Positions 1 through 39,178 of a stretch of 39,178 nucleotides of DNA are shown one piece after another. A model generated the notes under the pieces. That model did not search any database. It worked only from the letters and a program-made list of their open reading frames with translations, and was not told the DNA's origin. Positions within the stretch are counted from its first letter, which is position 1; each line of letters begins with the position of its first letter. Where the stretch lies: the UHGV virus genome UHGV-0034768; one strand, given 5' to 3'. The DNA comes from a virus. The position numbers and the translations under genes are program-made.

Positions 1-14
1 AGGAGAACAACTCA

Positions 15-230
15 ATGATTAAACTTATCGAATTTCTTGGTCGTCTGGTGGTGCGTGGGTATCGTCGTGCTGCGGCTATGGAACGAAAGGTAGCAGAGAA
101 GACTGCTGATGGTGCGGCTGATGCTGCTGCTCTGGCTGACAAGCTGGCCATCGCGTCACTGGAAGCTGGTATGAAGGCGCGTCAGGCTGACACAAAAGCT
201 GACCAGTTGGCTCAGTTCTTCAAAGCCTAA
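15..230 (+). CDS. hypothetical protein, Ala-rich and probably helical, at the position of T7 gene 3.8
   Basis: 71-aa ORF with AGGAGA 8 nt upstream of the ATG; lies between lysozyme (window end) and primase-helicase; no HNH motif visible. Confidence 0.55.
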   Translation: MIKLIEFLGRLVVRGYRRAAAMERKVAEKTADGAADAAALADKLAIASLEAGMKARQADTKADQLAQFFKA

Positions 231-248
231 ACTATCACCTTAGGGATG
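226..248 (+). promoter_or_regulatory. degenerate phage-RNAP promoter-like element (CCTAAACTATCACCTTAGGGATG)
   Basis: Matches the phage promoter family upstream of -5 but has CT instead of TA at -4/-3; positioned upstream of gene 4 like T7 phi3.8/phi4c. Confidence 0.35.
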
Positions 249-295
249 GGACAATGAGTCCTGTCCCTTTGTTCGCATTTGTGATTAAGGAGTGA

Positions 296-1999
<1,704 letters not shown>

Positions 2000-2032
2000 T
2001 TACGAGAAGTATAAATGGAGGGTTCCATTCTA

Positions 2033-2197
2033 ATGTTACGAAAACTTAAAGCTAGCTACCATCGGTTCATGTACAAATGGTGGAGCGACGAAGCAACATG
2101 CCTGTCAAACATTCTAGGAGAACAGAGGTTCGACTCTAAGGCATGGAAGAAGGCTAACCGTAAGTTCATGTACCACTTCTTGCGTACAGACTTCTAG
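2033..2197 (+). CDS. hypothetical small protein (gene 4.x position)
   Basis: ORF after gene 4; second ATG chosen because GGAGGG lies 9 nt upstream; no recognised domain. Confidence 0.45.
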   Translation: MLRKLKASYHRFMYKWWSDEATCLSNILGEQRFDSKAWKKANRKFMYHFLRTDF

Positions 2198-2260
2198 GTC
2201 TAGACTCAAGGTCATTCACAGAGAGTGGCCTTTATGATTAGACTAAACGGAGGATTAACC

Positions 2261-4432
2261 ATGTTTGACCTTAAGAGTATCTGGGGTTCTGACATCGAGA
2301 CCAACGGTCTCCTTGATACAGTATCCCAGTTTCACTGTGGGGTCCTGATTAACGCCGAGTCGAATGAGACCCTTAAGTATGGGGTAGCTCCGATGGTCGG
2401 TATCGTCGGTGGCTTCAAAGAGTATGTTCATAAAGTGGAAGAGATTGCCGCATCTCCTGATGGCATGCTGGTATTCCACAACGGTATCAACTATGACGTA
2501 CCGGCTATCGACAAGCTGAAGCGTCTGTACTTTGGGAAACGTTTTAACTTCCCGAAACACAAGATGATTGATACCTTGGTGCTGGGCCGCTTGATGTATC
2601 CAAACATTAAGTTCTCAGACATGGGTGCTGTGAAAGCTGGTCGTCTGCCACCTCAGATGATGGGACGCCAGTCTCTTGAGGCTTGGGGCTATCGTCTTGG
2701 TGAGATGAAAGGTGAGTACAAGCACGATTACGTTGCCAAGTGCAAGGCTGAAGGTATCGAATATAAGGCTGGGGACGAATGGTTGTTCCCGTCTCAGGAG
2801 ATGCTGGACTATAACGTACAAGACGTTGTGGTCACACTGGCGTTGTTCAAGAAGTTCCTGACTGACAAGTATTACTTCCAGTCTGAACAGTTCGCTTTCG
2901 ACCAGATTTATGCTTTGCGTCTGGAACATGATGCTGCGTGGACCTGTGCAAAGATGGAACGTAACGGCTATCCGATGAACACCGAGATGGTCGAAGGCTT
3001 ATATCGTGAACTCACCGTCAAACGTGCAGAGTTGCTGGACAAGTTGCGTTCAACTTTCGGTAGCTGGTATGCACCGAAGGGAGGCAAGGAGTTCTTCAAG
3101 CACCCACGTACAGGCAAGGACCTTCCGAAGTATCCGCGAGTCGTGTATCCTAAGGTCGGTGGCATCTTTAAGAAGCCGAAGAACAAAGCTCAACGCTTAG
3201 GTCTTGAACCTTGTGAACGCGATACGCGAGACACGATGGAAGGAGCACCATTCACGCCAATAACTTACGTTGAGTTTAATCCGGGAAGCGGAGACCACTT
3301 AGCGAAAGTCCTGATGGAGCGTGGCTGGGAACCAGTGGACTTCACTGACACCGGGAAGCCTGTAGTCGATGACGAGACGTTAGAACACGTTAAGTTGCCA
3401 GACGCAGAGGCTCAGGCGTGCGTAGAGCTGGTCCGTGAGTATCTGGTAGTCCAGAAGCGCATAGGTCAAGCGGCTGAAGGTAAGAACGCATGGTTGAAAC
3501 TTGTAGGTCCAGACGGACGTATGCACGGTGCAATCAACCCATGCGGTGCAGTAACAGGACGTGCTACCCATAGTACACCAAACATGGCTCAGGTCCCGGC
3601 TAACGGTGCCCCATACGGTGAGACTTGCCGTGGTGCTTTCGGTGCAGCGTGGAACAAGAAGGACGGTAAGCCAGACCCTTGGATTCAAGTTGGTGTGGAT
3701 GCCTCAGGTCTTGAGCTTCGTTGTCTTGGGAACAGAGCGGCTCCGTTTGATGGTGGTGCCTATGCGAAGACTGTGGTCGAAGGTGATATACACTGGGCCA
3801 ATGCTGTCAACGCGGGTTTAGCACCTAACGTCCCACGCGATAAGTCGAACCACGACCATGAGGCTTTCCGTAACAACGCTAAGACGTTCATCTATGCGTT
3901 CCTGTATGGTGCAGGGGCCGCTAAGATTGGACTGATAGTCGGCGGTGGTAAGAAGGAAGGTTCGGCCTTGATGAAGAAATTCATTGAGGGTACACCAGCT
4001 ATCAAGGACCTGCGAGAGGCTGTGCAGAACACGCTCATCTCAGAGTCGAAGTGGGTAGATGGTGAGAACATCGTGAAATGGAAACGTCGCTGGCTGAAAG
4101 GTCTGGATGGTCGCCGCATTCACATCCGGTCGCCACACTCAGCACTGAACGCCTTACTTCAAGGTGATGGTGCGGTAGTCTGTAAGCACTGGATTGTTGA
4201 GACTGAGCGTATGCTCGAAGAGGCCGGGTATGTCCACGGCTGGGAAGGAGACTTTGCGTACATGGCATGGGTCCACGACGAATTGCAGATTGCAGCTCGG
4301 AACATGGAGATTGCCGAAGATATTCGCAGGATTGCTCAACTTGCTATGCGGAAGGTGGGTGAGTTCTATAACTTTAAATGTGTCCTTGATACCGAAGGTA
4401 AGATTGGACCAACGTGGAAGGAGTGTCACTAA
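2261..4432 (+). CDS. gp5: DNA polymerase (T7 gp5-like, family A, with 3'-5' exonuclease and thioredoxin-binding insert)
   Basis: Start set at MFDLKSIWGSDIETNGLL (aligns with T7 MIVSDIEANALL) with GGAGGA RBS; conserved blocks FHNGxxYDVPA, GAVTGRATH, KTFIYGFLYGAG, MAWVHDE; C-terminus ...GPTWKECH like T7. Confidence 0.95.
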   Translation: MFDLKSIWGSDIETNGLLDTVSQFHCGVLINAESNETLKYGVAPMVGIVGGFKEYVHKVEEIAASPDGMLVFHNGINYDVPAIDKLKRLYFGKRFNFPKHKMIDTLVLGRLMYPNIKFSDMGAVKAGRLPPQMMGRQSLEAWGYRLGEMKGEYKHDYVAKCKAEGIEYKAGDEWLFPSQEMLDYNVQDVVVTLALFKKFLTDKYYFQSEQFAFDQIYALRLEHDAAWTCAKMERNGYPMNTEMVEGLYRELTVKRAELLDKLRSTFGSWYAPKGGKEFFKHPRTGKDLPKYPRVVYPKVGGIFKKPKNKAQRLGLEPCERDTRDTMEGAPFTPITYVEFNPGSGDHLAKVLMERGWEPVDFTDTGKPVVDDETLEHVKLPDAEAQACVELVREYLVVQKRIGQAAEGKNAWLKLVGPDGRMHGAINPCGAVTGRATHSTPNMAQVPANGAPYGETCRGAFGAAWNKKDGKPDPWIQVGVDASGLELRCLGNRAAPFDGGAYAKTVVEGDIHWANAVNAGLAPNVPRDKSNHDHEAFRNNAKTFIYAFLYGAGAAKIGLIVGGGKKEGSALMKKFIEGTPAIKDLREAVQNTLISESKWVDGENIVKWKRRWLKGLDGRRIHIRSPHSALNALLQGDGAVVCKHWIVETERMLEEAGYVHGWEGDFAYMAWVHDELQIAARNMEIAEDIRRIAQLAMRKVGEFYNFKCVLDTEGKIGPTWKECH

Positions 4433-4716
4433 TGGCTATTACTAAACGTATTCGCGTGAGTTTTGATCTGAAGGTGGTTATTAGCTCAAAGGAAGAAGAG
4501 ACCATGTGTAGTCAGTTAGCGGAGATGACTAAATGCTACGCTGATGGTGAGAAGCTGGATGGACTTCAGTTGGCTCTGGTCAAAACAGCAATAGACTCAG
4601 GGCCTGAGTCTGCCCTTGAAATTGCCATCAAGAAGACCATCAAGGAGGAGCTGGTGGACGCCTTTGGTGATGACCAGTTTGGAGTATCCAACCTGCGATT
4701 CGAGGTCAAGCAATGA
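4432..4716 (+). CDS. gp5.5: gp5.5-like protein (T7 gp5.5 binds host H-NS)
   Basis: Starts MAITKRIRVSFDL resembling T7 gp5.5 MAMTKK.KVSFDV; ATG overlaps the polymerase stop. Confidence 0.7.
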   Translation: MAITKRIRVSFDLKVVISSKEEETMCSQLAEMTKCYADGEKLDGLQLALVKTAIDSGPESALEIAIKKTIKEELVDAFGDDQFGVSNLRFEVKQ

Positions 4717-4922
4717 GTGAATACTTACGGGTCCTAGCGGCCCTTAAGTCCTGCCCGAAGACCTTCCAGTCCAACTATGTGCGCAACAACGCTGCACTTG
4801 TGGCTGAGGCTGCGAGTCGTGGACATATAAGCTGCCTGTCTATGGATGGTCGTAACAACGGTGCGTGGGAGATTACTGCTGCTGGCACCAAGTTCCTGAA
4901 CCAACACGGAGGCTGTTTATGA
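4713..4922 (+). CDS. gp5.7: gp5.7-like protein
   Basis: 69 aa with near-identity to T7 gp5.7 over KSCPKTFQSNYVRNNA.LVAEAASRGHISCL. Confidence 0.85.
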   Translation: MSEYLRVLAALKSCPKTFQSNYVRNNAALVAEAASRGHISCLSMDGRNNGAWEITAAGTKFLNQHGGCL

Positions 4923-5155
4923 GTGAATTGGATTTACTGAAGAAGTTTGACGATCTTATGGCACACCTTAATGGTGAAGAGAACTCAATGGCTGAAGAGT
5001 TCCGCGAGGCTCTAGCAGCTAAGTTAGACAGTGCAGCTGATGATCGACTCTGGCGGGAGTGCTTGGAGTCTGGCGGGGTTAACAACTGGTGTTGGTTCTC
5101 TGAATCACTGGCTGAAGGTGGATACTACAAGGAGGACGACGATGACTTCGAATAA
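4919..5155 (+). CDS. hypothetical acidic protein at the gp5.9 position
   Basis: 78 aa starting MSELDLL (ATGA overlap with previous stop), highly acidic C-terminus EDDDDFE; same position as T7 gp5.9 but no clear similarity. Confidence 0.55.
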   Translation: MSELDLLKKFDDLMAHLNGEENSMAEEFREALAAKLDSAADDRLWRECLESGGVNNWCWFSESLAEGGYYKEDDDDFE

Positions 5156-6011
5156 GAAGATAGCTCTGGTGCTGGATGGTGACTATCTGGTCTTCTCTTC
5201 TATGGCTGCTGCCGAGGACGAGACGGACTGGGGTGATGACATCTGGACCCTCATCTGCGACCACGAGAAAGCTCGTCGTATCCTTGAGAACACTATCGCT
5301 GAAATCGTTAAGAAGCGTAAGGCGTGGAAAGACGCTAAGATTGTGATGTGCTTCACCGACGATGAAAACTGGCGCAAGTCCATCCTGCCTACCTATAAGG
5401 CCAACCGTAAAGGTTCTCGCAAGCCTGTAGGTTACAAGAAGTTCGTAGCCGAAGTAATGGCTGACCCACGGTTCAACAGCTTCCTGCGTCCTACGCTTGA
5501 GGGTGATGACTGTATGGGCATCATCGGGACTCGACCTCAGATTGTGGGCTGTGACCATGCGGTGCTGGTGTCCTGTGATAAGGACTTCAAGACCATCCCG
5601 AACTGTGAGTTCTTCTGGTTAACCACTGGTGAAATACTTAGCCATACTACTGCCGAGGCAGACTATTGGCATATGGAGCAAACCATCAAGGGTGATACCA
5701 CTGATGGCTACGGCGGCATTCCTGGGATGGGTGAGGACACTACTCGGGCGTTCCTTGACGAGCCGTACTACTTCGTGCAGGAGAGCCGTGAGCTTAAGAC
5801 TGGCAAGAACAAAGGCCAGATTAAGACTGAGTGGAAGAAGTACCCGAAGCGTGAAGACATGACGCTGTGGGACTGCATGGTGACTCTGGCTGCTAAAGCT
5901 GGGATGACCGAGGAGGAGCTTCTGGTCCAAGCTCAGGTCGCTCGTATTTGTCGAGCATCTGACTATGACCCTAAGTCCAAGGAGGTCATCCTGTGGACAC
6001 CATCCATGTAA
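5142..6011 (+). CDS. gp6: 5'-3' exonuclease (T7 gp6-like)
   Basis: Start at MTSNKKIALVLDGDYLVF with AGGAGGA RBS; conserved PVGYKKF, CDKDFKTIPNC, TIKGDTTDGY, WDCMV..AKAGMTEE as in T7 gene 6. Confidence 0.95.
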   Translation: MTSNKKIALVLDGDYLVFSSMAAAEDETDWGDDIWTLICDHEKARRILENTIAEIVKKRKAWKDAKIVMCFTDDENWRKSILPTYKANRKGSRKPVGYKKFVAEVMADPRFNSFLRPTLEGDDCMGIIGTRPQIVGCDHAVLVSCDKDFKTIPNCEFFWLTTGEILSHTTAEADYWHMEQTIKGDTTDGYGGIPGMGEDTTRAFLDEPYYFVQESRELKTGKNKGQIKTEWKKYPKREDMTLWDCMVTLAAKAGMTEEELLVQAQVARICRASDYDPKSKEVILWTPSM

Positions 6012-6137
6012 TTTACTGGGCCGGACTTCTGGCCCTTTACTGCATGTACAAGTGGTTTGGGTCAAACAACCGTCCTAAACACTGAGTCTAACAGATAGTC
6101 ATATCCTATCAATCCTACAGTCATCCATAGGTGAAAC

Positions 6138-6160
6138 ACTAAACTATCACTATAGGGACT
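6138..6160 (+). promoter_or_regulatory. phage RNAP promoter (phi6.5 position), ACTAAACTATCACTATAGGGACT
   Basis: Full match to the window's promoter consensus; +1 G at 6155. Confidence 0.85.
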
Positions 6161-6221
6161 TTAGGACCTAAGATATGACTATAAGATAGACTTTAGTCTT
6201 AACTTAAAGAGGAGATTCAAG

Positions 6222-6494
6222 ATGGCGATTAATGCTATTGATAACGTTGTTAAGCAGTTACAGGAAGAAAGACTTGATGTCCCTAACATCTCCCAGTCTG
6301 CCATCCAGTTCCTGCACGTATTGTTCAACGCGAGCTACGCTGAGAAGATGGGAGCTATCAGTCTCCTCAAGCAGCAGGGCTACAGTGATGCGTTCATTGC
6401 CGGGTTCGTCAAGGGTCTCCAGTATTGTTCTGACACTCTCGACTCTGCGATTGCTATGCGTCGTGAGCTGAAAGATACCGTTCAGTTCGATTAA
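6222..6494 (+). CDS. gp6.5: gp6.5-like protein
   Basis: 90-aa ORF with AGAGGAG RBS, immediately downstream of a phage promoter, synteny with T7 6.5. Confidence 0.7.
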   Translation: MAINAIDNVVKQLQEERLDVPNISQSAIQFLHVLFNASYAEKMGAISLLKQQGYSDAFIAGFVKGLQYCSDTLDSAIAMRRELKDTVQFD

Positions 6495-6508
6495 CTGTAG
6501 GAGGGACT

Positions 6509-6733
6509 ATGTGTTTCAGTCCAAAGATTAGCACTCCGAAGCCTTCGGTCCAAGCACCTGAACCAGCTCCTCTGAGTGAGGAAGTTGCGTCAGTTGACAT
6601 CGGGGCTGAATCGGACGTGGACACCAACGAGACCAAAGGCATCAAAGACCTGAAGGTCAAGAAGGAGTCTGCACCTAAAGATAAATCGTCAGTTAGCCGC
6701 GCTATGCGAGCCTCTGGCGTCAACATGGGGTAA
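6509..6733 (+). CDS. gp6.7: gp6.7-like virion protein
   Basis: Begins MCFSPKISTPK, matching T7 gp6.7 MCFSPKIKTPK. Confidence 0.85.
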   Translation: MCFSPKISTPKPSVQAPEPAPLSEEVASVDIGAESDVDTNETKGIKDLKVKKESAPKDKSSVSRAMRASGVNMG

Positions 6734-6736
6734 GAA

Positions 6737-7141
6737 ATGCTACCATATCTCAACTCACGCGAAGGTCGCCACATGTGCGCTTGTCGCCTCTGGGAAGACG
6801 GGCAGTCTAACTTCAAGTCATTCGAGGACTTCAAGGCCCATACCTACCGTATGGCTGACGAGTTCGACGGTGAAGAGTACACAATCTATGATGTCTCAGG
6901 TCAACCAGTAGCGTATCTCTACATGCTGGCTACCGCATCTTGGCACCGACCGACTCCCGGTCTTGACCTTTCAATCGTCGCTATTCGTCGTGACTCGCAG
7001 TCCTCCCGCAAGGTTCTTGAGACTGTCAGACACATCATAGACGAAGAGTGCAAGCGTTGGGGTCTTGGCTGGTATTCTCGTGTCAAGCATGTTTCAGGGT
7101 CGGTAGACATCGTAACAACTAAGGAGATTAACCGTGGGTAA
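6737..7141 (+). CDS. gp7: gp7-like virion protein
   Basis: 134-aa ORF in the gene 7 position between 6.7 and 7.3; start codon uncertain. Confidence 0.65.
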   Translation: MLPYLNSREGRHMCACRLWEDGQSNFKSFEDFKAHTYRMADEFDGEEYTIYDVSGQPVAYLYMLATASWHRPTPGLDLSIVAIRRDSQSSRKVLETVRHIIDEECKRWGLGWYSRVKHVSGSVDIVTTKEINRG

Positions 7142-7382
7142 ATCAATCAGTAAGGCTTTCAAGAAAGTTGTGAACAGTGCGTTAGGGACCGTCGGTCTTG
7201 GCTCTAATGACGCGCCTAAGGTTGTTGAGGCTCAGACCCCAGCAGCACCAGTGGAAGTACCGAACGACAAAGTGGAGGATGTGGATACTGAAACAACAGC
7301 ATCTGACGAGAAGAAAGTGAAGCGTTCCGGTAAGCGTAGCCTTCAGGTCTCTCGAACCTCTGGTGGCGGTATTTCTATTTAA
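7134..7382 (+). CDS. gp7.3: gp7.3-like tail/host-range protein
   Basis: GTG start with AAGGAG 7 nt upstream; Lys-rich N-terminus MGKSISKAFKKV and C-terminal ...RSLQVSRTSGGGISI resembling T7 gp7.3 ...KSLSVARSSGGGINI. Confidence 0.8.
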   Translation: MGKSISKAFKKVVNSALGTVGLGSNDAPKVVEAQTPAAPVEVPNDKVEDVDTETTASDEKKVKRSGKRSLQVSRTSGGGISI

Positions 7383-7393
7383 GGAGGTGATGA

Positions 7394-8962
7394 ATGGCTG
7401 AACGTGAAGGCTTTGCTGCTGAAGGCGCGAAGGCAGTTTATGATAGGCTAAAGAACGGACGACAGCCTTACGAGACCCGCGCACAAAACTGCGCTGCCGT
7501 GACCATCCCCTCACTGTTTCCTAAGGAGTCCGACAACTCGTCTACTGAGTACACAACTCCGTGGCAAGCTGTAGGTGCTCGCTGCTTGAACAACTTGGCT
7601 GCAAAGCTGATGTTGGCGTTATTCCCTCAGTCACCTTGGATGCGACTGACAGTCTCCGAATATGAGGCCAAGACCTTGAGTCAGGACTCAGAGGCGGCTG
7701 CTCGTGTTGACGAAGGTCTGGCTATGGTAGAGCGTGTGTTGATGGCCTACATGGAGACTAACAGTTTCCGTGTCCCATTGTTCGAAGCTCTGAAGCAGCT
7801 TATCGTCTCCGGTAACTGTCTGCTCTACATCCCTCCTCCAGAACAAGGAACCTACAGTCCTATGCGAATGTACCGCTTAGTGTCCTACGTTGTTCAACGT
7901 GATGCTTTCGGTAACATCTTACAGATTGTGACTCTCGACAAGGTAGCGTTTAGTGCTCTACCGGAAGACGTGAAGTCTCAACTCAACGCAGAAGACTATG
8001 AGCCTGACACCGAGCTGGAAGTATATACGCACATCTACCGTCAGGACGACGAGTATCTGCGCTACGAGGAAGTGGAAGGCATTGAGGTAGCAGGGACCGA
8101 TGGTTCTTACCCACTGACTGCCTGTCCATACATCCCGGTGCGAATGGTTCGACTGGATGGTGAAGACTATGGTCGTTCTTACTGCGAGGAGTATCTTGGG
8201 GACCTGAACTCGCTGGAGACGATTACAGAAGCTATCACCAAAATGGCTAAGGTAGCCTCCAAGGTGGTGGGCCTCGTTAACCCGAACGGCATCACGCAAC
8301 CTCGTCGTCTGAACAAGGCGGCTACAGGTGAGTTCGTGGCTGGTCGAGTTGAGGACATCAACTTCCTGCAACTGACGAAAGGTCAGGACTTTACGATTGC
8401 CAAGTCGGTGGCTGACGCTATCGAGCAACGTTTAGGCTGGGCCTTCCTTCTTAATAGTGCTGTTCAGCGTAATGCCGAGCGAGTCACTGCTGAAGAGATT
8501 CGTTATGTTGCTGGCGAACTGGAGGCGACCTTAGGTGGCGTGTACTCAGTACAATCCCAAGAGCTTCAGTTGCCTATCGTCCGTGTGCTGATGAACCAAC
8601 TTCAGTCTGCTGGCATGATTCCTGACCTTCCGAAAGAAGCGGTAGAGCCTACGGTCTCCACTGGTCTGGAAGCTCTGGGCCGTGGTCAGGACTTGGAGAA
8701 GCTGACTCAGGCGGTTAACATGATGACTGGTCTTCAGCAGCTATCTCAGGACCCGGACATCAACTTGCCGACCCTTAAGCTGCGACTCCTGAACGCTCTG
8801 GGTATCGACACCGCTGGCCTACTCCTGACGCAAGACGAGAAGATTCAGCGCATGGCTGAGCAGTCGTCTCAACAGGCAGTTGTCCAAGGTGCTAGTGCTG
8901 CTGGTGCTAACATGGGTGCTGCTGTAGGTCAAGGAGCTGGTGAGGACATGGCTCAAGCCTAA
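7394..8962 (+). CDS. gp8: portal (head-tail connector) protein, T7 gp8-like
   Basis: 522 aa; long blocks match T7 gp8 (YETRAQNCA, PWQAVGAR, MYRL.SYVVQRDAFGN, RMVRLDGE.YGRSY). Confidence 0.95.
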   Translation: MAEREGFAAEGAKAVYDRLKNGRQPYETRAQNCAAVTIPSLFPKESDNSSTEYTTPWQAVGARCLNNLAAKLMLALFPQSPWMRLTVSEYEAKTLSQDSEAAARVDEGLAMVERVLMAYMETNSFRVPLFEALKQLIVSGNCLLYIPPPEQGTYSPMRMYRLVSYVVQRDAFGNILQIVTLDKVAFSALPEDVKSQLNAEDYEPDTELEVYTHIYRQDDEYLRYEEVEGIEVAGTDGSYPLTACPYIPVRMVRLDGEDYGRSYCEEYLGDLNSLETITEAITKMAKVASKVVGLVNPNGITQPRRLNKAATGEFVAGRVEDINFLQLTKGQDFTIAKSVADAIEQRLGWAFLLNSAVQRNAERVTAEEIRYVAGELEATLGGVYSVQSQELQLPIVRVLMNQLQSAGMIPDLPKEAVEPTVSTGLEALGRGQDLEKLTQAVNMMTGLQQLSQDPDINLPTLKLRLLNALGIDTAGLLLTQDEKIQRMAEQSSQQAVVQGASAAGANMGAAVGQGAGEDMAQA

Positions 8963-8980
8963 ACTATCACTATAGGAACA
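8958..8980 (+). promoter_or_regulatory. phage RNAP promoter (phi9 position), CCTAAACTATCACTATAGGAACA
   Basis: Consensus match; +1 G at 8975. Confidence 0.8.
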
Positions 8981-9070
8981 ACACAACTTGAGTGAGTGAA
9001 CGCATGGCCAGCCGTATCGGGAGGGCAGGTTGTTGTGTTTCCTATTAACGACTTAAAGGAGAATGACTTA

Positions 9071-9955
9071 ATGTCTCAATCAGTTTATGCCGAGTTCGGC
9101 GTTAGCTCTAATGCAATCACTGGTTCCGTTGAGGATCTGAACGAACATCAGAAGTCTATGCTTGAACAGGACGTAGCTGTTCGTGATGGCGATGACGCTA
9201 TTACCTTCAAGCAACTGGAAGCCGAAAACGAAGAGGCTACCGAAGAAGACGAGAACGTCGAAGAGACTGAAGGTGAAGAAGACCACGAGTCAGATGACGA
9301 AGAGTCTGAGACCGATGGTGAGCAGCCTGAGTTCATCGAACTGGGTGATGCACCGAAAGAGTTTACCGAAAGTGTCACCGCTCTTGATGAAAACGAAGCT
9401 GCATTCGACGACATGGTGTCTTCTGCTGTGGAAGCTGGCAAGGTCACTGCTGATGAAATTACCGCTATCAAGGCTGAATACGCCAAGGACGGTAAGCTGT
9501 CTGACGCATCCTACGCTAAGTTGCAGGAAGCAGGTTACACCAAGCGTTTCGTAGATTCGTTTGTCCGTGGTCAGGAAGCGCTGGCTGAACAGTATGCTGC
9601 TGGTGTGGTTCGCTACGCTGGTGGAGCTGAACAGTTTAACCGCATCCTGTCTCACCTTGAGTCAAACGACCCGTCAACCCGTGAAGCACTGGAAGCTGCT
9701 ATCGTTCGTAAGGACATTGCTACTACCAAAGCTCTGCTGAATCTGGCTGGCAAGACTCTGGGTAAAGCTGTAGGTGTTAAACCTCAGCGTACCATCACAA
9801 CTCAGGCCAAACCTGTGGTCGCACCTAAGGCTCCTCAGGCCGAAGCATTCAGCTCCAAGGCTGATATGATTAAGGCTATGAGTGACCCGCGATACCTGCG
9901 TGACGCTAAGTACACGATGGAAGTTCGCGCTAAGGTAGCTGCCTCAAGCCTGTAG
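9071..9955 (+). CDS. gp9: capsid assembly (scaffolding) protein, T7 gp9-like
   Basis: Start at MSQSVYAEFG with AAAGGAG RBS; acidic central region; C-terminal KAMSDPRY motif as in T7 gp9. Confidence 0.9.
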   Translation: MSQSVYAEFGVSSNAITGSVEDLNEHQKSMLEQDVAVRDGDDAITFKQLEAENEEATEEDENVEETEGEEDHESDDEESETDGEQPEFIELGDAPKEFTESVTALDENEAAFDDMVSSAVEAGKVTADEITAIKAEYAKDGKLSDASYAKLQEAGYTKRFVDSFVRGQEALAEQYAAGVVRYAGGAEQFNRILSHLESNDPSTREALEAAIVRKDIATTKALLNLAGKTLGKAVGVKPQRTITTQAKPVVAPKAPQAEAFSSKADMIKAMSDPRYLRDAKYTMEVRAKVAASSL

Positions 9956-9956
9956 G

Positions 9957-9979
9957 ACTAAACTATCACTATAGGGAGA
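9957..9979 (+). promoter_or_regulatory. phage RNAP promoter (phi10 position), ACTAAACTATCACTATAGGGAGA
   Basis: Best match to a T7-type initiation region (GGGAGA at +1..+6); +1 G at 9974; upstream of the major capsid gene. Confidence 0.9.
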
Positions 9980-10081
9980 CCAAGAGACAGACTCAAGGTT
10001 TCCCTATTACTTCAGTCCATACGGATTGGGCATACAGTAAGTAATAAACTTTATCTTTCAATTGAATAGGAGAATTATCAT

Positions 10082-11131
10082 ATGGCAAACGTTCCGGGTC
10101 AGAAAATTGGTACAGACCAGGGTAAAGGCAAATCCAGTTCCGACGCTCTGGCGTTGTTCCTGAAGGTCTTTGCTGGTGAAGTCCTGACCGCATTCACTCG
10201 CCGCTCTGTAACTGCTGACAAGCATATTGTCCGTACCATTCAGAACGGTAAGTCTGCTCAGTTCCCGGTAATGGGTCGCACATCTGGTGTGTATCTGGCT
10301 CCGGGTGAGCGACTGTCCGATAAGCGTAAAGGTATCAAACATACCGAGAAAGTGATTACCATTGATGGTCTGCTGACTGCCGATGTGATGATTTTCGACA
10401 TTGAAGACGCGATGAACCACTATGACGTGGCTGGCGAGTACTCCAACCAGTTGGGTGAAGCTCTGGCTATCGCCGCTGATGGTGCGGTTCTGGCTGAAAT
10501 GGCCCTCCTGTGTAACCTCCCAGCTGCATCCAACGAGAACATTGCCGGTCTGGGCACTGCGTCAGTACTTGAAGTTGGTACTAAAGCCGACCTGAACACT
10601 CCGGCTAAGCTGGGTGAAGCAATCATCGGTCAACTGACCATTGCTCGTGCGAAGCTGACCTCCAACTACGTTCCTGCTGGCGACCGTTACTTCTACACCA
10701 CGCCGGACAACTACTCTGCAATCCTCGCGGCCCTGATGCCGAACGCTGCTAACTATGCTGCTCTGATTGACCCAGAGACTGGTAACATCCGTAACGTGAT
10801 GGGCTTCGTTGTTGTTGAAGTCCCGCATCTGGTGCAGGGTGGTGCTGGTGAGACCCGTGGTGACGATGGTATCACTATCGCTTCCGGACAGAAACACGCA
10901 TTCCCGGCGACTGCTGCTGGCGACGTTAAAGTTGCTATGGACAACGTTGTGGGTCTGTTCTCTCACCGTTCTGCTGTGGGTACTGTGAAGCTGCGTGACT
11001 TGGCGCTGGAACGTGACCGTGACGTCGATGCTCAGGGTGACCTGATTGTTGGTAAGTACGCTATGGGTCACGGCGGCCTGCGTCCAGAAGCGGCAGGAGC
11101 ACTGGTTTTCACAGCGGCGCTGGGGGGTTAA
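10082..11131 (+). CDS. gp10A: major capsid protein 10A
   Basis: 349 aa, strong RBS AGGAGA, Tphi-like terminator downstream; size and position as T7 gene 10A. Confidence 0.95.
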   Translation: MANVPGQKIGTDQGKGKSSSDALALFLKVFAGEVLTAFTRRSVTADKHIVRTIQNGKSAQFPVMGRTSGVYLAPGERLSDKRKGIKHTEKVITIDGLLTADVMIFDIEDAMNHYDVAGEYSNQLGEALAIAADGAVLAEMALLCNLPAASNENIAGLGTASVLEVGTKADLNTPAKLGEAIIGQLTIARAKLTSNYVPAGDRYFYTTPDNYSAILAALMPNAANYAALIDPETGNIRNVMGFVVVEVPHLVQGGAGETRGDDGITIASGQKHAFPATAAGDVKVAMDNVVGLFSHRSAVGTVKLRDLALERDRDVDAQGDLIVGKYAMGHGGLRPEAAGALVFTAALGG

Positions 11132-11394
11132 CGACCTTTAAGGCCCTCTCTACAGAGGGTCCTACCTTAGAGACGTACAGTTCTACGGTGGGGACCAGCC
11201 TGAAGGTTGACTTCCCTGAGCTTTCAGATGTGACCGATTGGTCGCTGCTTGAGGTGACTACGCCTGATGGTGTTAGCTACTCCCGTAGAACCAACAGTCT
11301 CTACTTCAAGGCCACCTCTGGCGTGGAAGGTCTGGTGATTGTTGGGTATGACGGTTCGCCTGTGCGTTCCTTCAACGTATCTTTCACAAACTAA
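10082..11394 (+). CDS. gp10B: minor capsid protein 10B via programmed -1 frameshift
   Basis: Heptamer G GTT TTC at 11104-11110, about 20 nt before the 10A stop; the -1 frame is open from the heptamer to TAA at 11392-11394, hand-checked codon by codon. Confidence 0.6.
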
Positions 11395-11397
11395 TTG

Positions 11398-11440
11398 AAA
11401 CCCCTTGGGTGCCTTCGGGTGCTTGAGGGGTTTTTTTGCT
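11398..11440 (+). terminator. Tphi-like late terminator
   Basis: AAACCCCTTGGGTGCCTTCGGGTGCTTGAGGGGTTTTTTTG: GC-rich hairpin plus U-run, very close to T7 Tphi (AACCCCTTGGGGCCTCTAAACGGGTCTTGAGGGGTTTTTTG). Confidence 0.85.
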
Positions 11441-11452
11441 TAAGGAGGGCCT

Positions 11453-12019
11453 ATGGCTCAATACATTCCACTGAATGCTAACGATGACTTAGACGCCATC
11501 AACGATATGTTAGCTGCTATCGGTGAACCAGCAGTCCTACAGCTTGACGAGGGGAACGCTGACGTCTCTAACGCTCAACGTATCCTGCACCGTGTCAATC
11601 GTCAGGTCCAAGCTAAAGGATGGAACTTTAACATAAACGAAGCTGCTGTCCTAACACCTGATGTCCAAGACAATAGGATTCGATTCTTGCCGTCATACCT
11701 TCGTGTAATGACCGCTGGGGCCACCAGCTACTACAGCAACATGGGTGGATACCTGTACGACCTGTCCACTCAGTCAACCACTTTCACCGACCCTATCACG
11801 GTAGAGCTTGTGGAGATGAAGCCATTCTCCGAGATGCCTGTGGTCTTCAGGGACTACATCGTCACTAAAGCTAGCCGTGAGTTCAACGCTAAGTTCTTCG
11901 GTAGCCCAGAGTCAGAGATATACCTTCGTGAGCAGGAAGCAGAACTCTATCAGCAGGTTATGGAGTACGAGATGGACACTGGTCGCTACAACATGATGTC
12001 TGACATCGGGAGGGACTAA
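11453..12019 (+). CDS. gp11: tail tubular protein A (T7 gp11-like)
   Basis: 188 aa, RBS AAGGAGG, synteny after capsid and terminator. Confidence 0.85.
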   Translation: MAQYIPLNANDDLDAINDMLAAIGEPAVLQLDEGNADVSNAQRILHRVNRQVQAKGWNFNINEAAVLTPDVQDNRIRFLPSYLRVMTAGATSYYSNMGGYLYDLSTQSTTFTDPITVELVEMKPFSEMPVVFRDYIVTKASREFNAKFFGSPESEIYLREQEAELYQQVMEYEMDTGRYNMMSDIGRD

Positions 12020-12246
12020 TGGCTAGTCACAACCTGAAGATTCACCGCCAGCACTTTGGTCCGGTACAGCTAGGTCTAAAGACAGCAGAGCTGAGACTTA
12101 ACGACCGGGACTTTAAGGTTGGCGATTGGCTTATCCTGAATGAGTGGGACAACGGGTATACTGGACAACAGGTAGCACGTAAGGTTGTCCACATTGCTGA
12201 CGTTGGTGACATCGCTGAAGGATACGTCCTAATGAGTATGATTTAA
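12019..12246 (+). CDS. DUF3850/ASCH-like small protein (PUA-like fold), inserted between tail tube genes
   Basis: 75 aa; motif pattern H.LKI....F..V..G.K..E.R.NDR.FKVGD.L.L.EWD..YTG......V..I......GYV.MS typical of DUF3850; ATG overlaps the gp11 stop (TAATG). Confidence 0.7.
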   Translation: MASHNLKIHRQHFGPVQLGLKTAELRLNDRDFKVGDWLILNEWDNGYTGQQVARKVVHIADVGDIAEGYVLMSMI

Positions 12247-12255
12247 GGAGGACAC

Positions 12256-14613
12256 ATGCCGCTTATCACACAAAGCATAAAAAATCTTAAGGGTGGCATT
12301 AGCCAACAGCCTGACATCCTTAGGTTCTCAGACCAAGGCGAGGCACAGGTTAACTGCTGGTCATCCGAGAGTGATGGCCTCCAGAAGCGCCCACCTACAG
12401 TCTTCAAGCGACGTCTTAACATCGACGTTGGAAGCAACCCTAAGTTCCACCTGATTAACCGTGATGAGCAGGAGCAGTATTACATCGTGTTCAACGGGTC
12501 CAACATTCAGGTAGTGGACTTAAGTGGTAACCAATACTCAGTTTCCGGTGCGGTAGATTACGTTAAGTCCTCAAACCCGCGAGATGACATCCGCGTCGTT
12601 ACTGTGGCAGACTATACGTTCGTCGTTAACCGTAAGGTTGTAGTCAAAGGTGGAAGCGAGAAGTCACACCCAGGTTATAACCGCAAAGCACGAGCTTTAA
12701 TTAACCTACGTGGTGGCCAGTACGGTCGAACCCTTAAGGTTGGAATCAACGGAGGAGTCAAGGTCTCACATAAGCTACCAGCAGGTAATGATGCCGAGAA
12801 TGACCCTCCTAAGGTGGACGCTCAGGCCATCGGTGCAGCTCTGAGAGACCTTCTTGTTGCTGCTTACCCATCATTCACGTTCGACCTTGGGTCTGGCTTC
12901 CTGTTAATCACGGCACCTTCAGGGACTGACATTAACTCAGTAGAGACGGAGGATGGCTACGCTAACCAGCTAATCAGCCCAGTACTCGACACAGTGCAGA
13001 CAATCTCTAAGTTGCCTCTTGCAGCTCCTAATGGATATATCATTAAGATTCAGGGGGAGACCAACAGTAGCGCCGATGAATACTACGTGATATATGACTC
13101 CAACACTAAGACGTGGAAGGAGACAGTGGAGCCGGGAGTTGTCACTGGGTTCGATGCCACCACAATGCCACATGCTCTGGTCAGACAGTCTGATGGCTCC
13201 TTTGAGTTCAGGACTCTGGATTGGTCCAAGCGCGGTGCTGGTAACGATGACACAAACCCTATGCCTAGCTTCGTGGATGCGGCGATTAATGATGTGTTCT
13301 TCTACAGGAACAGACTTGGGTTCTTGTCGGGTGAGAACGTAATCATGAGCCGTTCAGCCAGCTACTTTGCGTTCTTCCCTAAGAGTGTGGCGACACTGAG
13401 TGATGATGACCCTATTGATGTAGCTGTAAGTAACCCTCGAATCTCAATCCTTAAGTATGCCGTTCCGTTTAGCGAGCAGCTACTACTTTGGTCGGATGAG
13501 GTTCAGTTCGTGATGACAAGCTCTGGGGTACTTACCTCGAAGTCTATCCAGCTTGATGTAGGCTCAGAGTTTGCCCTAGGTGACAATGCCAGACCGTTCG
13601 CTGTAGGACGCTCAGTCTTCTTCTCAGCACCTCGTGGGTCATTCACCAGCATTAAGCGATACTTCGCTGTAGCAGATGTGTCTGACGTGAAGGATGCCGA
13701 TGATACCACTGGTCACGTACTGTCCTATATCCCTAACGGGGTGTTTGACATTCAGGGGACAGGGACTGAGAACTACATCTGCGTCAACTCTACAGGTGCA
13801 TACAACCGAATCTACATCTACAAGTTCTTGTTTAAGGACGGCGTACAGCTTCAAGCCTCTTGGTCGCACTGGGAGTTCCCTAAAGCTGATAAGATTCTGG
13901 CGTCTGCGTCGATTGGCTCTACCATGTTCATTGTTCGTCAGCACCAAGGCGGCGTGGACCTTGAGCACCTTAAGTTCATCAAGGAGGCAACTGACTTTCC
14001 GTTAGAGCCATATAGACTCCACGTTGACTCCAAGGTGTCTATGGTAATACCAATTGGCTCATACAACGCTGACACCTATAAGACTACGGTTGACATCGGT
14101 TCTGCTTACGGTGGAAACGCTCCTTCTCCCGGTCGGTACTATCTTATTGACAGTCAGGGTGCATACGTGGACCTTGGTGAATTAACCGACATCTCAACTG
14201 TGGCTGTACTCAATGGCGATTGGTCAGGACGTACAGTGTTCATCGGGCGGTCTTATCTGATGTCCTACAAGTTCTCACGGTTCCTGATTAAGATTGAAGA
14301 CGAGAGTGGCACTCAGTCTGAAGACACTGGACGCCTACAACTTCGTCGGGCTTGGGTCAACTACAAGGACACTGGCGCTCTTAGACTCATTGTCAGAAAC
14401 GGTGAGCGGGAGTTCGTGAACACCTTCAATGGGTACACCCTTGGCCAGCAAACCATCGGTACTACCAACATTGGGGACGGTCAGTATCGCTTCGCTATGA
14501 ATGGTAACGCATTAACCACGAGTCTAACCTTAGAGTCCGACTATCCTACCCCAGTGTCAATCGTTGGGTGTGGCTGGGAGGCGTCATACGCTAAGAAAGC
14601 TCGTTCCGTCTAA
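12256..14613 (+). CDS. gp12: tail tubular protein B (T7 gp12-like)
   Basis: 785 aa (T7 gp12 is 794 aa), RBS AAGGAGG, synteny. Confidence 0.9.
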   Translation: MPLITQSIKNLKGGISQQPDILRFSDQGEAQVNCWSSESDGLQKRPPTVFKRRLNIDVGSNPKFHLINRDEQEQYYIVFNGSNIQVVDLSGNQYSVSGAVDYVKSSNPRDDIRVVTVADYTFVVNRKVVVKGGSEKSHPGYNRKARALINLRGGQYGRTLKVGINGGVKVSHKLPAGNDAENDPPKVDAQAIGAALRDLLVAAYPSFTFDLGSGFLLITAPSGTDINSVETEDGYANQLISPVLDTVQTISKLPLAAPNGYIIKIQGETNSSADEYYVIYDSNTKTWKETVEPGVVTGFDATTMPHALVRQSDGSFEFRTLDWSKRGAGNDDTNPMPSFVDAAINDVFFYRNRLGFLSGENVIMSRSASYFAFFPKSVATLSDDDPIDVAVSNPRISILKYAVPFSEQLLLWSDEVQFVMTSSGVLTSKSIQLDVGSEFALGDNARPFAVGRSVFFSAPRGSFTSIKRYFAVADVSDVKDADDTTGHVLSYIPNGVFDIQGTGTENYICVNSTGAYNRIYIYKFLFKDGVQLQASWSHWEFPKADKILASASIGSTMFIVRQHQGGVDLEHLKFIKEATDFPLEPYRLHVDSKVSMVIPIGSYNADTYKTTVDIGSAYGGNAPSPGRYYLIDSQGAYVDLGELTDISTVAVLNGDWSGRTVFIGRSYLMSYKFSRFLIKIEDESGTQSEDTGRLQLRRAWVNYKDTGALRLIVRNGEREFVNTFNGYTLGQQTIGTTNIGDGQYRFAMNGNALTTSLTLESDYPTPVSIVGCGWEASYAKKARSV

Positions 14614-14620
14614 CTTATTG

Positions 14621-14670
14621 AAGGGCCTATAGATTTACCTTAACTATCACTATAGGGACTATAGGCCCTT
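14621..14670. repeat. perfect 12-bp inverted repeat (AAGGGCCTATAG / CTATAGGCCCTT) bracketing the phi13 promoter
   Basis: Read directly; 26-nt spacer contains the promoter core; candidate RNase III-type processing hairpin in read-through RNA. Confidence 0.6.
14638..14660 (+). promoter_or_regulatory. phage RNAP promoter (phi13 position), CTTTAACTATCACTATAGGGACT
   Basis: Consensus match; +1 G at 14655. Confidence 0.8.
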
Positions 14671-14689
14671 AAGGTTATAAGGAGACTTT

Positions 14690-15160
14690 ATGTATATTCG
14701 CAAGGCTACGGAACCAGATGTCCACTACTTTCTGTGGCATCTTTCAGCAGATGATGTTAATGAGTGCAAAGCAAACTATGGGTCAACCGTTGGTCTCTCT
14801 GAAAGACTGCTTAAGCACCTATCTCCGTCATCTGTGGTTTTAACGAACGGTGTAGGCGAAGTGTTTGCTTATGGGGGAAACCAAGGGGATAACGTATGGT
14901 TCTTGACTTCCGGTCTTGTCTATAAGCTGAGACCTAAAGAGAAGCGAGAGTTCATAAAGCGTATCTCTGAGTACAGGGACTTAATGTTAGACCAATACGG
15001 GACCATCTGGAACTACGTGTGGTCAGGCAATAAGTCTCACATTAAATTCTTGAAGTTGCTTGGGGCTAAGTTCCATGATGATTGGACTATCAGCCCGGTA
15101 ACTGGTGAGCGTTTTCAATTATTCACTATCTCTAAGGAGGACGTATGTGTGAACCCGTAA
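14690..15160 (+). CDS. gp13: internal virion protein A (T7 gp13-like)
   Basis: 156-aa ORF with AAGGAG RBS, synteny. Confidence 0.8.
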   Translation: MYIRKATEPDVHYFLWHLSADDVNECKANYGSTVGLSERLLKHLSPSSVVLTNGVGEVFAYGGNQGDNVWFLTSGLVYKLRPKEKREFIKRISEYRDLMLDQYGTIWNYVWSGNKSHIKFLKLLGAKFHDDWTISPVTGERFQLFTISKEDVCVNP

Positions 15161-15732
15161 GTATCGGCATGGGTATCATGGCTGTAGCCGGGGCCACTAT
15201 GTCCGCATCCCAGCAGGCCAAGGCCGAAGGTGCAGCAATTGACGCTCAGAACCGACAGGCTCAGGAAATGGTTAAGCAGATGAACTACTCTGACGCCAAC
15301 CTGAGGATGCAGGAGCGAGACCTGAAGGAGCAGCAGATGGCTGAACTGACAGAGACCACGCTAAACGGTATCCGCAATCAGGGTATGGTCCGAGCTGCGG
15401 TGGCTGAGTCCGGTCTGGAAGGTAACTCTATGGACAGGATTGAACGTCAGGTCGCAGGAGATACAGTCAAGGAGCGAGCAGGGATTACCGAAAGTTACAA
15501 CCGCGACTATGCGGCTATCTTCGGGAACCGTATCGCCAACATTGAGAACACCAAGTCTGCTATCCGTGGTCAAGGTAAAATCATCAAGACCAGCCCACTG
15601 GCTCATGCACTTAATGTTGCTAACGCCGGGATGCAAGGTTACGCCGCTGGTAAGTCAATCTCTGGAGCGTCCAGCTCTGGTGGTGCTGCACCAATTAGTG
15701 CTGCCAAAGGCGCACCTACAGGTCATAGCTAA
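15145..15732 (+). CDS. gp14: internal virion protein B (T7 gp14-like)
   Basis: 195 aa; begins MCEP...; matches T7 gp14 (196 aa) over RDYAAIFG and C-terminal APISAAKGA. Confidence 0.9.
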   Translation: MCEPVSIGMGIMAVAGATMSASQQAKAEGAAIDAQNRQAQEMVKQMNYSDANLRMQERDLKEQQMAELTETTLNGIRNQGMVRAAVAESGLEGNSMDRIERQVAGDTVKERAGITESYNRDYAAIFGNRIANIENTKSAIRGQGKIIKTSPLAHALNVANAGMQGYAAGKSISGASSSGGAAPISAAKGAPTGHS

Positions 15733-15743
15733 GAGGAGGACTA

Positions 15744-18026
15744 ATGGCTAGTAATATTGAATCAGCTCTGGCTAATCGGACTATGGGTCGCGGCAGAGCG
15801 CCGGGTAAAACTATTGCCGTCAACTATCAAGCAGCCAACGTTCAGGCTCCGACTGGTGACTCCGGTCTGGCCCGTGCGTTAACCAACTTCGTTGAGTCTG
15901 GGACTGGATTGTACAAGCAGTTCAAGGACGAGGAGAAGACCAGAGCTGACGAGCGGTCTAACGAGATTATCCGTAAGCTGACACCTCAGCAAAGACGTGA
16001 GGCTATCCAGAACGGCACATTGCTGTATCAGGATGACCCTTACGCTATGGAAGCACTTCGAGTCAAGACTGGTCGTAATGCTGCCTTTGCTGTAGACGAC
16101 GAGATTAACGTTAAGATTCAGAACGGTGAGTTCCGTACACGTCAGGAAATGGAAGAATATCGCCACCAGCGACTTCAGGATGCCGCTAAGTCCTATGCTG
16201 AAGAGGCGGGTATTAACCCTACCGACGAGTTCTTCCAGCGTGGATTCAACGATAACATCACGGACCGAAACATCGCTATCTACGGGTCCTTCAATAAGTA
16301 TTTCAGCAAGCAGTCTGAAGAGACAGCGATGTTGAACACTCGTATTGAGATGAACTCGTTCCTTAACGATGGAGACCTGATGCGTTCGCCTGAGTCTGGA
16401 AAGACCTTCATGGCCTACCTTCGAGATGGACTGACGACTGCCTCTATACCTTCTGACCAGCGAGCACGGGAGGTCATTACCCAGACGGTCCGTGACGCAA
16501 TCCAGAAGTCCGGTGGCTCAAACTTCCTACAGCAAGTTCGAGGCGAGCGAATCACCCTTAACGGTGTGGATGCTACAGTCGAAGAGATTGTAGGACCTGA
16601 TGTCTTCAACGCTGCTATTGTTGAGGCACAGGGCACTGAGTACAAGCTGGTGGCTAAGTATCAGGAAGACTTGGCTTTAGGCGTTCAGTCTGCTATTCTT
16701 CAGGACGACCCGACCATCGGTCTGGCCCAGATTCAGAAACTCAAGGAGCAGAACAACCTGCTTCAACCTGGTGAAGAACTCACGCCTCAGCGTCAGATGC
16801 TTATTAATGCCGAAGCCAGCTTGCTTGAAGCGGTCAAGCGTAAGTCTGCTGAACAGGCGAAGGAGAACACTAAGTTAATCCAGACCCAGAACAAGCAACT
16901 GGTCATTGACCAGGTGTATCAGCGACGTCTGGCTGGGGACAACGTGTCCACCAACTATGAGGACCTTCCGGTCTCTGACGCTACAGGTGAATTCAAGCGT
17001 TCAGACATGAACAACTATGCGTCTGCCAAGCTACAGCAGATTGACCAGATGGACATCCCTGAGGCTGCTAAGGACGCTCAGAAGGTGGCATTGTTAAGAG
17101 CTGACACTAACAACGGTCCGTTCCGTAATGCCTTCCAGACGCTTACTCAGGACGCTGCTGGTGAGTGGCAAGCTGCGGTCATCCGTGGACAGTACGACCC
17201 AGACAAGATGAAACGCTTCGAGTCTCTTCGTCGTGCCTACACTCAGGACCCTTCAAGTTTCGCTGCTCTGTATCCTGACCAAGCTCAGTTGTTCTCTACG
17301 TTCGACCAGATGGACAAGATGGGTCTGGACCCTCAGACGATGATTGAAGCTGATAAGCAAGCTGCAAGTCAAAGCCGTGAGATGCGCATGGAGTCAGACA
17401 AGGCGTGGCAGGAGTTGAAGAACGACTCTCGGAATAAGGACCTTTCGCGTCTTCCAACGTCTCTGGACTCAAGTGCTCGTAAGGTCTGGGACTCATGGTA
17501 CTATCGTACAGGTAACGCTGACGCTGCAACTCAGCAGACTCAACGCTGGCTGAATGAGAACACCGTAACGTTCCAGTCTGAAGGTTCTGACGGTAAGTCA
17601 ATCGGCATGGTGTCCAAGCACCAGCTTATGGTCGGGGATAACCCAGAGTCGTGGCAGGTTGGGCGAGACATTATAGACACCGCTCGTCAGCAGCTCATTA
17701 AGGCTAACCATTGGATAGTGAACTCTCAGTTGTCCGTTGTTGAACAGAACGGCTCTATCTTCCTCCAAGACGCTACAGGTACTATTCGTATTCGCTACGA
17801 TAAAGAACTTGTAGGTAAACTCTACCGCGAACAACAGCAGAAGGCACAAGATGCCGCATACGCTCAGGCAGAACGTGACGCTAACAAGCGAGCGCGTATC
17901 GTCGGGACTAAAGCTGCTGGTGACAAACGTCGAGCTGACCGAGAGGACAACATCGAGAAGCGCGGAGGGATGTACAATGACGTCTCACTGGAGGGTATCG
18001 CAAACGTACTAATCGGTAAGGAGTAA
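15744..18026 (+). CDS. gp15: internal virion protein C (T7 gp15-like)
   Basis: 760 aa (T7 gp15 is 747 aa), RBS GAGGAGG, synteny. Confidence 0.9.
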   Translation: MASNIESALANRTMGRGRAPGKTIAVNYQAANVQAPTGDSGLARALTNFVESGTGLYKQFKDEEKTRADERSNEIIRKLTPQQRREAIQNGTLLYQDDPYAMEALRVKTGRNAAFAVDDEINVKIQNGEFRTRQEMEEYRHQRLQDAAKSYAEEAGINPTDEFFQRGFNDNITDRNIAIYGSFNKYFSKQSEETAMLNTRIEMNSFLNDGDLMRSPESGKTFMAYLRDGLTTASIPSDQRAREVITQTVRDAIQKSGGSNFLQQVRGERITLNGVDATVEEIVGPDVFNAAIVEAQGTEYKLVAKYQEDLALGVQSAILQDDPTIGLAQIQKLKEQNNLLQPGEELTPQRQMLINAEASLLEAVKRKSAEQAKENTKLIQTQNKQLVIDQVYQRRLAGDNVSTNYEDLPVSDATGEFKRSDMNNYASAKLQQIDQMDIPEAAKDAQKVALLRADTNNGPFRNAFQTLTQDAAGEWQAAVIRGQYDPDKMKRFESLRRAYTQDPSSFAALYPDQAQLFSTFDQMDKMGLDPQTMIEADKQAASQSREMRMESDKAWQELKNDSRNKDLSRLPTSLDSSARKVWDSWYYRTGNADAATQQTQRWLNENTVTFQSEGSDGKSIGMVSKHQLMVGDNPESWQVGRDIIDTARQQLIKANHWIVNSQLSVVEQNGSIFLQDATGTIRIRYDKELVGKLYREQQQKAQDAAYAQAERDANKRARIVGTKAAGDKRRADREDNIEKRGGMYNDVSLEGIANVLIGKE

Positions 18027-18030
18027 CATA

Positions 18031-21000
18031 ATGGCGACTCGTGGTATTCGCAATAACAATCCGGGTAACATCCGGGTGAGTAAGGACCAATGGGAAGGAA
18101 TGACTGGAGATGATGGCTCATTCGTCGTCTTTGATAGTCCAGAGTCTGGCGTCCGAGCTTTAGGTAAAAACCTGCTGTCCTACGGTCGCCAAGGGTATGA
18201 CTCCATCGAGAAGATTATCAACAGATGGGCACCTCCTAACGAGAACGACACTAAGGCTTATATTGACTCAGTGGTGGCTGCAACTGGTATTCCAGCTACC
18301 CAGAGTCTCGACCTATCGAACCCTGACACCCTGTCTTCTCTGGCACAAGCTATCAGCTTCCATGAGACAGGCTCACGGTACGACCCTGAAGTCTATCAGA
18401 AGGGAGTCGCACGAGCACTCAACGGCATTAGCCCAAAGACTCCACCAGTAAGCTCTAACGTATTTGACGCACTCACGGAAGGATTAAAGGCGAAACCTAA
18501 AGTAGCTCTGGGTGAGAACCTTCCGACCGCTGCTGGTCTGAACATTGAGGGTCAAGCACCTGAAGCTCCAAACGAATCGTTCGGTGAGATGTTCTATAAG
18601 GCTACTGGCGATACCATGCAGGAACGAGAGGACCGCTCTACGTGGTTCGGTTTTGGGGCTGCTACAGAAGCTGAAGTGAAGAACTCTATGGTCGGAATGG
18701 CTATCCGCGCTGGTCAGACCGAGGACTCACTTGATGTCATTGGTGATGTGTTCAACCCGACCCGCTGGAACAACCATAAGTGGTCTCGTGATGAGCTGGA
18801 CCAGATTCGTAACTCTGGGGTTCTGCCTCAGTATTACGGAGTCATTACTGGTGGTTCTCCTCAGAATCTGACAGAGCTGATCAACTTGGCGCTGGAGAAC
18901 CAGAAGTTGGACCAAGAGAGGGCCAAGGCTGGGACTGGCGCTCAACTGGCGGCTGGTGTGATTGGTGCTGGCGTGGACCCTCTGACCTACGTTCCTATTG
19001 CTGGGCAGGTAGGAAAAGGTGGGAAGCTAATCAACAAAATGTTCACTGTGGCTGCTCAGTCTGGTGCTCTGTCTGGTGTGTCTGAGATGGCCCGTACCTC
19101 AGTGGCTGGTGGTGAGGCTCATGTGGCTGAAGCTATCCTTGGCGGTGCTCTCTTCGGTGGTGGCATGACTGCTATCGCTGATGGACTAGGCAGAGCCTTG
19201 GGCCGCAACACTAACGAGTTCGCTGGTCCAGCCACACGTCTGGAAGCCCGTGAGACTGCACGTAATGTTGATGGTCAGGACCTGTCGCGTATGCCAATCC
19301 GTGAAGGAGAGGAGACCTTTAGTCACCAAGGCGTTAAGTTCGCAGACGTTCCGAACGAGCCGGGTAGTGTACGACTGGAAGATGGTTCAATCCTGATTGG
19401 TGAGAACCCTCTGAACCCTAAGACACGTCAAGTCTTTGACGAAGTGATTGAGCCGGAACGTGCCTCTGCTGGTGTTAACCTTGGTGGACTTACCGAGATT
19501 GGCCTGAAGCTGCTTCGGTCTGAGAACCCTGAGATTCGTGGAGTAGCTGCTGACTTAGTGCGTTCACCGACTGGTATGCAGTCTGGGGCCTCAGGTAAAA
19601 TCGGGACAACTGCGTCAGACGTGTTCGAGAGACTTCGTGCTGTGGACCATCGGTTCTACAACGACATTGACGATGCTGTTACTGAGGCACTAAAGGACCC
19701 GTACTTCCAGACAGCATTCTGGCGAGACTCTGGCGCATTCCGTCAGGACATCTACCAGCGTGTGTCTATGGCTATCGAAGATGGTAGCGGAAACCTGAAG
19801 GCTGAACTGACTCCGGGAGAACTGAAAGTCTATGACCTACTGAAGAACCAGTTCGACGCCAAGCGTGAGATGATGGAGAACCCAGCTATGTTTGGTCGCC
19901 CAGACGCTAAGTCTATCTTTCCGGGTAGCCGCTTCAAGGGGACCTACGTCCCTCATGTGTATAGCAAACAGATGAAGGAGCTGTACACCAAGGAGCTTGG
20001 GAGTCCAGAGGCGTTGCAGGAGGCCATCAAGAAGTCATGGTTGACCAGCTATGCGTCTCGACCTGAAGTCAAGAAACGCGTGGACGAGGCACTCTTAGAG
20101 GCTGACCATACGTTGACTCCAGAGGGACTTGCTGCGGCGGTCGATAAATACGCCAACGATAAGGCTTACGGTATCTCTCACACCGAGCAGTTCGAGCGTT
20201 CATCCGTAATGGAAGAGAACATCAACGGTCTGGTGGGTCTGGAGAACAATAGTTTCCTTGAGGCCCGTAACCTGTTCGATAGTGATATGTCAATCGTCCT
20301 ACCTAACGGTCAGACCTTCAGTGTCAACAACCTGCGTGAGTGGGACATGGACAAGATTGTCCCGGCCTACAACCGTCGAGTTAATGGCGACATTGCTATC
20401 ATGGCTGGTACAGGAAAAACCACGAAGGAAATGAAGGACTTGGTTGAGACCATGATGAACAAGGCTGGTGATGACGGAAAGTTGAAAGGTGAGGTATCTA
20501 CCTTACGTGACACCTTGAAGATTCTCACTGGTCGTGCTCGACGTGATGGTGCTGACGATGCTGCCTTCGCTACCGTGATGCGCACAATGACAGACCTATC
20601 GTTCTTCGCTAAGAATGCCTATATGGGTGTTCAGAACTTAACGGAGATTGGTGGTATGCTGGCTCGTGGCAACGTTCGTGCGCTGCTACATGGAGTCCCT
20701 ATGTTCCGTGACCTAGCCTTCCGTAACAAGAAGGTCGGGGCATCGGAGATTAAGGACCTGCATAATGTTATCTTCGGTAAAGAATTGGATGACTCAATCC
20801 GTCCGTCTAAACAGGATGTCATTGACCGTCTGCGGTCTTACAGTGACCTAGGTCGTGGTACGGCTACAGCTCTGGGGACTGCCAAGTATTACACGGGTGA
20901 ACTTGCAGTACGCTCTCCGTTCACTAAAGTCCTCAACGGTACGACCAACTACCTATTAGATGCTGGACGTCAGGGATTCCTGTCTGACATCGTGGAGCAT

Positions 21001-21918
21001 AGTCTGACTGGCAGTAAGCGTAAGTTCGATGACCGCTGGCTGAAGACCGCTGGTATCTCTGACGAGCAGTGGAAGGGCATTAAGTCCCTAATCCGTGAGT
21101 CAGTGACTCGTGGGCCAGACGGGAAGTACATCATCAAGGATAAGAAGGCGTTCAGTCAGGACCCAAGGGCTATGGACCTGTGGCGCATGGGTGACACCAT
21201 AGCTGACGAAACGTTACTCCGTCCTCATAAGCTGTCAAACATGGACGCCAAGGCTTATGGCCCTCTCGCTAAGACTGTCCTTCAGTTTAAGAACTTCGTC
21301 ATCAAGTCCATCAATGGGCGAACCATGCGAACCTTCTACAACGCCACGAAGAACAACCGAGCGATGGACGCTGCCTTGTCCACTGTGATGTCTATGGGTC
21401 TCGCTGGTATCTACTACATGGCTCAAGCTCACGTCAAGGCTTACGCTATGCAGGATGGTCGAGACCGTGAATACCTCAAGCAAGCTCTTGACCCGACAAT
21501 GATTGGTTATGCGGCTCTGTCCCGTAGTTCACATCTGGGTGGTCCACTTGGGGTAGCTAACATTCTGGGTGGCATCGCTGGGTATGAGGACACTAAGATG
21601 CTCCGTTCGTCTATCCTACCCCGGTCGCCTACAGAGAAGCCTGAACGTGCCATCGCGTACGGTGCAACTACAAGTGGACCTGTGATGAATGTTGTTGGTA
21701 ACTTCTTGGAGCAGGTTCCAGCTTTCGGATATGCTGCTAACGTTGGCGCTTCGGCTTACAACTTGGCTGGCTACCTCAATGCTGATACTCGTGTCAACGA
21801 GCGTGACTACATGACCGGGATGTATAATACGTTCCGTGAACTGGTTCCGAACGACCCAATTACCCAGAAGCTGTTGCTTGGAACGTTTGAGGAGCAAGGT
21901 ATCCACATCAAGGACTAA
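18031..21918 (+). CDS. gp16: internal virion protein D with N-terminal lytic transglycosylase domain (T7 gp16-like)
   Basis: 1295 aa; N-terminus MATRGIRNNNPGNIR... typical of gp16 SLT domain; size and synteny. Confidence 0.9.
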   Translation: MATRGIRNNNPGNIRVSKDQWEGMTGDDGSFVVFDSPESGVRALGKNLLSYGRQGYDSIEKIINRWAPPNENDTKAYIDSVVAATGIPATQSLDLSNPDTLSSLAQAISFHETGSRYDPEVYQKGVARALNGISPKTPPVSSNVFDALTEGLKAKPKVALGENLPTAAGLNIEGQAPEAPNESFGEMFYKATGDTMQEREDRSTWFGFGAATEAEVKNSMVGMAIRAGQTEDSLDVIGDVFNPTRWNNHKWSRDELDQIRNSGVLPQYYGVITGGSPQNLTELINLALENQKLDQERAKAGTGAQLAAGVIGAGVDPLTYVPIAGQVGKGGKLINKMFTVAAQSGALSGVSEMARTSVAGGEAHVAEAILGGALFGGGMTAIADGLGRALGRNTNEFAGPATRLEARETARNVDGQDLSRMPIREGEETFSHQGVKFADVPNEPGSVRLEDGSILIGENPLNPKTRQVFDEVIEPERASAGVNLGGLTEIGLKLLRSENPEIRGVAADLVRSPTGMQSGASGKIGTTASDVFERLRAVDHRFYNDIDDAVTEALKDPYFQTAFWRDSGAFRQDIYQRVSMAIEDGSGNLKAELTPGELKVYDLLKNQFDAKREMMENPAMFGRPDAKSIFPGSRFKGTYVPHVYSKQMKELYTKELGSPEALQEAIKKSWLTSYASRPEVKKRVDEALLEADHTLTPEGLAAAVDKYANDKAYGISHTEQFERSSVMEENINGLVGLENNSFLEARNLFDSDMSIVLPNGQTFSVNNLREWDMDKIVPAYNRRVNGDIAIMAGTGKTTKEMKDLVETMMNKAGDDGKLKGEVSTLRDTLKILTGRARRDGADDAAFATVMRTMTDLSFFAKNAYMGVQNLTEIGGMLARGNVRALLHGVPMFRDLAFRNKKVGASEIKDLHNVIFGKELDDSIRPSKQDVIDRLRSYSDLGRGTATALGTAKYYTGELAVRSPFTKVLNGTTNYLLDAGRQGFLSDIVEHSLTGSKRKFDDRWLKTAGISDEQWKGIKSLIRESVTRGPDGKYIIKDKKAFSQDPRAMDLWRMGDTIADETLLRPHKLSNMDAKAYGPLAKTVLQFKNFVIKSINGRTMRTFYNATKNNRAMDAALSTVMSMGLAGIYYMAQAHVKAYAMQDGRDREYLKQALDPTMIGYAALSRSSHLGGPLGVANILGGIAGYEDTKMLRSSILPRSPTEKPERAIAYGATTSGPVMNVVGNFLEQVPAFGYAANVGASAYNLAGYLNADTRVNERDYMTGMYNTFRELVPNDPITQKLLLGTFEEQGIHIKD

Positions 21919-21936
21919 ACTATCACTATAGGAAAC
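21914..21936 (+). promoter_or_regulatory. phage RNAP promoter (phi17 position), ACTAAACTATCACTATAGGAAAC
   Basis: Consensus match; +1 G at 21931. Confidence 0.8.
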
Positions 21937-21982
21937 TGGAGGCGCTACCATAGGTCTCCGTTTAAATCACAAAGGAGGCATA

Positions 21983-24247
21983 ATGTCCACGATTACACAA
22001 TTCCCTTCAGGAAACACCAAGTACAGGATTGAGTTCGACTACCTAGCCAGAACGTTTGTTGTTGTTACGCTGGTGAATAGCTCTAACCCTACCCTAAACC
22101 GTGTACTGGAAGTTGGTCGAGATTACCGATTCCTTAATCCAACGATGATTGAGATGTTGGTTGACCAATCAGGTTTCGACATCGTTCGTATTCACCGTCA
22201 GACTGGAACTGACTTAGTGGTAGACTTCAGGAATGGCTCAGTGTTGACAGCTAGTGACCTGACCAATGCAGAGCTTCAGGCTATCCATATTGCAGAAGAA
22301 GGTCGAGACCAAACTGTTGACTTAGCGAAGGAATATGCCGATGCTGCTGGTAACTCTGCTGGAAACGCTAAGGATAGCGAGGACGAAGCACGACGAATCG
22401 CTGAGAGTATCAAGGCAGCTGGTCTAATTGGTTATATTACCCGTCGCTCCTTCGAGAAAGGCTTCAACGTTACAACATGGAACGAGGCCCTGCTATGGGA
22501 AGAGGATGGTGATTATTACCGCTGGGATGGTACGCTTCCAAAGAACGTTCCTGCTGGTTCAACTCCTGAATCATCTGGCGGTATTGGGCTGGGTGCGTGG
22601 GTTAGTGTTGGAGATGCCACATTGCGCACGGAATTAAATCTGATAACTAGATACTTTTCGACCGCTACTCAATTACCTGGAATACGAGCTAAAATAGGGC
22701 AGAGGATTATAACACTTGGTTATTACTCGGCAGGCGATGGTGGTGGTGCTGAATATATTGTAACATCAGGGGTGCCAAATCAAGACTACTCTGATGCAGG
22801 ATCGATTGCTATCTCAGATAATTCTTTCGCAAAGCTCGTCCAAAAACCACAATTTGACCTTAAACAGTTCGGAGTAAAACCATCTGACGCGTCTGCGGCA
22901 GCGGATAATGATGTATTTATCGCTCAGGCAATAATGCGTTCACGCTTCGGGTTCTGCAAAATAACTATATCTGACGTAGTATACCACAAAAAGCCTTTAG
23001 TGTTCGATTACTATAACCACATGGAAGGTAATACTATTGGCGGCGATGCAAGTTACACTCCGCGATTCCGAAAAATCGATAACACGACAAGCGGAATTGC
23101 ACCACTGGCGTACCCTAATGTCAGTGATACCGTGAACTATGATGTGGACGCTGGAATAATTTTGAAGCGACAGAATGCGGCAACGGATTATTGTCGAGGC
23201 GTTGTTTTAAAAGGCTTTCTCTTAGAGTCAATGGCGAAGTCAGCATGGGCAATTTATGCCCCCCATGCCGCAGATTTCGATATTGATATAGATAGCCGTG
23301 GGTTCAACGGTGGAATCCGTGGGAATGTTAATTTCCTTGGTAGGTACTCTGGACGCCATGTGGGGCTTGGTGAGAATGCGGTAGACCCTACGCTTGCTAT
23401 AGGTCTATGGTTTAGTCATTTCTCAACCATCCTCGACTGCGGTAATTCAGTTACTTTCCGCAATTCATTTAACGGATTCAACAGAGCCATACAGGCTGAG
23501 TATTTTGGGAACGGAATACTTGACCGTTGTACCTTCGAAAACATCAAAAAGCCGGTTGTTGGCGCCCCAACTACGTTCGGCATTAGCGCAACAAACAGTT
23601 GGTTTAGTGGTCAAATATCATGCGAGAGTTCATCAACATGTATCATACGTGCTGGCAATAACGCGAACTTCGATATTACCCTTAGTGCGGTATTTCATGT
23701 CACGCAAGATGATATTGCGGAGGGGATTATCCATGTTCTTAGCGGTGGCAGGGTTAACCTGCGCCCTTCCACAATTCTTGCTGATTTGCCAGATACAAAA
23801 ATCATTAATGATAATGGAGGTTATCTAGATATTGCTGCAAATACCAGAGCAGCAAATATTGTTTATTCCAATCATGATACTTACAGATTCAAAGACAGAA
23901 CTATTGGCTTTGGTCAGACTGCGGCAACTACAAAAACAAGTTTCTCTTCTGGTGAAGAGATTACATTTTCACTACTAAACGGAACGCCAAAGGCGAATCT
24001 ATCTGGCGGAACGATCCAGTTTAACTCTCCGGGCCTGATTAAAATCACCGTACAGGGGAGGGGTATAACATCAGGATCACTTACTTTTGGGATAAATGGG
24101 GCATCTTCAGAGAGCGTGAGTCAGGGACAGCAGGTTTCTATGGTTGTCGGAGTAACGTCCGGTGACATTCTTAACCTGAAGGCGGCCTCCTCGCTGACGT
24201 TGGGATCTGCAGGAGGGGTGCGGGTACTTCTTGAGCCTGTGTTTTAA
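21983..24247 (+). CDS. gp17: tail fibre/tailspike: T7 gp17-like N-terminal anchor fused to a probable beta-helix polysaccharide depolymerase
   Basis: N-terminal ~150 aa resembles T7 gp17 ([27 protein letters not shown]); remainder is G/S/T/N-rich with pectate-lyase-like motifs ([32 protein letters not shown]); DNA visibly AT-richer from about 22630. Confidence 0.85.
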
Positions 24248-24251
24248 ACTT

Positions 24252-24278
24252 AAACCCGCTTCGGTGGGGTTATTTTTA
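24252..24278 (+). terminator. intrinsic terminator-like hairpin with TTCG loop and U-run
   Basis: AACCCGC-TTCG-GTGGGGTT followed by ATTTTTA, immediately after the tail fibre stop. Confidence 0.55.
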
Positions 24279-24375
24279 TCATCAGAAGGTTGTGGAGGTA
24301 GAGGCTAACTACACGCTGACCAACGTATGGTAACAACTTTGGGTCACGGACGACCCGCTTTAAACTGGAGGTTTT

Positions 24376-24570
24376 ATGATTGAGTTAGACTTCAAGAATG
24401 AGGTCCTTAAAGCCTCTCCTATCGTCGGGACCGCTGCGGCTGATGGTGCCAGTCGGTTCTTCTTTGGACTCACACTGAACGAATGGTTCTACGTTGCGGC
24501 TATCGCGTACACCGTTGTCCAAATTGGTGTGCTAGTCTACAAAACGATTAAAGGAGGTGGTAAAACATGA
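24376..24570 (+). CDS. gp17.5: class II holin (T7 gp17.5-like)
   Basis: 64 aa; near-identity to T7 holin over KA.PIVGT..AD...R.FFGL.LNEWFYVAAIAYTVVQIG. Confidence 0.9.
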   Translation: MIELDFKNEVLKASPIVGTAAADGASRFFFGLTLNEWFYVAAIAYTVVQIGVLVYKTIKGGGKT

Positions 24571-24830
24571 CGCAGATTGACTTAGAGAAGTTCCTCTTAA
24601 TGTTAGATACTGAACGTGCTCGACTCATGCTGCAAGACCTGCGGGATGACTCTAAGCGTTCACCTCAGCTTTACAACGCCATTGAGAAGCTACTGGCTCG
24701 TCACAACTTCGTGCTAAGCAAGGTGTCTGTTGACGAGAAGACGCTCGCTGATATGGAGGCCCTGAACGCAGAGTACGATAAGGTGCTCTCAGCTACGGAA
24801 GATAATGACACTGGATACGGAGTGCAGTAA
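24567..24830 (+). CDS. gp18: terminase small subunit (T7 gp18-like)
   Basis: 87 aa (T7 gp18 is 89 aa), RBS AAAGGAGG, ATGA overlap with holin stop. Confidence 0.85.
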   Translation: MTQIDLEKFLLMLDTERARLMLQDLRDDSKRSPQLYNAIEKLLARHNFVLSKVSVDEKTLADMEALNAEYDKVLSATEDNDTGYGVQ

Positions 24831-24940
24831 ATCTCTTAAGTGTTAGACTCAAGGTCCTTACTATATGTAGGGGCCTTTATGGTTAACACTAACTAGTGGA
24901 GGCGACTCTACGTGAAATCTGATAAACCGGGAGGGCAACT

Positions 24941-25405
24941 ATGCTCGAATTTTTAAAGAGAGCGGCTCCGTGGTTACTTGCAGCAGTGATGTTTGCTGGT
25001 GGCTACCACACCGCTAACAATAAGTGGGAGGCTAAGGTCAATGCAGAATACACCTCGAATCTTAAGGCATCGGAAGATACAAGGCTTGCTGTCCAAGCTG
25101 AAGTCAACAAAGTGTCCAAGCGGTTTCAGGACGAAATGTCCTCGCTGGAAGGCAGCACTGATAGGATTATTGCTGACCTTCAGTCTGACAATAAGCGGCT
25201 GCGCATCCGAGTCAAACCTACGAGTGGAACCACGCAAAGTGACGGTCGATGCGTCATTGATGGTTACGCCGAACTTGACGAACGAGATGCTAAACGTCTT
25301 ATCGCCATCGGATTAAAAGGAGACTCGTGGATTAAGGCCCTTCAAGATACTGTTCGTAAACTTCAACAAGACCGGGGTAGCTATGGGAATTATAATAACA
25401 ACTGA
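24941..25405 (+). CDS. gp18.5: i-spanin Rz (T7 gp18.5-like)
   Basis: 154 aa; N-terminal TM segment; matches T7 gp18.5 (MLEFL, LEGSTDRII.DL.SDNKRLR.RVK, RDAKR, ALQDT.R.LQ). Confidence 0.9.
   Translation: MLEFLKRAAPWLLAAVMFAGGYHTANNKWEAKVNAEYTSNLKASEDTRLAVQAEVNKVSKRFQDEMSSLEGSTDRIIADLQSDNKRLRIRVKPTSGTTQSDGRCVIDGYAELDERDAKRLIAIGLKGDSWIKALQDTVRKLQQDRGSYGNYNNN
25041..25316 (+). CDS. gp18.7: o-spanin Rz1 (T7 gp18.7-like), embedded in the +1 frame of Rz
   Basis: Embedded ORF with basic N-region, hydrophobic stretch ALIGLLLTFSLTISG and lipobox Cys (LTISGC); ATG at 25041 is 100 nt into Rz, as in T7; start not certain. Confidence 0.6.
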   Translation: MQNTPRILRHRKIQGLLSKLKSTKCPSGFRTKCPRWKAALIGLLLTFSLTISGCASESNLRVEPRKVTVDASLMVTPNLTNEMLNVLSPSD

Positions 25406-26168
25406 GACAGACGTGGTGTGGCACTACACTACAGGAGACCCTAGTGGTCGAAAGAACGCATCCGGGCATCTCCAAGAAGGTACTATAGAAGTTGTGGTTC
25501 CAGAGAATGCGCTGACAGCACGCCTGTACGTGACTGGAGGTCTGACGGTAAGCAAAGACTTCACGTCTACTTTCGGCTGGCCTATAACTGTAGGTGGAGT
25601 GACCGTGGAGAGACTCTGGGTCGATTCCGATGGCGAGACAGTCCTGAGTGTCTCATCTACCACTGGTAACGGTGTAGTAAAGATTGAGTACGACTGGGAG
25701 AAGACCAGACCTATTGACCACGCTGAATACACACTAGACGTCCGTAACTGGACAGGAACTAAGGAGTGTCCCGCTGGTGTGTTCACTGAGATTGTTAGTC
25801 TTCCGTGGGTAAAAGTCATAGATGCGAACGTAGTGTCAATCACAGGGTCTACCCTCAAGTTCCCGGCTATGGATGGTCTAAGCACATTGGTCTTCGCTGT
25901 GAGACTTACTGGTACGTATCCTACCCAATCCGAGCACACATGGTCTGTCATTATTCGAAGACCTACAGGTCAGGTACTATCAGTAGTACAGGAGGCTGAC
26001 AACAAGGTATCGTTCTCCACTCGTGAGACTACTATTCACAGCTACATTGCAGACATAGACGACCCGTTCGTGACCTCTGGTGTGGTGATTGGTGTGGAGA
26101 ATACCTCATCTCAGGCCCTGACTTTAACAGCCATAACGTTGCGTATAGAGCGCATATTTAACGTATAA
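25383..26168 (+). CDS. hypothetical 261-aa beta-rich protein inserted between the lysis cassette and terminase large subunit
   Basis: Long ORF with T/V/S/G-rich composition; overlaps the Rz end by 23 nt; no counterpart in T7 where gene 19 follows 18.5 directly; function unknown. Confidence 0.7.
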   Translation: MGIIITTETDVVWHYTTGDPSGRKNASGHLQEGTIEVVVPENALTARLYVTGGLTVSKDFTSTFGWPITVGGVTVERLWVDSDGETVLSVSSTTGNGVVKIEYDWEKTRPIDHAEYTLDVRNWTGTKECPAGVFTEIVSLPWVKVIDANVVSITGSTLKFPAMDGLSTLVFAVRLTGTYPTQSEHTWSVIIRRPTGQVLSVVQEADNKVSFSTRETTIHSYIADIDDPFVTSGVVIGVENTSSQALTLTAITLRIERIFNV

Positions 26169-26180
26169 GGAGGTGACGCA

Positions 26181-27944
26181 TTGAGTAAAGACTTAGTGGC
26201 GCGTCAGGCGCTAATGACTGCCCGTATGAAGGCAGACTTCGTGTTCTTCCTGTTCGTCCTGTGGAAAGCTCTGTCACTCCCAGTCCCGACTCGCTGTCAG
26301 ATTGACATGGCGAAGAAACTATCGGCTGGGGACAACAGGCGTTTCATCCTACAGGCGTTCCGTGGTATCGGGAAGTCCTTCATTACGTGTGCCTTCGTGG
26401 TATGGAAACTATGGAACAACCCAGACTTGAAGTTCATGATTGTGTCGGCCTCAAAGGAGCGAGCCGATGCTAACTCCATCTTCATCAAGCGCATCATCGA
26501 CCTCATGCCTCAGCTTCAGGAACTCAAACCTAAGCAGGGACAGCGAGATGCGGTTATCAGCTTCGACGTTGGACCAGCCAAGCCAGACCACTCACCCTCG
26601 GTTAAGTCCGTTGGTATCACTGGTCAGTTGACTGGTAGTCGTGCTGACATCCTGATTGCCGATGACGTGGAGGTTCCTAACAACTCTGCGACTCAGGCTG
26701 CGCGAGATCGACTTTCAGAGCTTGTGAAAGAGTTCGACGCTATCCTGAAGCCGGGAGGTACAATCATCTATCTGGGTACTCCTCAGAACGAGATGACCCT
26801 ATATCGTGAGCTGGAAGGCCGTGGGTACACCACTACTATCTGGCCAGCTCGTTATCCACGCGACAGGAAAGACTGGCAGTCTTACGGCGACCGTCTGGCA
26901 CCGATGCTTCAGGCAGAGCTAGAAGAGGACCCTGAGTCATTCTACTGGCGTCCTACCGATGAGGTACGATTCGATGATACGGACCTGAAGGAACGTGAGC
27001 TATCCTATGGTAAAGCTGGCTTCGCTCTACAGTTCATGCTTAACCCGAACCTGAGTGATGCTGAGAAGTACCCTCTGAAGCTCCGTGACCTTATCGTAGC
27101 AGACTTGGACCCAGCGTCCAGCCCAATGGTATACCAATGGTTGCCAAACCCTCAGAACAAGCGTGAGGACGTTCCTAACGTTGGACTCATGGGTGACTCA
27201 TACCACACGTATCAGACTGTAGGTTCTGCCTTCAGCTCATACACCCAGAAGATTCTGGTCATTGACCCTAGTGGTCGTGGTAAGGATGAAACTGGATATG
27301 CGGTACTGTATCAACTCAACGGCTACATCTTCGCTATGGAAGTTGGTGGTATGCGTGGAGGGTATGAAGACTCTACGCTGGAAGCATTGGCTAAGATTGG
27401 TCGTAAGTGGAAGGTCAACGAATACGTCATTGAGGGTAACTTCGGTGATGGTATGTACCTTGAGCTATTCAAGCCTGTAGCGGCCCGTATCCATCCTGCG
27501 GCTGTAACTGAAGTGAAGAGTAAGGGTCAGAAAGAACTCCGCATCTGTGACGTTCTGGAGCCTATCATGGGGTCTCACAGACTTATTGTTAACGCTGCTG
27601 CTATCGTCCAAGACTACCAGACAGCTGCCGACAAGGATGGTGTGCGTAACCCTATCTACTCTCTCTTCTACCAGATGACCCGTATCTCTCGTGAACGTGG
27701 AGCCTTGGCACACGATGACAGACTTGATGCGCTGGCTATAGGTGTACAGTTCTTCGTTGAGTCTATGGCTAAGGATGCCAACAAAGGTGAACGTGAAGTC
27801 ACTGAGGAGTGGCTTGAGGAACAGATGGAGAACCCACGGAAAGGCTTCGAGTCCATCCACACTGAGTTCTGGGACAATGGGGTCCGGGTAACTCACGATA
27901 CGGACGACGAGCTGGGACTAGGGTCATACGTTACGTTCCACTAG
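26181..27944 (+). CDS. gp19: terminase large subunit (T7 gp19-like)
   Basis: 587 aa; TTG start with AAGGAGGTGA RBS; blocks [68 protein letters not shown] match T7 gp19. Confidence 0.95.
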
Positions 27945-28038
27945 CTGAATGAATAACTATAGGTGAAAGCTGCATGAATACGCAGTTAGTACCCTATAGT
28001 TACTACCAGTATAACCTACTGTTTTACAAGGAGTTTGG

Positions 28039-28061
28039 ACTTAACTATCACTATAGGGAAG
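28039..28061 (+). promoter_or_regulatory. phage RNAP promoter (phiOR position), ACTTAACTATCACTATAGGGAAG
   Basis: Consensus match; +1 G at 28056; downstream of terminase near the genome right end, as T7 phiOR. Confidence 0.8.
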
Positions 28062-28241
28062 ACCCCAGGTTACTTATAGTATTACTGTAGTGAATATACA
28101 TATGCAGACTTTATGCAAGACCTTAGGAGGCAGACTCCGAGTTCTTACCTAAGGCTTGCACCGATGGAAGGAGGGTGATATTAATCATAATCCCTCCAAT
28201 ACAGATAGTCACCGACCATAGATACAGGAGGTATGTAGCAT

Positions 28242-28400
28242 ATGGCAAAGACCAAAGCTGTACTTAAAGCTCTGGCGACCAATCGAGCTACATACAGGTT
28301 TCTTGCTGCTGTTCTACTTGCTGCTGGCGTTACTGCTGGAAGTCAGTGGGTCGGGTGGGTCGAGACTCTCGTATGTTCTCTGGTGTCTCAGTGTAATTAA
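28242..28400 (+). CDS. small hydrophobic protein (positional analogue of T7 gene 19.5)
   Basis: 52-aa ORF not in the supplied track (under 60 aa); strong RBS ACAGGAGG 8 nt upstream; predicted TM-like segment. Confidence 0.5.
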   Translation: MAKTKAVLKALATNRATYRFLAAVLLAAGVTAGSQWVGWVETLVCSLVSQCN

Positions 28401-28559
28401 CGCAATCATGGTAACGATTCACGAGCGGAAGACCTAAGGTCAGTACGTGGATAAAGACTCACTCTACTGACCTTAGCTACTGTAGTCAAGGACTTTAGGT
28501 AACACCTTAAGAGAAGCTCACTTAGGGTCATCCTACTTATTGGTCTATCCTAGTGTCGC

Positions 28560-28605
28560 CTGACCTACGGTCCTTGACCTACAGTGGCTGTGGCCTACAG
28601 TAGTG
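28560..28605. repeat. short direct repeats (GACCTACGG / CCTACAGT x3) to the right of the putative terminal repeat
   Basis: Read directly; analogous to the T7 CCTAAAG-type repeat arrays flanking the terminal repeat. Confidence 0.6.
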
Positions 28606-28639
28606 ACGATGAGTTTTGGACCAAAAGTTTGAGACCACA

Positions 28640-28835
28640 TCTCACAGTTCAAGAACTTCAAGTCTCCCCATAGGCCCTCTTTCAGTCCAGACCAAAGGCC
28701 CTCCCCAGTCTATCATAAGGTTGGACCTATGGTCAAGACGTTAGGTCGACGATAGGTCTAGGCTATGGCTGGAGGTCAGACGATAGGTAGGGACTATTGG
28801 TTGTCTCCGAGTCTCTATCTGTATACCATAGGTCT
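28640..28835. repeat. candidate direct terminal repeat region (single collapsed copy); probable physical left end near 28640
   Basis: TCTCACAGT...CTCCCCATAGG at 28640 and ...TGTCTCCGAGTCTCTATCTGTATACCATAGGTCTC resemble the T7 left-end terminal repeat (TCTCACAGTGTACGG...CCCCCATAGGGGG ... TGTCTCTCTGTGTCCCTATCTGTTACAGTCTCC). Confidence 0.4.
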
Positions 28836-28839
28836 CAAC

Positions 28840-28926
28840 AACCTACAGTCCTACAGCCTACAGTCTAACAACCTACAGTCACCGACCATCGGTAAAGCCA
28901 TTACCTACAGTCAAAAGACCTACAGT
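28840..28926. repeat. array of about six CCTACAGT short direct repeats
   Basis: Copies at 28842, 28850, 28857, 28872, 28904, 28919; counterpart of the T7 CCTAAAG array between the terminal repeat and promoter A1. Confidence 0.7.
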
Positions 28927-29039
28927 TAATAGACACAAAGCTATAGACTTAAGGTCTAAGACATGTTAGTCAAAGACTATATCCTCTTAGTCACTATGGG
29001 GCCGACGATAGCTTAATCGATATTATTTAAGATTACCTA

Positions 29040-29068
29040 TTGACTATAGGTCTAGACTATGGCCTAAT
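29040..29068 (+). promoter_or_regulatory. candidate host sigma70 early promoter (A1-like)
   Basis: TTGACT at 29040-29045, then a 17-nt spacer and a weak -10 (CCTAAT); collinear with T7 A1 (TTGACTTAAAGTCTAACCTATAGGATACT). Confidence 0.4.
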
Positions 29069-29180
29069 AGCTTCCGTCAACACGACACGGCAACAACCGG
29101 ATAGTGAAGACGCCGGGTCATCCCGGTTAAGTAGACAGCCTGATAAGTCATACGAACAACAGGCAGATGACAGAAAGCAG

Positions 29181-29210
29181 TTGACAAGATGTACCGACTT
29201 AAAGTAGTAT
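29181..29210 (+). promoter_or_regulatory. candidate host sigma70 early promoter (A3-like)
   Basis: TTGACA at 29181-29186, 18-nt spacer, TAGTAT at 29205-29210; flanking sequence CCGGATA.GTAGACAGCCTGATAAGTC closely matches the T7 A2/A3 region. Confidence 0.5.
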
Positions 29211-29398
29211 GTACCACATCGAAACAACAGTGATGACCAACACTGAAATGGTCTACCTGAAGTCCTCTGACTGAAGGGAATGCTCTTTAACAATCTGGAT
29301 AAAACTCTTAATGTGCGCCGATAGCGACTAACTACAGGGCCTTTGAGTATACATCTGAAGGCCCTGACTGATAGTCACTAACTTAAAGGATGGACACT

Positions 29399-29644
29399 AT
29401 GAAACACTTAAGCACAATCACTAATCGCAATGAAATATTCGTGAACACTAAAGGTTATGCGTGGATTCAGCTTAAAGAGCTGACAGGAGCGCGTCACCGT
29501 GTGGTAGTGCGCAAGGTCTCAAGCAAGCCGTTCAGCAACTACAGCGTAGATACTGTGCGTATAGACAACGAGACCTACCTGATAGACTCGCAGATAACCG
29601 TGCGTCCTACAGCGGGCGTCCCAGCTCCTTATTTCGCTAACTGA
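29399..29644 (+). CDS. hypothetical early protein (first gene after the early promoters, upstream of ocr)
   Basis: 82-aa ORF (second ATG chosen, AAAGGA 7 nt upstream); preceded by a structured leader; no recognisable domain. Confidence 0.6.
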   Translation: MKHLSTITNRNEIFVNTKGYAWIQLKELTGARHRVVVRKVSSKPFSNYSVDTVRIDNETYLIDSQITVRPTAGVPAPYFAN

Positions 29645-29732
29645 GAGTGATTAACTACAGGTCGTTAGACTCATAGCGGCCTGACTGATAGCCACTAACA
29701 TACGCACTAACAACTTTTGAGAGGATATAACT

Positions 29733-30077
29733 ATGGAACGTAACGCTAACGCATACTATGAGCTGCTGGCTGCAACCGTTGAAGCATTTAACGAGCGTAT
29801 TCAGTATGACGAAATAGCTGAAGGCGATGAGTACCACGATGCACTGCATGAGGTCGTAGACGGTCAGGTCCCGCATTATTACCACGAGATTTTCACGGTG
29901 ATGGCTGCTGATGGTATAGACCACGAGTTTGAGGACTCTGGGCTGATGCCTGAGACCAAGGACGTAACGCGTATACTGCAAGCTCGCATCTATGAGGCAT
30001 TGTATAACGACGTGTCTGATAGCTCGGATGTGGTCTGGTTTGAGGCTGAAGAGGAAGACGAAGAGGACTGCGAGTGA
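29733..30077 (+). CDS. ocr: Ocr, DNA-mimic anti-restriction protein (T7 gp0.3-like)
   Basis: 114 aa, very acidic; blocks [49 protein letters not shown] match T7 Ocr ([41 protein letters not shown]). Confidence 0.95.
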
Positions 30078-30226
30078 TAGTAACTTATGGTCTCTGCAAG
30101 CACCACGTCACCAACGCCAGGATTTTGGTCAAGACCGGGCGGTTAAACCACGATGCGGCTATGCGTCACCTGAAAGCGGTCTACGAGGACCGCAAGCGCA
30201 CCCACGACAGCTTACACGCTGAGTGA
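30074..30226 (+). CDS. possible gp0.4-like small protein (T7 gp0.4 inhibits FtsZ)
   Basis: 50-codon ORF not in the supplied track, GTG start overlapping the ocr stop; product ..TYGL....[13 protein letters not shown]....LHAE resembles recalled T7 gp0.4 (..QYGL....AMAQLKELYENNK....ESAE). Confidence 0.45.
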
Positions 30227-30292
30227 TAGACGAGAGGTCATCGACTGATAGGTGGCCTCAAAGATTATCACTTACATTGATAGGAGTTAACT

Positions 30293-30382
30293 ATGAACAT
30301 CGGTTACTGGGTATGCCTGTCTCCGGTCATCTTTCTGATAGCTTGGGGCCTTCTGGACGCAATCAAGCGAGGGTCATTCTAA
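30293..30382 (+). CDS. 29-aa hydrophobic peptide (early, gene 0.5-like position)
   Basis: MNIGYWVCLSPVIFLIAWGLLDAIKRGSF with TAGGAG RBS 7 nt upstream; short, so uncertain. Confidence 0.35.
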   Translation: MNIGYWVCLSPVIFLIAWGLLDAIKRGSF

Positions 30383-30576
30383 TGAGCTGGATACTTCTGG
30401 TCATTGGCTACGGGTTAATACTCGCAGTCATCATGAAAGACATCAACAAAGCGCGTACAGTCTACAACTTCAACTATGTGCGTCTGGGTCGCTGGACTGT
30501 ACGTCAACCTAACGGGCGATTCATGCGCAACTTAGCGAACGTCTGGGATATAGCAACTATCGGGAGTAAACTGTAA
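30382..30576 (+). CDS. 64-aa early membrane protein
   Basis: MSWILLVIGYGLILAVIM... single TM segment; TAATG overlap with the upstream peptide; the track ORF 30223-30576 is likely a 5' over-extension. Confidence 0.5.
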   Translation: MSWILLVIGYGLILAVIMKDINKARTVYNFNYVRLGRWTVRQPNGRFMRNLANVWDIATIGSKL

Positions 30577-30902
30577 TGAACAAGTCATACGGGATTAATC
30601 TGGTACACTCTATGGACGCAGAAATGAACATGTTAAGCCTACTGGCTACCGGGTATCGTCACGGAACGTCAAGTCACACCGCACGTCAACAGCAGGAGCG
30701 GGACCGTGTACTACAGGCACGACTCCAGGCAGAGGGCCATAAGGCTGAGCTGATGTGGCTGGCGTATGGTGGACGACCTATCACCGACGATGGTAAACTT
30801 CTGGTCTCAGGCTGGAAGGCGATAGACCAACGGTCAACCATCAAGCACACGACTCACGGTGACTTCAGTCATCTACACGCTAACCCATTGATATGCAAGT
30901 GA
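30576..30902 (+). CDS. hypothetical early protein (108 aa) at the position of the absent gp0.7 kinase
   Basis: ORF with ATG overlapping the upstream stop; no kinase motifs; immediately upstream of the RNAP gene. Confidence 0.6.
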   Translation: MNKSYGINLVHSMDAEMNMLSLLATGYRHGTSSHTARQQQERDRVLQARLQAEGHKAELMWLAYGGRPITDDGKLLVSGWKAIDQRSTIKHTTHGDFSHLHANPLICK

Positions 30903-30907
30903 TTCTG

Positions 30908-30930
30908 ACTTAACTATCACTATAGGACTC
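30908..30930 (+). promoter_or_regulatory. phage RNAP promoter directly upstream of the RNAP gene, ACTTAACTATCACTATAGGACTC
   Basis: Consensus match; +1 G at 30925, 74 nt upstream of the RNAP start codon. Confidence 0.75.
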
Positions 30931-30998
30931 AAGGTCTAAGACTCCAAGTGAAAGACCAAAGAGACTTAAGTGAAAGACTAATAACAAGGACTTTAAGT

Positions 30999-33680
30999 AT
31001 GAGCGTCATCTCCATTGACAAACACGACTTCTCTGATGTGTCTAACGCTATTGAGCCGTTTAACCTGCTGGCTGACCACTACGGGCAAGACCTTGCAGTC
31101 AAGCAACTTCAGCTTGAGCATGAGGCATACACTGAAGGCGAGCGACGTTTCATCAAGAACCTTGAGCGTCAGACAGAGCGCGGTGAACTGGCAGACAATC
31201 AGGTCGCCAAGCCTTTGATGCAGACTCTGGTCCCTAAGATTGCGCAAGCCGTCAAGGAGTGGCATGACGGTCCAGACGGGAAGATGTCAACATCTCGTCC
31301 TAGCGTAGCGTTCACCATGTTGAGCACTGAAGAGAAGGCCGTCAAGGACCGCTCTCTGCGCATCTCCTGTGAGTCTGCTGCGGTTATCATACTGAAGGTC
31401 ATCCTCTCCAAGCTGGTAAAGCCTGAAGGGATACCGATTACACCGATGGCCTCAGCGATAGGTCGCACACTTGAGGACGAAATCCGCTTCGGTCGCATCC
31501 GTGACAAGGAGAAGGAGCACTTCAAGAAGGCGATAGCTGAGAACCTGAACAAGCGAGCCGGGGCATCCTACAAGAAAGCCTACATGCAAGCTGTTGAGAC
31601 CTCCATGCTTGAGCAAGGTCAACTGGAAGATGCGTGGGGAACTTGGAGTCCGACCGAGGCGGTCCATGTTGGCATCAAGATGCTTGAGATTGTCATCCAG
31701 TCCACTCAACTGGTAGAGCTTAAGCGTTATGGTGCTGGCAATGCAGCGGCTGATGTTGAGATGGTCCACCTATCAGACTTCTGGGTCAAGAAGATGGCCC
31801 AACGTGGCTTCAGCCTTGCGGGTATCGCTCCAGTCTATCAACCTTGCGTAGTTCCACCTAAGCCGTGGACGGGTGTCGTAGGCGGTGGGTATTGGGCCAA
31901 AGGACGCAGACCGTTGCCACTGATTCGCTTAGGGTCTAAGTCTGCGGTAGCACGTTATGAGGACGTGTACATGCCTGAAGTCTATGACGCTGTGAACATC
32001 ATCCAGAATACACCTTGGAAAGTTAACAAGAAGGTGTTGGACGTGGTGAACATGGTCGAGAAGCTGAACAACACGCCTATTGATGATATCCCTCAGATGG
32101 AGCCACTGAAGCCTGAAGACTATGCGGGTGAGACTGAAGAGGAACTCAAGGCATGGAAGAAGGCTGCTGCTGGTATCTACCGCCGAGAGAAGGCCCGGCA
32201 GTCACGTAGATTGTCACTGAGCTTTATCGTTAACCAGGCTAACAAGTTCTCTCAGTTCAAGGCCATCTGGTTCCCGTATAACATGGACTGGCGCGGTCGC
32301 GTATACGCTGTGCCGATGTTCAACCCTCAGGGTAACGACATGCAAAAGGGTCTCCTTACTCTGGCAGTCGGTAAGCCTATTGGTGCTGATGGTTTCAAAT
32401 GGCTGAAGGTCCACGGTGCAAACTGTGCGGGTATTGATAAAGTCACCTTCGAGGAGCGCATCAAGTGGGTGGAAGACAACCACGACAACATCATGACTAC
32501 TGCTAAGGCACCGATGGACAGCATTGAGTGGTGGGGTAAGTTAGACTCTCCGTTCTGCTTCCTCGCGTTCTGCTTCGAGTATGCTGGCGTAATGCACCAC
32601 GGCCTATCTTACTCTTGCTCGCTACCGATAGCTTTCGATGGGTCCTGCTCTGGGATTCAGCACTTCAGCGCGATGCTTCGAGATCACATCGGTGGACATG
32701 CAGTAAACTTGACGCCATCCGGTAAGGTCCAAGACATCTACCGCATCGTATCCGACCGCATTGAGGAGGAACTTAAAGTCCTGCTGGTTAACGGTACGGA
32801 CAACGAGATGGTAACTCACGAGGATAAGAAAACTGGTGAGATTACCGAGCGTCTCAAGCTGGGGACACGAGAGCTGTCCCGTCAGTGGCTGACCTACGGT
32901 ATGTCACGCAAGGTTACTAAGCGTTCGGTTATGACTCTGGCCTACGGGTCGAAAGAGTACGGCTTCGCAGACCAAGTTTACGAGGACATCGTGATGCCAG
33001 CGATTGACTCAGGGTCTGGTGCCATGTTCACCGAGCCAAGCCAAGCGTCTCGTTTCATGGCTAAGATGATTTGGGAAGCTGTGAGTGTGACCGTAGTCGC
33101 TGCGGTTGACGCAATGAAGTGGCTTCAAGGTGCTGCTAAGCTGCTGGCTGCTGAAGTAAAGGACAAGAAGACAGGCGAAATACTGAAGCCTTGCCTTCCG
33201 GTACACTGGGTAACACCTGATGGTTTCCCGGTCTGGCAGGAATACCGCAAGAAGGATACAACCCGTCTGAACCTGATGTTCTTAGGGTCGTTCAACCTTC
33301 AGCCTACCGTCAACAGGGGTACGAAGAAAGAGCTGGACAAGCACAAGCAGGAGTCAGGCATTAGCCCGAACTTCGTCCACTCACAAGATGGTAGCCACCT
33401 CCGCAAGACTGTAGTCCACACGCACCGCAAGTATGGCGTAATGTCCTTCGCAGTGATTCACGATAGCTTCGGGACCATCCCGGCTGACGCTGAGTATCTG
33501 TTCCGTGGGGTCCGTGAGACTATGGTAGAGACCTACCGCGACAATGATGTGCTGCTTGACTTCTACGAGCAGTTCGAATACCAGCTTCACGAGAGCCAGC
33601 GCGACAAGTTGCCTGAGCTTCCGAAGAAAGGTAAACTGAACATAGAAGACATCTTGTCTTCAGACTTTGCATTCGCTTAA
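30999..33680 (+). CDS. gp1: DNA-directed RNA polymerase, single-subunit (T7 gp1-like)
   Basis: Start at MSVISIDKHDFSD (T7 MNTINIAKNDFSD) with AAGGA RBS; extensive identity to T7 RNAP including PWTGVVGGGYWA, FPYNMDWRGRVYAV, NCSLP.AFDGSCSGIQHFSAMLRD, HDSFGT, and C-terminal FAFA. Confidence 0.97.
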   Translation: MSVISIDKHDFSDVSNAIEPFNLLADHYGQDLAVKQLQLEHEAYTEGERRFIKNLERQTERGELADNQVAKPLMQTLVPKIAQAVKEWHDGPDGKMSTSRPSVAFTMLSTEEKAVKDRSLRISCESAAVIILKVILSKLVKPEGIPITPMASAIGRTLEDEIRFGRIRDKEKEHFKKAIAENLNKRAGASYKKAYMQAVETSMLEQGQLEDAWGTWSPTEAVHVGIKMLEIVIQSTQLVELKRYGAGNAAADVEMVHLSDFWVKKMAQRGFSLAGIAPVYQPCVVPPKPWTGVVGGGYWAKGRRPLPLIRLGSKSAVARYEDVYMPEVYDAVNIIQNTPWKVNKKVLDVVNMVEKLNNTPIDDIPQMEPLKPEDYAGETEEELKAWKKAAAGIYRREKARQSRRLSLSFIVNQANKFSQFKAIWFPYNMDWRGRVYAVPMFNPQGNDMQKGLLTLAVGKPIGADGFKWLKVHGANCAGIDKVTFEERIKWVEDNHDNIMTTAKAPMDSIEWWGKLDSPFCFLAFCFEYAGVMHHGLSYSCSLPIAFDGSCSGIQHFSAMLRDHIGGHAVNLTPSGKVQDIYRIVSDRIEEELKVLLVNGTDNEMVTHEDKKTGEITERLKLGTRELSRQWLTYGMSRKVTKRSVMTLAYGSKEYGFADQVYEDIVMPAIDSGSGAMFTEPSQASRFMAKMIWEAVSVTVVAAVDAMKWLQGAAKLLAAEVKDKKTGEILKPCLPVHWVTPDGFPVWQEYRKKDTTRLNLMFLGSFNLQPTVNRGTKKELDKHKQESGISPNFVHSQDGSHLRKTVVHTHRKYGVMSFAVIHDSFGTIPADAEYLFRGVRETMVETYRDNDVLLDFYEQFEYQLHESQRDKLPELPKKGKLNIEDILSSDFAFA

Positions 33681-33694
33681 CAGGAGAGATAGTT

Positions 33695-33895
33695 ATGAAA
33701 TTTGCACACAAGCAGACAGGAGTTAAGGGTGGGACTCAAATCGTGACCGTAACAGAACATAATGGCAAGGGTCTGGTGAAGACCACAGTCATTCCTACCG
33801 AGATGTCAAAACAGCTTAACGTCCAGTTCAAGTGGCTGGTTAAGCAGGTGGAGCAGACGCACGAGCAGGTCCTTAAAGAGGCGGCAACCAAATGA
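33695..33895 (+). CDS. hypothetical protein (66 aa)
   Basis: ORF with CAGGAGAGA RBS right after the RNAP stop; no T7 counterpart at this position. Confidence 0.55.
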   Translation: MKFAHKQTGVKGGTQIVTVTEHNGKGLVKTTVIPTEMSKQLNVQFKWLVKQVEQTHEQVLKEAATK

Positions 33896-33973
33896 CAGAC
33901 CTACAGTTACTGGCCTTGTGGCTGGGAGCACTAGCAGTACTCACTCTAATCCAACGCAGAAGAGGTTAACCAT

Positions 33974-34453
33974 ATGTTCGGTAAGTCAAAACTTAAAGCA
34001 CAAATCAAAGAGTTGAGCATGAAGGTGGCATACTTGGAGCGAGTCGTAACGGTCCGGGATAAGGACAACGAGAGGCTGAAGGTTAAACTTGCTGAATCAG
34101 AGCGTAAGCGCCTGACACCACCAGCGGCTGTAACTGTCAAGCGTATGGTAGGCATCAAGTTCAAGGCACTGTTCAACGGGCTGTACCAACCGACTGAGTT
34201 CAAGACAGGGCCTGGTAGCTGCGGGAAGAACGTTAAGCATTTCACCATATCGAAGACTGAACGCACCATTACCATCCACCAGCACCACGTAGACGGGTCT
34301 CAGAAAGACTTTGAGTACCGACTGAGCGACATCGATGGTCGCATCCAGTATGACTACGAGCGGGTTAAGGTCTATGGCGAGGAGGCAGAGCAGGAACGTA
34401 TAGTACAAGCCTTACGCAACAGACAACGATTATACCCTAAACTATCACTATAG
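33974..34453 (+). CDS. hypothetical protein (159 aa; N-terminal heptad-like helical region)
   Basis: ORF with GAAGAGG RBS; no T7 counterpart between gene 1 and gene 1.1; function unknown. Confidence 0.6.
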   Translation: MFGKSKLKAQIKELSMKVAYLERVVTVRDKDNERLKVKLAESERKRLTPPAAVTVKRMVGIKFKALFNGLYQPTEFKTGPGSCGKNVKHFTISKTERTITIHQHHVDGSQKDFEYRLSDIDGRIQYDYERVKVYGEEAEQERIVQALRNRQRLYPKLSL

Positions 34454-34458
34454 GATTA
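34436..34458 (+). promoter_or_regulatory. phage RNAP promoter (phi1.1 position), CCTAAACTATCACTATAGGATTA
   Basis: Consensus match; +1 G at 34453; overlaps the stop of the upstream ORF. Confidence 0.8.
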
Positions 34459-34529
34459 GACTCAAGGTCATGACTCAAAGTCGTGGCCTTCATGATTAAC
34501 CCTATAACCTAAACAACTGGAGCTACAAC

Positions 34530-34709
34530 ATGTATCAGAACACTATCAACTTCGAGCGCATCCGTGAACGTCAGCAGACTGAAGATTACATTCCGAAGGG
34601 CCGCAAGCTGAACAAGACAAAGCGTGGCGGTGGTGTCAAGGGTGCTTTCCGTAACGCTGAAGGTAAAGACTCTCTGGTAAATCAAGAGAAATACTTCGTA
34701 GGAGCGTAA
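34530..34709 (+). CDS. gp1.1: gp1.1-like small basic protein
   Basis: 59-aa ORF not in the supplied track; contains KGRKLNKTKR as in T7 gp1.1. Confidence 0.7.
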   Translation: MYQNTINFERIRERQQTEDYIPKGRKLNKTKRGGGVKGAFRNAEGKDSLVNQEKYFVGA

Positions 34710-34712
34710 GAC

Positions 34713-35000
34713 ATGGGCATGTTCTCAAGAGCACATAGTGGAAACCTGAACACCCTGCGTAAAGCCATCCACAACTGGCAGTCCGAGACCGACTATAACG
34801 CAGTGGTCAACACTTGGTTTGACCCAAGGATGAACAGGCACTGCGTCAGGGCGGTTATAGTCCACATTCATACACGAGAGGTCCTCATCGAGAAGGACTT
34901 CACGGAGTACCCGAATATCCACGACGAAGATGTGCAGACAGTAGCGGTTGCCACTTGGTTTAACAAACAGTTCAACGACTACACTGGTCGATTCCTTTAA
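34713..35000 (+). CDS. gp1.2: gp1.2-like protein (T7 gp1.2 inhibits host dGTP triphosphohydrolase)
   Basis: 95 aa; MG....SGNL N-terminus and HDEDV motif as in T7 gp1.2. Confidence 0.75.
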   Translation: MGMFSRAHSGNLNTLRKAIHNWQSETDYNAVVNTWFDPRMNRHCVRAVIVHIHTREVLIEKDFTEYPNIHDEDVQTVAVATWFNKQFNDYTGRFL

Positions 35001-35017
35001 TTCTGGAGACATTAACG

Positions 35018-36058
35018 ATGACAACTATCAAAACTAACCCGCACCGCGCTGTAGATTACTCTGAGTCAGGCGTTACGAAAGCACTGGCAGCAGCCGGGTC
35101 GCTGGAAGCTGAAGTGAAGTACGATGGTGTGCGCCTGAATCTCCCGGTCCTGCGTGAAGGTGAGACCTACTGGCTGAGCCGTGAGTCTAAACCTCTTCCA
35201 GCCTTGGAGTGGATGAACTCTGAGTTAGGGAATGCGTGGACCCAAGCTGACTGGCGATGGTTCCTGCGTCAAGCTGGCTACGAAGGTGTGGGCATGATGA
35301 TTGATGGCGAGGTCATGGTCAAAGGTGTGGACTTCAACACCTCCTCAGGTCTAATCAGAACGAAGTGGCTAAAGCCTAACAATGAAGAGTTCGCTGAGTG
35401 CTATCCTGGACGTGGTAAGAAGGTCCCGTTCTGGGTCGCACGGTCACGACTTCAGGTTGTGGTCTACGGTGTCATCGACATGACAACAATTGCTGACCCG
35501 AAAGCCGAAGGCCCTATACATAGCGTCACACGCCTTAAGGCCGAAGCTATCGTCCCTCTCCTCCAGAAATACTTCCCGGAAATCGACTGGGTTCTGTCTG
35601 AGTCACACACGGTCTATGACCTTGAGTCGCTCAACTCCCTGTACGAACAGAAGCGTCTGGAAGGACACGAGGGTCTGGTAGTCAAGGACCCACTGGGTAA
35701 ATATAAGCGTGGCAAGAAGTCAGGCATGTGGAAGATGAAGCCTGAGGAGACCATCGACGGGACCGTGTGTGGTCTCGTGTGGGGGACTCAGGGTAAGGCC
35801 AACGAAGGTAAGGTGATTGGCTTCGAGGTGCTGCTTGAGGATGGCATGGTGGTTAATGCTTGTGGCCTGACTGAAGAACAGAAGGCTGAGTTTACGGAAG
35901 CCTGTAACACTGATACATATATTCTCGGTGGAATCAATCCATACGAAGGCTGGCAGTGTGAAGTGCTATTCATGGAGCGGTTCCCTGATGGCTCTCTTCG
36001 TCACCCTAGCTTCAAGTGCTGGCGTGGAACGGAAGACAATCCAACCGTTAAGAGTTAA
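35018..36058 (+). CDS. gp1.3: ATP-dependent DNA ligase (T7 gp1.3-like)
   Basis: 346 aa; adenylation motif KYDGVR; blocks MVKGVDFNTSSGLIRTKW, YEQKRLEGHEGLVVKDP, KRGKKSGMWKMKPE, PDGSLRHPSF..WRGTEDNP match T7 ligase. Confidence 0.95.
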   Translation: MTTIKTNPHRAVDYSESGVTKALAAAGSLEAEVKYDGVRLNLPVLREGETYWLSRESKPLPALEWMNSELGNAWTQADWRWFLRQAGYEGVGMMIDGEVMVKGVDFNTSSGLIRTKWLKPNNEEFAECYPGRGKKVPFWVARSRLQVVVYGVIDMTTIADPKAEGPIHSVTRLKAEAIVPLLQKYFPEIDWVLSESHTVYDLESLNSLYEQKRLEGHEGLVVKDPLGKYKRGKKSGMWKMKPEETIDGTVCGLVWGTQGKANEGKVIGFEVLLEDGMVVNACGLTEEQKAEFTEACNTDTYILGGINPYEGWQCEVLFMERFPDGSLRHPSFKCWRGTEDNPTVKS

Positions 36059-36065
36059 CTAGACG

Positions 36066-36108
36066 TCAACCCAGTGGTCTTAGGACTGCTGGGTTTCTTT
36101 GCTTTGTG
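36066..36108 (+). terminator. early (TE-like) intrinsic terminator after the ligase gene
   Basis: AACCCAG...CTGGGTT 7-bp stem followed by TCTTTGCTTTG; same position as T7 TE. Confidence 0.6.
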
Positions 36109-36140
36109 CTAGCAAGCTATCGTCTGGCCACCAGCCTGAC

Positions 36141-36163
36141 CCTAAGCTATCACTATAGGACAA
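36141..36163 (+). promoter_or_regulatory. phage RNAP promoter (phi1.5 position), CCTAAGCTATCACTATAGGACAA
   Basis: Consensus match with G at -12; +1 G at 36158. Confidence 0.75.
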
Positions 36164-36191
36164 CCATAACTTCGACCTAAGGAGGCCGACC

Positions 36192-36446
36192 ATGTTTAAG
36201 AACTTAATGTTCAACCGTTATTCCAGTACCTTCCACCTGTCCAACAACCCGTTCGCTTGCATTAAGCGCAACGAGAAGCTGGGATACTTCGGGAAGGCCG
36301 TTAAGCTGTCACCTACAGTCTTCGCTCTGATTACTCCGGGAAAAGCTGAAGAGGCTCGCCAGAAGCGTGAGACCAACGTACCTGTGGTCTACACTAAGTG
36401 GCCTCGCGTTCGTCTGTTCGTCGAGTTCATGAAGGAGGTGTTCTGA
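36192..36446 (+). CDS. gp1.6: gp1.6-like protein
   Basis: 84 aa; C-terminal ...WPRVRLFVEFMKEVF resembles T7 gp1.6 ...FPFVRLLLKRIKEVF. Confidence 0.75.
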   Translation: MFKNLMFNRYSSTFHLSNNPFACIKRNEKLGYFGKAVKLSPTVFALITPGKAEEARQKRETNVPVVYTKWPRVRLFVEFMKEVF

Positions 36447-36784
36447 TGGGATATGTATGTAACTGTGAGCGTGACTATGACACAAGTGATGGACATGCAC
36501 TTGATTGTGCTATTCACAGTGGCAACACCAAAGACAATATGATCGAAGGTGTCACTAAGCCATCACATTACATGCTGTTTGATGACATTGAGGCTATCGA
36601 AGTGATTGCCCGTTCGATGACCAATGAGCAGTTCAAAGGGTATTGCTTAGGTAACGTCCTGAAGTATCGACTCCGAGCTGGTAAGAAATCCGAGCTGGCT
36701 ACTATGGAGAAGGACCTGAACAAAGCAGCCTTCTATCAGGAGCTGTTCAACCTACATAAAGGTAAGTGCTATGCTGCCGAGTGA
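36446..36784 (+). CDS. gp1.7: gp1.7-like nucleotide kinase, short form (112 aa)
   Basis: IEGVTKPSHYMLFDDIEAIEVIARSMT..EQFKGYC.GN.LKYRLRAGKKSELA matches the C-terminal half of T7 gp1.7; start at ATG 36446 with GAAGGAGGTG RBS. Confidence 0.85.
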   Translation: MGYVCNCERDYDTSDGHALDCAIHSGNTKDNMIEGVTKPSHYMLFDDIEAIEVIARSMTNEQFKGYCLGNVLKYRLRAGKKSELATMEKDLNKAAFYQELFNLHKGKCYAAE

Positions 36785-36862
36785 GTGGTGCCGGGAGATG
36801 TACGAGAAGACTCTCAACCCGGACTACATTACGTTATACAACCAATGGAAGGAGCGCGGTTT

Positions 36863-37021
36863 ATGACTGAGGTTGAGAAGAAATACATCGTGGAGCTTGA
36901 GGGTCGCGTTCAGTCCTTCGAGGTTCCGGTGTACGCAAAGTCTCTTGAAGAGGCTACCCTGAAGTCCCAAGAGTATGAGGACGCTGGGTTCGTGGTCGGA
37001 CGGATTCGTCCTGAGACCTAA
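36863..37021 (+). CDS. gp2: gp2-like inhibitor of host RNA polymerase
   Basis: 52 aa; [15 protein letters not shown]....YEDAGF.VGRIRP resembles T7 gp2 HSFEVPIYAETLDEA...YVPAGFEVTRVRP; RBS GGAAGGAG. Confidence 0.8.
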
Positions 37022-37039
37022 ACTATCACTGTAGGACAG
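37017..37039 (+). promoter_or_regulatory. variant phage RNAP promoter (phi2.5 position), CCTAAACTATCACTGTAGGACAG
   Basis: Consensus except G at -3; +1 G at 37034. Confidence 0.6.
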
Positions 37040-37078
37040 ACGTCCAGTTCGTAACTTTAAATTAGGAGATTTAAACCG

Positions 37079-37777
37079 ATGGCTAAAGAGCAACTGAAGA
37101 CTTTCACCACTCCGGTAGCTGGTATCGTTGAGCCTTACGCATGGCTGAACAAAGCAGACACCAAGTTCAACGAGCGTGGTGAACACAAAGTCAACCTGAC
37201 ATTTGACCTGAGCAACCCGAAGGTCCGTAAGATGATTGATGTCTTACAGAAGATTCACGACGATGCGTATGCGAAAGCACTCGCAGACCACGAGAAGAAC
37301 CCACCTCAGGTTCAGCGTGGCAAGAAGCCTATTGAACCACGAGAAGGCGACATGCCGTGGATTGAGAATGGTGACGGTACTGTTACCCTGAAGTTTAAAT
37401 GCTTTGCGTCTTACCTGAAGGATGGTAAGTCAGAGCCTATCGTATTACGGTTCTACGACACCGATGCTAAGTTAATCCGTGACGTCCCGAATATTGGCGC
37501 TGGCTCAAAACTGAAGGTCAAGTTTAAAGTCCTGCCGTTCAAGTGGAACGCTGCTACTGGTGCAAGCGTTAAGCTCCAGCTTGAGTCCTGCCTTCTGGTA
37601 GAACTGAAGGAGTGGAAAGGTGATGGTGCTGGTGGCGATGGTGGCTGGGGTGATGATGAAGACCTCGGTACTGGCTACAAAGCGTCAACCGATGGTGACT
37701 TCGGGTCTGATGACTTCGGTGACGATGATTCCGAAGGTGGTGACGACTCAAGCTCTGGTGGCGATTACGACTTCTAA
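37079..37777 (+). CDS. gp2.5: single-stranded DNA-binding protein (T7 gp2.5-like)
   Basis: 232 aa; blocks GKKP..P.EGDMP, NGDGT.T.KFKC.AS, GSKLKVK, GASVKLQLES..LVEL; acidic tail ending ...GDYDF. Confidence 0.95.
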   Translation: MAKEQLKTFTTPVAGIVEPYAWLNKADTKFNERGEHKVNLTFDLSNPKVRKMIDVLQKIHDDAYAKALADHEKNPPQVQRGKKPIEPREGDMPWIENGDGTVTLKFKCFASYLKDGKSEPIVLRFYDTDAKLIRDVPNIGAGSKLKVKFKVLPFKWNAATGASVKLQLESCLLVELKEWKGDGAGGDGGWGDDEDLGTGYKASTDGDFGSDDFGDDDSEGGDDSSSGGDYDF

Positions 37778-38229
37778 TGGCCCAATGGTCTGCAAAACGG
37801 GGGCACTCTGTGGGTGCCTACCGCTCTGGACTTGAAGCCAAGAACCAGCAGTGGCTGGAACAGAACGGCGTCAAAGCGGAGTACGAAAGCCATTATATCA
37901 ACTATGTGATTCCGGCTTCCGACCACAAGTACACACCAGACTTTATACTTCCTAACGGTATCATCGTGGAGACCAAAGGTATCTTCGATAGTGATGACCG
38001 TAAGAAGCACCTTCTGGTACGAGAACAGCACCCAGAGTTAGACATCCGGTTCGTGTTCTCAAGTTCCCGCTCCAAGTTATACAAAGGGTCTCCGACCACG
38101 TATGGCTCATGGTGCGAAAAGAACGGCTTTAAGTTTGCAGATAAGTTTATCCCGGTTGAGTGGCTGAAAGAGGTGACTATACGTCTGCCTTCAGGCATAC
38201 TCATTCCCAAGAAGAAAGGAGTTAAGTGA
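37777..38229 (+). CDS. gp3: endonuclease I, Holliday junction resolvase (T7 gp3-like)
   Basis: 150 aa; YVIPAS.H.YTPDF.LPNGI.VETKG....DDRKKHLL.REQHPELDIR.VFSSSR.KLYKGSPT.YG matches T7 endonuclease I. Confidence 0.95.
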   Translation: MAQWSAKRGHSVGAYRSGLEAKNQQWLEQNGVKAEYESHYINYVIPASDHKYTPDFILPNGIIVETKGIFDSDDRKKHLLVREQHPELDIRFVFSSSRSKLYKGSPTTYGSWCEKNGFKFADKFIPVEWLKEVTIRLPSGILIPKKKGVK

Positions 38230-38720
38230 TGAGCAAGAAGTTTAAACTGTTAGTAGATGCGTATGGCTGGCCTAGTGGGACTATAGTTACCAAGTGTGAG
38301 AAGGACCCAGCACCAGATTCAAGAATGACCCTAGTTGAGTGTCAGACTCCTGGAGCATACAAACATGGGTCTAACGGCTACAATACTCAGCCTGAGGGTA
38401 TGTGGGGAGCATGGGTCCTTAATCACAAACTTCAGGAAATCAAGCAAGAAGAGAAACTCACTGGTGCACAGACCACTCAGGTCCTACCAGCTTCTAGCGT
38501 ACCTCCTGTGACAGTGAAACGCGAAGTCCTGACAATCGACAAGATTGGTGTAGGCCAGACGTTCATCGTCCATGGAAAGCCTGAAGAAGTTTACGTGAAG
38601 ATTAGCAACTCACACGTCTTCAACCATAAGCTGCTTCAGATGCACACTACGGACGCACAACGCTTCACCCAGCACCTGAATCTAGTGGTCGTAGAATTGG
38701 TGGTGTACAATGGTAAGTAA
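38226..38720 (+). CDS. hypothetical protein (164 aa) inserted between endonuclease I and lysozyme
   Basis: ORF overlapping both neighbours by a few nt (operon-embedded); no counterpart in T7 where genes 3 and 3.5 abut; function unknown. Confidence 0.65.
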   Translation: MMSKKFKLLVDAYGWPSGTIVTKCEKDPAPDSRMTLVECQTPGAYKHGSNGYNTQPEGMWGAWVLNHKLQEIKQEEKLTGAQTTQVLPASSVPPVTVKREVLTIDKIGVGQTFIVHGKPEEVYVKISNSHVFNHKLLQMHTTDAQRFTQHLNLVVVELVVYNGK

Positions 38721-39168
38721 GGTACAGTTCAACCCACGGTCCAGGACTGACGCTATCTTCGTTCACTGTTCGGCTACCAAGCCAGATATGGACATCGGGG
38801 TAGAGACCATCCGTATGTGGCACAAGCAGCAAGGCTGGCTGGACGTAGGCTATCACTTTATCATCAAACGTGATGGTACTGTGGAAGAGGGTCGCCCGGT
38901 CAATGTAGTAGGGTCACACGTTAAGGACTGGAACTCCAAGTCCGTAGGCGTCTGCCTTGTAGGTGGAATCAACGCTAAGGGTCAGTTTGAAGCTAACTTC
39001 ACTCCAGCCCAGATGAACTCCCTGCGCAACAAGCTGGCTGACCTGAAGGTCCTGTATCCTCAGGCAGAAATCAAAGCACACCATGACGTAGCACCGAAGG
39101 CGTGTCCAAGTTTTGACTTGCAACGTTGGCTATCTACCAACGAACTGGTCACTTCCGACCGTGGTTAA
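38710..39168 (+). CDS. gp3.5: lysozyme, N-acetylmuramoyl-L-alanine amidase (T7 gp3.5-like; the T7 protein also inhibits its RNAP)
   Basis: 152 aa; TDAIFVHCSATKP, WLDVGYHFIIKRDGTVE.GR, SIGVCLVGGI, ANFTPAQM.SLR, AHH.VAPKACPSFDL.RW...NELVTSDRG nearly identical to T7 lysozyme. Confidence 0.97.
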   Translation: MVSKVQFNPRSRTDAIFVHCSATKPDMDIGVETIRMWHKQQGWLDVGYHFIIKRDGTVEEGRPVNVVGSHVKDWNSKSVGVCLVGGINAKGQFEANFTPAQMNSLRNKLADLKVLYPQAEIKAHHDVAPKACPSFDLQRWLSTNELVTSDRG

Positions 39169-39178
39169 TAAACTCTAA

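Follow-up and report, generated by a model that had tools for sequence, protein, structure and literature searches.

The 39,178-nt window analyzed here (the whole stretch of DNA, UHGV virus genome UHGV-0034768) carries, between gene 19.5 and the ocr gene, a segment flanked by arrays of a short direct repeat. This layout raises the question of where the linear genome of the phage begins and ends, and why its ends should lie inside the window. We conclude that the region represents the concatemer-junction form of Kayfunavirus genome ends, a reading to which we assign a probability of roughly 0.93. On the evidence of sequence comparison, the linear virion DNA would run from position 28640, the segment 28640–28816 would be present at both of its ends, and the two copies would have been merged by the assembler.

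Results

Identity of the Genome

Judged by identity and synteny, the window is a complete Kayfunavirus genome (a K1F-like coliphage; Studiervirinae, T7 group), with ~93% identity to deposited relatives. A 1.2-kb query around the end region matched 388 phage records, the best of which were all Kayfunavirus-type (92–94% identity), and positions 20000–39178 of the window align with P762, PSK1, and other Kayfunavirus-type records at 92–94% identity across ~80% of the length. The large ORFs all lie on the + strand in the gene order of T7. Their products include a T7-type large terminase, a single-subunit RNA polymerase (30948–33680), ocr, and a small terminase (Table 1), and the position of gene 19 agrees with that of gene 19 in EcoDS1 and T7. 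The arrangement around the putative ends is that expected of the T7 group, with the terminase genes 18 and 19, phiOR, and gene 19.5 upstream and host promoters and early genes downstream. A scan of the entire window against Rfam, with gathering thresholds applied, yielded no hits.

Two genes outside the end region deserve mention. A 261-aa ORF (25383–26168, + strand) is flanked by the genes for an Rz-like spanin and the large terminase, a place where T7 has no gene. It has no Pfam match and belongs to PHROG 17779 (unknown function); full-length homologues occupy the same position in just a few Kayfunavirus-type phages (EPr2, 94.6%; CLB_P1 and P762, ~46%), and its C-terminal half is similar to proteins of unrelated podophages, one of them labelled "tail needle knob." The tail fibre/spike gene (21983–24247, + strand) is a mosaic, in which the N-terminal ~220 residues match T7-type tail-fibre adaptor families and the other ~520 match a different PHROG, 32960, of unknown function. 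A composition of this kind is consistent with exchange of a receptor-binding module.

Table 1. Features in and around the putative genome ends, in window coordinates
Feature	Position	Strand	Sequence, matches, and remarks
Gene 18, small terminase subunit, 87 aa	24567–24830	+	PHROG 1351 "terminase small subunit," E = 5e-34
Gene 19, T7-type large terminase, 587 aa	26181–27944	+	Pfam PF22530 (Terminase-T7 RNaseH-like), E = 6e-38; also PF03237
phiOR-type phage RNA polymerase promoter	28042–28061	+	TAACTATCACTATAGGGAAG; between genes 19 and 19.5; phiOR annotated at the same place in EcoDS1 and T7
Gene 19.5, 52 aa, last gene of the genome	28242–28400	+	PHROG 2193, E = 6e-25; EcoDS1 gp19.5 at the same position
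Perfect 12-bp inverted repeat	28434–28476		CTAAGGTCAGTA / TACTGACCTTAG, 19-nt spacer; centre 185 bp left of the terminal repeat
Right-end array (left of the repeat), 3 units	28564–28601	+	28564 CCTACGGT, 28578 CCTACAGT, 28594 CCTACAGT; spacing 14–16 nt
Conserved 35-bp block	28605–28639	+	GACGATGAGTTTTGGACCAAAAGTTTGAGACCACA; adjoins the start of mature left ends
Predicted direct terminal repeat, 177 bp, one copy in the window	28640–28816	+	Starts of at least 10 relatives; repeat lengths in relatives
Putative equivalent of ATCTGTT, the class II pause signal at the T7 concatemer junction	28817–28824	+	ATCTGTAT; sole ATCTGTA in the window
Left-end array (right of the repeat), 6 units	28842–28926	+	28842, 28850 (CCTACAGC), 28857, 28872, 28904, 28919; 5 exact CCTACAGT
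A1-like host (sigma-70) promoter	29040–29076	+	TTGACT ... CCTAAT; aligns with T7 A1 and with EcoDS1 host promoter 469–505 (its first annotated)
Second host promoter, A2/A3 hybrid relative to T7	29181–29210	+	TTGACA-18-TAGTAT; 10/12 consensus positions
Small 84-aa ORF before ocr	29390–29644	+	PHROG 10124
Gene 0.3 (ocr DNA mimic), early gene	29733–30077	+	Pfam PF08684 (ocr), E = 1.7e-31

Predicted Left End of the Genome

A query spanning 28640–28840 matched 112 records, and the first base of at least 10 GenBank relatives aligns exactly to window position 28640 (TCTCACAGTTCAAG...). The records that start at this base are EcoDS1, HC13, NS1, YZ1, LS3, ECG4, LS2, IMEP24, Peacock, and yong1. The EcoDS1 record annotates a terminal repeat at 1–178 and 39075–39252, with a concatemeric junction at 177–184, and the Peacock repeat (1–179) is a PhageTerm prediction. 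These records uphold the proposal of an earlier note on this DNA that the linear genome starts near 28640. The window reads TCTCACAGT at this position, in keeping with the left-terminus pattern of the T7 group, TCTCA(C/T)AGT; the same bases are found in T7, K11, K1F, and EcoDS1, and T3 carries TCTCATAGT.

The note had also described the segment from 28640 as resembling the left end of T7, and the resemblance is borne out by alignment. When window positions 28640–28826 were globally aligned with T7 bases 1–170, 117 of 193 columns were identical, with a score of 120 versus 56 ± 9 for 200 shuffles. Identity peaks at the two ends of the segment (TCTCACAGT on the left, CTATCTGT on the right). Across T7, T3, K11, K1F, and the window, the ends of the repeat are likewise the conserved parts: the left one reads TCTCA(C/T)AGT and the right one T.TCT..G.GTC.CTATCTGT.

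Small ORFs overlap the repeat and the arrays (28616–28744 and 28765–28929), and several GenBank relatives label ORFs within these elements "hypothetical protein." We regard both as spurious, since the curated T7, T3, and EcoDS1 records have no CDS over the repeats. Separately, a leftward sigma-70-like site lies inside the terminal repeat (28707–28736, − strand; TTGACC-18-TAGACT, with a TG upstream of the −10 element). It is reminiscent of A0, a leftward promoter in the T3 and T7 annotations.

Single Copy of the Repeat

The window contains the 177-bp segment a single time; the longest other self-match is 18 bases. The window runs unbroken and colinear with the EcoDS1 right end, the repeat, and the EcoDS1 left end. 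At the window termini, which join between the lysozyme gene (gene 3.5) and the next gene, no overlap remains, and a 309-base query that joins the last 144 bases to the first 165 finds full-length, single-piece matches in relatives (~96% identity). Because the repeat is single, the window ends are contiguous in relatives, and terminal overlap is lacking, we take the window to be cleanly circularly permuted, with its repeat collapsed to one copy; the earlier note was right on both counts. The virion DNA should then measure about 39,178 + 177 = 39,355 bp, with the 177-bp repeat at both ends.

Short-read assemblers are described as dropping one repeat copy and opening T7-like genomes mid-genome, an observation made for przondoviruses (PMC10438801), and many deposited Kayfunavirus records likewise hold a single internal repeat. 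In the present case, the identical copies would have been merged by the assembler and the sequence circularized and reopened between gene 3.5 and its neighbor. The resulting order would be right-end unique DNA, a single repeat, and left-end unique DNA. The same order is found in replicating concatemers of the T7 group, in which, to judge from T7 and T3, head-to-tail genomes are linked via one shared repeat.

This coincidence of order admits a second origin for the single copy, namely that it is not solely an assembler artefact and that the sequenced DNA, for instance metagenomic or intracellular DNA, included replicating concatemers. A T7-type concatemer junction has exactly the layout seen in the window, and concatemers contain one repeat per junction (PMC10438801). 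We nevertheless consider such a contribution unlikely: virion DNA alone would yield an identical contig, and many GenBank isolate genomes have the same internal single copy. The location of the ends would, in any case, be unchanged by it.

Right Boundary of the Repeat

In genomes deposited with two copies, the length of the repeat was computed as the longest prefix equal to the suffix. This gave 178 bp for EcoDS1 and K1F, 179 bp for Midid and Emlis, and 160 bp for T7. All five repeats open with TCTCACAGT and stop just before ATCTGT; the four from Kayfunavirus genomes stop directly before ATCTGTAT (K1F within one base in either comparison). The published length is 179 bp for the K1F repeat and, by run-off sequencing, 183 bp for that of the K1F-like phage SH3 (PMC4925675). 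Since the 178–179 bp repeats of relatives end just before ATCTGTAT, we place the repeat of the window at 28640–28816 (177 bp), with a right boundary that could be off by 1–2 bases. The segment is ~90–94% identical to Kayfunavirus repeats (E down to 1e-80); it is short and non-coding, and its length falls within the ~150–250 bp expected of such a repeat.

The sequence at the boundary is itself distinctive. The conserved junction sequence (C)TATCTGT follows the repeat directly. CTATCTGT, at 28815–28822, has its sole occurrence in the window here; in T7, T3, K11, and K1F it aligns with no variation, and in EcoDS1 it is labelled "concatemeric junction." The boundary reads ATCTGTT in T7, T3, and K11, whereas every Kayfunavirus genome examined has ATCTGTAT there. 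The window, with ATCTGTA like those genomes, thus lacks the strict T7 class II heptamer, ATCTGTT, at its junction. For the T7 polymerase, all seven bases of the heptamer are reported to be necessary, with any base change abolishing class II termination; because of this reported intolerance, pausing by the window phage's own polymerase at ATCTGTA is only assumed. Exact copies of ATCTGTT occur at 501 and 33496 (+ strand), within the primase/helicase and RNA polymerase genes, probably by chance.

Record ends supply a further view of the boundary. Among 16 IMG/VR loci with the junction sequence, 7 end 179–196 bases past the start of TCTCACAGT (6 at 179–191, GA2A at 196), and these stops mark a right genome end. 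Lengths are not uniform, and one could suppose that the termini are as described but that the repeat of this phage has boundaries other than 28640–28816, extending into the CCTACAGT array or ending earlier. In related loci whose junction is internal, TCTCACAGT and ATCTGTA are 166 to 231 bp apart, the GA2A repeat is annotated as 165 bp and its record stops 196 bases after the start of TCTCACAGT, and K1F differs by one base between its record (178 bp) and the literature (179 bp). However, every two-copy genome ends its repeat within one base of ATCTGT, the window has this signal once, at 28817, and the length variation among relatives is internal to the repeat rather than at its ends. A shifted boundary is, on this evidence, quite improbable.

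Sequences Left of the Repeat

Folded as single-stranded DNA, the perfect inverted repeat (Table 1) has a free energy of −11.3 kcal/mol (z = −4.7). Its arms are invariant across 16 related loci, and the spacer exists in two main versions. T7 has an imperfect inverted repeat (centre at 39588) 190 bp left of its terminal repeat, with a sequence unlike that of the window. A hairpin reportedly forms in T7 at the inverted repeat ~190 bp left of the repeat. From the corresponding position (185 versus 190 bp) and this work on T7, the inverted repeat of the window is likely to be the counterpart of the T7 hairpin-forming site. Hairpin DNA with the repeat is described as present in T7 infection (PMC4281155). 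A small palindrome at the left boundary (28605–28645) was considered as a second hairpin and set aside, as it folded no better than shuffled sequences (z = −1.7).

The 35-bp block that adjoins the left boundary is identical in EcoDS1, K1F, Midid, and Emlis. It is also nearly invariant in the 16 IMG/VR loci, where its last 9 bases belonged to the search pattern. More broadly, the ~210 bp preceding the terminal repeat (28430–28639) are near-invariant in 16 related contigs, even where unrelated sequence replaces the upstream gene 19.5 region. Near-invariance in the face of replaced upstream DNA argues for selection on a cis-acting signal.

That the region is not a genome end at all, the phage being circularly permuted (headful packaging) or cohesive-ended and the likeness to T7 a relic, has nothing positive in its favor and is very improbable, given a terminase of the T7 type, ends of close relatives fixed at the same base experimentally or by PhageTerm, boundaries strongly conserved on both sides in four genera, and the constancy of the 210 bp just described.

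Short-Repeat Arrays

The unit of the arrays is overrepresented: CCTACAGT matches exactly at 16 places in the window versus 1.75 ± 1.22 expected, and the highest count in any shuffle was 5. Between 28564 and 28926 there are nine copies of this type (seven exact, two with one mismatch), all on the + strand and distributed on both sides of the repeat. The earlier note had reported flanking short direct repeats at 28560–28605 and 28842–28926, and its coordinates were correct. The right-end array is conserved among relatives, and the left-end array also holds a diverged unit, GACCATCGGT. The nine exact copies of CCTACAGT away from the junction are mostly intragenic and share no common context.

The 160-bp terminal repeat of T7 is reportedly flanked by arrays of the short repeat CCTAAAG. 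By analogy of placement, the CCTACAGT arrays appear to correspond to these. To our knowledge, the role of the short-repeat arrays has not been established, even in T7; it is an old question across the T7 group, and the end region of the window raises no new biological one. Genera, and even close relatives, differ from one another in the type of unit and in how many copies they carry (see also PMC5923468).

It is possible, if doubtful, that the ~210-bp block (inverted repeat, right array, and 35-bp block) and the genus-specific CCTACAGT arrays together form a sequence-specific recognition module, in which a phage protein (gp18 or the polymerase-lysozyme complex) would bind the short repeats and so mark the junction. 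If so, the arrays would gain a function, and the changes from CCTAAAG to CCTACAGT and from ATCTGTT to ATCTGTA would reflect co-evolution with the binding protein.

The reverse complement of CCTACAGT, ACTGTAGG, is one mismatch away from the core ACTATAGG of the phage promoters (at 6141, 9960, 14641, 21917, and 28042). The T7 unit and the T7 promoter stand in a like relation, and the K11 units lack it. We regard the similarity as probable coincidence.

Promoters

A search with the 20-mer TAACTATCACTATAGGGAAG, allowing up to 3 mismatches, found five matches in the window where none was expected by chance. Of the host promoters, the A1-like one at 29040 has a weak −10 hexamer and was missed by a consensus scan. 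The second is composite. It aligns with EcoDS1 host promoter 2; relative to T7, the −35 side corresponds to A2 and the downstream part to the region following A3. The segment that bears a third host promoter is missing from the window, as it is from K1F. The earlier note had placed A1/A3-like host promoters after the arrays, which needs only minor correction. Two are present (29040 and 29181–29210), rather than the three of T7, and they lie outside the interval 28440–28930 to which the note had assigned the whole region.

In the stretch that follows the left array and leads up to the A1-like promoter, no phiOL-type promoter was recognized, as the position aligned with T7 phiOL is not promoter-like. 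The nearby sequence TTAGTCACTATGGGGCC was rejected as a candidate: it has 8 differences from the promoter 20-mer (counted by eye) and is not conserved in EcoDS1. Downstream of the host promoters, a stretch around GCTCTTTAACAATCTGG is conserved with T7 and would be the R0.3 RNase III region.

Discussion

Proposed Formation of the Ends

Reading from left to right, the window presents the terminase gene, phiOR, gene 19.5, the inverted repeat, the right array, the repeat, the pause-like signal, the left array, two host promoters, and ocr. As a sequence, this layout matches a T7 concatemer junction. Transferred to the window, the scheme known from T7 and T3 would operate as follows. Phage RNA polymerase starting from phiOR would cross gene 19.5 and the repeat and pause at the ATCTGT signal at 28817. 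The paused polymerase-lysozyme complex would then recruit the terminase (gp18 and gp19) and the prohead, and cutting by the terminase would generate the ends at 28640 and 28816. The second copy of the repeat is synthesized at maturation (PMC10438801, PMC5923468); in the window phage, this DNA synthesis would duplicate the repeat so that each of the neighboring genomes retains one, with the inverted repeat at 28434–28476 as the likely site used. Once the DNA is injected, the early genes (ocr, RNA polymerase) would be expressed from the host promoters at 29040 and 29181.

Some practical consequences follow for the record. The genome is best started at 28640 and given a second copy of the repeat, for a true length of ~39,355 bp. 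ORFs within 28616–28929 are best left unannotated, as the end region is non-coding in the curated EcoDS1, T3, and T7 genomes. The window is another case of an assembly artefact that is common in T7-like phages.

Comparison with Known Systems

The feature itself is already known: it is annotated in close relatives and belongs to the textbook biology of the T7 group. Collapsed-repeat assemblies of przondoviruses (PMC10438801) show the same internal single repeat and mid-genome opening, and nothing of substance sets the window apart from them.

The closest counterparts are in EcoDS1 (EU734172) and K1F (NC_007456). Both share with the window their first bases (TCTCACAGTTCAAGAAC), the 35-bp block, CTATCTGTAT at the right boundary, and the arms of the inverted repeat, as well as the order phiOR, gene 19.5, repeat, and host promoters. 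Over the repeat, identity is ~90%, with E values from 2e-69 (EcoDS1) to 1e-80 (ZG49). The differences are small. The repeat is 177 bp in the window and 178 bp in EcoDS1 and K1F, owing to one 1-bp deletion. A stretch of ~23 bp that separates the inverted repeat from the right array in the window is missing from EcoDS1. EcoDS1 carries three host promoters, whereas the window has two, as does K1F. The left array mixes ACCATAAGT and CCTACAGT in EcoDS1 and K1F, whereas that of the window is shorter and almost purely CCTACAGT.

T7 itself resembles the window in plan more than in detail. The first 9 bases and CTATCTGT at the right boundary are identical, short-repeat arrays stand on the same strand on both sides of the repeat, and phiOR, gene 19.5, and an inverted repeat ~190 bp to the left precede it, with A1-type and A2/A3-type host promoters and then ocr on the other side. 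T7 differs in the length of the repeat (160 bp versus 177 bp in the window), the array unit (CCTAAAG versus CCTACAGT), the heptamer at the junction (ATCTGTT versus ATCTGTA), and the number of host promoters (three versus two), and it possesses phiOL, whereas the aligned position in the window has none that is recognizable.

Follow-up and report, generated by a model that had tools for sequence, protein, structure and literature searches.

Three stem-loop elements in the early region of a K1F-like phage, called E1, E2 and E3 here, are most probably RNase III processing sites of the T7 group, situated in the part of the genome transcribed by the host RNA polymerase. We estimate the probability of this assignment at roughly 85%. 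The processing of early RNA by RNase III is a classical finding in the T7 group, and E1-E3 are previously unannotated members of this long-known class of sites. No RNase III sites are annotated in two public records of K1F or in the Peacock record. A literature search, whose coverage did not extend to the K1F genome paper, found no paper on RNase III sites in K1F or Kayfunavirus and none with RNA-end data for the group.

Genome context of the early region

The whole stretch of DNA analysed (the window, 39,178 bp) is the complete genome, in circularly permuted form, of a K1F-like (Kayfunavirus) phage of the T7 group. Positions 28900-31000 showed 90-94% identity with Escherichia phages Peacock, K1F, Vec13 and vB_EcoP_F and with many other Kayfunavirus; 429 Studiervirinae records matched. 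The features of this region are as follows.

27944: 3' end of the large terminase gene
near 29040: start of the early region, with both E1 and E2 at its beginning
29181-29210, + strand: A3-type host sigma-70 early promoter (TTGACA, 18 nt, TAGTAT; 10/12 matches in a promoter scan)
29322-29382, + strand: E1, predicted RNase III-type site (lower stem 29322-29330 / 29372-29380; upper stem 29335-29344 / 29357-29366)
29399-29644, + strand: gp0.2-like ORF (81 aa, phrog_10124), between E1 and E2
29645-29697, + strand: E2, predicted RNase III-type site (upper stem 29658-29667 / 29674-29683)
29733-30077, + strand: ocr (gene 0.3), DNA-mimic anti-restriction protein (Pfam PF08684, E = 1.7e-31; phrog_2568)
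30220-30274, + strand: E3, predicted RNase III-type site (lower stem GAGUGAUAG / GAUUAUCACUU)
about 30999: RNA polymerase gene, downstream of the early region

The promoter at 29181-29210 could be aligned with the A3 promoters of T7 and T3 and with the conserved leader that follows them. It is the A3 homologue and would drive the transcript carrying E1-E3. E1 and E3 are intergenic, the 5' foot of E2 abuts the gp0.2 stop codon (29642-29644), and all three lie on the + strand downstream of this promoter. The gp0.2 gene is present in some relatives and absent from others.

Several other properties of the region were recorded. The 0.4-like ORF (30074-30226) encodes a protein starting MVTYGL. In relatives it starts at an ATG that shares bases with the stop codon of ocr (TGATG). 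In the window this codon is ATA (30077-30079), and the reading frame offers no start other than the GTG at 30074, one codon further upstream; translation of the 0.4-like gene may therefore be reduced or lost. The RNA polymerase ORF, as called mechanically, begins at a GTG at 30948, while the start used in relatives (MSVISIDKHDF) corresponds to the ATG at 30999 and gives a protein of 893 aa. Between E3 and this gene (30293-30902) only small ORFs of 29, 64 and 108 aa were found and no gp0.7-type protein kinase is encoded, so RNase III in this phage would act without kinase stimulation. In four related contigs (L015, L033, L047 and L079) a kinase of phrog_15752, which is described as a positive RNase III regulator, comes right after an E-type site. 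Upstream, about 10 copies of the short repeats CCTACAGT / CCTACGGT are densely scattered over 28560-28930, in the non-coding DNA that separates the right-end genes from the early promoters. They may form part of a terminal-repeat or concatemer-junction region.

Sequence and predicted fold of E1, E2 and E3

A first-pass annotation of this DNA had described two related elements upstream of the ORF at 29399 and of ocr at 29733, and both are present where it placed them. They share AACTACAGG (29330-29338 in E1, 29653-29661 in E2) and a 3' block, CCTGACTGATAG(T/C)CACTAAC, which is 19/20 identical between 29363-29382 and 29680-29699. The block had been written with a leading G; this holds for E2 only, E1 reading GCCCTG. 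Exact copies of the 11-mer CTGACTGATAG occur only at E1 and E2 in the 39-kb window, and the length of the repeat is far beyond chance for a sequence of this size. The hairpin arms of E1, CAGGGCC (29335-29341) and GGCCCTG (29360-29366), are those originally reported. The E2 hairpin is also real as a pairing, with arms CAGGTCG at 29658-29664 and CGGCCTG at 29677-29683, one base away from the positions first assigned.

RNA folding, which had been proposed as a check of both elements, gave structures better than those of shuffled sequences. The fold of E1 had a free energy of -25.6 kcal/mol (z = -4.9; 0/200 shuffles as good) and that of E2 -18.9 kcal/mol (z = -2.6; 3/200 shuffles as good). The hairpin described before turned out to be the upper half only, because pairing between the conserved flanks creates a 9-bp lower stem beneath it. 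The same architecture was found in a third element, E3, which the first-pass annotation lacked (-24.5 kcal/mol; z = -3.7). In the predicted fold of all three, a lower stem (9 bp in E1 and E2) is separated from the upper hairpin by an asymmetric internal loop.

By analogy with the T7 cuts at 890 (UUUAU^GAU) and 3138 (UGAAU^AGG), a single cut in E1 is predicted at U29369^G29370, 29 nt upstream of the gp0.2 start codon. The corresponding cuts are predicted at U29686^G29687 in E2, 46 nt upstream of the ocr start codon, and at A30262^G30263 in E3. For E1 the two strands fold about equally well, which makes folding energy uninformative on strand; the choice of strand rests on the model hits, on the wobble pairs and on the direction in which the region is transcribed. 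At position 29692 of E2 the window has C and the relatives examined have T (GATAGCCACT vs GATAGTCACT). With C, the lower stem has an A.C mismatch in place of an A-U pair, and the E2 fold is weaker.

Covariance-model search of the genome

A covariance model (model R1) was trained solely on 12 canonical T7/T3 sites, in whose alignment (A1) the two helices are 96% paired and show strong covariation. When this model was run on the whole window, on both strands and with filters off, six hits of 33-48 bits with E < 1e-4 were obtained, all on the + strand.

24835-24895, + strand: canonical RNase III-type site at the position of R18.5, with the small terminase gene on one side and an Rz-like gene on the other (47.7 bits)
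2192-2249, + strand: canonical RNase III-type site at the R4.7 position, directly upstream of the DNA polymerase gene (46.6 bits)
34448-34508, + strand: canonical RNase III-type site at the position of R1.1, following the RNA polymerase gene region and preceding the 1.1/1.2/ligase genes (45.3 bits)
29642-29701, + strand: E2 (36.9 bits, E = 5.8e-6)
30218-30277, + strand: E3 (35.2 bits, E = 1.4e-5)
29319-29384, + strand: E1 (32.9 bits, E = 4.5e-5)

No further site was found by the model in the window, where the next hit had 10.6 bits and an E value of about 5. The T3 record annotates R4.7 and R18.5 at positions matching the window sites. Since the three hits outside the early region fall at the R1.1, R4.7 and R18.5 positions, the model is specific in this genome, and E1-E3 therefore belong to the same family as the T7/T3 sites. 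As a decoy control, IMG/VR was scanned for the pattern CTACAGG...CCTGACTGAT, which gave 73 loci. Model hits were confined to contigs of about 39-40.5 kb and to the K1F and Peacock records, and about 50 unrelated IMG/VR contigs carrying the pattern by chance gave 0 hits. A scan of 28000-31500 against Rfam returned just two chance-level matches (E > 9), and no family there fits these T7-type sites.

The phage promoter at 34436-34455 extends into the 5' arm of the R1.1-type site, so that transcripts from it would begin within the lower stem. The overlap of promoter and site is arranged in the same way in phi1.1/R1.1 of T3.

Covariation and pairing determinants

Pairing in both helices was counted in an alignment (A2) of 39 distinct sites from the window and its relatives. 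The pairs were intact in 94.9% of cells, with 100% in the upper helix, and eight pairs showed changes on both sides. The covariation score was 0.469, compared with 0.196 +/- 0.012 for shuffled alignments, none of which reached that value (0/500). When the 3' partner was slid by 1-3 columns as a control, pairing fell to 25-50%. Both helices are maintained by compensatory changes across the 39 sites.

Two pairs of the upper stem, an A-U and the adjacent G-C, are invariant (39/39 sites). By our own mapping these would be proximal-box positions 2 and 1, which according to Pertzev and Nicholson require AU/UA and GC, respectively; G-C or C-G at position 2 is strongly inhibitory (PMC1540722). Position 3, the pair beside the loop, is C-G in E1 and E2 and G-C in E3, and its optimum is A-U. 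In a minimal substrate, C-G in place of A-U beside the loop lowers RNase III binding, and G-C or C-G near the scissile bond can lower reactivity or uncouple binding from cleavage (PMC1540722). The scores of E1-E3 are lower by about 10 bits than those of the canonical late sites. Given these lower scores and the non-A-U pair beside the loop, the early sites could be cut less efficiently than the canonical late ones.

In the distal box, a U.G pair is kept in E2 and not in E1. The wobble occurs in E2 and in the E1 of relatives, where the window E1 has G-C. As U.G would be a C.A mismatch on the opposite strand, selection acts on the + strand RNA.

Internal loops are known to limit RNase III to a single cut, leaving a 3' hairpin that shields the product from 3'-5' exonucleases (PMC1540722). 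Such a cut, with the protective hairpin left behind, is the likely role of E1-E3.

Proposed processing of the early transcript and alternative explanations

We infer by homology that RNase III cleaves at E1-E3, and from the same homology we take the predicted cut positions and any effect on stability or translation. In the proposed scheme the host RNA polymerase would start at the A-type promoters, the last of which is at 29181-29210, and produce one long early transcript. Each element in this transcript would fold into about two helical turns, with a 9-bp lower stem, the asymmetric loop and a 9-10-bp upper stem. Host RNase III would bind the duplex and, because of the internal loop, cut on the 3' side only, three nt below the upper stem (CCUGACU^GAU). 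Cuts after 29369, 29686 and 30262 would release a promoter-proximal leader RNA, a gp0.2 message, a message for ocr and 0.4, and a downstream message. The upper hairpin would end each message and protect it from 3' exonucleases, and each message would have GAUAG(U/C)CACUAAC at its 5' end and, after it, a ribosome-binding site of its own. E2 would exist because the optional gp0.2 gene sits between two sites. In this clade, gene cassettes are bounded by RNase III-type sites, with the joint within a shared 20-nt 3' half.

As an alternative, RNA structure in the elements might adjust how strongly gp0.2 and ocr are translated, for instance by long-range pairing that hides or exposes the ribosome-binding site, with or without cleavage. 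They lie 29-46 nt upstream of start codons, and Dunn and Studier reportedly found in 1975 that cleavage at R0.3 improves translation of the T7 0.3 mRNA, although this effect could be an added consequence of cleavage and not an alternative to it. We consider translational control improbable, as the lower stems end 6 nt (E1) and >20 nt (E2) before the Shine-Dalgarno sequence and do not sequester it. The predicted probability that the region from Shine-Dalgarno to AUG is unpaired changes on cleavage from 0.56 to 0.46 for gp0.2 and from 0.52 to 0.69 for ocr, which are small effects in opposite directions. The structure also occurs where it has no relation to a particular start codon, and known T7 cleavage sites share it. 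Occlusion of the ribosome-binding site was rejected as the main function, no consistent effect being predicted. Somewhat less probable still is that RNase III binds without cutting, or that the elements are RNA-stabilising hairpins only and are not processed. The loop-side pair is indeed C-G (G-C in E3) and not A-U, a kind of pair that can uncouple binding from cleavage (PMC1540722), and E1-E3 score below the canonical sites. Yet exactly the same stem base, ACAGGUC/GGCCUGA, is present in R1 of T7 and T3, whose internal loop is similar in size. R1 is said, after Dunn and Studier in 1983, to be an established cleavage site in vivo. Furthermore, the position at which uncoupling occurs (proximal-box position 4) is by our mapping in the unpaired loop here, as it is in R1.1.

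A role at the DNA level only, as recombination boundary or DNA hairpin with an incidental RNA fold, appears very unlikely, even though the cassette joints described below lie inside the shared 20-nt block and E1 folds about equally well on either strand. The Lamassu defence system can moreover sense, as DNA, palindromes derived from T7 RNase III sites (PMC11707656). Against such a role, all six of the six model hits are on the transcribed strand, and the U.G wobble and the strand-specific loop sequences are conserved. Compensatory changes keep the pairing and not the sequence, while a pure recombination joint needs sequence identity and no bipartite helix. We give hardly any credence to intrinsic terminators or attenuators, which the G+C-rich intergenic hairpin of each element might recall, or to promoters of the phage polymerase. 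The hairpins are followed by ACUGAUAG and not by a U-run, and a terminator scan was empty at E1 and E2. The phage promoter consensus CTAAACTATCACTATAGG has 11 copies in the window, none of them within 29300-29720 or 30215-30280. The fold, the covariance model, synteny and covariation all favour the first-pass suggestion of RNase III sites like those of T7; its likening of E2 to R0.5 did not survive, E3 being the counterpart.

Gene cassettes and the duplication of E1 and E2

Sites and ORFs were mapped in relatives and the junction sequences were read. The following layouts were found.

Window and K1F: E1, gp0.2, E2, ocr + 0.4, E3
Peacock: E1, gp0.2, site, 92-aa gene, site, ocr
39,747-bp IMG/VR contig: E1, 92-aa gene, site, gp0.2, site, ocr (order reversed relative to Peacock)
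Contigs L011, L059, L071 and L078: E1 directly upstream of ocr, with one site

The number of sites tracks the number of extra genes, with one site where gp0.2 is missing and three where there are two extra genes. The E1/E2 duplication is, as these layouts suggest, the footprint of an optional gene between two processing sites. The opposite order of gp0.2 (81 aa) and the 92-aa gene (phrog_9817) can be read by comparing Peacock (L003, 696-1430) with the 39,747-bp contig (L051, 848-1580), and each gene has its own variant of the downstream half-site, TGAGAGTGATT with gp0.2 and TACTAGTGATT with the 92-aa gene. In other relatives the gene right after an E-type site encodes a 174-aa protein, a gp0.7-like kinase (phrog_15752), a small helix-turn-helix protein or a 51-aa ORF. 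By BLAST, E1 and its 3' flank are also conserved in other phages, where they precede genes for S-adenosylmethionine hydrolase.

Leaders are kept wherever the gene sits; they are TTAA(A/C)GGATGGACACTATG for gp0.2, AACCTAAGAGGATTCATTATG for the 92-aa gene and ...AACT(T)TGAGAGGATATAACTATG for ocr. Each cassette gene likewise keeps its own 3' tail and its own 5' half-site. The sole sequence common to all joints is the 20-nt 3' half CCTGACTGATAGTCACTAAC, which reaches across the predicted cut and includes the 13 nt with which the next mRNA would begin. Recombination in this shared half would be the simplest route for gain, loss and reordering of genes. We regard the chances as about even that the RNase III site doubles as a cassette recombination joint, with CCTGACTGATAGTCACTAAC supplying the homology for insertion, deletion and reordering of early genes among K1F-like phages. 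If this is true, each gene with its own leader, 3' tail and hairpin would correspond to about one processed mRNA, and acquired early genes, possibly including anti-defence genes, would come ready for processing and stabilisation.

T7-style signals in a K1F-like phage change no concept. They are of use in annotation, as six sites are detectable per genome and are absent from the K1F and Peacock records. In the engineering of K1F-type therapeutic phages, the sites would be natural places at which payload genes could safely be inserted, and a payload gene flanked by a copy of the site should be processed and stabilised as a native gene is. The site-bounded layout, with one gene per interval, accounts for the E1/E2 duplication, and early genes without an assigned function would be gained or lost at such intervals.

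Comparison with the processing sites of T7 and T3 and with other modular phages

The T3 reference record, in which RNase III recognition sites are annotated as stem-loops, was used for comparison together with the T7 cleavage coordinates, which we take to be 890, 1468, 3138, 5887 and 6450; the T7 records consulted carry no annotation of these sites. On folding, each T7 coordinate was found three nt 3' of the upper stem, for example UUUAU^GAU at 890 and UGAAU^AGG at 3138. Whether computed as minimum free energy or as centroid structures, the folds of the three elements agree with those of T7 R0.3, R0.5, R1 and R1.1 and of the annotated T3 sites, and the stem lengths are similar.

In an alignment, window positions 29150-29410 are collinear with T7 700-935 and T3 650-910. 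The shared order is the A3 promoter (TTGACAA ... ATGTACCACAT), a conserved leader including GCTCTTTAACAATCTGG, and an RNase III site, and E1 is therefore assigned, on this order, as the positional orthologue of T7/T3 R0.3. Like R0.3, E1 follows an A3-type promoter and a leader with GCTCTTTAACAATCTGG, has the bipartite fold, and carries AGCG..TAACT at its start, an unusual GGG at the stem base and TGATA.TCACTAA at its end. The two differ in the internal loop (ACUC / UUUAU in R0.3, ACUAC / CUGACU in E1), in the loop-side pair (A-U in R0.3, C-G in E1) and in the terminal loop, which has 4-5 nt in R0.3 and about 12 nt in E1. The gene after the site is 0.3 for R0.3 and gp0.2 for E1.

E3 is, judging by place and stem, the orthologue of T7 R0.5. 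Both lie after a 0.4-like gene and have a near-identical lower stem, GAGUGAUAG ... GAUUAUCACUU, whereas the loop and stem base are CUCAAGG / CCUUUAU in R0.5 and GAGAGG / CCUCAAA in E3. E2 is without a T7/T3 counterpart and is an extra site accompanying gp0.2. Its upper-stem base and flanks, ACAGGUC ... GGCCUGA, are identical to those of T7/T3 R1. The internal loop of E1 and E2, ACUAC ... CUGACUGAU, differs from the canonical CUCAAGG ... CCUUUAUGAU, and the two elements are, by this comparison, an internal-loop sequence variant resembling R1. The T7 R1 cut (UGAAU^AGG) and the predicted cut of E1 and E2 (CUGACU^GAU) are both three nt 3' of the stem, and R1 of T7 and T3, like E1-E3, has by our mapping a non-A-U pair at proximal-box position 3.

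R1 itself lies directly upstream of the RNA polymerase gene, where the window has no scoring site. In this place (30905-30990) a copy of the phage promoter, CTTAACTATCACTATAGG, is found at 30909-30926, just upstream of the polymerase gene, followed by a degenerate remnant ACTCAAGGTCT...AGACCAAAG, also read as ACTCAAGGTCT...AGACCAAAGAG. In the latter form it looks like a decayed R1-type site. An R1-type site before the polymerase gene was rejected, as 30895-31005 folds no better than shuffled sequence (z = -1.2) and the model gave no hit. A phage promoter before gene 1 would give positive feedback; to our knowledge T7 has none at this position.

The arrangement of the early cassettes also recalls the modular evolution of lambdoid phages, for which Susskind and Botstein reportedly proposed conserved boundary sequences between interchangeable modules. 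In both cases short conserved flanks surround genes that are present, absent or reordered, and the joints fall within a conserved block. Unlike the lambdoid modules, the boundary in K1F-like phages is itself a predicted RNA processing signal, and a module would correspond to about one processed mRNA.

What the first reader, a model, noticed from the sequence alone, without database searches (positions are those of the whole stretch)
29399..29644. Unknown first early gene upstream of ocr
In T7, ocr (0.3) is the first gene entering the cell. Here an 82-aa ORF precedes ocr, directly after the host-type early promoters and a structured leader. Genes in this leading position are typically anti-defence or host-takeover factors.
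Basis: inference. Interest (0 to 1): 0.6.

Follow-up and report, generated by a model that had tools for sequence, protein, structure and literature searches.

The report
Uncharacterised early phage gene before ocr
The small gene ahead of the anti-restriction gene ocr is a real, conserved early gene of a K1F-like (T7-family) phage, already catalogued as "gp0.2" with unknown function; it is a mobile gene cassette and a reasonable but unproven candidate for a protein that disarms a host defence.

Summary
Window 29399-29644 encodes an 81-aa protein (not 82), 9.2 kDa, pI 9.9. It lies about 760 nt from the genome's left end. Upstream are two host-type promoters, a boxA-like element and a T7 R0.3-like RNase III hairpin. 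Ocr follows directly.

The gene is already catalogued. It is 94% identical to K1F gp0.2 and belongs to PHROG 10124 (function unknown). It is certainly coding: homologues keep full length in four unrelated phage groups, with saturated synonymous and low non-synonymous divergence.

The AlphaFold model is confident (pLDDT 86), a small all-beta fold. It has no significant match in the PDB, in Pfam, or to any characterised protein.

New here:
- In about a dozen Autographiviridae lineages, family members sit at or near the first early position, usually 0-3 genes from Ocr or a SAM lyase.
- The gene is a cassette, [RBS-ORF-RNase III hairpin]. It is present in about a third of Kayfunavirus records, and its order relative to another cassette is swapped between phages.
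- Its synonymous divergence is about 5-fold lower than that of the adjacent ocr, which suggests recent spread.

Function remains inferred: a counter-defence binder (~0.45) or a host-takeover factor (~0.25). Interest is moderate.

The parts
28640..28816 (+). Genome left end and terminal-repeat equivalent (approximate)
   Evidence: Aligns from base 1 of the EcoDS1 genome, whose terminal repeat is annotated 1-178. This places the gp0.2 start about 760 nt from the entering end.
29040..29068 (+). A1-like host (sigma-70) promoter: TTGACT, 17 nt spacer, CCTAAT
   Evidence: Aligns with T7 A1 and with EcoDS1's annotated host RNAP promoter at 469-505. The -10 element matches only 4 of 6 positions, so the consensus scan did not list it.
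29181..29210 (+). A3-like host promoter: TTGACA, 18 nt spacer, TAGTAT
   Evidence: Best consensus match in the region, 10 of 12 positions. Aligns with T7 A3.
29281..29293 (+). boxA-like element TGCTCTTTAACAA in the early leader
   Evidence: GCTCTTTAACAATCTGG is identical in T7, EcoDS1, Peacock and the window. The resemblance to rrn/lambda boxA is from my own knowledge. Function was not tested.
29319..29382 (+). Type A RNase III-type hairpin (T7 R0.3 equivalent) upstream of gp0.2
   Evidence: -25.6 kcal/mol, z = -5.96. Aligns with T7 R0.3. Present in every Kayfunavirus examined, including those lacking gp0.2. The consensus structure has 18 pairs, 7 of them with compensatory changes.
29386..29390 (+). 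Shine-Dalgarno sequence AAGGA, 8 nt before the ATG
   Evidence: Read directly from the sequence. Conserved in K1F, Peacock and Vec13.
29399..29644 (+). gp0.2-family gene: 81 aa, 9.2 kDa, pI 9.9, small all-beta protein with a conserved but disordered C-terminal APYFAN tail
   Evidence: PHROG 10124, E 3.3e-39. 93.8% identical to K1F gp0.2. Under purifying selection between lineages. AF2 pLDDT 85.9 with six strands. No PDB, Pfam, NCBIfam or PADLOC match. Protein properties.
29642..29699 (+). Type B RNase III-type hairpin. It begins at the gp0.2 stop codon and forms the 3' border of the cassette.
   Evidence: Ten-pair upper stem. Near-identical 58-nt copies follow each inserted ORF in K1F, vB_EcoP_F, Peacock and Vec13. 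EcoDS1 lacks exactly the stretch from after hairpin A to the end of hairpin B.
29733..30077 (+). ocr (gene 0.3), 114 aa, pI 4.05
   Evidence: PF08684, E 1.7e-31; PHROG 2568, E 7e-54.
30074..30226 (+). gp0.35 homologue. Its GTG start overlaps the ocr stop codon.
   Evidence: PHROG 5058, E 8e-25. Corresponds to K1F gene 0.35.
30218..30278 (+). Third RNase III-type hairpin, upstream of the next small genes
   Evidence: Folds at -16.9 kcal/mol. Fits the same consensus structure as the others.
30910..30927 (+). First phage-RNAP promoter downstream of the left end, just before gene 1
   Evidence: Exact match to the EcoDS1 phi promoter core. There are no matches between 28058 and 30910.

Best explanation
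Shown: window 29399-29644 is a genuine protein-coding class I (host-RNAP-transcribed) early gene of a Kayfunavirus. It is the orthologue of K1F gp0.2 (PHROG 10124). It lies on the A1/A3 early transcript as a self-contained cassette, [SD-ORF-RNase III hairpin], inserted between the R0.3-type hairpin and ocr.

Inferred from what is known of T7: RNase III cuts the polycistronic early RNA at the flanking hairpins. This would release a separate gp0.2 mRNA with a protective 3' hairpin, so gp0.2 would be made in the first minutes of infection, alongside or before Ocr.

Inferred function: the 9-kDa basic all-beta protein has no enzyme-like features. It most likely works stoichiometrically by binding a host macromolecule. 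Its conserved but disordered C-terminal (T/S)APYF tail is a candidate docking motif. The most likely target is a strain-variable Enterobacteriaceae defence or abortive-infection component acting at or soon after DNA entry, which would complement the anti-restriction genes it travels with.

Confidence by step:
- Real early accessory gene of the gp0.2 family: about 0.97.
- Cassette mobility through hairpin homology: about 0.7.
- Counter-defence role specifically: about 0.45.
For: Coding and family membership:
- Full-length PHROG 10124 match.
- 119 phage records and 67 protein clusters carry homologues.
- dS is saturated while dN is 0.2-0.7 between lineages.

Early class I status:
- Promoters, boxA-like element and hairpin are homologous to the T7 leader.
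- No phage promoter occurs before 30910.
- The left end is at about 28640.

Accessory and mobile character:
- About 71 of about 221 Kayfunavirus-level records carry it.
- EcoDS1, PRF-SP3 and JSS1 have ocr directly after hairpin A.
- Gene order is gp0.2-X in Peacock but X-gp0.2 in Vec13, and each ORF is followed by its own type B hairpin.
- Within the genus, pS is 0.042 for gp0.2 against 0.222 for the adjacent ocr. Fisher p = 1.7e-4 for window vs K1F.
- Homologues occur in Przondovirus, Ermolevavirus, N4-like Gamaleyavirus early regions and Phapecoctavirus.

Association with anti-defence genes:
- In 9 of 12 Autographiviridae contexts the gene lies 0-3 genes from Ocr or a SAM lyase.
- In phiKT and PGT2 the SAM lyase ORF ends one base before the gp0.2-like start.
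- Only one Salmonella phage record carries the gene, although many Salmonella Kayfunavirus records exist.
- No homologue was found in plasmids or E. coli genomes.

Structure:
- Confident novel-looking small beta fold. The tail is conserved in sequence but has pLDDT below 60.
Against: - No experiment and no homology links the family to any defence system.
- PADLOC, Pfam, NCBIfam, PDB sequence search and fold searches are all empty.
- Leading-end position and closeness to Ocr/SAM lyase may only reflect that all class I genes are packed into about 2 kb.
- T7 class I genes also include non-defence host-takeover factors (0.4, 0.6), which are equally patchy.
- The 200-gene accessory-gene screen of Silas et al. 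did not include this family, so there is no indirect phenotype.
- The N4-like and Phapecoctavirus contexts contain only unknown genes.
- RNase III cleavage is inferred from homology, not shown.
Confidence: 0.45

Rival explanations
1. Host-takeover factor. gp0.2 binds and inhibits a conserved housekeeping protein of the host (cell division, cytoskeleton, transcription, replication or proteolysis). This would parallel T7 gp0.4 (FtsZ), gp0.6 (MreB), gp2 (RNAP) or N4 gp8 (clamp loader), and would improve phage yield without countering an immune system.
For: - It is a small early non-enzymatic protein in the class I region.
- It transfers between unrelated virulent phages that share enterobacterial hosts.
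- From my own knowledge, several T7 class I products are of this kind.
- It sits in the N4-like early block that also holds host-shutoff genes.
Against: - A universally useful inhibitor of a conserved target would not be expected to be missing from two thirds of the genus and from nearly all Salmonella-infecting members.
- Repeated tight linkage with anti-restriction genes, including an abutting SAM lyase in phiKT/PGT2, fits anti-defence clustering somewhat better.
- No fold similarity to any solved host-takeover protein.
Confidence: 0.25
2. Nucleic-acid-binding regulator of the phage's own early programme. The basic small beta-barrel-like protein would bind RNA or DNA (for example the boxA/hairpin leader or the entering DNA end). 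It would thereby modulate antitermination, mRNA stability or translation, or protect the DNA end.
For: - pI 9.9.
- It lies immediately downstream of a boxA-like element and structured RNA.
Against: - Homologues function in phages with entirely different transcription strategies (N4-like virion RNAP, Phapecoctavirus myoviruses) that lack this leader.
- Congeners without the gene have the same leader.
Confidence: 0.1
3. Inter-phage competition factor, or a largely selfish cassette. gp0.2 would exclude or handicap co-infecting phages or satellites. Alternatively it spreads mainly because the hairpin-flanked cassette recombines easily, with little benefit to the carrier.
For: - Precise presence/absence and order polymorphism at repeated hairpins.
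- Very low synonymous divergence, which indicates recent spread.
- Elevated within-genus pN/pS of 0.69, against 0.15 for ocr.
Against: - Between lineages the protein is strongly constrained: full length is retained at 36-75% identity with saturated dS. A neutral passenger would not show this.
- The family keeps invariant residues across more than 20 divergent representatives.
Confidence: 0.1
4. Spurious ORF: a non-coding leader that merely happens to be open.
For: It is short (81 codons), and many annotators call it only 'hypothetical'. The neighbouring annotated 'gp0.1' of K1F does look spurious.
Against: - Full-length conservation across four phage groups with saturated synonymous change.
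- A proper SD sequence and start codon.
- A confident AF2 model.
- A 189-aa fusion variant keeps the domain.
Confidence: 0.01

Closest known systems
K1F gp0.2 (CAJ29341.1) / PHROG 10124, function unknown
   Same: - 93.8% amino-acid identity and the same 81-aa length.
- Same position between the R0.3-type hairpin and ocr.
- Same flanking hairpins.
The window gene is an orthologue.
   Different: There are five substitutions (I13V, L28M, D56N, R69S, P75S, written window-to-K1F) against a single synonymous change. K1F's downstream gp0.3 is annotated as longer (169 aa vs 114 aa).
T7 class I early genes and their RNase III-processed mRNAs (R0.3 site, genes 0.3-0.7)
   Same: - Host promoters A1/A3, the boxA-like element and the R0.3-type hairpin are homologous to T7's.
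- The gene is transcribed only by host RNAP.
- It is a small non-essential-type early protein next to ocr.
   Different: T7 has no gene between R0.3 and 0.3. Here an extra ORF with its own hairpin is inserted. The protein has no sequence or fold similarity to any T7 class I product.
Ocr and SAM lyase (gene 0.3 of T7 and of T3): leading-end anti-restriction proteins
   Same: Same genomic niche and expression timing. gp0.2-family genes lie 0-3 genes from one or the other in 9 of 12 Autographiviridae contexts.
   Different: - Ocr is an acidic DNA mimic (pI 4.05 here) and mostly helical. gp0.2 is basic (pI 9.9) and all-beta.
- gp0.2 has no SAM lyase domain.
- No anti-restriction activity has been shown for gp0.2.
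T4-type PeSL 'mobile regulatory cassettes' (early promoter plus stem-loop repeats flanking shuffled early genes). Recalled from my own knowledge, not tested here.
   Same: Small early genes are bounded by repeated regulatory stem-loops. Presence/absence and order polymorphisms have breakpoints in those repeats.
   Different: Here the repeat is an RNase III processing hairpin without its own promoter, and it lies within a single host-RNAP transcript of a T7-family podovirus.

Membership tests
K1F gp0.2 family (PHROG 10124) | Significant full-length match to the family profile | tested here: met
   E 3.3e-39, residues 1-81 matched to profile positions 1-77 of 77. 93.8% identity to K1F gp0.2.
K1F gp0.2 family (PHROG 10124) | Conserved core residues (L4-S5, R38-K39, F45-S46-N47, Y60-L-I-D63-S) | tested here: met
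   All are present in the window protein. S5 and R38 are invariant, and L4, F45, S46 and N47 are at least 90% conserved across 25 divergent members.
K1F gp0.2 family (PHROG 10124) | Single small domain (65-90 aa) encoded in a phage early region | tested here: met
   The protein is 81 aa. One 189-aa fusion is the exception (P0083).
T7-group class I (host-RNAP) early genes | Located downstream of sigma-70 promoters at the entering end, upstream of gene 1, with no phage promoter in between | tested here: met
T7-group class I (host-RNAP) early genes | mRNA delimited by RNase III processing hairpins | tested here: inconclusive
   The hairpins are homologous to T7 R0.3 and have 7 covarying pairs. 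Cleavage itself cannot be tested with these tools.
DNA-mimic anti-restriction proteins (Ocr, ArdA) | Highly acidic surface mimicking B-DNA, and a match to PF08684 or the ArdA family | tested here: not met
   pI 9.9. No Pfam hit. All-beta model.
Experimentally defined anti-defence proteins (any) | Demonstrated inhibition of a named defence system, or homology to a protein with such activity | not testable with these tools
   No homology to any solved or annotated protein. Absent from the 200-gene accessory-gene screen. No literature found.
OB-fold / cold-shock-type nucleic-acid-binding domains | Significant structural superposition on a five-stranded OB barrel | tested here: not met
Stem-loop-flanked mobile early-gene cassettes (PeSL-like) | Repeated regulatory stem-loops at both borders, with indel and order polymorphism breaking in the repeats | tested here: met
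Stem-loop-flanked mobile early-gene cassettes (PeSL-like) | Each cassette carries its own early promoter | tested here: not met
   The only consensus-scan match near the cassette is a weak 9-of-12 match (29391-29418) that spans the gp0.2 start codon, not the hairpin. No promoter-like site lies within either hairpin.

The most novel reading that the evidence does not exclude
gp0.2 is the founding member of a new-fold family of 'first-strike' inhibitors. Its product would neutralise a defence or abortive-infection system of Enterobacteriaceae, possibly one not yet described, that acts on entering phage DNA before or in parallel with restriction. The gene spreads as an RNase III-hairpin cassette among T7-like, N4-like and rV5/phAPEC8-like phages. 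The conserved disordered (T/S)APYF tail would be the docking motif.
Probability: 0.3. Interest if true: 0.65.

Novelty: new member of a known kind. Interest (0 to 1): 0.4.

Why it matters
If gp0.2 is a counter-defence protein, it would add a new fold and probably a new target to the anti-defence repertoire. It would come from a family that therapeutic-type coliphages and Klebsiella phages exchange freely, which could help explain or engineer host range.

The family offers three natural handles for experiments:
- Isogenic relatives with and without the gene.
- A swapped-order pair of phages (Peacock and Vec13).
- A separable C-terminal tail.

Independently of function, the cassette architecture is notable. 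Each inserted early ORF carries its own RNase III hairpin, and the near-identical hairpins mark indel and reordering breakpoints. This gives a concrete mechanism for how T7-family phages remodel their leading region. It also gives a simple rule for finding further accessory early genes: look between type A and type B hairpins.

If the gene proves to be a host-takeover factor instead, the result is more ordinary.

Tried and rejected
- Pfam, NCBIfam and PADLOC scans of the protein gave no hits.
- A Pfam scan of 25 divergent family members found no recurrent weak family.
- An HMM search against PDB sequences found nothing.
- The afdb50 library was unavailable.
- Rfam found nothing in 28400-31000.
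- An exhaustive profile search of 1.84 billion representatives found only 21 hits. All were small phage proteins, apart from two giant repetitive proteins that match the Ser/Thr/Ala-rich tail and are judged spurious.
- No homologues in plasmids or in 5,426 E. coli genomes, so no prophage or plasmid leading-region copy exists.
- Literature: no paper mentions K1F gp0.2. The K1F genome paper is not held.
- The accessory-gene screen of Silas et al. lists protein sequences, but none contains the family motifs. I had considered that its 'orf24' (same accessory region as ocr) or 'aop1' might be gp0.2. Their sequences differ, so this was rejected.
- JSS1_004, an anti-Dnd factor of a phage named JSS1, turned out to be a gp0.7-type kinase. 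The GenBank JSS1 record has neither a kinase nor gp0.2, and its 81-aa ORF is unrelated.
- The search for related loci with the most diverse alignment failed. With the closer alignment it returned only 11 loci, mostly duplicates of GenBank phages.
- K1F 'gp0.1' as a possible earlier gene was rejected. In the window the ORF stops after 17 codons, and it overlaps the promoters.
- A lambda N-like antiterminator idea, prompted by the boxA neighbour, is kept only as a low-probability rival. Homologues occur in phages without this leader.

Full report
WHAT THE WINDOW IS. The window is a circularly permuted genome of a K1F-like T7-family podovirus (genus Kayfunavirus). The stretch 28900-30300 is 91-94% identical to vB_EcoP_F, K1F, Peacock, Vec13 and many others. 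The large terminase subunit ends at 27944. Alignment with the EcoDS1 genome puts the physical left end at about 28640. The single-subunit RNA polymerase gene starts near 30999.

THE OBSERVATION. The ORF is present exactly where stated: ATG at 29399 and TGA at 29642-29644. It encodes 81 residues, not 82. AAGGA lies 8 nt upstream of the ATG. The alternative ATG at 29390 has no ribosome-binding site, and homologues from other lineages align from the 29399 start. Ocr follows at 29733-30077 (PF08684, E 1.7e-31).

The upstream region aligns with the T7 early leader. Its elements are:
- An A1-like promoter (29040-29068).
- An A3-like promoter (29181-29210, 10 of 12 consensus positions).
- TGCTCTTTAACAA (29281-29293), which is identical in T7.
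- A 64-nt hairpin (29319-29382; -25.6 kcal/mol, z = -5.96) that aligns with the T7 R0.3 RNase III site.

The T7 A2 segment is missing from the window. A second hairpin (29642-29699) separates the ORF from ocr, and a third (30218-30278) follows gp0.35. A consensus fold of nine such hairpins, including T7 R0.3, gives the classic lower stem, internal loop and upper stem. It has 18 pairs, 7 of them with compensatory changes. The phage-promoter core of this genus occurs ten times in the window, but not between 28058 and 30910. The ORF is therefore transcribed by host RNA polymerase only.

IS IT A GENE? Yes.
- It matches PHROG 10124 over its full length (E 3.3e-39) and is 93.8% identical to K1F gp0.2.
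- tblastn finds it in 119 phage records.
- The 5.8-billion-protein collection holds 67 clusters.
- An exhaustive profile search of 1.84 billion representatives finds 21, nearly all of 65-90 aa.
- Between lineages, synonymous sites are saturated (pS 0.7-1.0) while pN is 0.18-0.46. That is the signature of a translated, constrained protein.

WHAT THE PROTEIN LOOKS LIKE. It is 9.2 kDa with pI 9.9 and has no hydrophobic segment. AlphaFold2, run with a 22-sequence alignment, gives pLDDT 85.9 and pTM 0.72. The model is a short N-terminal turn followed by six beta strands (12-15, 20-29, 32-45, 48-55, 58-61, 67-70). The tail (71-81) has low confidence.

The tail is nevertheless conserved in sequence as (T/S)A..APYF(A/S)N in Kayfunavirus, Przondovirus, Phapecoctavirus, Ermolevavirus and some N4-like members. 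Shorter, distant members lack it. The core invariants are L4-S5, R38-K39, F45-S46-N47 and Y60-L-I-D63-S.

WHERE THE FAMILY LIVES. There are four unrelated phage groups:
- (i) Autographiviridae. This covers Kayfunavirus and Klebsiella Przondovirus, where it is the first gene after the promoters. It also covers Ermolevavirus phiKT/PGT2 and nine metagenomic T7-like lineages.
- (ii) N4-like Gamaleyavirus. It lies in the left-end block between the gp2-like gene and the RNAPII subunit genes. From my knowledge of N4, this is the early region.
- (iii) Phapecoctavirus myoviruses of about 150 kb. It lies in a run of about 20 small same-strand ORFs of unknown function.
- (iv) No copy in plasmids or in E. 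coli chromosomes.

In the Autographiviridae contexts the gene is the first or second called gene after the non-coding stretch of about 1.2-1.5 kb at the genome ends. In 9 of 12 contexts it lies 0-3 genes from Ocr (PF08684) or a SAM lyase (PF23780). In phiKT/PGT2 the SAM lyase ORF ends one base before the gp0.2-like start. One lineage has a 189-aa protein that carries the domain with an unknown C-terminal extension, and it is again the first gene.

IT IS AN ACCESSORY, MOBILE CASSETTE. About 221 phage records carry an RNA polymerase gene at least 80% identical to the window's. About 71 carry gp0.2 at 80% identity or more. Only one Salmonella record has it, although many Salmonella Kayfunaviruses exist.

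EcoDS1, PRF-SP3 and the GenBank JSS1 record go straight from the leader hairpin to ocr, as T7 does. A three-way alignment shows that EcoDS1 lacks exactly the stretch from just after hairpin A to the end of hairpin B.

A census of hairpins shows two types. A 64-nt type A hairpin is present in every genome. A 58-nt type B hairpin starts at the stop codon of each inserted ORF. Peacock reads A-gp0.2-B-X-B'-ocr, whereas Vec13 reads A-X-B'-gp0.2-B-ocr. X is the same 92-aa protein in both (PHROG 9817, 92% identical). So the unit [SD-ORF-hairpin B] is gained, lost and reordered. The shared hairpin flanks (TAACTACAGG...CCTGACTGATAG(T/C)CACTAAC) are the obvious recombination substrates, though this last step is inference.

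Consistent with recent movement, within-genus synonymous divergence of gp0.2 is 0.042. The adjacent ocr has 0.222, gp0.35 has 0.19 and gene 1 has 0.11-0.24. For window vs K1F, 1 of 55 synonymous sites differ in gp0.2 and 17 of 66 in ocr (Fisher p = 1.7e-4). Within-genus pN/pS is 0.69, against 0.15 for ocr. The window copy differs from its relatives by 5-8 non-synonymous changes and only 1-3 synonymous ones, several of them in residues 69-75 just before the APYF motif. The counts are small, so I read this as relaxed or diversifying change after a recent spread, not as proven positive selection.

HOW IT MOST LIKELY WORKS.
- Shown: the gene sits on the host-RNAP early transcript and is bracketed by R0.3-type hairpins.
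- Inferred from T7 biology: RNase III cuts at the internal loops and releases a separate gp0.2 mRNA whose 3' hairpin stabilises it. The protein would then appear within the first minutes, at least as early as Ocr.
- Inferred from the protein: it is too small and featureless to be an enzyme. A compact beta domain with a conserved flexible tail suggests a stoichiometric binder.

Evidence favouring a counter-defence target:
- Patchy, host-correlated distribution within a genus.
- Horizontal spread among unrelated virulent phages of the same hosts.
- Repeated linkage to Ocr or SAM lyase.

Against this, nothing ties the protein to a specific defence system, and class I regions also encode host-takeover proteins. 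I therefore put counter-defence at about 0.45, host takeover at about 0.25, a nucleic-acid-binding regulatory role at about 0.1, a competition or selfish-cassette role at about 0.1, and a spurious ORF at about 0.01.

COMPARISON WITH WHAT IS KNOWN. The gene is a member of the K1F gp0.2/PHROG 10124 family, and all the family features I tested were met. It belongs to the class of T7-group class I early genes by position and promoter type. RNase III processing is supported only by homology and covariation. It is not a DNA mimic (basic, all-beta) and not a SAM lyase. The cassette organisation resembles the PeSL-flanked early-gene cassettes of T4-type phages (recalled from my own knowledge). It differs in that the repeat is a processing hairpin without its own promoter.

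I found no paper assigning a function. The 200-gene accessory-gene screen of Silas et al. (bioRxiv 10.1101/2023.04.06.535777) does not contain the family. JSS1_004 (PMC12345140) is a kinase and is unrelated.

VERDICT. The feature is real and ordinary in kind: an already catalogued but uncharacterised early accessory gene. What this analysis adds is the family's consistent leading-end niche across Autographiviridae, its hairpin-delimited cassette mobility, and evidence for a recent spread. Together these make it a good, cheap experimental target. Novelty: new member of a known kind. Interest: 0.4.

Noticed in passing
window 29319-29382, 29642-29699, 30218-30278; L018 696-1425; L020 848-1577: The Kayfunavirus early leader is an array of [ORF + 58-nt RNase III-type hairpin] cassettes placed behind a constant 64-nt hairpin. 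The order of gp0.2 and a 92-aa gene (PHROG 9817) is swapped between phages Peacock and Vec13. EcoDS1, PRF-SP3 and JSS1 have no cassette at all.
   Followed up: yes
window 29399-29644 compared with 29733-30041: Within the genus, synonymous divergence of gp0.2 (0.042) is about 5-fold lower than that of the adjacent ocr (0.222), with Fisher p = 1.7e-4. pN/pS is 0.69 for gp0.2 and 0.15 for ocr. This suggests recent horizontal spread of the cassette. Constraint on the nucleotide sequence itself is not excluded.
   Followed up: partly
window 28963-29016 and 29040-29207 (equivalent to K1F 'gp0.1', AM084414 352-567): The K1F-annotated gene 0.1 (called 'alpha,alpha-trehalase' in vB_EcoP_F) overlaps the A1/A3 promoter region. 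In the window it is interrupted by a stop after 17 codons, so it is probably a spurious annotation.
   Followed up: partly
L005 3505-4249; L027 2671-3427 (phiKT, PGT2): In Ermolevavirus a SAM lyase (PF23780; mis-annotated as 'tail tape measure protein' in phiKT) ends one base before the gp0.2-like ORF. This suggests translational coupling of the two genes.
   Followed up: partly
L009 6001-6570; L010 2522-3091 (protein P0083): A 189-aa variant fuses the gp0.2 domain to an unknown C-terminal region of about 110 aa, with only a sub-threshold DUF7447 hit. It is the first early gene of a metagenomic T7-like phage that has a gp0.7-type kinase but no recognisable Ocr or SAM lyase.
   Followed up: partly
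window 28820-28930: Just inside the left terminal repeat there is an array of short CCTACAGT / ACCATAAGT-type repeats. Copy number differs from EcoDS1, which has a longer array. It resembles the short repeat arrays near T7 genome ends.
   Followed up: no
window 29733-30077 compared with K1F 1114-1623: Ocr is 114 aa here (110 aa in Vec13 and EcoDS1), but K1F gp0.3 is annotated at 169 aa. The proteins align only over the first 103 residues or so, so the C-terminus of Ocr is variable in this genus.
   Followed up: no
window 30294-30383 and 30383-30578: Two small ORFs after the third hairpin encode peptides with hydrophobic, probably membrane-spanning segments. The first (29 aa here) corresponds in position to K1F gene 0.36, the second to K1F gene 0.37. 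Their function is unknown.
   Followed up: no
window 30948 vs 30999: The mechanical ORF for the RNA polymerase starts at GTG 30948. Alignment with K1F and Vec13 gene 1 indicates that the real start is the ATG at 30999 (MSVISIDKHDF...). The phage promoter lies at 30910-30927.
   Followed up: partly
one search hit list: 'Acinetobacter phage vB_Aba_01KA' (39.6 kb, gp0.2 92.6% identical) and 'Pseudomonas phage PsgM04F' (151 kb, 72.8% identical) carry near-coliphage copies. The host labels of these records may be unreliable, or the phages may have an unusually broad lineage distribution.
   Followed up: no

Follow-up and report, generated by a model that had tools for sequence, protein, structure and literature searches.

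A small early gene overlapping ocr in a K1F-like phage: a divergent T7 gp0.4 homologue and predicted FtsZ inhibitor

A 50-codon open reading frame (ORF) that begins on the stop codon of ocr in a K1F-like relative of phage T7 is best read as a genuine Kayfunavirus early gene and a diverged member of the Phage_T7_GP04 family, whose product is predicted to act, probably, as an inhibitor of FtsZ. The window, by which we mean the whole stretch of DNA analysed, comprises 39,178 bp. It is a Kayfunavirus genome of complete length, circularly permuted, from a phage that is K1F-like and related to T7. Over 29700–33700 no phage record exceeds 93.5% identity to it, and that of Escherichia phage Peacock comes closest. 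The early region lies on the plus strand, in the order 84-aa ORF, ocr, gp0.4-like ORF, three small ORFs and RNA polymerase, and its genes are as follows.

29390–29644, plus strand: 84-aa ORF (phrog_10124)
29733–30077, plus strand: ocr, a gp0.3-type DNA-mimic anti-restriction gene of 114 aa (phrog_2568 'ocr-like anti-restriction', E 7.3e-54; named Ocr in relatives)
30074–30226, plus strand: gp0.4-family gene of 50 aa, the orthologue of K1F gp0.35 and CR44b 0.4 (phrog_5058, E 8e-25)
30382–30576, plus strand: gene for a 64-aa protein (phrog_2385, EcoDS1 gp0.6-like)
30576–30902, plus strand: gene for a 108-aa protein (phrog_7066, K1F gp0.38-like)
30948–33680, plus strand: single-subunit RNA polymerase gene

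That the ORF at 30074–30226 is a real gene is virtually certain. It had originally been predicted from the letters of the DNA as a GTG-initiated frame of 50 codons overlapping the ocr stop, and the sequence and the ORF list reproduce it exactly: a GTG at 30074–30076, 50 sense codons and a TGA stop at 30224–30226. The further suggestion that this is a genuine small early gene is borne out by comparison with relatives. The protein is found by tblastn in 220 phage records, 198 of which cover 80% or more of it, and phrog_5058 is matched by it from end to end. When the homologous DNA was extracted from isolates and metagenomic contigs, the frame proved open in all 24 related loci, while in the 14 loci checked the other five frames are all broken by stops. 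Variable sites are distributed 18/13/28 over the three codon positions, and Nei–Gojobori pN/pS is 0.26–0.29 for the gene's frame, whereas shifting the frame gives 1.18 and 1.77. An overlapping 76-aa ORF in another frame (29992–30222) has stops in relatives and a pN/pS above 1, and is therefore not the conserved one. An exact look-up in a collection of 15 billion sequences did not return the exact window protein.

The same comparison bears on the idea that the ORF is non-coding and owes its conservation to an RNA hairpin, to the 3′ end of ocr or to chance. Some overlap of constraints does exist, as a stem resembling T7 R0.5 takes in the stop and the two codons before it, and the ocr stop dictates the first codon; however, the hairpin and ocr together constrain fewer than 15 of the 153 nt. 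The body of the gene varies mostly at third positions, a pN/pS below 1 and freedom from stops are combined only in the gene's own frame, and homologues are recognizable at the protein level in PP81 and T7, where the DNA has diverged past recognition. Frame-specific selection, together with the Smith–Waterman result given below, effectively refutes the non-coding reading, to which we give next to no credence.

Homology to T7 gp0.4 was assessed against the reference protein taken from NC_001604 (1278–1433), MSTTNVQYGLTAQTVLFYSDMVRCGFNWSLAMAQLKELYENNKAIALESAE. The original prediction had pointed to a YGL motif and an A..LK..YE..K pattern with a C-terminal AE, and the true T7 protein does share them with the window protein: (T/Q)YGL near the N-terminus is followed by V, V and G, then by AM..LK..YE..K, and finally by AE at the C-terminus. 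T7 Gp0.4 (51 aa, phrog_7202) and the window protein (50 aa, phrog_5058) are approximately 36% identical. Pairwise alignment, which had been proposed as the check on this homology, gave a divided answer. Smith–Waterman alignment scored 50 (z 9.7; 14 identities in 39 columns), a score reached by none of 20,000 shuffles, but a BLASTP comparison of the two proteins returned no alignment at E ≤ 100. As Smith–Waterman and the profile methods are clearly positive, the BLASTP miss is a failure of the heuristic.

Profile comparisons connect the two proteins in both directions. The window protein matches phrog_7202, the T7 gp0.4 family, at E 4.4e-5, and T7 gp0.4 matches phrog_5058 at E 9e-5 (against 4.6e-33 for its own phrog_7202). 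A hidden Markov model built from T7-type proteins only places the window protein at the top of 20,001 sequences, and profile–profile alignment with hhalign gives a probability of 82% (E 1.1e-5, 40 columns). Pfam family PF26807, 'Phage_T7_GP04', is precomputed on each of the 17 relatives examined (71–86% identical to the window protein) and on all 43 T7-type proteins. Our local Pfam-A scan gave no family match for either the window protein or T7 gp0.4, the PF26807 model being missing from the copy scanned, and an NCBIfam scan yielded nothing for either. DUF5993 was rejected as an assignment, with an E value of 0.2 and 12 bits in the Pfam-A scan against a cutoff of 27.

The gene gp03 of Pectobacterium phage PP81, annotated as 'putative cell division FtsZ inhibitor', forms a bridge between the subfamilies, with E values of 4e-10 to the window protein and 2e-10 to T7 gp0.4. 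At 105 aa (phrog_25044) it is twice the length of the window protein and carries an unrelated N-terminal extension, whereas its C-terminal half is 53% identical to the window protein and 43% identical to T7 gp0.4; its gene follows a SAM hydrolase gene and a 0.6-like gene, not ocr. In tblastn searches, either query reaches the same locus in PP81 and in PPWS4, and searches with the window and T7 queries found two separate copies in no phage. More distant gp0.4-like genes, with 52–54% identity, occur in the Klebsiella Przondovirus phages K74_evo2 (1495–1665) and KpV289 (1195–1365). These two phages have a SAM hydrolase or methyltransferase in place of ocr, so the gp0.4-like gene travels independently of ocr.

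One could ask whether the shared C-terminal AE is purely a by-product of RNA constraint in the R0.5 stem. To some extent this holds for T7, K1F and the window, but relatives that end in ...HAEDK or ...HAEV, without a hairpin at that place, still carry AE, and removal of the last four residues leaves the Smith–Waterman score unchanged (z 9.5). The proposed kinship with T7 gp0.4 thus finds agreement among Smith–Waterman alignment, reciprocal PHROG matches, hhalign, the PP81 bridge, the PF26807 assignments in relatives and synteny, and on these sequence comparisons we regard homology as very highly probable.

Synteny is visible in the RNA as well as in the genes. The T7 gene and its counterpart here both start on the ocr stop codon and end within R0.5, the latter being an efficient early RNase III site of T7 (PMC3643576). 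Two stem-loops are of interest.

29643–29702, plus strand: R0.3-like hairpin upstream of ocr (−18.9 kcal/mol, z only −1.4; partial T7 alignment)
30220–30274, plus strand: R0.5-like stem-loop (minimum free energy −27.2 kcal/mol, z −4.8, none of 200 shuffles as stable)

The downstream stem-loop has the sequence GAGUGAUAGAC..GGUC....GUGGCCU..AUUAUCACUU and is conserved at the nucleotide level with T7 downstream of gene 0.4; T7 and K1F both have a stem-loop of equal fold and sequence. Its lower stem includes the last codon of the gene and the stop (GAG TGA TAG). A scan of 28400–31000 against Rfam gave no match, and the RNase III hairpin was identified through comparison with the annotated record of the refactored phage T7.1 (DQ100054.1), in which the counterpart sequence is labelled 'RSL_R0.5' and a putative cut site for RNase III is marked. 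The upstream hairpin aligns in part with T7 sequence upstream of gene 0.3. Taken together, the two hairpins suggest that they bracket an mRNA carrying ocr and the gp0.4-like gene, which RNase III would release by cleavage; the T7 0.3 mRNA is reportedly a comparable message of ocr and 0.4. A family of hairpin repeats (GAKAGYGAYTAACTACAGG ... CCTGACTGATAGYCACTAAC) is also present between the early genes, at 29320–29385, 29643–29702 and possibly 30946–30996, and its sequence points to further RNase III sites, probably R0.3-like and others.

The junction with ocr is where the window gene departs from T7 and from most of its closer relatives. The relevant elements are listed below.

30061–30067, plus strand: Shine–Dalgarno-like purine tract AAGAGGA, read from the sequence and coded by the acidic tail of ocr
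30074–30076, plus strand: GTG start codon, made of the last G of the ocr GAG codon and the TG of TGA
30077–30079, plus strand: ATA codon (Ile2), at the position of the ATG start in relatives (junction comparison, 25 loci)

The ocr TGA (30075–30077) overlaps the GTG, with two bases shared in the junction GA-GTGA-TAG; the GTG exists because the ocr ending, GAG TGA, supplies its three letters. In most relatives the junction reads GAG-TGATG-GTA, with an ATG that overlaps the ocr TGA by one base and a product beginning MVTYGL.... T7 gene 0.4 likewise starts at an ATG, in a TAATG overlap with its ocr stop, whereas the window gene would start at GTG and yield MIVTYGL.... Across the 25 loci compared, 15 have ATG at the start position and nine have ATA, the window being counted among the nine. 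The GTG-ATA state is found in the window, RDN8.1, CHX131 and six metagenomic contigs, and IME278 and EcL30g likewise have ATA with an upstream GTG. Scans of IMG/VR returned only three and seven subfamily loci, too few for start-codon statistics, and we therefore used the metagenomic contigs and megablast counts of the 32-nt context in isolate records, where ATG stands in 66 of 70 records and ATA in the other four.

All nine ATA loci retain GTG at the preceding codon. Since the family ATG is ATA here, GTG is the sole canonical start for the window ORF, and it is very probably the one used. As judged from the junction sequences, the window ATA is a degenerated ancestral start, and the GTG start a secondary state arising from loss of the ATG. 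The spacing of the purine tract is in keeping with this, in that its GAGG core (30063–30066) lies 7 nt ahead of the GTG and 10 nt ahead of the ATA/ATG position; given this difference, the GTG may contribute to initiation even in loci that have the ATG. The homologous Shine–Dalgarno tract (GAGGAGGA/GAAGAGGA) is present in all ocr-linked relatives, and a ribosome-binding site is annotated at the equivalent place in the phage Peacock record. The observation that no locus lacks both ATG and GTG was discarded as evidence of complementarity, as chance alone would give it with a frequency of approximately 24% (nine ATA loci, three non-GTG loci, n = 25). The ocr frame itself ends in three successive stops, TGA TAG TAA (30075–30083), of which the middle one, TAG, is made by the same G-to-A change that abolishes the ATG; relatives read TGA TGG TAA.

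Loss of the ATG might also mean that the gene is silent or decaying in the window phage, and that the frame is intact only because the loss is recent. The strong preference for ATG in the isolate records would fit such a reading, as would SH5, CtuP_B1 and CY1, which have no GTG and in which ATG is the only possible start, and the slightly higher pN/pS of the nine ATA loci (0.39, against 0.24 in ATG loci). Yet the ORF is intact in all nine independent ATA loci, their pN/pS is well below 1, and each has, in frame, a GTG that stands at a good distance from a GAGG box. The ATA loci are interspersed among ATG loci, which are mostly their nearest neighbours, so the ATA state arose or spread repeatedly without loss of the gene. 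Silence or decay is accordingly very unlikely, and an expressed gene with a GTG start remains the preferred reading.

What the product does is best approached through T7 Gp0.4, which binds monomeric FtsZ with an affinity of 382 nM and blocks its polymerisation, and which has been modelled as two antiparallel helices on the surface of FtsZ that bears the synergy loop (PMC13423816). AlphaFold2 predicts a two-helix hairpin for the window protein, with helices at 9–20 and 26–48 (pLDDT 89.7). A T7-type protein is predicted to have helices at 12–23 and 28–49, in register with the window model, the window protein having one extra residue in the turn between the helices. In BFVD, either model brings up one and the same set of small proteins from T7-like phages (CR8, PP74, fPS-50/59, JB01, CLB_P1 and IME278), in which members of the other model's subfamily are included. 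The agreement of the two models is not independent, because each alignment mixed both subfamilies. Searching PDB sequences with the family profile gave no match, and hence no solved structure for comparison.

The FtsZ interface of the T7 protein is known from mutants: V15A, V22A, W28A/L, M32A, L35A/P and Y39A each abolish toxicity, and with either substitution at W28 (W28L or W28A) FtsZ binding or toxicity is lost (PMC13423816). In all four alignments, the window protein has V12, V19, H26, M30, L33 and Y37 where T7 has V15, V22, W28, M32, L35 and Y39. At five of the six (V12, V19, M30, L33 and Y37) the residue is therefore identical, and these columns rank with the best conserved in both subfamilies; the sixth has changed from Trp to His. 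In the AlphaFold2 model, positions 26, 30, 33 and 37 lie on one helical face. The His is found in nearly the whole Kayfunavirus subfamily and in PP81 gp03, and since W28L and W28A inactivate T7 Gp0.4, it leaves real doubt over FtsZ binding. On sequence and predicted fold we consider it likely, with that doubt in mind, that the window protein inhibits FtsZ.

It is conceivable, then, that the Kayfunavirus branch consists of true gp0.4 homologues that do not inhibit FtsZ, but have another target or a weaker or different role, and that division is blocked by another early protein. Apart from the exchange of the critical Trp, the limited identity to T7 gp0.4 speaks for this, as does heavy turnover of the surface (five of the six positions contacted by the immune protein CapRel have changed, as detailed below), and small phage proteins are known to be retargeted quickly (PMC13423816). 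Against it stand the retention of the remaining five interface residues, in columns that are among the best conserved of both subfamilies, and the presence of the same His in PP81 gp03, the bridge between them. Moreover, K1F does block division and no other candidate is known. We judge a branch without FtsZ inhibition to be unlikely, and prefer that of a conserved FtsZ inhibitor.

Experimental work on K1F gives this preference its interest. Infection by K1F mislocalises FtsZ and produces multi-ring filaments in the host, and the block was ascribed to an unknown protein, as K1F 'lacks the 0.4 gene' according to a negative BLAST search (Dhanoa et al. 2022, PMC9372555). K1F carries an orthologue of the window gene, gp0.35, and the blindness of BLASTP to the similarity with T7 gp0.4 accounts for the 'no sequence similarity' reported for K1F in that study. 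Homologues were listed only at approximately 88% identity in a more recent study (Zhang et al. 2026, PMC13423816). In the literature searched we found no later paper naming the FtsZ-targeting protein of K1F, and no experimental work tying the gp0.35-type subfamily to gp0.4. On sequence grounds, K1F gp0.35 and its orthologues, including the window ORF, are an obvious candidate for the K1F division inhibitor, and naming this candidate turns the question of the K1F inhibitor into a testable one.

The proposed mechanism can be divided into expression, folding and action. The gene would be transcribed together with ocr by the host RNA polymerase, the two probably sharing a single message bounded by RNase III hairpins. 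Translation from the GTG could proceed via ribosomes terminating on ocr, that is by coupling, or via the GAGG box 7 nt upstream. The 50-aa product is expected to fold as two antiparallel helices, and the face formed by V12, V19, H26, M30, L33 and Y37 would contact monomeric FtsZ at the synergy-loop surface. FtsZ polymerisation and Z-ring formation would thereby be blocked, and infected cells would cease to divide and would filament, as with T7 Gp0.4. A block to Z-ring assembly with filamentation is also the presumed outcome for lambda Kil, Rac Kil, SulA, MciZ, T5.008 and P1 Icd, none of which is homologous to the window protein (no sequence or profile match). SulA and MciZ likewise cover the interface through which FtsZ polymerises, and Kil and SulA have been described as non-homologous to Gp0.4 and as having different predicted folds (PMC13423816).

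T7 Gp0.4 is, in addition, recognized by host defence, the CapRel(Ebc) system being triggered by its complex with FtsZ. CapRel(Ebc) reads residues A12, T14, L16, S19, R23 and K36 of the T7 protein, and the mutation A12K abolishes CapRel activation while leaving toxicity intact (PMC13423816). The corresponding residues in the window protein are K9, H11, T13, R16, K20 and K34, of which only K34 is identical to its T7 counterpart (K36). With five of the six contact residues changed and a Lys at the position of A12, the window protein, going by these residues, probably does not trigger CapRel(Ebc). A bolder reading would make the Kayfunavirus branch an immune-evasive FtsZ inhibitor in which the face that binds FtsZ is retained while all surface positions read by guards of the CapRel(Ebc) type have been replaced, and the recurrent loss of the strong ATG start to ATA an adaptive turning down of dosage, not drift. 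If true, the ATA would be adaptive because the protein is both toxic and a trigger of defence; we regard this as a long shot. The natural change of W28 to His and the altered CapRel-contact surface provide ready variants for separating FtsZ inhibition from immune sensing.

With the Pfam family catalogued and the gene annotated in most relatives, its existence is not news, and the window gene is an added member of a named Pfam family, of ordinary, modest interest. The direct orthologues K1F gp0.35, EcoDS1 gp0.35 and CR44b gp0.4 (all phrog_5058; 70–86% identity) are annotated under those names (in CR44b as '0.4') and share the ocr junction, but start at ATG one codon downstream; K1F also has the same downstream hairpin as the window. 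Elsewhere the annotation is 'hypothetical protein', and in pO2, CY1 and LM33_P1, three of roughly 20 isolate records inspected, the gene is not annotated at all. The gene is thus sometimes missed by gene callers, and it offers an example of how a small, overlapping, GTG-started gene can escape them. In CHX131 (PV611674.1, 501–659) it bears the label 'NinH protein', an assignment we rejected for want of any backing from Pfam, PHROG or NCBIfam. The ocr gene, for its part, is labelled 'protein kinase' in CY1 (OM937123.1, 1–504), Vec13 (MH400309) and IME177. The 'NinH' and 'protein kinase' labels are probably mis-annotations.

Between ocr and the RNA polymerase gene (30077–30948), the window has no gp0.7-type protein kinase gene; such a gene is present in T7, PP81 and KpV289, whereas the layout of K1F is that of the window. 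The genes at 30382–30576 and 30576–30902 begin with stop–start overlaps of the ATGA/TAATG type. In the mechanical ORF list the 64-aa gene is fused, probably in error, into a 117-aa GTG ORF with its start at 30223. Just upstream of the 64-aa gene, at 30293–30382, lies a hydrophobic 29-aa ORF (MNIGYWVCLSPVIFLIAWGLLDAIKRGSF) with a good ribosome-binding site (TAGGAGTTAACTATG). It has no PHROG match; a hypothetical protein of the same size, matching it, is annotated in phage Peacock, and it may be a small membrane peptide.

Follow-up and report, generated by a model that had tools for sequence, protein, structure and literature searches.

The early region of this phage raises the question of what, if anything, stands in for a gp0.7-type kinase. 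The original prediction compared it with the T7 order of ocr, gp0.4 to gp0.6, gp0.7, and RNA polymerase, an order that agrees with the T7 record, and held that the kinase was missing and had been replaced by three small open reading frames (ORFs). The window, by which we mean the whole stretch of 39,178 nucleotides that was analyzed, is a complete, circularly permuted Kayfunavirus genome (K1F-like, T7 group). Many Kayfunavirus genomes match it at about 94% identity over 91 to 93% of 25 kb, and its early region is 93% identical to that of phage Peacock. The window very probably represents an ordinary K1F-like relative of T7 without an optional kinase cassette, in which the three small genes are neighbors and not replacements. 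The features that bear on the question are as follows.

29733-30077, + strand: ocr (gp0.3), DNA-mimic anti-restriction gene, left landmark (PF08684, 1.7e-31; phrog_2568, 7e-54)
30074-30226, + strand: 50-aa gene, remote homolog of T7 gp0.4 (K1F gp0.35); its last codons, GCT GAG TGA, are the empty-site junction
30218-30223, + strand: GCTGAG microhomology (6 bp) of the empty kinase-site junction, the overlap of two blastn segments
30220-30274, + strand: predicted RNase III-type hairpin, positional equivalent of T7 R0.5, with an AGGAG Shine-Dalgarno sequence after it
30293-30382, + strand: 29-aa hydrophobic microprotein MNIGYWVCLSPVIFLIAWGLLDAIKRGSF at the T7 gene 0.5 position, with a Shine-Dalgarno sequence and a TAATG overlap
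30382-30576, + strand: 64-aa protein, predicted single-pass membrane protein, K1F gp0.37, annotated "0.6" (phrog_2385, 3e-28)
30576-30902, + strand: 108-aa basic protein of the K1F gp0.38 family (phrog_7066, 2.8e-44)
30910-30926, + strand: predicted promoter of phage-RNAP type, TTAACTATCACTATAGG, 73 nt before the ATG of gene 1
30999-33680, + strand: gene 1, ORF for the single-subunit RNA polymerase of 893 aa, with its ATG at 30999, right landmark
36785-37021, + strand: gp2-type host RNA polymerase inhibitor (phrog_1307 "RNA polymerase inhibitor", 6.5e-24)

Of the two landmarks, ocr is 54% identical to T7 gp0.3, and gene 1 is annotated as RNA polymerase in all relatives, its orthologs carrying PF14700 and PF00940. 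The 29-, 64-, and 108-aa ORFs were found where they had been placed between the two, linked by TAATG stop/start overlaps, with the AGGAG Shine-Dalgarno sequence before the first. The interval as originally described was both too short and incomplete: the gap from ocr to gene 1 measures 921 bp, not about 770 bp, and it also holds the 50-aa gp0.4-like gene, the hairpin, and the phage-type promoter. The early operon, which the host transcribes, has the order ocr, gp0.4-like 50-aa gene, hairpin, 29-aa gene, 64-aa gene, 108-aa gp0.38-family gene, phage promoter, and gene 1. The early architecture of Kayfunavirus (ocr/SAMase, phrog_5058, hairpin, phrog_2385, phrog_7066, and gene 1) was found in this order, co-oriented and at about 90% DNA identity or above.

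A gp0.7-type kinase was sought throughout the window. T7 gp0.7 gave a best tblastn E value of 4.7 against the whole window, and the gp0.7 kinase families phrog_2828, phrog_15752, and phrog_18305 had no match among the + strand ORFs of at least 130 aa, all of which, save RNA polymerase itself, were scanned with Pfam and/or PHROGs. The kinase test rests on PHROGs and tblastn, as Pfam is without a gp0.7 model (the T7 gp0.7 control had no Pfam match); T7 gp0.7 as a positive control matched the kinase PHROGs at 1.6e-169. Every − strand ORF of at least 130 aa lay inside + strand genes, and the sole "kinase" match in the window was a gp1.7-type nucleotide kinase (36398 to 36784). From gene 0.3 to gene 1 there was no ORF of kinase size (about 240 to 370 aa), the largest that fitted the gene chain within 30078 to 30998 being that of 108 aa. 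Thus, the claim that the ocr-RNAP interval lacks a gp0.7-type kinase was upheld and, by tblastn and PHROGs, extends to the rest of the 39-kb genome. Since no such kinase is encoded anywhere in the genome, we conclude that kinase-mediated phosphorylation of host proteins is absent, which bears out the expectation that phosphorylation-based shut-off was probably lacking.

About one-fifth of relatives carry a 244-aa kinase-only gene (Dev2, GW1, vB_VIPECLMC06, and others), a figure that compares two separate record counts, 44 records with the kinase at 80% identity or more versus 224 with the 108-aa gene, duplicate GenBank/RefSeq entries included and no explicit intersection taken. GW1, CHRF_20041, and vB_VIPECLMC06, which are classified as Kayfunavirus, have kinases of 243 to 244 aa, that of GW1 matching phrog_15752 at 4.5e-114, and one of the window's closest relatives by whole genome, phi1_146013, bears the kinase. 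The Kayfunavirus kinase is 30 to 37% identical to T7 gp0.7 and 54% identical to that of CR8, has its own PHROG, keeps the DPV motif, and ends about 20 residues after it, without a shut-off domain. When present, the kinase is flanked on each side by a copy of the hairpin unit, the two copies having diverged, and it precedes the block of 29-, 64-, and 108-aa genes. Judged by these gene contents, the gp0.7-related kinase of Kayfunavirus is an optional cassette.

Relative to vB_VIPECLMC06, the window is missing exactly 936 bp, comprising a 41-aa ORF, RNase III-type hairpin A, and the 244-aa kinase. Blastn aligned window positions 29643 to 30223 with positions 756 to 1311 of the vB_VIPECLMC06 sequence (L019) and window positions 30218 to 31400 with L019 positions 2248 to 3434, such that the two segments overlap at GCTGAG. 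Moreover, the gp0.4-like gene of the window terminates on the very bases with which the kinase gene of relatives closes, its stop codon included. A second kinase-less configuration occurs in Peacock and Vec13, which keep the 41-aa ORF and a single hairpin, and the existence of two configurations argues for more than one loss event. Alternatively, the kinase-less state could be ancestral, the cassette and a second hairpin copy having been inserted in phages of the Dev2/GW1/VIPECLMC06 type. Roughly 80% of sequenced relatives are without the kinase, and the hairpin copies that flank it are diverged (77% identity), as expected if the cassette brought its own copy. An ancestral absence accords poorly, however, with two different junctions (GCTGAG inside the gp0.4-like gene in the window and K1F, a single hairpin after the 41-aa ORF in Peacock and Vec13), with a gp0.4-like gene that finishes on the relatives' kinase terminus, and with a kinase that forms a distinct, old branch and is no recent import from T7/T3-type phages; we consider it possible but unlikely. 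The direction of the event, loss here or gain in relatives, is inferred from the junctions and not from a dated tree. In the most likely history, the cassette would have been lost through illegitimate or homologous recombination in phage-phage exchange, and the repeated hairpin units may double as places where mRNA is processed and joints at which early accessory genes recombine. Such a loss would remove a broad phosphorylation-based anti-defense and host-modulation activity and would leave the phage with ocr, the gp0.4 homolog, gp2, and gp5.5/5.7-type functions.

The hairpin at the junction has a minimum free energy of −26.2 kcal/mol (z = −4.1), and across 10 copies of its family, compensatory changes were seen in 7 of the 18 consensus pairs. 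Copies of the unit flank the kinase cassette in kinase-bearing relatives. The hairpin core, AGGTCATC...GGTGGCCT, matches T7 sequence 3113 to 3140 upstream of gene 1, where RNase III site R1 lies on Dunn and Studier's map. With about 55 nt, an internal loop, a position between early genes, covariation, and T7-like sequence, the predicted structure fits the RNase III sites of the T7 group. The spacer from the 108-aa gene to gene 1, folded as one hairpin, was nonsignificant (z = −0.9). The promoter upstream of gene 1 belongs to a consensus with 11 copies in the window, all on the + strand, versus 0.07 expected by chance. It is conserved in K1F, Peacock, Vec13, PE31/JSS1, and L019, and GW1, CHRF_20041, L015, and L016 each have a gene 1 promoter in the phage's own variant form.

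The idea that small ORFs replaced the kinase did not survive comparison with kinase-bearing relatives. The 29-, 64-, and 108-aa genes lie immediately downstream of the kinase in vB_VIPECLMC06, Dev2, and Pisces, as does the 64-aa/108-aa pair in GW1 and CHRF_20041, and because they co-occur with the kinase, they cannot be said to have replaced it. In the comparison with related phages that had been proposed, K1F proved to share the kinase-less layout, and the small ORFs proved not to be kinase substitutes. Seven phages keep an intact 29-aa ORF (83 to 97% nucleotide identity), the Dev2 and window copies are separated by six synonymous changes and one nonsynonymous change, and the ORF is annotated in Peacock (CPT_Peacock_008); PHROG and Pfam scans of it gave no match. 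As the frame is intact and the changes are mostly synonymous, the 29-aa ORF behaves as a real gene. The 64-aa protein (pI 11.0) has an N-terminal hydrophobic segment at residues 2 to 18 and a very basic C-terminal part, and tblastn found its gene in 307 phage records; among these are kinase-bearing Klebsiella phages, in which it lies upstream of the kinase. Pfam, PHROG, PDB-sequence, and fold searches with the 29-, 64-, and 108-aa proteins returned no homolog with a tested function. The three are probably conserved, translationally coupled early accessory genes, and our guess from timing, topology, and analogy to T7 gp0.4 to gp0.6 is that they would most likely serve, independently of the kinase, in taking over the host at the inner membrane or close to it.

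The profile search proposed for the 108-aa protein gave no kinase match, as anticipated, and placed it in phrog_7066, a narrow, phage-only family. The family comprises 144 clusters at 90% identity and 14 representatives at 50%, with a conserved 83-aa core and a variable 24-aa N-terminal extension, and the gene order 64-aa, 108-aa, RNAP is kept even in distant members. AlphaFold2 with a shallow alignment gave an unusable model (pLDDT 49.8); once distant representatives were added, residues 33 to 88 became usable, with a mean pLDDT of 69.8 overall, about 90 for residues 40 to 85, and helices at 33 to 52, 56 to 63, and 71 to 88. The core is thus predicted to be all-helical. Fold searches with the model gave no informative match, and a literature search on gp0.38 or Kayfunavirus early-gene functions found nothing. 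Phmmer against PDB sequences returned only ISG15 C-terminal domains (E = 0.09 to 0.4, residues 18 to 81), which could suggest a ubiquitin-like beta-grasp protein that might, for instance, act as a decoy against bacterial defense systems of the ubiquitin-like kind. However, those E values do not rise above noise, the first strand of the alignment falls in the N-terminal extension that members of 83 to 86 aa lack, the protein has no C-terminal Gly-Gly, and the diverse-alignment model is helical, with no beta-grasp match in fold searches. We conclude that an ISG15-like identity is extremely improbable and is refuted as far as prediction allows.

The 108-aa protein was also considered as a detached gp0.7 shut-off domain and rejected, as hhalign of its 19-sequence family against eight gp0.7 shut-off (SO) domains gave a probability of 0.2% (E = 0.26), and the T7 shut-off domain matched phrog_2828 only, never phrog_7066. 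The same results weigh against a broader proposal, that the small membrane ORFs and the 108-aa protein took over the gp0.7 role as an alternative route of host shut-off or anti-defense. The 108-aa gene does sit directly upstream of gene 1, the slot of T7 gene 0.7; its product is basic (pI 9.3) and, by position, expressed early; and since Kayfunavirus kinases are without a shut-off domain, that activity might in principle come from a separate protein. Nevertheless, the same genes occur at 84 to 97% identity in kinase-bearing relatives, and the Ser/Thr/Tyr content of the 64- and 108-aa proteins is equal in kinase-plus GW1 and the window, making such a take-over very unlikely. Ser/Thr/Tyr depletion as a signature of coexistence with a kinase was itself discarded, kinase-plus and kinase-minus orthologs being equal in a sample far too small. 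Even where members are only 32 to 50% identical, the coupled 64-aa/108-aa pair keeps its place directly before gene 1. That the pair forms an early effector module for kinase-independent host shut-off or anti-defense seems doubtful; such a module could, for instance, supply a DNA- or transcription-directed function missing from the SO-less Kayfunavirus kinases, and the conserved but poorly modeled C-terminal motif of the 108-aa protein, HTTxGDFSHLHxNPLIxK, could be its docking element.

The original prediction had further supposed that shut-off might be done differently, a reading that is unneeded, as a gp2-type inhibitor and a gp5.5/5.7-type pair, both encoded in the window, are kept. By its profile match, gp2 is a kinase-independent shut-off function that the phage retains, as in T7. 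T7 can do without its kinase under standard conditions, and the enzyme is nowadays regarded mainly as a broad anti-defense factor (PMC13645617). The GenBank entry "Escherichia phage JSS1" (KX689784) offers no link to the characterized anti-defense kinase JSS1_004: the entry is the kinase-less Kayfunavirus PE31, and the published protein has a kinase and a shut-off domain and 54% similarity to T7 gp0.7.

The 50-aa protein matches phrog_5058 (8e-25) and cross-matches phrog_25044 and phrog_7202 (T7 gp0.4 family), and T7 gp0.4 reciprocally matches all three. Its L016 ortholog (67% identical) carries PF26807 (Phage_T7_GP04), and Y-G-L and M..LK..Y...K columns are conserved in the alignment. Pairwise BLASTP with default statistics gave no match to T7 gp0.4, and the homology is therefore remote; an exact-sequence look-up of the protein found no record. 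By sequence profile, the 50-aa protein belongs to the T7 gp0.4 family (FtsZ inhibitor; PF26807). A gp0.4 homolog is thus present in phages said to lack one. FtsZ is reported to be mislocalized on K1F infection (PMC9372555).

A T7 relative without gene 0.7 has been known since K1F, the window is one more such genome, and as a finding its lack of a kinase matters little. It gains some practical value from its context, as the T7 kinase was recently demonstrated to be a broad anti-defense factor (PMC13645617) and Kayfunavirus includes naturally occurring, almost isogenic pairs that differ in the presence of a kinase-only version devoid of the shut-off domain. Knowing the cassette boundaries to the exact base should ease engineering and host-range comparisons, and the two side observations, the gp0.4 homolog and the phage promoter before gene 1, are cheap to test.

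Among known systems, K1F (AM084414, DQ111067; genes 0.3, 0.35, 0.36, 0.37, 0.38, and 1), of the same genus, put the kinase-less layout on record through its 2005 GenBank annotations. It has the order of the window (ocr, gp0.4-like, hairpin, small hydrophobic ORF, gp0.37, gp0.38, promoter, and gene 1), likewise lacks the kinase and the 41-aa ORF, and has an identical GCTGAG-TGATAG junction, but it carries a 55-aa, two-segment hydrophobic gp0.36 in place of the 29-aa ORF, a short 86-aa gp0.38, and an ocr annotated as longer. The kinase-bearing Kayfunaviruses (Enterobacter phage vB_VIPECLMC06, Cronobacter phages Dev2 and GW1, and Salmonella phage CHRF_20041) share ocr/SAMase, the gp0.4-like gene, hairpin B, the 64-aa gene, the 108-aa (or 83-aa) gene, the promoter, and gene 1 with the window at 84 to 97% identity, and VIPECLMC06 and Dev2 also share the 29-aa ORF. 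They differ by an extra 41-aa ORF, hairpin A, and the 244-aa kinase-only gene, to which GW1 adds a 115-aa ORF. BLAST of the 64- and 108-aa proteins against T7 early proteins gave no match, and the PHROG of T7 gp0.6A is not that of the 64-aa protein. T7 (0.3, 0.4, 0.5, 0.6A/B, 0.7, and 1) nonetheless resembles the window in having ocr, a gp0.4-family gene, a small hydrophobic ORF after an RNase III-type site, homologous hairpins that separate early genes, and gp2 later in the genome. It differs in encoding the gp0.7 kinase/shut-off protein, of which the window has none, and before gene 1 the window has a phage-type promoter, whereas an E. coli promoter (C) is annotated there in the T7 record.

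All long ORFs of the window lie on the + strand and fit the T7 gene set, including genes for a T7-type primase-helicase, DNA polymerase, portal, capsid, tail tube, internal core proteins, terminase, RNA polymerase, ligase, and SSB. Across 91 to 93% of its length, the first 25-kb stretch was ~94% identical to many genomes assigned to Kayfunavirus, the early region was 93% identical to that of Escherichia phage Peacock, and K1F, Vec13, LS2, and others covered 86 to 100% of the early region. On the basis of this gene set and these identities, the window is very probably a complete, circularly permuted K1F-like genome. The sole non-core ORF longer than 200 aa (261 aa; 25383-26168, + strand) lies between the Rz-like and large terminase genes, and it had no Pfam match and a single PHROG, phrog_17779, of unknown function, over residues 113 to 260. 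A 164-aa ORF (38226-38720, + strand) between the gp3-type endonuclease and the amidase matched phrog_16385 and phrog_15211, both of unknown function. The non-coding left-end region 5′ of the early genes (28737-29063) contains families of short direct repeats, namely, 23-mers with CCTACAGT at 28827-28926 and GACGATAGGTC 22-mers at 28737-29063.

The original prediction listed three small ORFs between ocr (gene 0.3) and the RNA polymerase gene (gene 1), and all three were found at the positions claimed. The list omitted a fourth ORF, of 50 aa, between ocr and that block, as well as two non-coding elements, a hairpin and a promoter. The features of the early region are as follows:

29316-29392, hairpin unit preceding the 84-aa gene
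29640-29735, homologous hairpin unit preceding ocr
30074-30226, + strand, 50-aa gene (gp0.35 of K1F), between ocr and the 29/64/108-aa block
30219-30295, homologous hairpin unit preceding the 29-aa gene
30293-30382, 29-aa ORF
30382-30576, 64-aa ORF
30576-30902, 108-aa ORF
30910-30926, + strand, exact match to the phage RNA polymerase promoter consensus, TTAACTATCACTATAGG, 73 nt 5′ of the gene 1 ATG
30999, ATG of the RNA polymerase gene

A six-frame search of the window with T7 gp0.7, the T7 Ser/Thr protein kinase, returned nothing (best E value, 4.7). ORFs of at least 130 aa on the + strand were all otherwise assigned or matched unrelated families of unknown function, and those on the – strand lay within + strand genes. 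As a control, T7 gp0.7 itself has no Pfam model yet matched phrog_2828, phrog_15752, and phrog_18305, and no window protein matched any of the three. A "nucleotide kinase" match at 36398-36784 belonged to the gp1.7 family and was rejected as a protein kinase. We conclude that a gp0.7-type kinase is absent from the interval, as originally predicted, and by the gp0.7, PHROG, and ORF searches from the rest of the genome as well.

Kinase presence is polymorphic within the genus. Cronobacter phages GW1 and Dev2, Salmonella phage CHRF_20041, Enterobacter phage vB_VIPECLMC06, and others encode a 243- to 244-aa protein that matched phrog_15752 at 4.5e-114 and also the kinase half of phrog_2828. The protein keeps the DPV motif and, because its C terminus falls ~20 residues beyond it, is a kinase without the shut-off domain. 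The kinase was found in 44 records (at least 80% identity) and the 108-aa gene in 224, roughly one in five, both counts containing duplicate entries, and kinase-bearing phi1_146013 is among the closest whole-genome relatives of the window. In every one of these kinase-bearing phages, the kinase is followed by the 64-aa and 108-aa (or 83-aa) genes, and also by the 29-aa ORF in vB_VIPECLMC06, Dev2, and Pisces. Because the same ORFs follow the kinase where it is present, we consider them its neighbours rather than its substitutes, and the proposal that small ORFs had replaced the kinase is not upheld.

Some database labels touch on the same question. The ~110-aa ocr gene of Vec13 (positions 1580-1912 of its locus, L003; MH400309) is mislabelled "protein kinase," ocr of LM33_P1 (LT594300) is, judging from the match table, apparently labelled "Phage protein kinase," and a truncated kinase region in Salmonella phage ST37 (OQ860975) carries the label "S-adenosyl-L-methionine hydrolase." Such labels could wrongly imply a kinase in K1F-type phages. 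Record KX689784.2, named "Escherichia phage JSS1," is the kinase-less Kayfunavirus PE31, and the anti-defence kinase JSS1_004 is described in print as combining a kinase with a shut-off domain and as having 54% similarity to T7 gp0.7; there is thus an apparent mismatch between record and description, possibly reflecting a shared name.

The 29-, 64-, and 108-aa ORFs are joined by TAATG overlaps. The 29-aa ORF encodes a hydrophobic peptide and is open in seven phages at 83 to 97% DNA identity, with differences that are mainly synonymous, and it therefore has the marks of a genuine gene. The 64-aa protein (phrog_2385; pI 11) has a single N-terminal hydrophobic segment and is present in 307 phage records, among them Klebsiella phages in which its gene lies upstream of a full-length kinase. 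Our best guess, for which timing, topology, and analogy with T7 gp0.4 to gp0.6 are the sole grounds, is that the three proteins may be non-essential early host-take-over factors at or near the inner membrane.

The 108-aa protein belongs to phrog_7066 (K1F gp0.38), a small family with 14 representatives at 50% identity among 1.8 billion, and members whose context was read occur in T7-like phage genomes or ~40-kb contigs. In two distant members, the gene is again 3′ of a 64/65-aa gene and 5′ of gene 1. Across the family, an 83-aa core is conserved and the N terminus varies, and an AlphaFold2 model built from a diverse alignment is all-helical in the core (pLDDT of ~90 at residues 40 to 85). The C-terminal tail, HTTxGDFSHLHxNPLIxK, is highly conserved and poorly modelled. 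Resemblance to ISG15 (a weak sequence match; E = 0.09) and identity as a detached shut-off domain were both rejected, and a literature search found no mention of gp0.38. In CHRF_20041 (L006, 3476-3898), the 64-aa gene is separated from the gp0.38-family gene by an inserted "endonuclease VII" gene, and here the gp0.38-family gene takes the short 83-aa form, which suggests that the variable N terminus may be another recombination joint.

The 50-aa protein belongs to phrog_5058 and cross-matched phrog_25044 and phrog_7202 (the T7 gp0.4 family), and T7 gp0.4 matched the same three PHROGs. An orthologue 67% identical to the 50-aa protein matched Pfam PF26807 (Phage_T7_GP04), and default BLASTP of the 50-aa protein against T7 gp0.4 returned nothing. 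The cross-matches and the PF26807-bearing orthologue argue that the 50-aa gene is a remote homologue of gp0.4, the T7 FtsZ inhibitor. Dhanoa et al. found FtsZ mislocalised or blocked by K1F although gene 0.4 was "lacking" by BLAST (PMC9372555). The obvious candidate for that effect is the gp0.4-like gene (gp0.35 in K1F).

The segment at 30220-30274 is predicted to fold at −26.2 kcal/mol (z = −4.1). Ten copies of the hairpin were aligned, from the window (before the 84-aa gene, ocr, and the 29-aa gene), from both sides of the kinase in GW1 and CHRF_20041, and as single copies from Peacock, Vec13, and K1F, giving a consensus of 18 pairs, 7 with compensatory changes, so that the fold has support from covariation. 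The core, AGGTCATC...GGTGGCCT, matches T7 sequence directly upstream of gene 1, the position of RNase III site R1 on the published T7 map. We infer that RNase III processes the early polycistronic mRNA at these units. Since each has stop codons in two frames at its start and a Shine-Dalgarno sequence at its end, they may also serve as portable joints between early cassettes.

The promoter copy before gene 1 is one of 11 consensus copies, all on the + strand, with 0.07 expected by chance. A promoter at this position was kept in all nine related loci examined, each in its own promoter dialect, and was annotated in none of the GenBank records inspected; the T7 record likewise has no phage promoter annotated between gene 0.7 and gene 1. 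If active, the putative promoter would place gene 1 under transcription by its own product. The promoter and the 29 nt upstream form a 46-nt direct repeat (28012-28057 and 30881-30926; 78% identity), the second copy of which takes in the 3′-terminal codons of the 108-aa gene (NPLICK and stop). The shared repeat suggests a common origin for the gene 1 and right-end promoters.

Host shut-off by phosphorylation was originally predicted to be probably absent or done differently. The absence of the kinase stands, but the wording on shut-off does not, as the phage retains a gp2-type inhibitor of host RNA polymerase and a gp5.5/5.7-type pair. The T7 kinase is dispensable under standard conditions and is now seen as a hyper-promiscuous anti-defence enzyme (PMC13645617). 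The missing function is best described as an optional anti-defence layer.

Comparison with vB_VIPECLMC06 gave two aligned blocks, 29643-30223 with 756-1311 of its locus (L019) and 30218-31400 with 2248-3434 (90% identity), which share a 6-base overlap, GCTGAG. The 936 bp absent from the window comprise a 41-aa ORF, a hairpin unit, and the kinase gene. Because these are missing, the gp0.4-like gene ends in HAE and stop on GCT GAG TGA TAG, a sequence with which, in relatives, the kinase gene terminates, stop codon included. K1F shares this junction, whereas Peacock and Vec13 lack the kinase in another way, keeping the 41-aa ORF with a single hairpin after it. The Kayfunavirus kinase is 30 to 37% identical to T7 gp0.7 and 54% identical to that of CR8, and is an old, distinct branch. 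Given two different junctions and so old a branch, repeated loss of the kinase is the more economical reading. The kinase-less order 0.3, 0.35, 0.36, 0.37, 0.38, 1 was already present in the 2005 deposition of K1F. We conclude that the interval has the already known Kayfunavirus early-region layout, from which the optional kinase cassette is absent.

Follow-up and report, generated by a model that had tools for sequence, protein, structure and literature searches.

The question raised by this locus is whether a T7-group phage has placed the gene for its single-subunit RNA polymerase (RNAP) under a promoter read by that same enzyme, so that the polymerase might drive its own synthesis. The window, meaning the whole 39,178-nucleotide stretch of UHGV virus genome UHGV-0034768, is a circularly permuted K1F-like (Kayfunavirus) T7-group genome whose left end lies at 28640. 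A sequence-only reading had proposed a full-consensus phage promoter before the RNAP gene (gene 1) and, from it, possible positive autoregulation. The arrangement is real and conserved in K1F-like coliphages, and it is already known, not new. The reading we favor, with a probability of about 0.72, is that the element works as a promoter for the RNAP whose gene it directly precedes, and that RNAP synthesis would be self-reinforcing as a result. The features of the region are as follows.

29181-29210, plus strand: early-region sequence that best resembles a sigma-70 promoter (TTGACA-18-TAGTAT); by consensus match only, a candidate source of the first gene 1 mRNA made by host RNAP.
30576-30902, plus strand: gp0.38-like early gene of unknown function, with 5 nt between its stop codon and promoter position -17.
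30908-30930, plus strand: phage RNAP promoter sequence, -17 to +6, ACTTAACTATCACTATAGGACTC, an exact match to the genome's own consensus.
30986-30990, plus strand: Shine-Dalgarno sequence AAGGA of gene 1, 8 nt 5' of the ATG.
30999-33680, plus strand: gene 1, single-subunit phage RNA polymerase, 893 aa (PHROG 414, E = 0).
36068-36095, plus strand: first strong terminator-like hairpin downstream, counterpart of T7 TE, directly 3' of the ligase gene.

Membership in the promoter family was judged against the genome's own repeated consensus of about 23 bp, spanning -17 to +6 with core CACTATAGG. Ten copies occur in the window, all on the plus strand, where 0.03 would be expected by chance. The copy before gene 1 has no mismatch to the 18-mer, and TTAACTATCACTATAGGA at 30910-30927 is the sole zero-mismatch match among the ten. 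Its position weight matrix (PWM) score is 34.8 bits, or 33.5 bits when it is left out of the matrix, compared with 32.8 to 36.9 bits for the nine others. Under T7 numbering +1 falls at G30925, exactly where the sequence-only reading had put it, and the distance of 74 nt to the start codon (ATG, 30999) was likewise given correctly. The site is intergenic and on the same strand as the genes, and it very probably functions as a promoter.

The cognate enzyme is encoded in the same genome. The gene 1 product is 98.7% identical to K1F gp1 and 63% identical to T7 gp1, and carries the specificity loop TRLNLMFLGSFNLQ in the region aligned to T7 residues 739-770. The conserved start codon is the ATG at 30999-31001, in agreement with the annotated 893-aa gp1 of both K1F and EcoDS1, and the sequence AAGGACTTTAAGTATG at the Shine-Dalgarno is unchanged across all K1F-like loci compared. 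A longer open reading frame of 910 aa, beginning at GTG 30948, was rejected as an artefact of a 1-nt deletion found only in the window genome. The T-run in the leader reads CTTTAAGTG in EcoDS1 and K1F but CTTAAGTG in the window, so the upstream GTG is in frame with gene 1 by accident; in K1F the frame of the corresponding GTG ends after eight codons. From 30925 to 36068, gene 1 (to 33680) included, a search of the plus strand found no terminator-like hairpin.

Comparison with related genomes, which the sequence-only reading had suggested, bears the promoter out. A phage promoter occupies the same position in all of the roughly 30 K1F-like loci examined (GenBank and IMG/VR, with 16 distinct leaders), its motif ending at -72 to -78 from the ATG; no locus in that set lacks it. 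The site also tracks RNAP specificity. Three promoter specificities are represented, AACTATCAC in K1F types, AACCCTCAC in Enterobacter phage MII_004 and GAAGGTACAC in Citrobacter phage CR8, each going with its own RNAP specificity loop. In MII_004, 11 of 11 promoters, the one before gene 1 included, read AACCCTCACTATAGG (the ACCCT type), and the loop is TRLDLMFLGTFRLQ, with T3-like D and R. In CR8, a Caroctavirus whose RNAP is 79% identical and has a different loop, every promoter reads GGAAGGTACACTATAGG (the GAAGGTA type), including one 82 nt before gene 1. Because of this comparative evidence, positional conservation together with co-variation of specificity, we find it strongly indicated that selection maintains the gene 1 site as a promoter. 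One departure was seen: in the Pisces/LET1 subgroup the gene 1 promoter differs from the phage's own consensus at -2, with TAAAGG in place of TATAGG, and this could represent a deliberately weakened site.

Outside this clade the picture changes. Among 61 more distant loci (RNAP 58-64% identical), in a survey that recovered the promoter motif in most but failed in five (L125, L131, L138, L143 and L163), the 600 nt preceding gene 1 yielded no phage promoter, and the nearest one upstream usually lies 2-3.5 kb away. This survey was cross-checked on T7, T3, K11, BA14, PP74 and Ninurta. The sequence-only reading had contrasted the window with T7 on the premise that the first phage promoter of T7 comes only after gene 1. 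That premise is inaccurate: in T7, T3, K11 and BA14 alike, phiOL precedes the entire early region and with it gene 1. In this they resemble the window; however, phiOL lies 2-3.5 kb upstream, adjoining the terminal repeat and before the host promoters, and the window has none there. A PWM scan from the left end (28640) to 30925 found no phiOL, and a scan of 28057-30907 found no promoter above 7 bits. The element described here lies 2.29 kb from the left end, past the early genes, not between a terminal repeat and host early promoters. The clade is set apart by having a phage promoter right in front of gene 1 and no phiOL.

The novelty implied by the sequence-only reading also falls away. Independent annotators marked homologous sites as phage promoters in the GenBank records of EcoDS1 and CR8, and the element is listed in a 2026 Kayfunavirus paper. 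The EcoDS1 "promoter phi" (EU734172, 2244-2266) and an unannotated K1F site (DQ111067, about 2474-2496) are identical to the window's promoter; the leaders agree save for 1-2 nt, and the distance to gene 1 is equal. The CR8 "predicted promoter" (3356-3378) likewise stands about 80 nt before gene 1 and after a gp0.38-like gene, with a leader rich in GACTTTAAGT-type motifs as in the window, although promoter specificity, RNAP loop and details of the leader hairpin all differ.

The proposed autoregulation thus survives in part: a consensus promoter, no intervening terminator and comparative support stand behind it, whereas its T7 premise and its novelty do not hold. As a natural consequence of a maintained promoter with no terminator before gene 1, the enzyme could probably boost its own production. 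The first gene 1 mRNA would be made by host RNAP from left-end early promoters; in EcoDS1, three host RNAP promoters are annotated, as consensus matches only, in the stretch homologous to the window's early region. Newly made phage RNAP would then start at G30925, and its RNA would comprise the 74-nt leader, gene 1 and the genes that follow. RNAP synthesis would thereby reinforce itself, free of the host RNAP that the gp2-like inhibitor (gene at 36785-37021) is expected to shut off. Later, if T7 class II promoters are a guide, lysozyme would probably damp the loop; the gp3.5 homologue is encoded at 38710-39168 by a gene of the Amidase_2 (T7 lysozyme) family. A literature search found no transcriptome or transcript mapping of K1F-like phages. 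A T7 RNAP grafted with the K1F loop has been used with K1F-type promoters (PMC11880802), which is indirect as regards initiation at the +1 G. The selective benefit of such feedback is not self-evident, because T7-type phages manage without a promoter of this kind.

A rather unlikely alternative grants that the promoter is active but sees its selected role elsewhere, as the clade's first promoter of the middle set (class II) and a stand-in for phiOL. Fast phage RNAP would take over transcription, and transcription-coupled DNA entry, from gene 1 onward; genes 1.1-1.3 and beyond would be expressed after host RNAP shut-off, and extra gene 1 mRNA would be a by-product. The window's want of a phiOL between 28640 and 30925, where T7, T3, K11 and BA14 each have one, fits this account, as do the location of the next phage promoter 3.5 kb downstream (34453) and the GGAC start, which is class II-like and resembles the neighboring class II promoters at 36158 and 37034. 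A site after gene 1, however, like T7 phi1.1A or T3 phi1.05, would serve equally well, and the promoter has been strictly retained before gene 1 across three specificity changes, which suggests that the transcription of gene 1 is itself important. Both roles could be served at once.

In T7, T3, K11 and BA14-like phages the position just before gene 1 holds no phage promoter but a minor E. coli promoter and the RNase III site R1; in T7 and T3 this host promoter, C, directly precedes gene 1. The clade's promoter would fill the same slot, between the last early gene and gene 1, and no host sigma-70 promoter was found at the T7 "C" position of the window. It would also overlap a degenerate R1-type RNase III hairpin, with the direct repeat forming part of its arms. 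The features concerned are these.

30925-30998, plus strand: leader of the phage-RNAP gene 1 transcript, 74 nt, beginning GGACUCAAGGUC, which corresponds to the 5' half of the RNase III-site consensus of T7 and T3.
30946-30959, plus strand: first copy of the direct repeat, AAGTGAAAGACCAA, placed in the apical part and on the 3' side of the upper stem in the predicted hairpin.
30968-30981, plus strand: direct repeat copy 2, AAGTGAAAGACTAA, whose AAGUGA pairs with promoter -8 to -4 (UCACU) in the predicted hairpin.
30914-30976, plus strand: predicted R1-like hairpin in read-through RNA, dG -18.3 kcal/mol, z -2.47 for a region hand-picked after inspection.

The 11-bp direct repeat reported by the sequence-only reading is real, with its second copy at 30968 as given, but the first begins at 30946, not 30944, a difference of 2 nt. 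The 11-nt sequence AAGTGAAAGAC is present exactly twice in the window (30946-30956 and 30968-30978), and the repeat reaches 14 nt with one mismatch. It exceeds chance: among 2000 dinucleotide-shuffled leaders only 3 gave an exact local direct repeat of at least 11 nt, as did 4 of the 1057 windows of 74 nt across the genome. A by-eye reading of the leader as a degenerate array of GACTNNAAGTGAAA units of about 13 nt was dropped; Tandem Repeats Finder reported nothing at score 30.

The leader is conserved, with 16 distinct sequences from about 30 loci, and modelling is suggestive of an R1-like hairpin that includes the promoter core. Promoter positions -11 to +12 would lie in its 5' arm and the second repeat copy in its 3' arm, for a total of about 20 pairs, and only with the promoter included does the model show the asymmetric 2-nt/3-nt internal loop of T7/T3 R1 (geometry was compared with R1 of T7, BA14 and T3). 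The CAAGGUC motif is also shared with T7/T3 R1. The hairpin's 3' end falls 22 nt before the ATG; for T3 R1 the annotated distance to gene 1 is 20 nt. The 5' half of the RNase III consensus, ACUCAAGGUC, has an exact match, GACTCAAGGTC, at 30926-30936, and this motif is enriched in the window (53 occurrences against 14.7 expected). The 3' half of the consensus, GGCCUUUAUGAUUA, with an upper stem of 9-11 bp, was sought in the leader and is absent; AGACCAAAGAGACUU stands in its place, and the predicted upper stem is just 5 bp (GGUCU/AGACC) plus three weak pairs. T7 and T3 have a host sigma-70 promoter and a full-consensus RNase III site, while the window has a phage-type promoter and a degenerate 3' half. 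Folding the whole leader gave no gain in stability over shuffled sequence, either for the phage transcript (z 0.32) or for a read-through of 171 nt (z -0.09), unlike the hand-picked hairpin region, and an Rfam scan of 28000-34600 at E <= 1 returned no family.

It is quite doubtful that an R1-type hairpin has been deliberately designed with the promoter core as part of its 5' arm, making a natural autogene with a built-in switch or limiter. Were this so, gene 1 mRNA made by host RNAP would carry the full hairpin, and mRNA made by phage RNAP would start inside it and keep only a stub, so that the two might be processed or stabilized differently, for instance by RNase III. A translational form of the switch is not supported, because predicted accessibility of the ribosome-binding site in read-through and phage-initiated mRNAs of seven phages shows no consistent difference (0.43-0.68 against 0.44-0.56). 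Two side observations fit a hairpin switch: in Pisces/LET1 an inverted repeat occurs together with the -2 change in the promoter, and phiOR likewise pairs a promoter with an inverted core.

It is highly improbable that the conserved unit is instead an R1-type processing or stability hairpin acting in the host-made transcript, with a promoter-like arm that is weak or silent. Its position equals that of R1 in T3 and T7, the leader begins with the GACUCAAGGUC consensus as do the canonical hairpins at 2194-2246, 24838-24892 and 34449-34512 (all three with the 5'-half motif), local hairpin z scores are -2.5 to -3.2 in groups A and B, and the promoter core in the Pisces/LET1 subgroup has an 11-bp perfect inverted repeat. 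A hairpin arm, however, has no need to fit the full -17 to +3 promoter consensus, nor to switch to ACCCT or GAAGGTA exactly with the RNAP loop while the 3' arm shows no compensating changes. Covariation is absent: RNAalifold on 14 distinct leaders gave a weak consensus (-4.9 kcal/mol) with 0 compensatory pairs, and complementarity between promoter core and leader in the window is at background (-7.6 against -6.6 +/- 2.2 kcal/mol). A role in DNA replication or packaging rather than gene expression, as proposed for T7 phiOL, phiOR and phi1.1A/B, is scarcely credible. The 46 nt including and preceding the promoter show 83% identity with the phiOR region (28012-28057), and both have the CTTAAC variant and, further downstream, part of the promoter core in inverted copy, features that suggest a duplicated end-promoter cassette; but an adjoining AT-rich origin-like stretch or other replication signature is absent, and a ribosome-binding site and gene 1 directly follow.

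Self-reinforcing RNAP synthesis, the preferred reading, has parallels elsewhere. In Pseudomonas phage LUZ100, phi1 is a phage promoter directly upstream of the RNAP gene, mapped by transcription start site, with a published positive-feedback model; LUZ100 is, however, a distant relative with temperate features, and repression of phi1 by a MarR-like protein has been proposed, whereas the window shows no such regulator. Autoregulation was suggested also for Vibrio phage phiA318, where phi-A8, a phage promoter known only by prediction, lies upstream of the RNAP gene; unlike the window's promoter it precedes a kinase gene as well. A design in which the +1 region runs into an RNase III-type hairpin and then a gene is seen at T3 phi1.1/R1.1 and phi1.3/R1.3 and at the window's own phage promoter at 34438 with its hairpin at 34449-34512. 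The hairpins of that design lie almost wholly downstream of +1 and have full consensus; in the predicted gene 1 hairpin, by contrast, the lower stem would form only with promoter sequence from upstream of +1.

A circuit of the same kind, in which a polymerase gene is expressed from the promoter that its product recognizes, was reportedly engineered by Dubendorff and Studier in 1991 as a T7 "autogene", with T7 gene 1 under a T7 promoter. That construct was unstable, toxic and hard to maintain, and was controlled with lac repressor and lysozyme; the window's arrangement, by contrast, is natural and sits in a lytic genome.

The element opens no new question, having been annotated before, and the idea has been published for other phages. 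If active, it would mean that a strictly lytic T7-group phage naturally runs a self-amplifying RNA polymerase circuit; the T7, T3 and K11 types have another solution, phiOL plus host promoter C. It may be of use in annotating K1F-like therapeutic phages, in modelling the timing of T7-group gene expression and in borrowing orthogonal RNAP-promoter pairs. Its retention through three changes of specificity suggests that in Kayfunavirus and Caroctavirus the feedback, or at least transcription of gene 1 by phage RNAP, has been selected.

Megablast matches positions 29000-34000 of the window to K1F-like coliphages (genus Kayfunavirus, T7 group) at 91-93% identity, with the full query covered. With the left ends of K1F and EcoDS1 aligned to the window, the first base of the phage genome falls at position 28640, and the 39,178-bp window is therefore a complete genome, circularly permuted. 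Its left end carries 15-nt tandem repeats at 28836-28934 (CAACAACCTACAGTC three times plus a related pair), roughly 200-300 nt inside the end, as in relatives. A strong terminator-like hairpin (36068-36095, 12-bp stem plus T-run) lies directly 3' of the ligase gene and corresponds in position to the T7 early terminator TE.

Genes around the RNA polymerase gene (window positions)
29733-30077, ocr
between ocr and gene 1 in the gene list, two small early genes
30999-33680, gene 1 (phage single-subunit RNA polymerase, RNAP)
34713-35000, dGTPase inhibitor
35018-36058, ligase
36785-37021, gp2-like host-RNAP inhibitor
37079-37777, SSB (gp2.5)
37777-38229, endonuclease (gp3)
38710-39168, Amidase_2 (T7-lysozyme family) gene

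The 18-mer TTAACTATCACTATAGGA has ten matches in the window at three or fewer mismatches, against 0.03 expected, all on the + strand, and the sole perfect copy among them is 30910-30927, just before gene 1. The promoter consensus is CT[A/T]AACTATCACTATAGG[A/G]. A PWM scan returns ten sites at 33-37 bits, and the gene 1 copy, scored leave-one-out, reaches 33.5 bits versus 32.8-36.9 for the others, bearing out the sequence-only reading, which had described a full-consensus phage promoter at this place. By T7 numbering +1 is G30925; the conserved gene 1 start is ATG 30999, with AAGGA ahead of it at 30986-30990, so the leader is 74 nt long, exactly as that reading had placed it. The predicted phage-initiated transcript begins GGACUCAAGGUC. 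Its GGAC start is shared with neighbouring middle promoters at 36158 and 37034, unlike the GGGAGA of the capsid-gene promoter. The scan also finds a weaker eleventh variant, CCTAAACTATCACCTTAGGGA (226-246, +1 at 243, 25.8 bits), just 5' of a primase/helicase-sized ORF at 299-1999; all remaining sites score below 16 bits. A phiOR-like right-end promoter (+1 at 28056) shows extended similarity to the gene 1 promoter region (about 46 nt, 83%), and the two regions, the former spanning 28012-28093, may be duplicated cassettes. 3' of the phiOR-like promoter, at about 28082-28090, part of the promoter core recurs in inverted orientation (CTGTAGTGA; duplex -12.4 kcal/mol).

Comparison with related genomes finds the promoter at the same place in every K1F-like locus examined, its motif ending 72-78 nt 5' of the ATG. 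These loci comprise K1F, EcoDS1, SH3, LET1, Pisces, Klebsiella phi1_146013, MII_004 and about 25 IMG/VR contigs, with 16 distinct leaders; 221 phage-database records align across the promoter stretch. The sequence of the site, meanwhile, follows the polymerase. Enterobacter phage MII_004 has 11 phage promoters, every one of the form T[T/A]AAACCCTCACTATAGG; the copy before gene 1 matches exactly, and the RNAP specificity loop is TRLDLMFLGTFRLQ versus TRLNLMFLGSFNLQ in the window and K1F. The MII_004 loop has a T3-like Asp and a T7/T3-like Arg at the positions that in T7 read promoter bases -11 to -9, a role established by structure and genetics. Citrobacter phage CR8 (genus Caroctavirus), with an RNAP 79% identical, has a third promoter type, GGAAGGTACACTATAGG, and a very different loop, and one copy of that type lies 82 nt before its gene 1. 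Because the site is rewritten with each change of polymerase specificity, it is probably used as a promoter; an unused site would not be expected to follow such changes. Within the Pisces/LET1 subgroup, the gene 1 promoter differs from its own phage consensus at -2, T>A (TAAAGG), and the leader, 6 nt longer, holds an 11-bp perfect inverted repeat of the promoter core (TATCACTAAAG / CTTTAGTGATA), with arms at 3266-3276 and 3320-3330 in Escherichia phage Pisces (L005 of the comparison). LET1, Klebsiella phi1_146013 and six IMG/VR loci share these features. The MII_004 record (vB_Ecl_MII_004, PQ039555; L007/L096) carries most genes in fragments (three CDSs for RNAP, six for DNA polymerase), which suggests uncorrected indel sequencing errors; its promoters are intact.

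In a survey of 80 IMG/VR Studiervirinae loci, with the promoter motif derived per locus, a promoter less than 100 nt from gene 1 was detected only in the K1F-like group. In T7-, T3- and K11-like genomes no upstream promoter was detected nearer than 600 nt, the usual distance being 2-3.5 kb, and the first promoter on the downstream side came directly after gene 1. Motif finding was defeated at some loci by a dominant terminal tandem repeat; the K1F-like ones among them were checked through leader extraction. Curated records of T7, T3, K11 and BA14 place the left-end promoter phiOL beside the terminal repeat, 5' of the host promoters and therefore also upstream of gene 1, so the earlier statement is wrong in putting the first T7 phage promoter downstream of gene 1. 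Directly before gene 1, the T7 and T3 records have the minor E. coli promoter C, and that of T3 also annotates the RNase III site R1. The PWM scan found no phiOL in the window, and no sigma-70-like site occurs there at the promoter C position. It seems that the phage promoter has replaced promoter C in the K1F-like clade.

An 11-bp direct repeat reported in the leader is real, with AAGTGAAAGAC at 30968 as described, although the first copy starts at 30946 rather than 30944. It lengthens to 14 nt with one mismatch. Chance seldom yields an exact direct repeat of 11 nt or more, which turned up in 3 of 2000 shuffles and in 4 of 1057 genomic windows. One of the only four genomic 74-nt windows with an exact local direct repeat of at least 11 nt lies inside gene 1, at about 32524-32597. 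A 910-aa ORF from GTG 30948, in frame with gene 1, is spurious, since it arises through the loss of 1 nt from the leader T-run (CTTAAGTG in the window versus CTTTAAGTG in all other phages of its group, group A); the same frame in K1F stops after 8 codons.

Matches to the motif GACTCAAGGTC at two or fewer mismatches number 53 in the window, an enrichment over the 14.7 expected. Exact intergenic + strand copies at 2203, 24846 and 34459 head three hairpins that resemble annotated T3 RNase III sites (ACUCAAGGUC ... GGCCUUUAUGAUUA) almost base for base.

Canonical T7/T3-type RNase III hairpins (GACUCAAGGUC ... GGCCUUUAUGAUUA; + strand)
2194-2246, before the DNA polymerase gene
24838-24892, before the 24941 ORF
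34449-34512, just 3' of the promoter at 34438

The leader of gene 1 contains only the 5' half of such a site, its 3' half being AGACCAAAGAGACUU. A hairpin is predicted at 30914-30976 (-18.3 kcal/mol, z -2.47, for a region picked after inspection), with a 2-nt/3-nt asymmetric internal loop as in R1 of T7, BA14 and T3. In the lower stem, promoter bases -11 to +2 would pair with copy two of the 11-nt repeat; copy one is apical, and RNA begun at +1 would retain only a -9 kcal/mol stub. This R1-like hairpin is no more than plausible, because RNAalifold found no compensatory pairs in the leader, Rfam gave no match to the element, promoter-leader complementarity in the window is at background level, and phages with MII_004-like (ACCCT-type) promoters have no compensating change in the 3' arm. 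Ribosome-binding-site accessibility showed no predicted difference between read-through and phage-initiated mRNA.

Most likely, gene 1 is first transcribed by the host and then by its own product. Host RNAP, starting at the left-end promoters, would read across gene 1 as far as the terminator at 36068-36095, 3' of ligase, and the first phage RNAP molecules would next initiate at G30925. As no terminator lies between G30925 and gene 1, they would transcribe gene 1 and downstream genes. Positive feedback on RNAP would persist after gp2 shuts off host RNAP and, by analogy with T7 class II promoters, may be damped by the build-up of the lysozyme homologue.

In the EcoDS1 record the homologous site bears the label 'promoter, phi' (2244-2266, gene 1 at 2336), and in that of CR8 'predicted promoter'; two K1F records leave it unannotated though the sequence is present. 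A Kayfunavirus paper from 2026 (PMC13298934) also records a promoter repeat in the 3' end of the gene ahead of that for RNAP. Elsewhere, LUZ100 has a TSS-mapped phage promoter directly 5' of its RNAP gene, and positive feedback is modelled explicitly there (PMC10134795); for phiA318 a phage promoter was predicted before the RNAP gene and autoregulation suggested (PMC4099482). The promoter before gene 1 is real and makes biological sense, but it had been recorded before. Added by the present comparison are the argument from three-way co-variation, the limits of the clade, and the promoter's overlap with a predicted, degenerate R1-type hairpin.

Follow-up and report, generated by a model that had tools for sequence, protein, structure and literature searches.

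Small conserved genes between the RNA polymerase gene and the phi1.1-type promoter of a Kayfunavirus-like phage: gene 1.05 and a rarely annotated 25-codon gene

In phage T7, gene 1, which encodes the phage RNA polymerase, is separated from gene 1.1 by 184 non-coding bp in which phi1.1A and phi1.1B are the only promoters recorded, and the T7 primary origin lies in this stretch. In phages of the T3 group (T3, phiSG-JL2, phiYeO3-12/AP5, 285P, BA14, EcoDS1 and Erwinia phage L1) the slot between gene 1 and gene 1.1 holds gene 1.05, the product of which contains a beta domain of ~75 aa with a set of invariant residues; the 3' end of the gene lies in the promoter and is followed by an R1.1-type hairpin. 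T3-type phages also have a promoter, phi1.05, between gene 1 and gene 1.05, and in T3 the primary origin is located there as well.

Here, we describe this interval in UHGV virus genome UHGV-0034768, the whole 39,178-nucleotide stretch of which is referred to as the window. The window is a circularly permuted T7-group phage genome of Kayfunavirus-like type. The 1.4 kb around the ORFs discussed below finds matches in 390 phage records, the best of which, Escherichia phage TM1 (93.7% identity), Hafnia phage yong1, P762 and EcoDS1, all belong to Kayfunavirus. With T7, the window shares the flanking genes 1, 1.1, 1.2 and 1.3 as well as a promoter before gene 1.1; with the T3 group, it shares the beta domain with its invariant residues, the slot, the position of the 3' end of gene 1.05 within the promoter and the hairpin that follows. 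Unlike in T3, the space between gene 1 and gene 1.05 is devoid of a promoter and is coding, being occupied by two further ORFs, ORF-A and ORF-B. In K1F and EcoDS1, gene 1 is likewise followed by homologs of both, and their order and overlaps, as well as the promoter and hairpin downstream, correspond to those of the window, although K1F lacks gene 1.05 and EcoDS1 has an extra 76-aa ORF before ORF-A.

A preliminary description of the region had presented two or three ORFs as an insertion with no T7 counterpart. The latter statement is correct for T7 itself, as tblastn and profile searches of its whole genome with ORF-A, ORF-B and ORF-C yielded nothing better than E 0.18, but it does not extend to the T7 group, where ORF-C corresponds to gene 1.05. 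Nor is this a peculiar insertion, since dozens of Kayfunavirus-like phages have ORF-A, ORF-B and ORF-C, or ORF-A and ORF-B alone, as a block after gene 1. Recognition of the ORFs as known T7-group genes had been set in advance as an outcome that would speak against the description; ORF-C is such a gene, and ORF-A belongs to a known family of hypothetical proteins, phrog_8082.

Layout and transcription of the interval

The features of the region are compiled in Table 1. The likely ATG start of gene 1 at 30999 yields a product of 893 aa, which equals the length of the K1F gene 1 product and aligns with the T7 N-terminus, and the C-terminus (...SDFAFA*) is common to all relatives. A mechanical ORF call puts the start at GTG 30948 (910 aa).

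Table 1. Coordinates of features in and around the interval between gene 1 and gene 1.1 (window positions)
Feature	Position	Strand	Remarks
Phage promoter core 5' of gene 1	30914..30927	+	exact core match
Gene 1 (phage RNA polymerase)	30999..33680	+	likely ATG start, 893 aa
ORF-A	33695..33895	+	66 aa; AGGAG 33682-33686, 8 nt before ATG
ORF-B	33892..33969	+	25 aa; GAGG 33878-33881, 10 nt before ATG
Gene 1.05 cassette	33972..34436	+	465 bp, ACC each side
ORF-C = gene 1.05	33974..34453	+	159 aa; AAGAGG 33960-33965, 8 nt before ATG
Promoter equivalent to T3 phi1.1	34436..34458	+	core match; +1 G at 34453
Hairpin	34450..34505	+	minimum free energy -21.3 kcal/mol, z -2.8
Gene 1.1	34530..34709	+	59 aa; PF08200, E 1e-10
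Gene 1.2, dGTPase inhibitor family	34713..35000	+	PF10922 E 4e-5; phrog_2949 E 4.9e-30
Early terminator (TE-like), after ligase gene	36068..36105	+	12-bp stem + T run

The ORFs are located where the preliminary description had placed them, except that its coordinates for ORF-B (33893-33970) were one base off. The good ribosome-binding sites ascribed to the ORFs are indeed present, with a Shine-Dalgarno sequence 8-10 nt before each of the three ATGs. The stop codon of ORF-A overlaps the start codon of ORF-B (ATGA), and 4 nt separate the end of ORF-B from the ATG of ORF-C; together with the location of the gene 1.05 Shine-Dalgarno sequence within ORF-B, this organization indicates that the three ORFs are arranged for translational coupling. 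That they are genuine is borne out by their being conserved and intact in relatives, and pooled dN/dS values of 0.19 (ORF-A), 0.20 (ORF-B) and 0.25 (ORF-C) indicate that purifying selection acts on all three. Rfam and tRNA scans of positions 33600-34600 gave no match.

The three ORFs lie, as originally described, between the RNA polymerase gene and a phi1.1-type promoter with its core (CTATCACTATAGGA) at 34442-34455. Including this one, the window contains 10 copies of the core with 0-1 mismatches; allowing for up to three mismatches, there are 17 matches compared to 2.9 expected. The promoter at 34442 is real. The TAG stop codon of gene 1.05 (34451-34453) lies inside it, and the same overlap between the end of gene 1.05 and phi1.1 is seen in T3 and phiSG-JL2. 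From its position, the hairpin that follows is a candidate RNase III site R1.1, which is annotated at the equivalent position in these two phages.

A further copy of the promoter core is located ~72 nt upstream of the gene 1 ATG, and EcoDS1 carries a 'phi' promoter annotation in the same place. With a promoter before gene 1, the polymerase gene would be transcribed by its own product; T7 is without such a promoter. The window scan with the promoter core gave no match between 30927 and 34442, and no terminator-like site was found between the 30914 promoter and 34453, nor before 36068. As no promoter and no terminator lies between gene 1 and the three ORFs, these are co-transcribed with the RNA polymerase gene; transcripts of ORF-A, ORF-B and gene 1.05 would start at the host early promoters as well as, by read-through of gene 1, at the phage promoter at 30914. 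The early unit that contains them is closed by the terminator at 36068-36105, which coincides with the position at which EcoDS1 has an annotated TE. The position of this hairpin is also that of the early terminator TE of T7.

Gene 1.05: family, predicted structure and occurrence

The amino acid sequence of ORF-C identifies this ORF as the T3-group gene 1.05, a member of an already named family. Residues 58-128 match positions 2-73 of the 73 positions of Pfam profile PF25755 (Phage_T3_1_05) with a score of 87.6 bits, the curated gathering threshold being 27 (E 5.4e-25), and the protein also matches phrog_8103 (E 1.6e-59). The product, gp1.05, is annotated in EcoDS1, T3, phiSG-JL2, 285P and Erwinia phage L1, and 285P, AP10 and Erwinia phage L1 carry the gene after gene 1. 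The family is found across Autographiviridae and comprises 69 representatives at 50% identity, with a homolog in 195 records of phages infecting Escherichia, Salmonella, Klebsiella, Yersinia, Erwinia, Pectobacterium, Pseudomonas and other hosts. A position between gene 1 and gene 1.1, with the end of the gene overlapping the promoter, is common to the window, T3, phiSG-JL2, 285P, AP10 and a Logan ERR5094895 contig (L017); locus searches that started from a broad alignment, or from P0260 and P0257 as distant homologs of the coil type, did not yield any locus that could be used. P0264 (1173 aa) and P0276 (588 aa), both of them long proteins with repeats, match gp1.05 residues 50-91 in 7-11 repeated stretches; the matches consist of repeats of the C-G-x-x-V-T-x-T-W-T-A-T-D type, are probably compositional and were ignored.

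The preliminary view of the 159-aa protein as a heptad-like helical N-terminus joined to a C-terminal domain agrees with the AlphaFold model of the full protein, which was built on a 60-sequence alignment and reached a pLDDT of 95.2; modelling the domain by itself gave 94.1. In the predicted structure, residues 4-47 form a helix, residues 53-133 a beta domain of six long strands, and residues 135-153 a further helix at the C-terminus. Along the first helix, hydrophobic residues recur at a spacing of 3-4 (L7, I11, L14, V18, L21, V25, L35 and L39) and Asn32 occupies a core position, a pattern that would fit a coiled coil of the leucine-zipper type. Within the 60-sequence family alignment, G79, C83, V87, Q103, F113, G122 and R123 are invariant and F76, G81, G84, D107, G108, K111 and Y115 nearly so, and the window protein carries all of these columns. 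The core motifs read F-K-x-G-x-G-x-C-G-K-x-V, Q-x-H-x-D-G-x-x-K-x-F-x-Y and D-I-x-G-R, and in the predicted structure the conserved residues cluster in loops between the strands.

A fold search of BFVD returned uncharacterised Autographiviridae homologs as the only matches, a sequence-profile search of the PDB gave nothing below E 0.2, and PADLOC and NCBIfam searches gave nothing meaningful. The stretch GPGSCGKN is reminiscent of a P-loop with its Walker A motif (GxxxxGK[ST]), and we considered and rejected a P-loop NTPase: the lysine and the residue that follows it vary within the family, the predicted domain is all-beta, unlike an alpha/beta NTPase fold, and ~80 aa in size, and the match to a kinesin P-loop has an E of 0.83. 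The homologs of TM1 and yong1 (GenBank MT808983 and MK610268) are annotated as 'microtubule-binding protein'. Microtubule binding was likewise rejected, as the best matches, KKT4 (E 0.2, in the coiled-coil region) and KIF19 (E 0.83), are non-significant. The 159-aa ORF should be annotated as gene 1.05 (PF25755), and the 'microtubule-binding protein' label should go.

Across the family, the domain occurs in three layouts. T3 gp1.05 (90 aa) has nothing but the domain, the window protein combines coil and domain, and in phiSG-JL2, 285P, AP10 and the homolog P0313 a membrane helix followed by basic residues precedes the coil and the domain. For the N-terminal transmembrane helices of the latter four proteins, 17-residue hydropathy means range from 1.9 to 3.2, and the positive-inside rule predicts that the coil and the domain of this third layout lie in the cytoplasm against the inner membrane. 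The gp1.05 of the window has no membrane helix, and its location is therefore extrapolated from that of its homologs.

Among 36 loci containing ORF-B, gene 1.05 follows it in ~21, is absent in 14, and one contig ends first; expressed in terms of related contigs, about 40% are without the gene. In the 14 loci, comprising the type phage K1F and 13 others, ORF-B abuts the promoter directly and GGTTAACC is joined straight to (C)TAAACTATCACTATAGG. Absence from otherwise similar isolates had been put forward as a possible sign of an assembly artefact, and it does occur for gene 1.05, as in K1F, but as a clean presence/absence polymorphism of a selected gene and not as an artefact. At the edges of the cassette (33964-33971 and 34434-34437), the 8-bp palindrome GGTTAACC, which holds the ORF-B stop, is present on one side and ACC microhomology on both. 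These edges may represent a recombination joint. In Citrobacter phage SH3 (L010, 2501-2950), codon 71 of an otherwise well conserved gene 1.05 has changed from Y to an in-frame stop, which reflects either an error in sequencing or a nonsense allele that occurs naturally. Clean absence in 14 loci together with the SH3 nonsense allele implies that the gene is dispensable, and in conjunction with its dN/dS of 0.25 the comparison indicates a dispensable cassette that is under selection where present.

ORF-A and the 25-codon ORF-B

ORF-A is, by sequence comparison, a member of the conserved hypothetical early protein family phrog_8082, the profile of which it matches from end to end (residues 1-66 on positions 1-66 of 66, E 1.7e-40). 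It encodes a basic protein (pI 9.8) that is identical in sequence to a hypothetical protein of phage ST31, and nearly all of its 155 homologs are likewise 66 aa in length. No match was found in Pfam, PDB, NCBIfam or PADLOC, with nothing below E 0.2 in the sequence-profile search of the PDB. Homology to the gp1.05 domain was rejected at an hhalign probability of 0.3%.

The hydrophobic nature originally attributed to the 25-aa ORF is evident, in that its 17-residue Kyte-Doolittle mean of 2.29 is the highest among 133 short ATG-initiated ORFs in the window. The peptide, MTDLQLLALWLGALAVLTLIQRRRG, consists of one hydrophobic helix of ~18 residues with a short basic tail, and is flanked by charge, with D3 on one side of the helix and QRRRG on the other; by the positive-inside rule, its N-terminus is predicted to face out and its C-terminus in. 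ORF-B shows no sequence similarity to any family in Pfam, PHROG, PADLOC or NCBIfam searches, and tblastn of the peptide against the phage collection returned no match, probably as a consequence of low-complexity masking.

ORF-B is the most constant element of the block. It is intact, with 25 codons, in 36/36 loci, which were collected from IMG/VR and metagenome contigs by means of a degenerate ORF-B DNA pattern and supplemented with GenBank loci; as part of this sample was thus obtained with a pattern that fixes several residues, an independent set constitutes our main basis. This set consists of 15 relatives found via gene 1.05 or regional similarity, in all of which ORF-B is present and intact with 25 codons. 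With the window included (16 sequences), pN/pS is 0.27 in the ORF-B frame compared to 1.17 and 1.00 in the other two frames, which are interrupted by stops in 16/16 and 5/16 sequences. Across 36 distinct sequences, nine codons vary synonymously only, Leu4 being encoded by five codons and Gly25 by four. ORF-B is kept where ORF-A is absent as well as where gene 1.05 is absent, and the 14 phages without gene 1.05 retain its length, hydrophobic core and QRRRG tail. This comparative evidence suggests that ORF-B is translated. An exact look-up found it annotated as a gene once, as a hypothetical protein in phage GA2A, and the records of TM1, SFPH2, EcoDS1 and K1F leave it unannotated. A gene that is this strongly conserved and almost never annotated is a modest new point beyond existing annotation, and Kayfunavirus annotations should gain it.

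Small single-helix membrane peptides are well known among type I toxins (TisB, ShoB, Ibs and DinQ) and regulators (AcrZ, MgrB, KdpF and PmrR). ORF-B resembles such peptides in its size class (25 aa), single hydrophobic helix and short basic tail. Unlike them, it is encoded by a lytic phage, within an early operon and in translational coupling with the genes before it, and no sign of an antisense RNA partner was found.

Possible role of the block and alternative explanations

We think it probable that positions 33695-34453 constitute a standard early accessory block of Kayfunavirus-like phages, composed of three independent small genes that encode non-essential factors for host takeover or competition. 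The three proteins would be made early alongside the RNA polymerase and would not be replication or structural genes. Within the block, gp1.05 may form a dimer or oligomer via its leucine-zipper-like N-terminal helix, and the loops of the beta domain (G-x-G-x-C-G-K, Q-x-H/C-x-D-G and G-R) could form a binding surface. Because many homologs carry an N-terminal transmembrane helix followed by basic residues, the family probably acts on a host target at the cytoplasmic face of the inner membrane. ORF-B, for its part, would insert into the inner membrane alone and act independently, with gp1.05 as a second, exchangeable factor near the membrane beside it. Our tentative reading of ORF-B is that it is a real early gene for an inner-membrane micropeptide of 25 aa, missed by annotation and acting alone on a target in the host membrane; such a peptide might, for example, alter the membrane potential, block DNA entry by competing phages, or block a membrane-bound defence or transport protein.

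ORF-B and gene 1.05 could alternatively be two halves of one membrane-anchored protein, separated by a gene split or joined in translation by a programmed frameshift at AGA-AGA-GGT-TAA. Joined together, ORF-B and ORF-C do resemble the transmembrane homologs in their succession of helix, basic stretch, coil and domain; the 3' end of ORF-B contains tandem rare AGA codons and a Shine-Dalgarno-like AGAGG just before its stop, and the frame of ORF-C is open from 33950. Across relatives, however, the spacer between the two ORFs is either 4 or 5 nt, so that their relation in frame is unfixed, and alleles of ORF-B and of gene 1.05 assort independently. In addition, phages without gene 1.05, such as K1F, still have an intact ORF-B, and in locus L017 ORF-B lies upstream of a gene 1.05 that already bears a transmembrane helix. 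The variable spacer, the occurrence of ORF-B without gene 1.05 and L017 largely refute a fusion by either route, which we regard as very unlikely. We thus retain the view of ORF-B as a separate gene: it occurs without gene 1.05, without ORF-A, and beside a gene 1.05 with a transmembrane helix of its own. A different objection is that the ORF-B peptide is not functional and that the ORF serves in cis, carrying the ribosome-binding site of gene 1.05 and relaying ribosomes from gene 1 or ORF-A. The AAGAGG (33960-33965) of gene 1.05 does fall within the final codons of ORF-B, no part of the ORF is better conserved at the DNA level than this 3' end, and the start of ORF-B overlaps the upstream stop in every lineage. 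A role in cis only would nevertheless not account for the pN/pS of 0.27 in the ORF-B frame as opposed to about 1 elsewhere in the 16 sequences whose selection was independent of ORF-B, for the nine codons with synonymous changes only, or for retention of the peptide in 14 phages where the absence of gene 1.05 leaves nothing to couple, and we consider it unlikely.

Regarding gp1.05, its beta domain could instead be a barrel of the Sm, SH3 or WYL kind that binds nucleic acid or a ligand and not a host protein, with RNA or single-stranded DNA, e.g. entering phage DNA or origin transcripts, or a defence signal as conceivable targets. To us this appears improbable, and a nucleic-acid-binding role is the weaker alternative to action on a host target located at the inner membrane or close to it. 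Finally, the contrast with T7 is the sole point in favour of the block having arisen in assembly or being foreign DNA that entered this genome alone, and recently. Against this, numerous independent isolates and metagenome contigs contain the genes in the same order, with protein identities of 51-98%, and the exact 159-aa and 66-aa sequences are already present in public collections; an artefact or unique insertion is scarcely conceivable.

No function is assigned to any of the three ORFs in the literature searched, where gene 1.05, PF25755, the PHROG identifiers and the other two ORFs are mentioned in genome-annotation tables only. The region is ordinary for its phage group and leaves the current understanding of T7-group phages unchanged; what is new here is the conserved gene for a 25-aa membrane peptide and the clean presence/absence pattern of gene 1.05. 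A conserved micropeptide represents a cheap and well-defined target for knockout and expression tests. Gene 1.05, which comes in three layouts and is often lost, behaves in a manner typical of host-interaction or anti-defence cargo, and the interval between gene 1 and phi1.1 is a slot in which T7-group phages swap small early genes.

This interval is mosaic. ORF-A is missing in three loci (L017, L042 and L056), and there ORF-B starts on the stop codon of the polymerase gene (TAATG). In L017 (4917-5564) and L056, ORF-B is paired with a Berlinvirus-like gene 1.05 bearing a membrane helix, and L042 has ORF-B with neither ORF-A nor gene 1.05. An extra ORF of ~76 aa is found between gene 1 and the ORF-A homolog in EcoDS1 (L001, 1797-2253) and in loci L014 and L027, marking a second variable slot. 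The ORF-A homolog of EcoDS1 is labelled 'gp1.1', which looks like a mislabelling.
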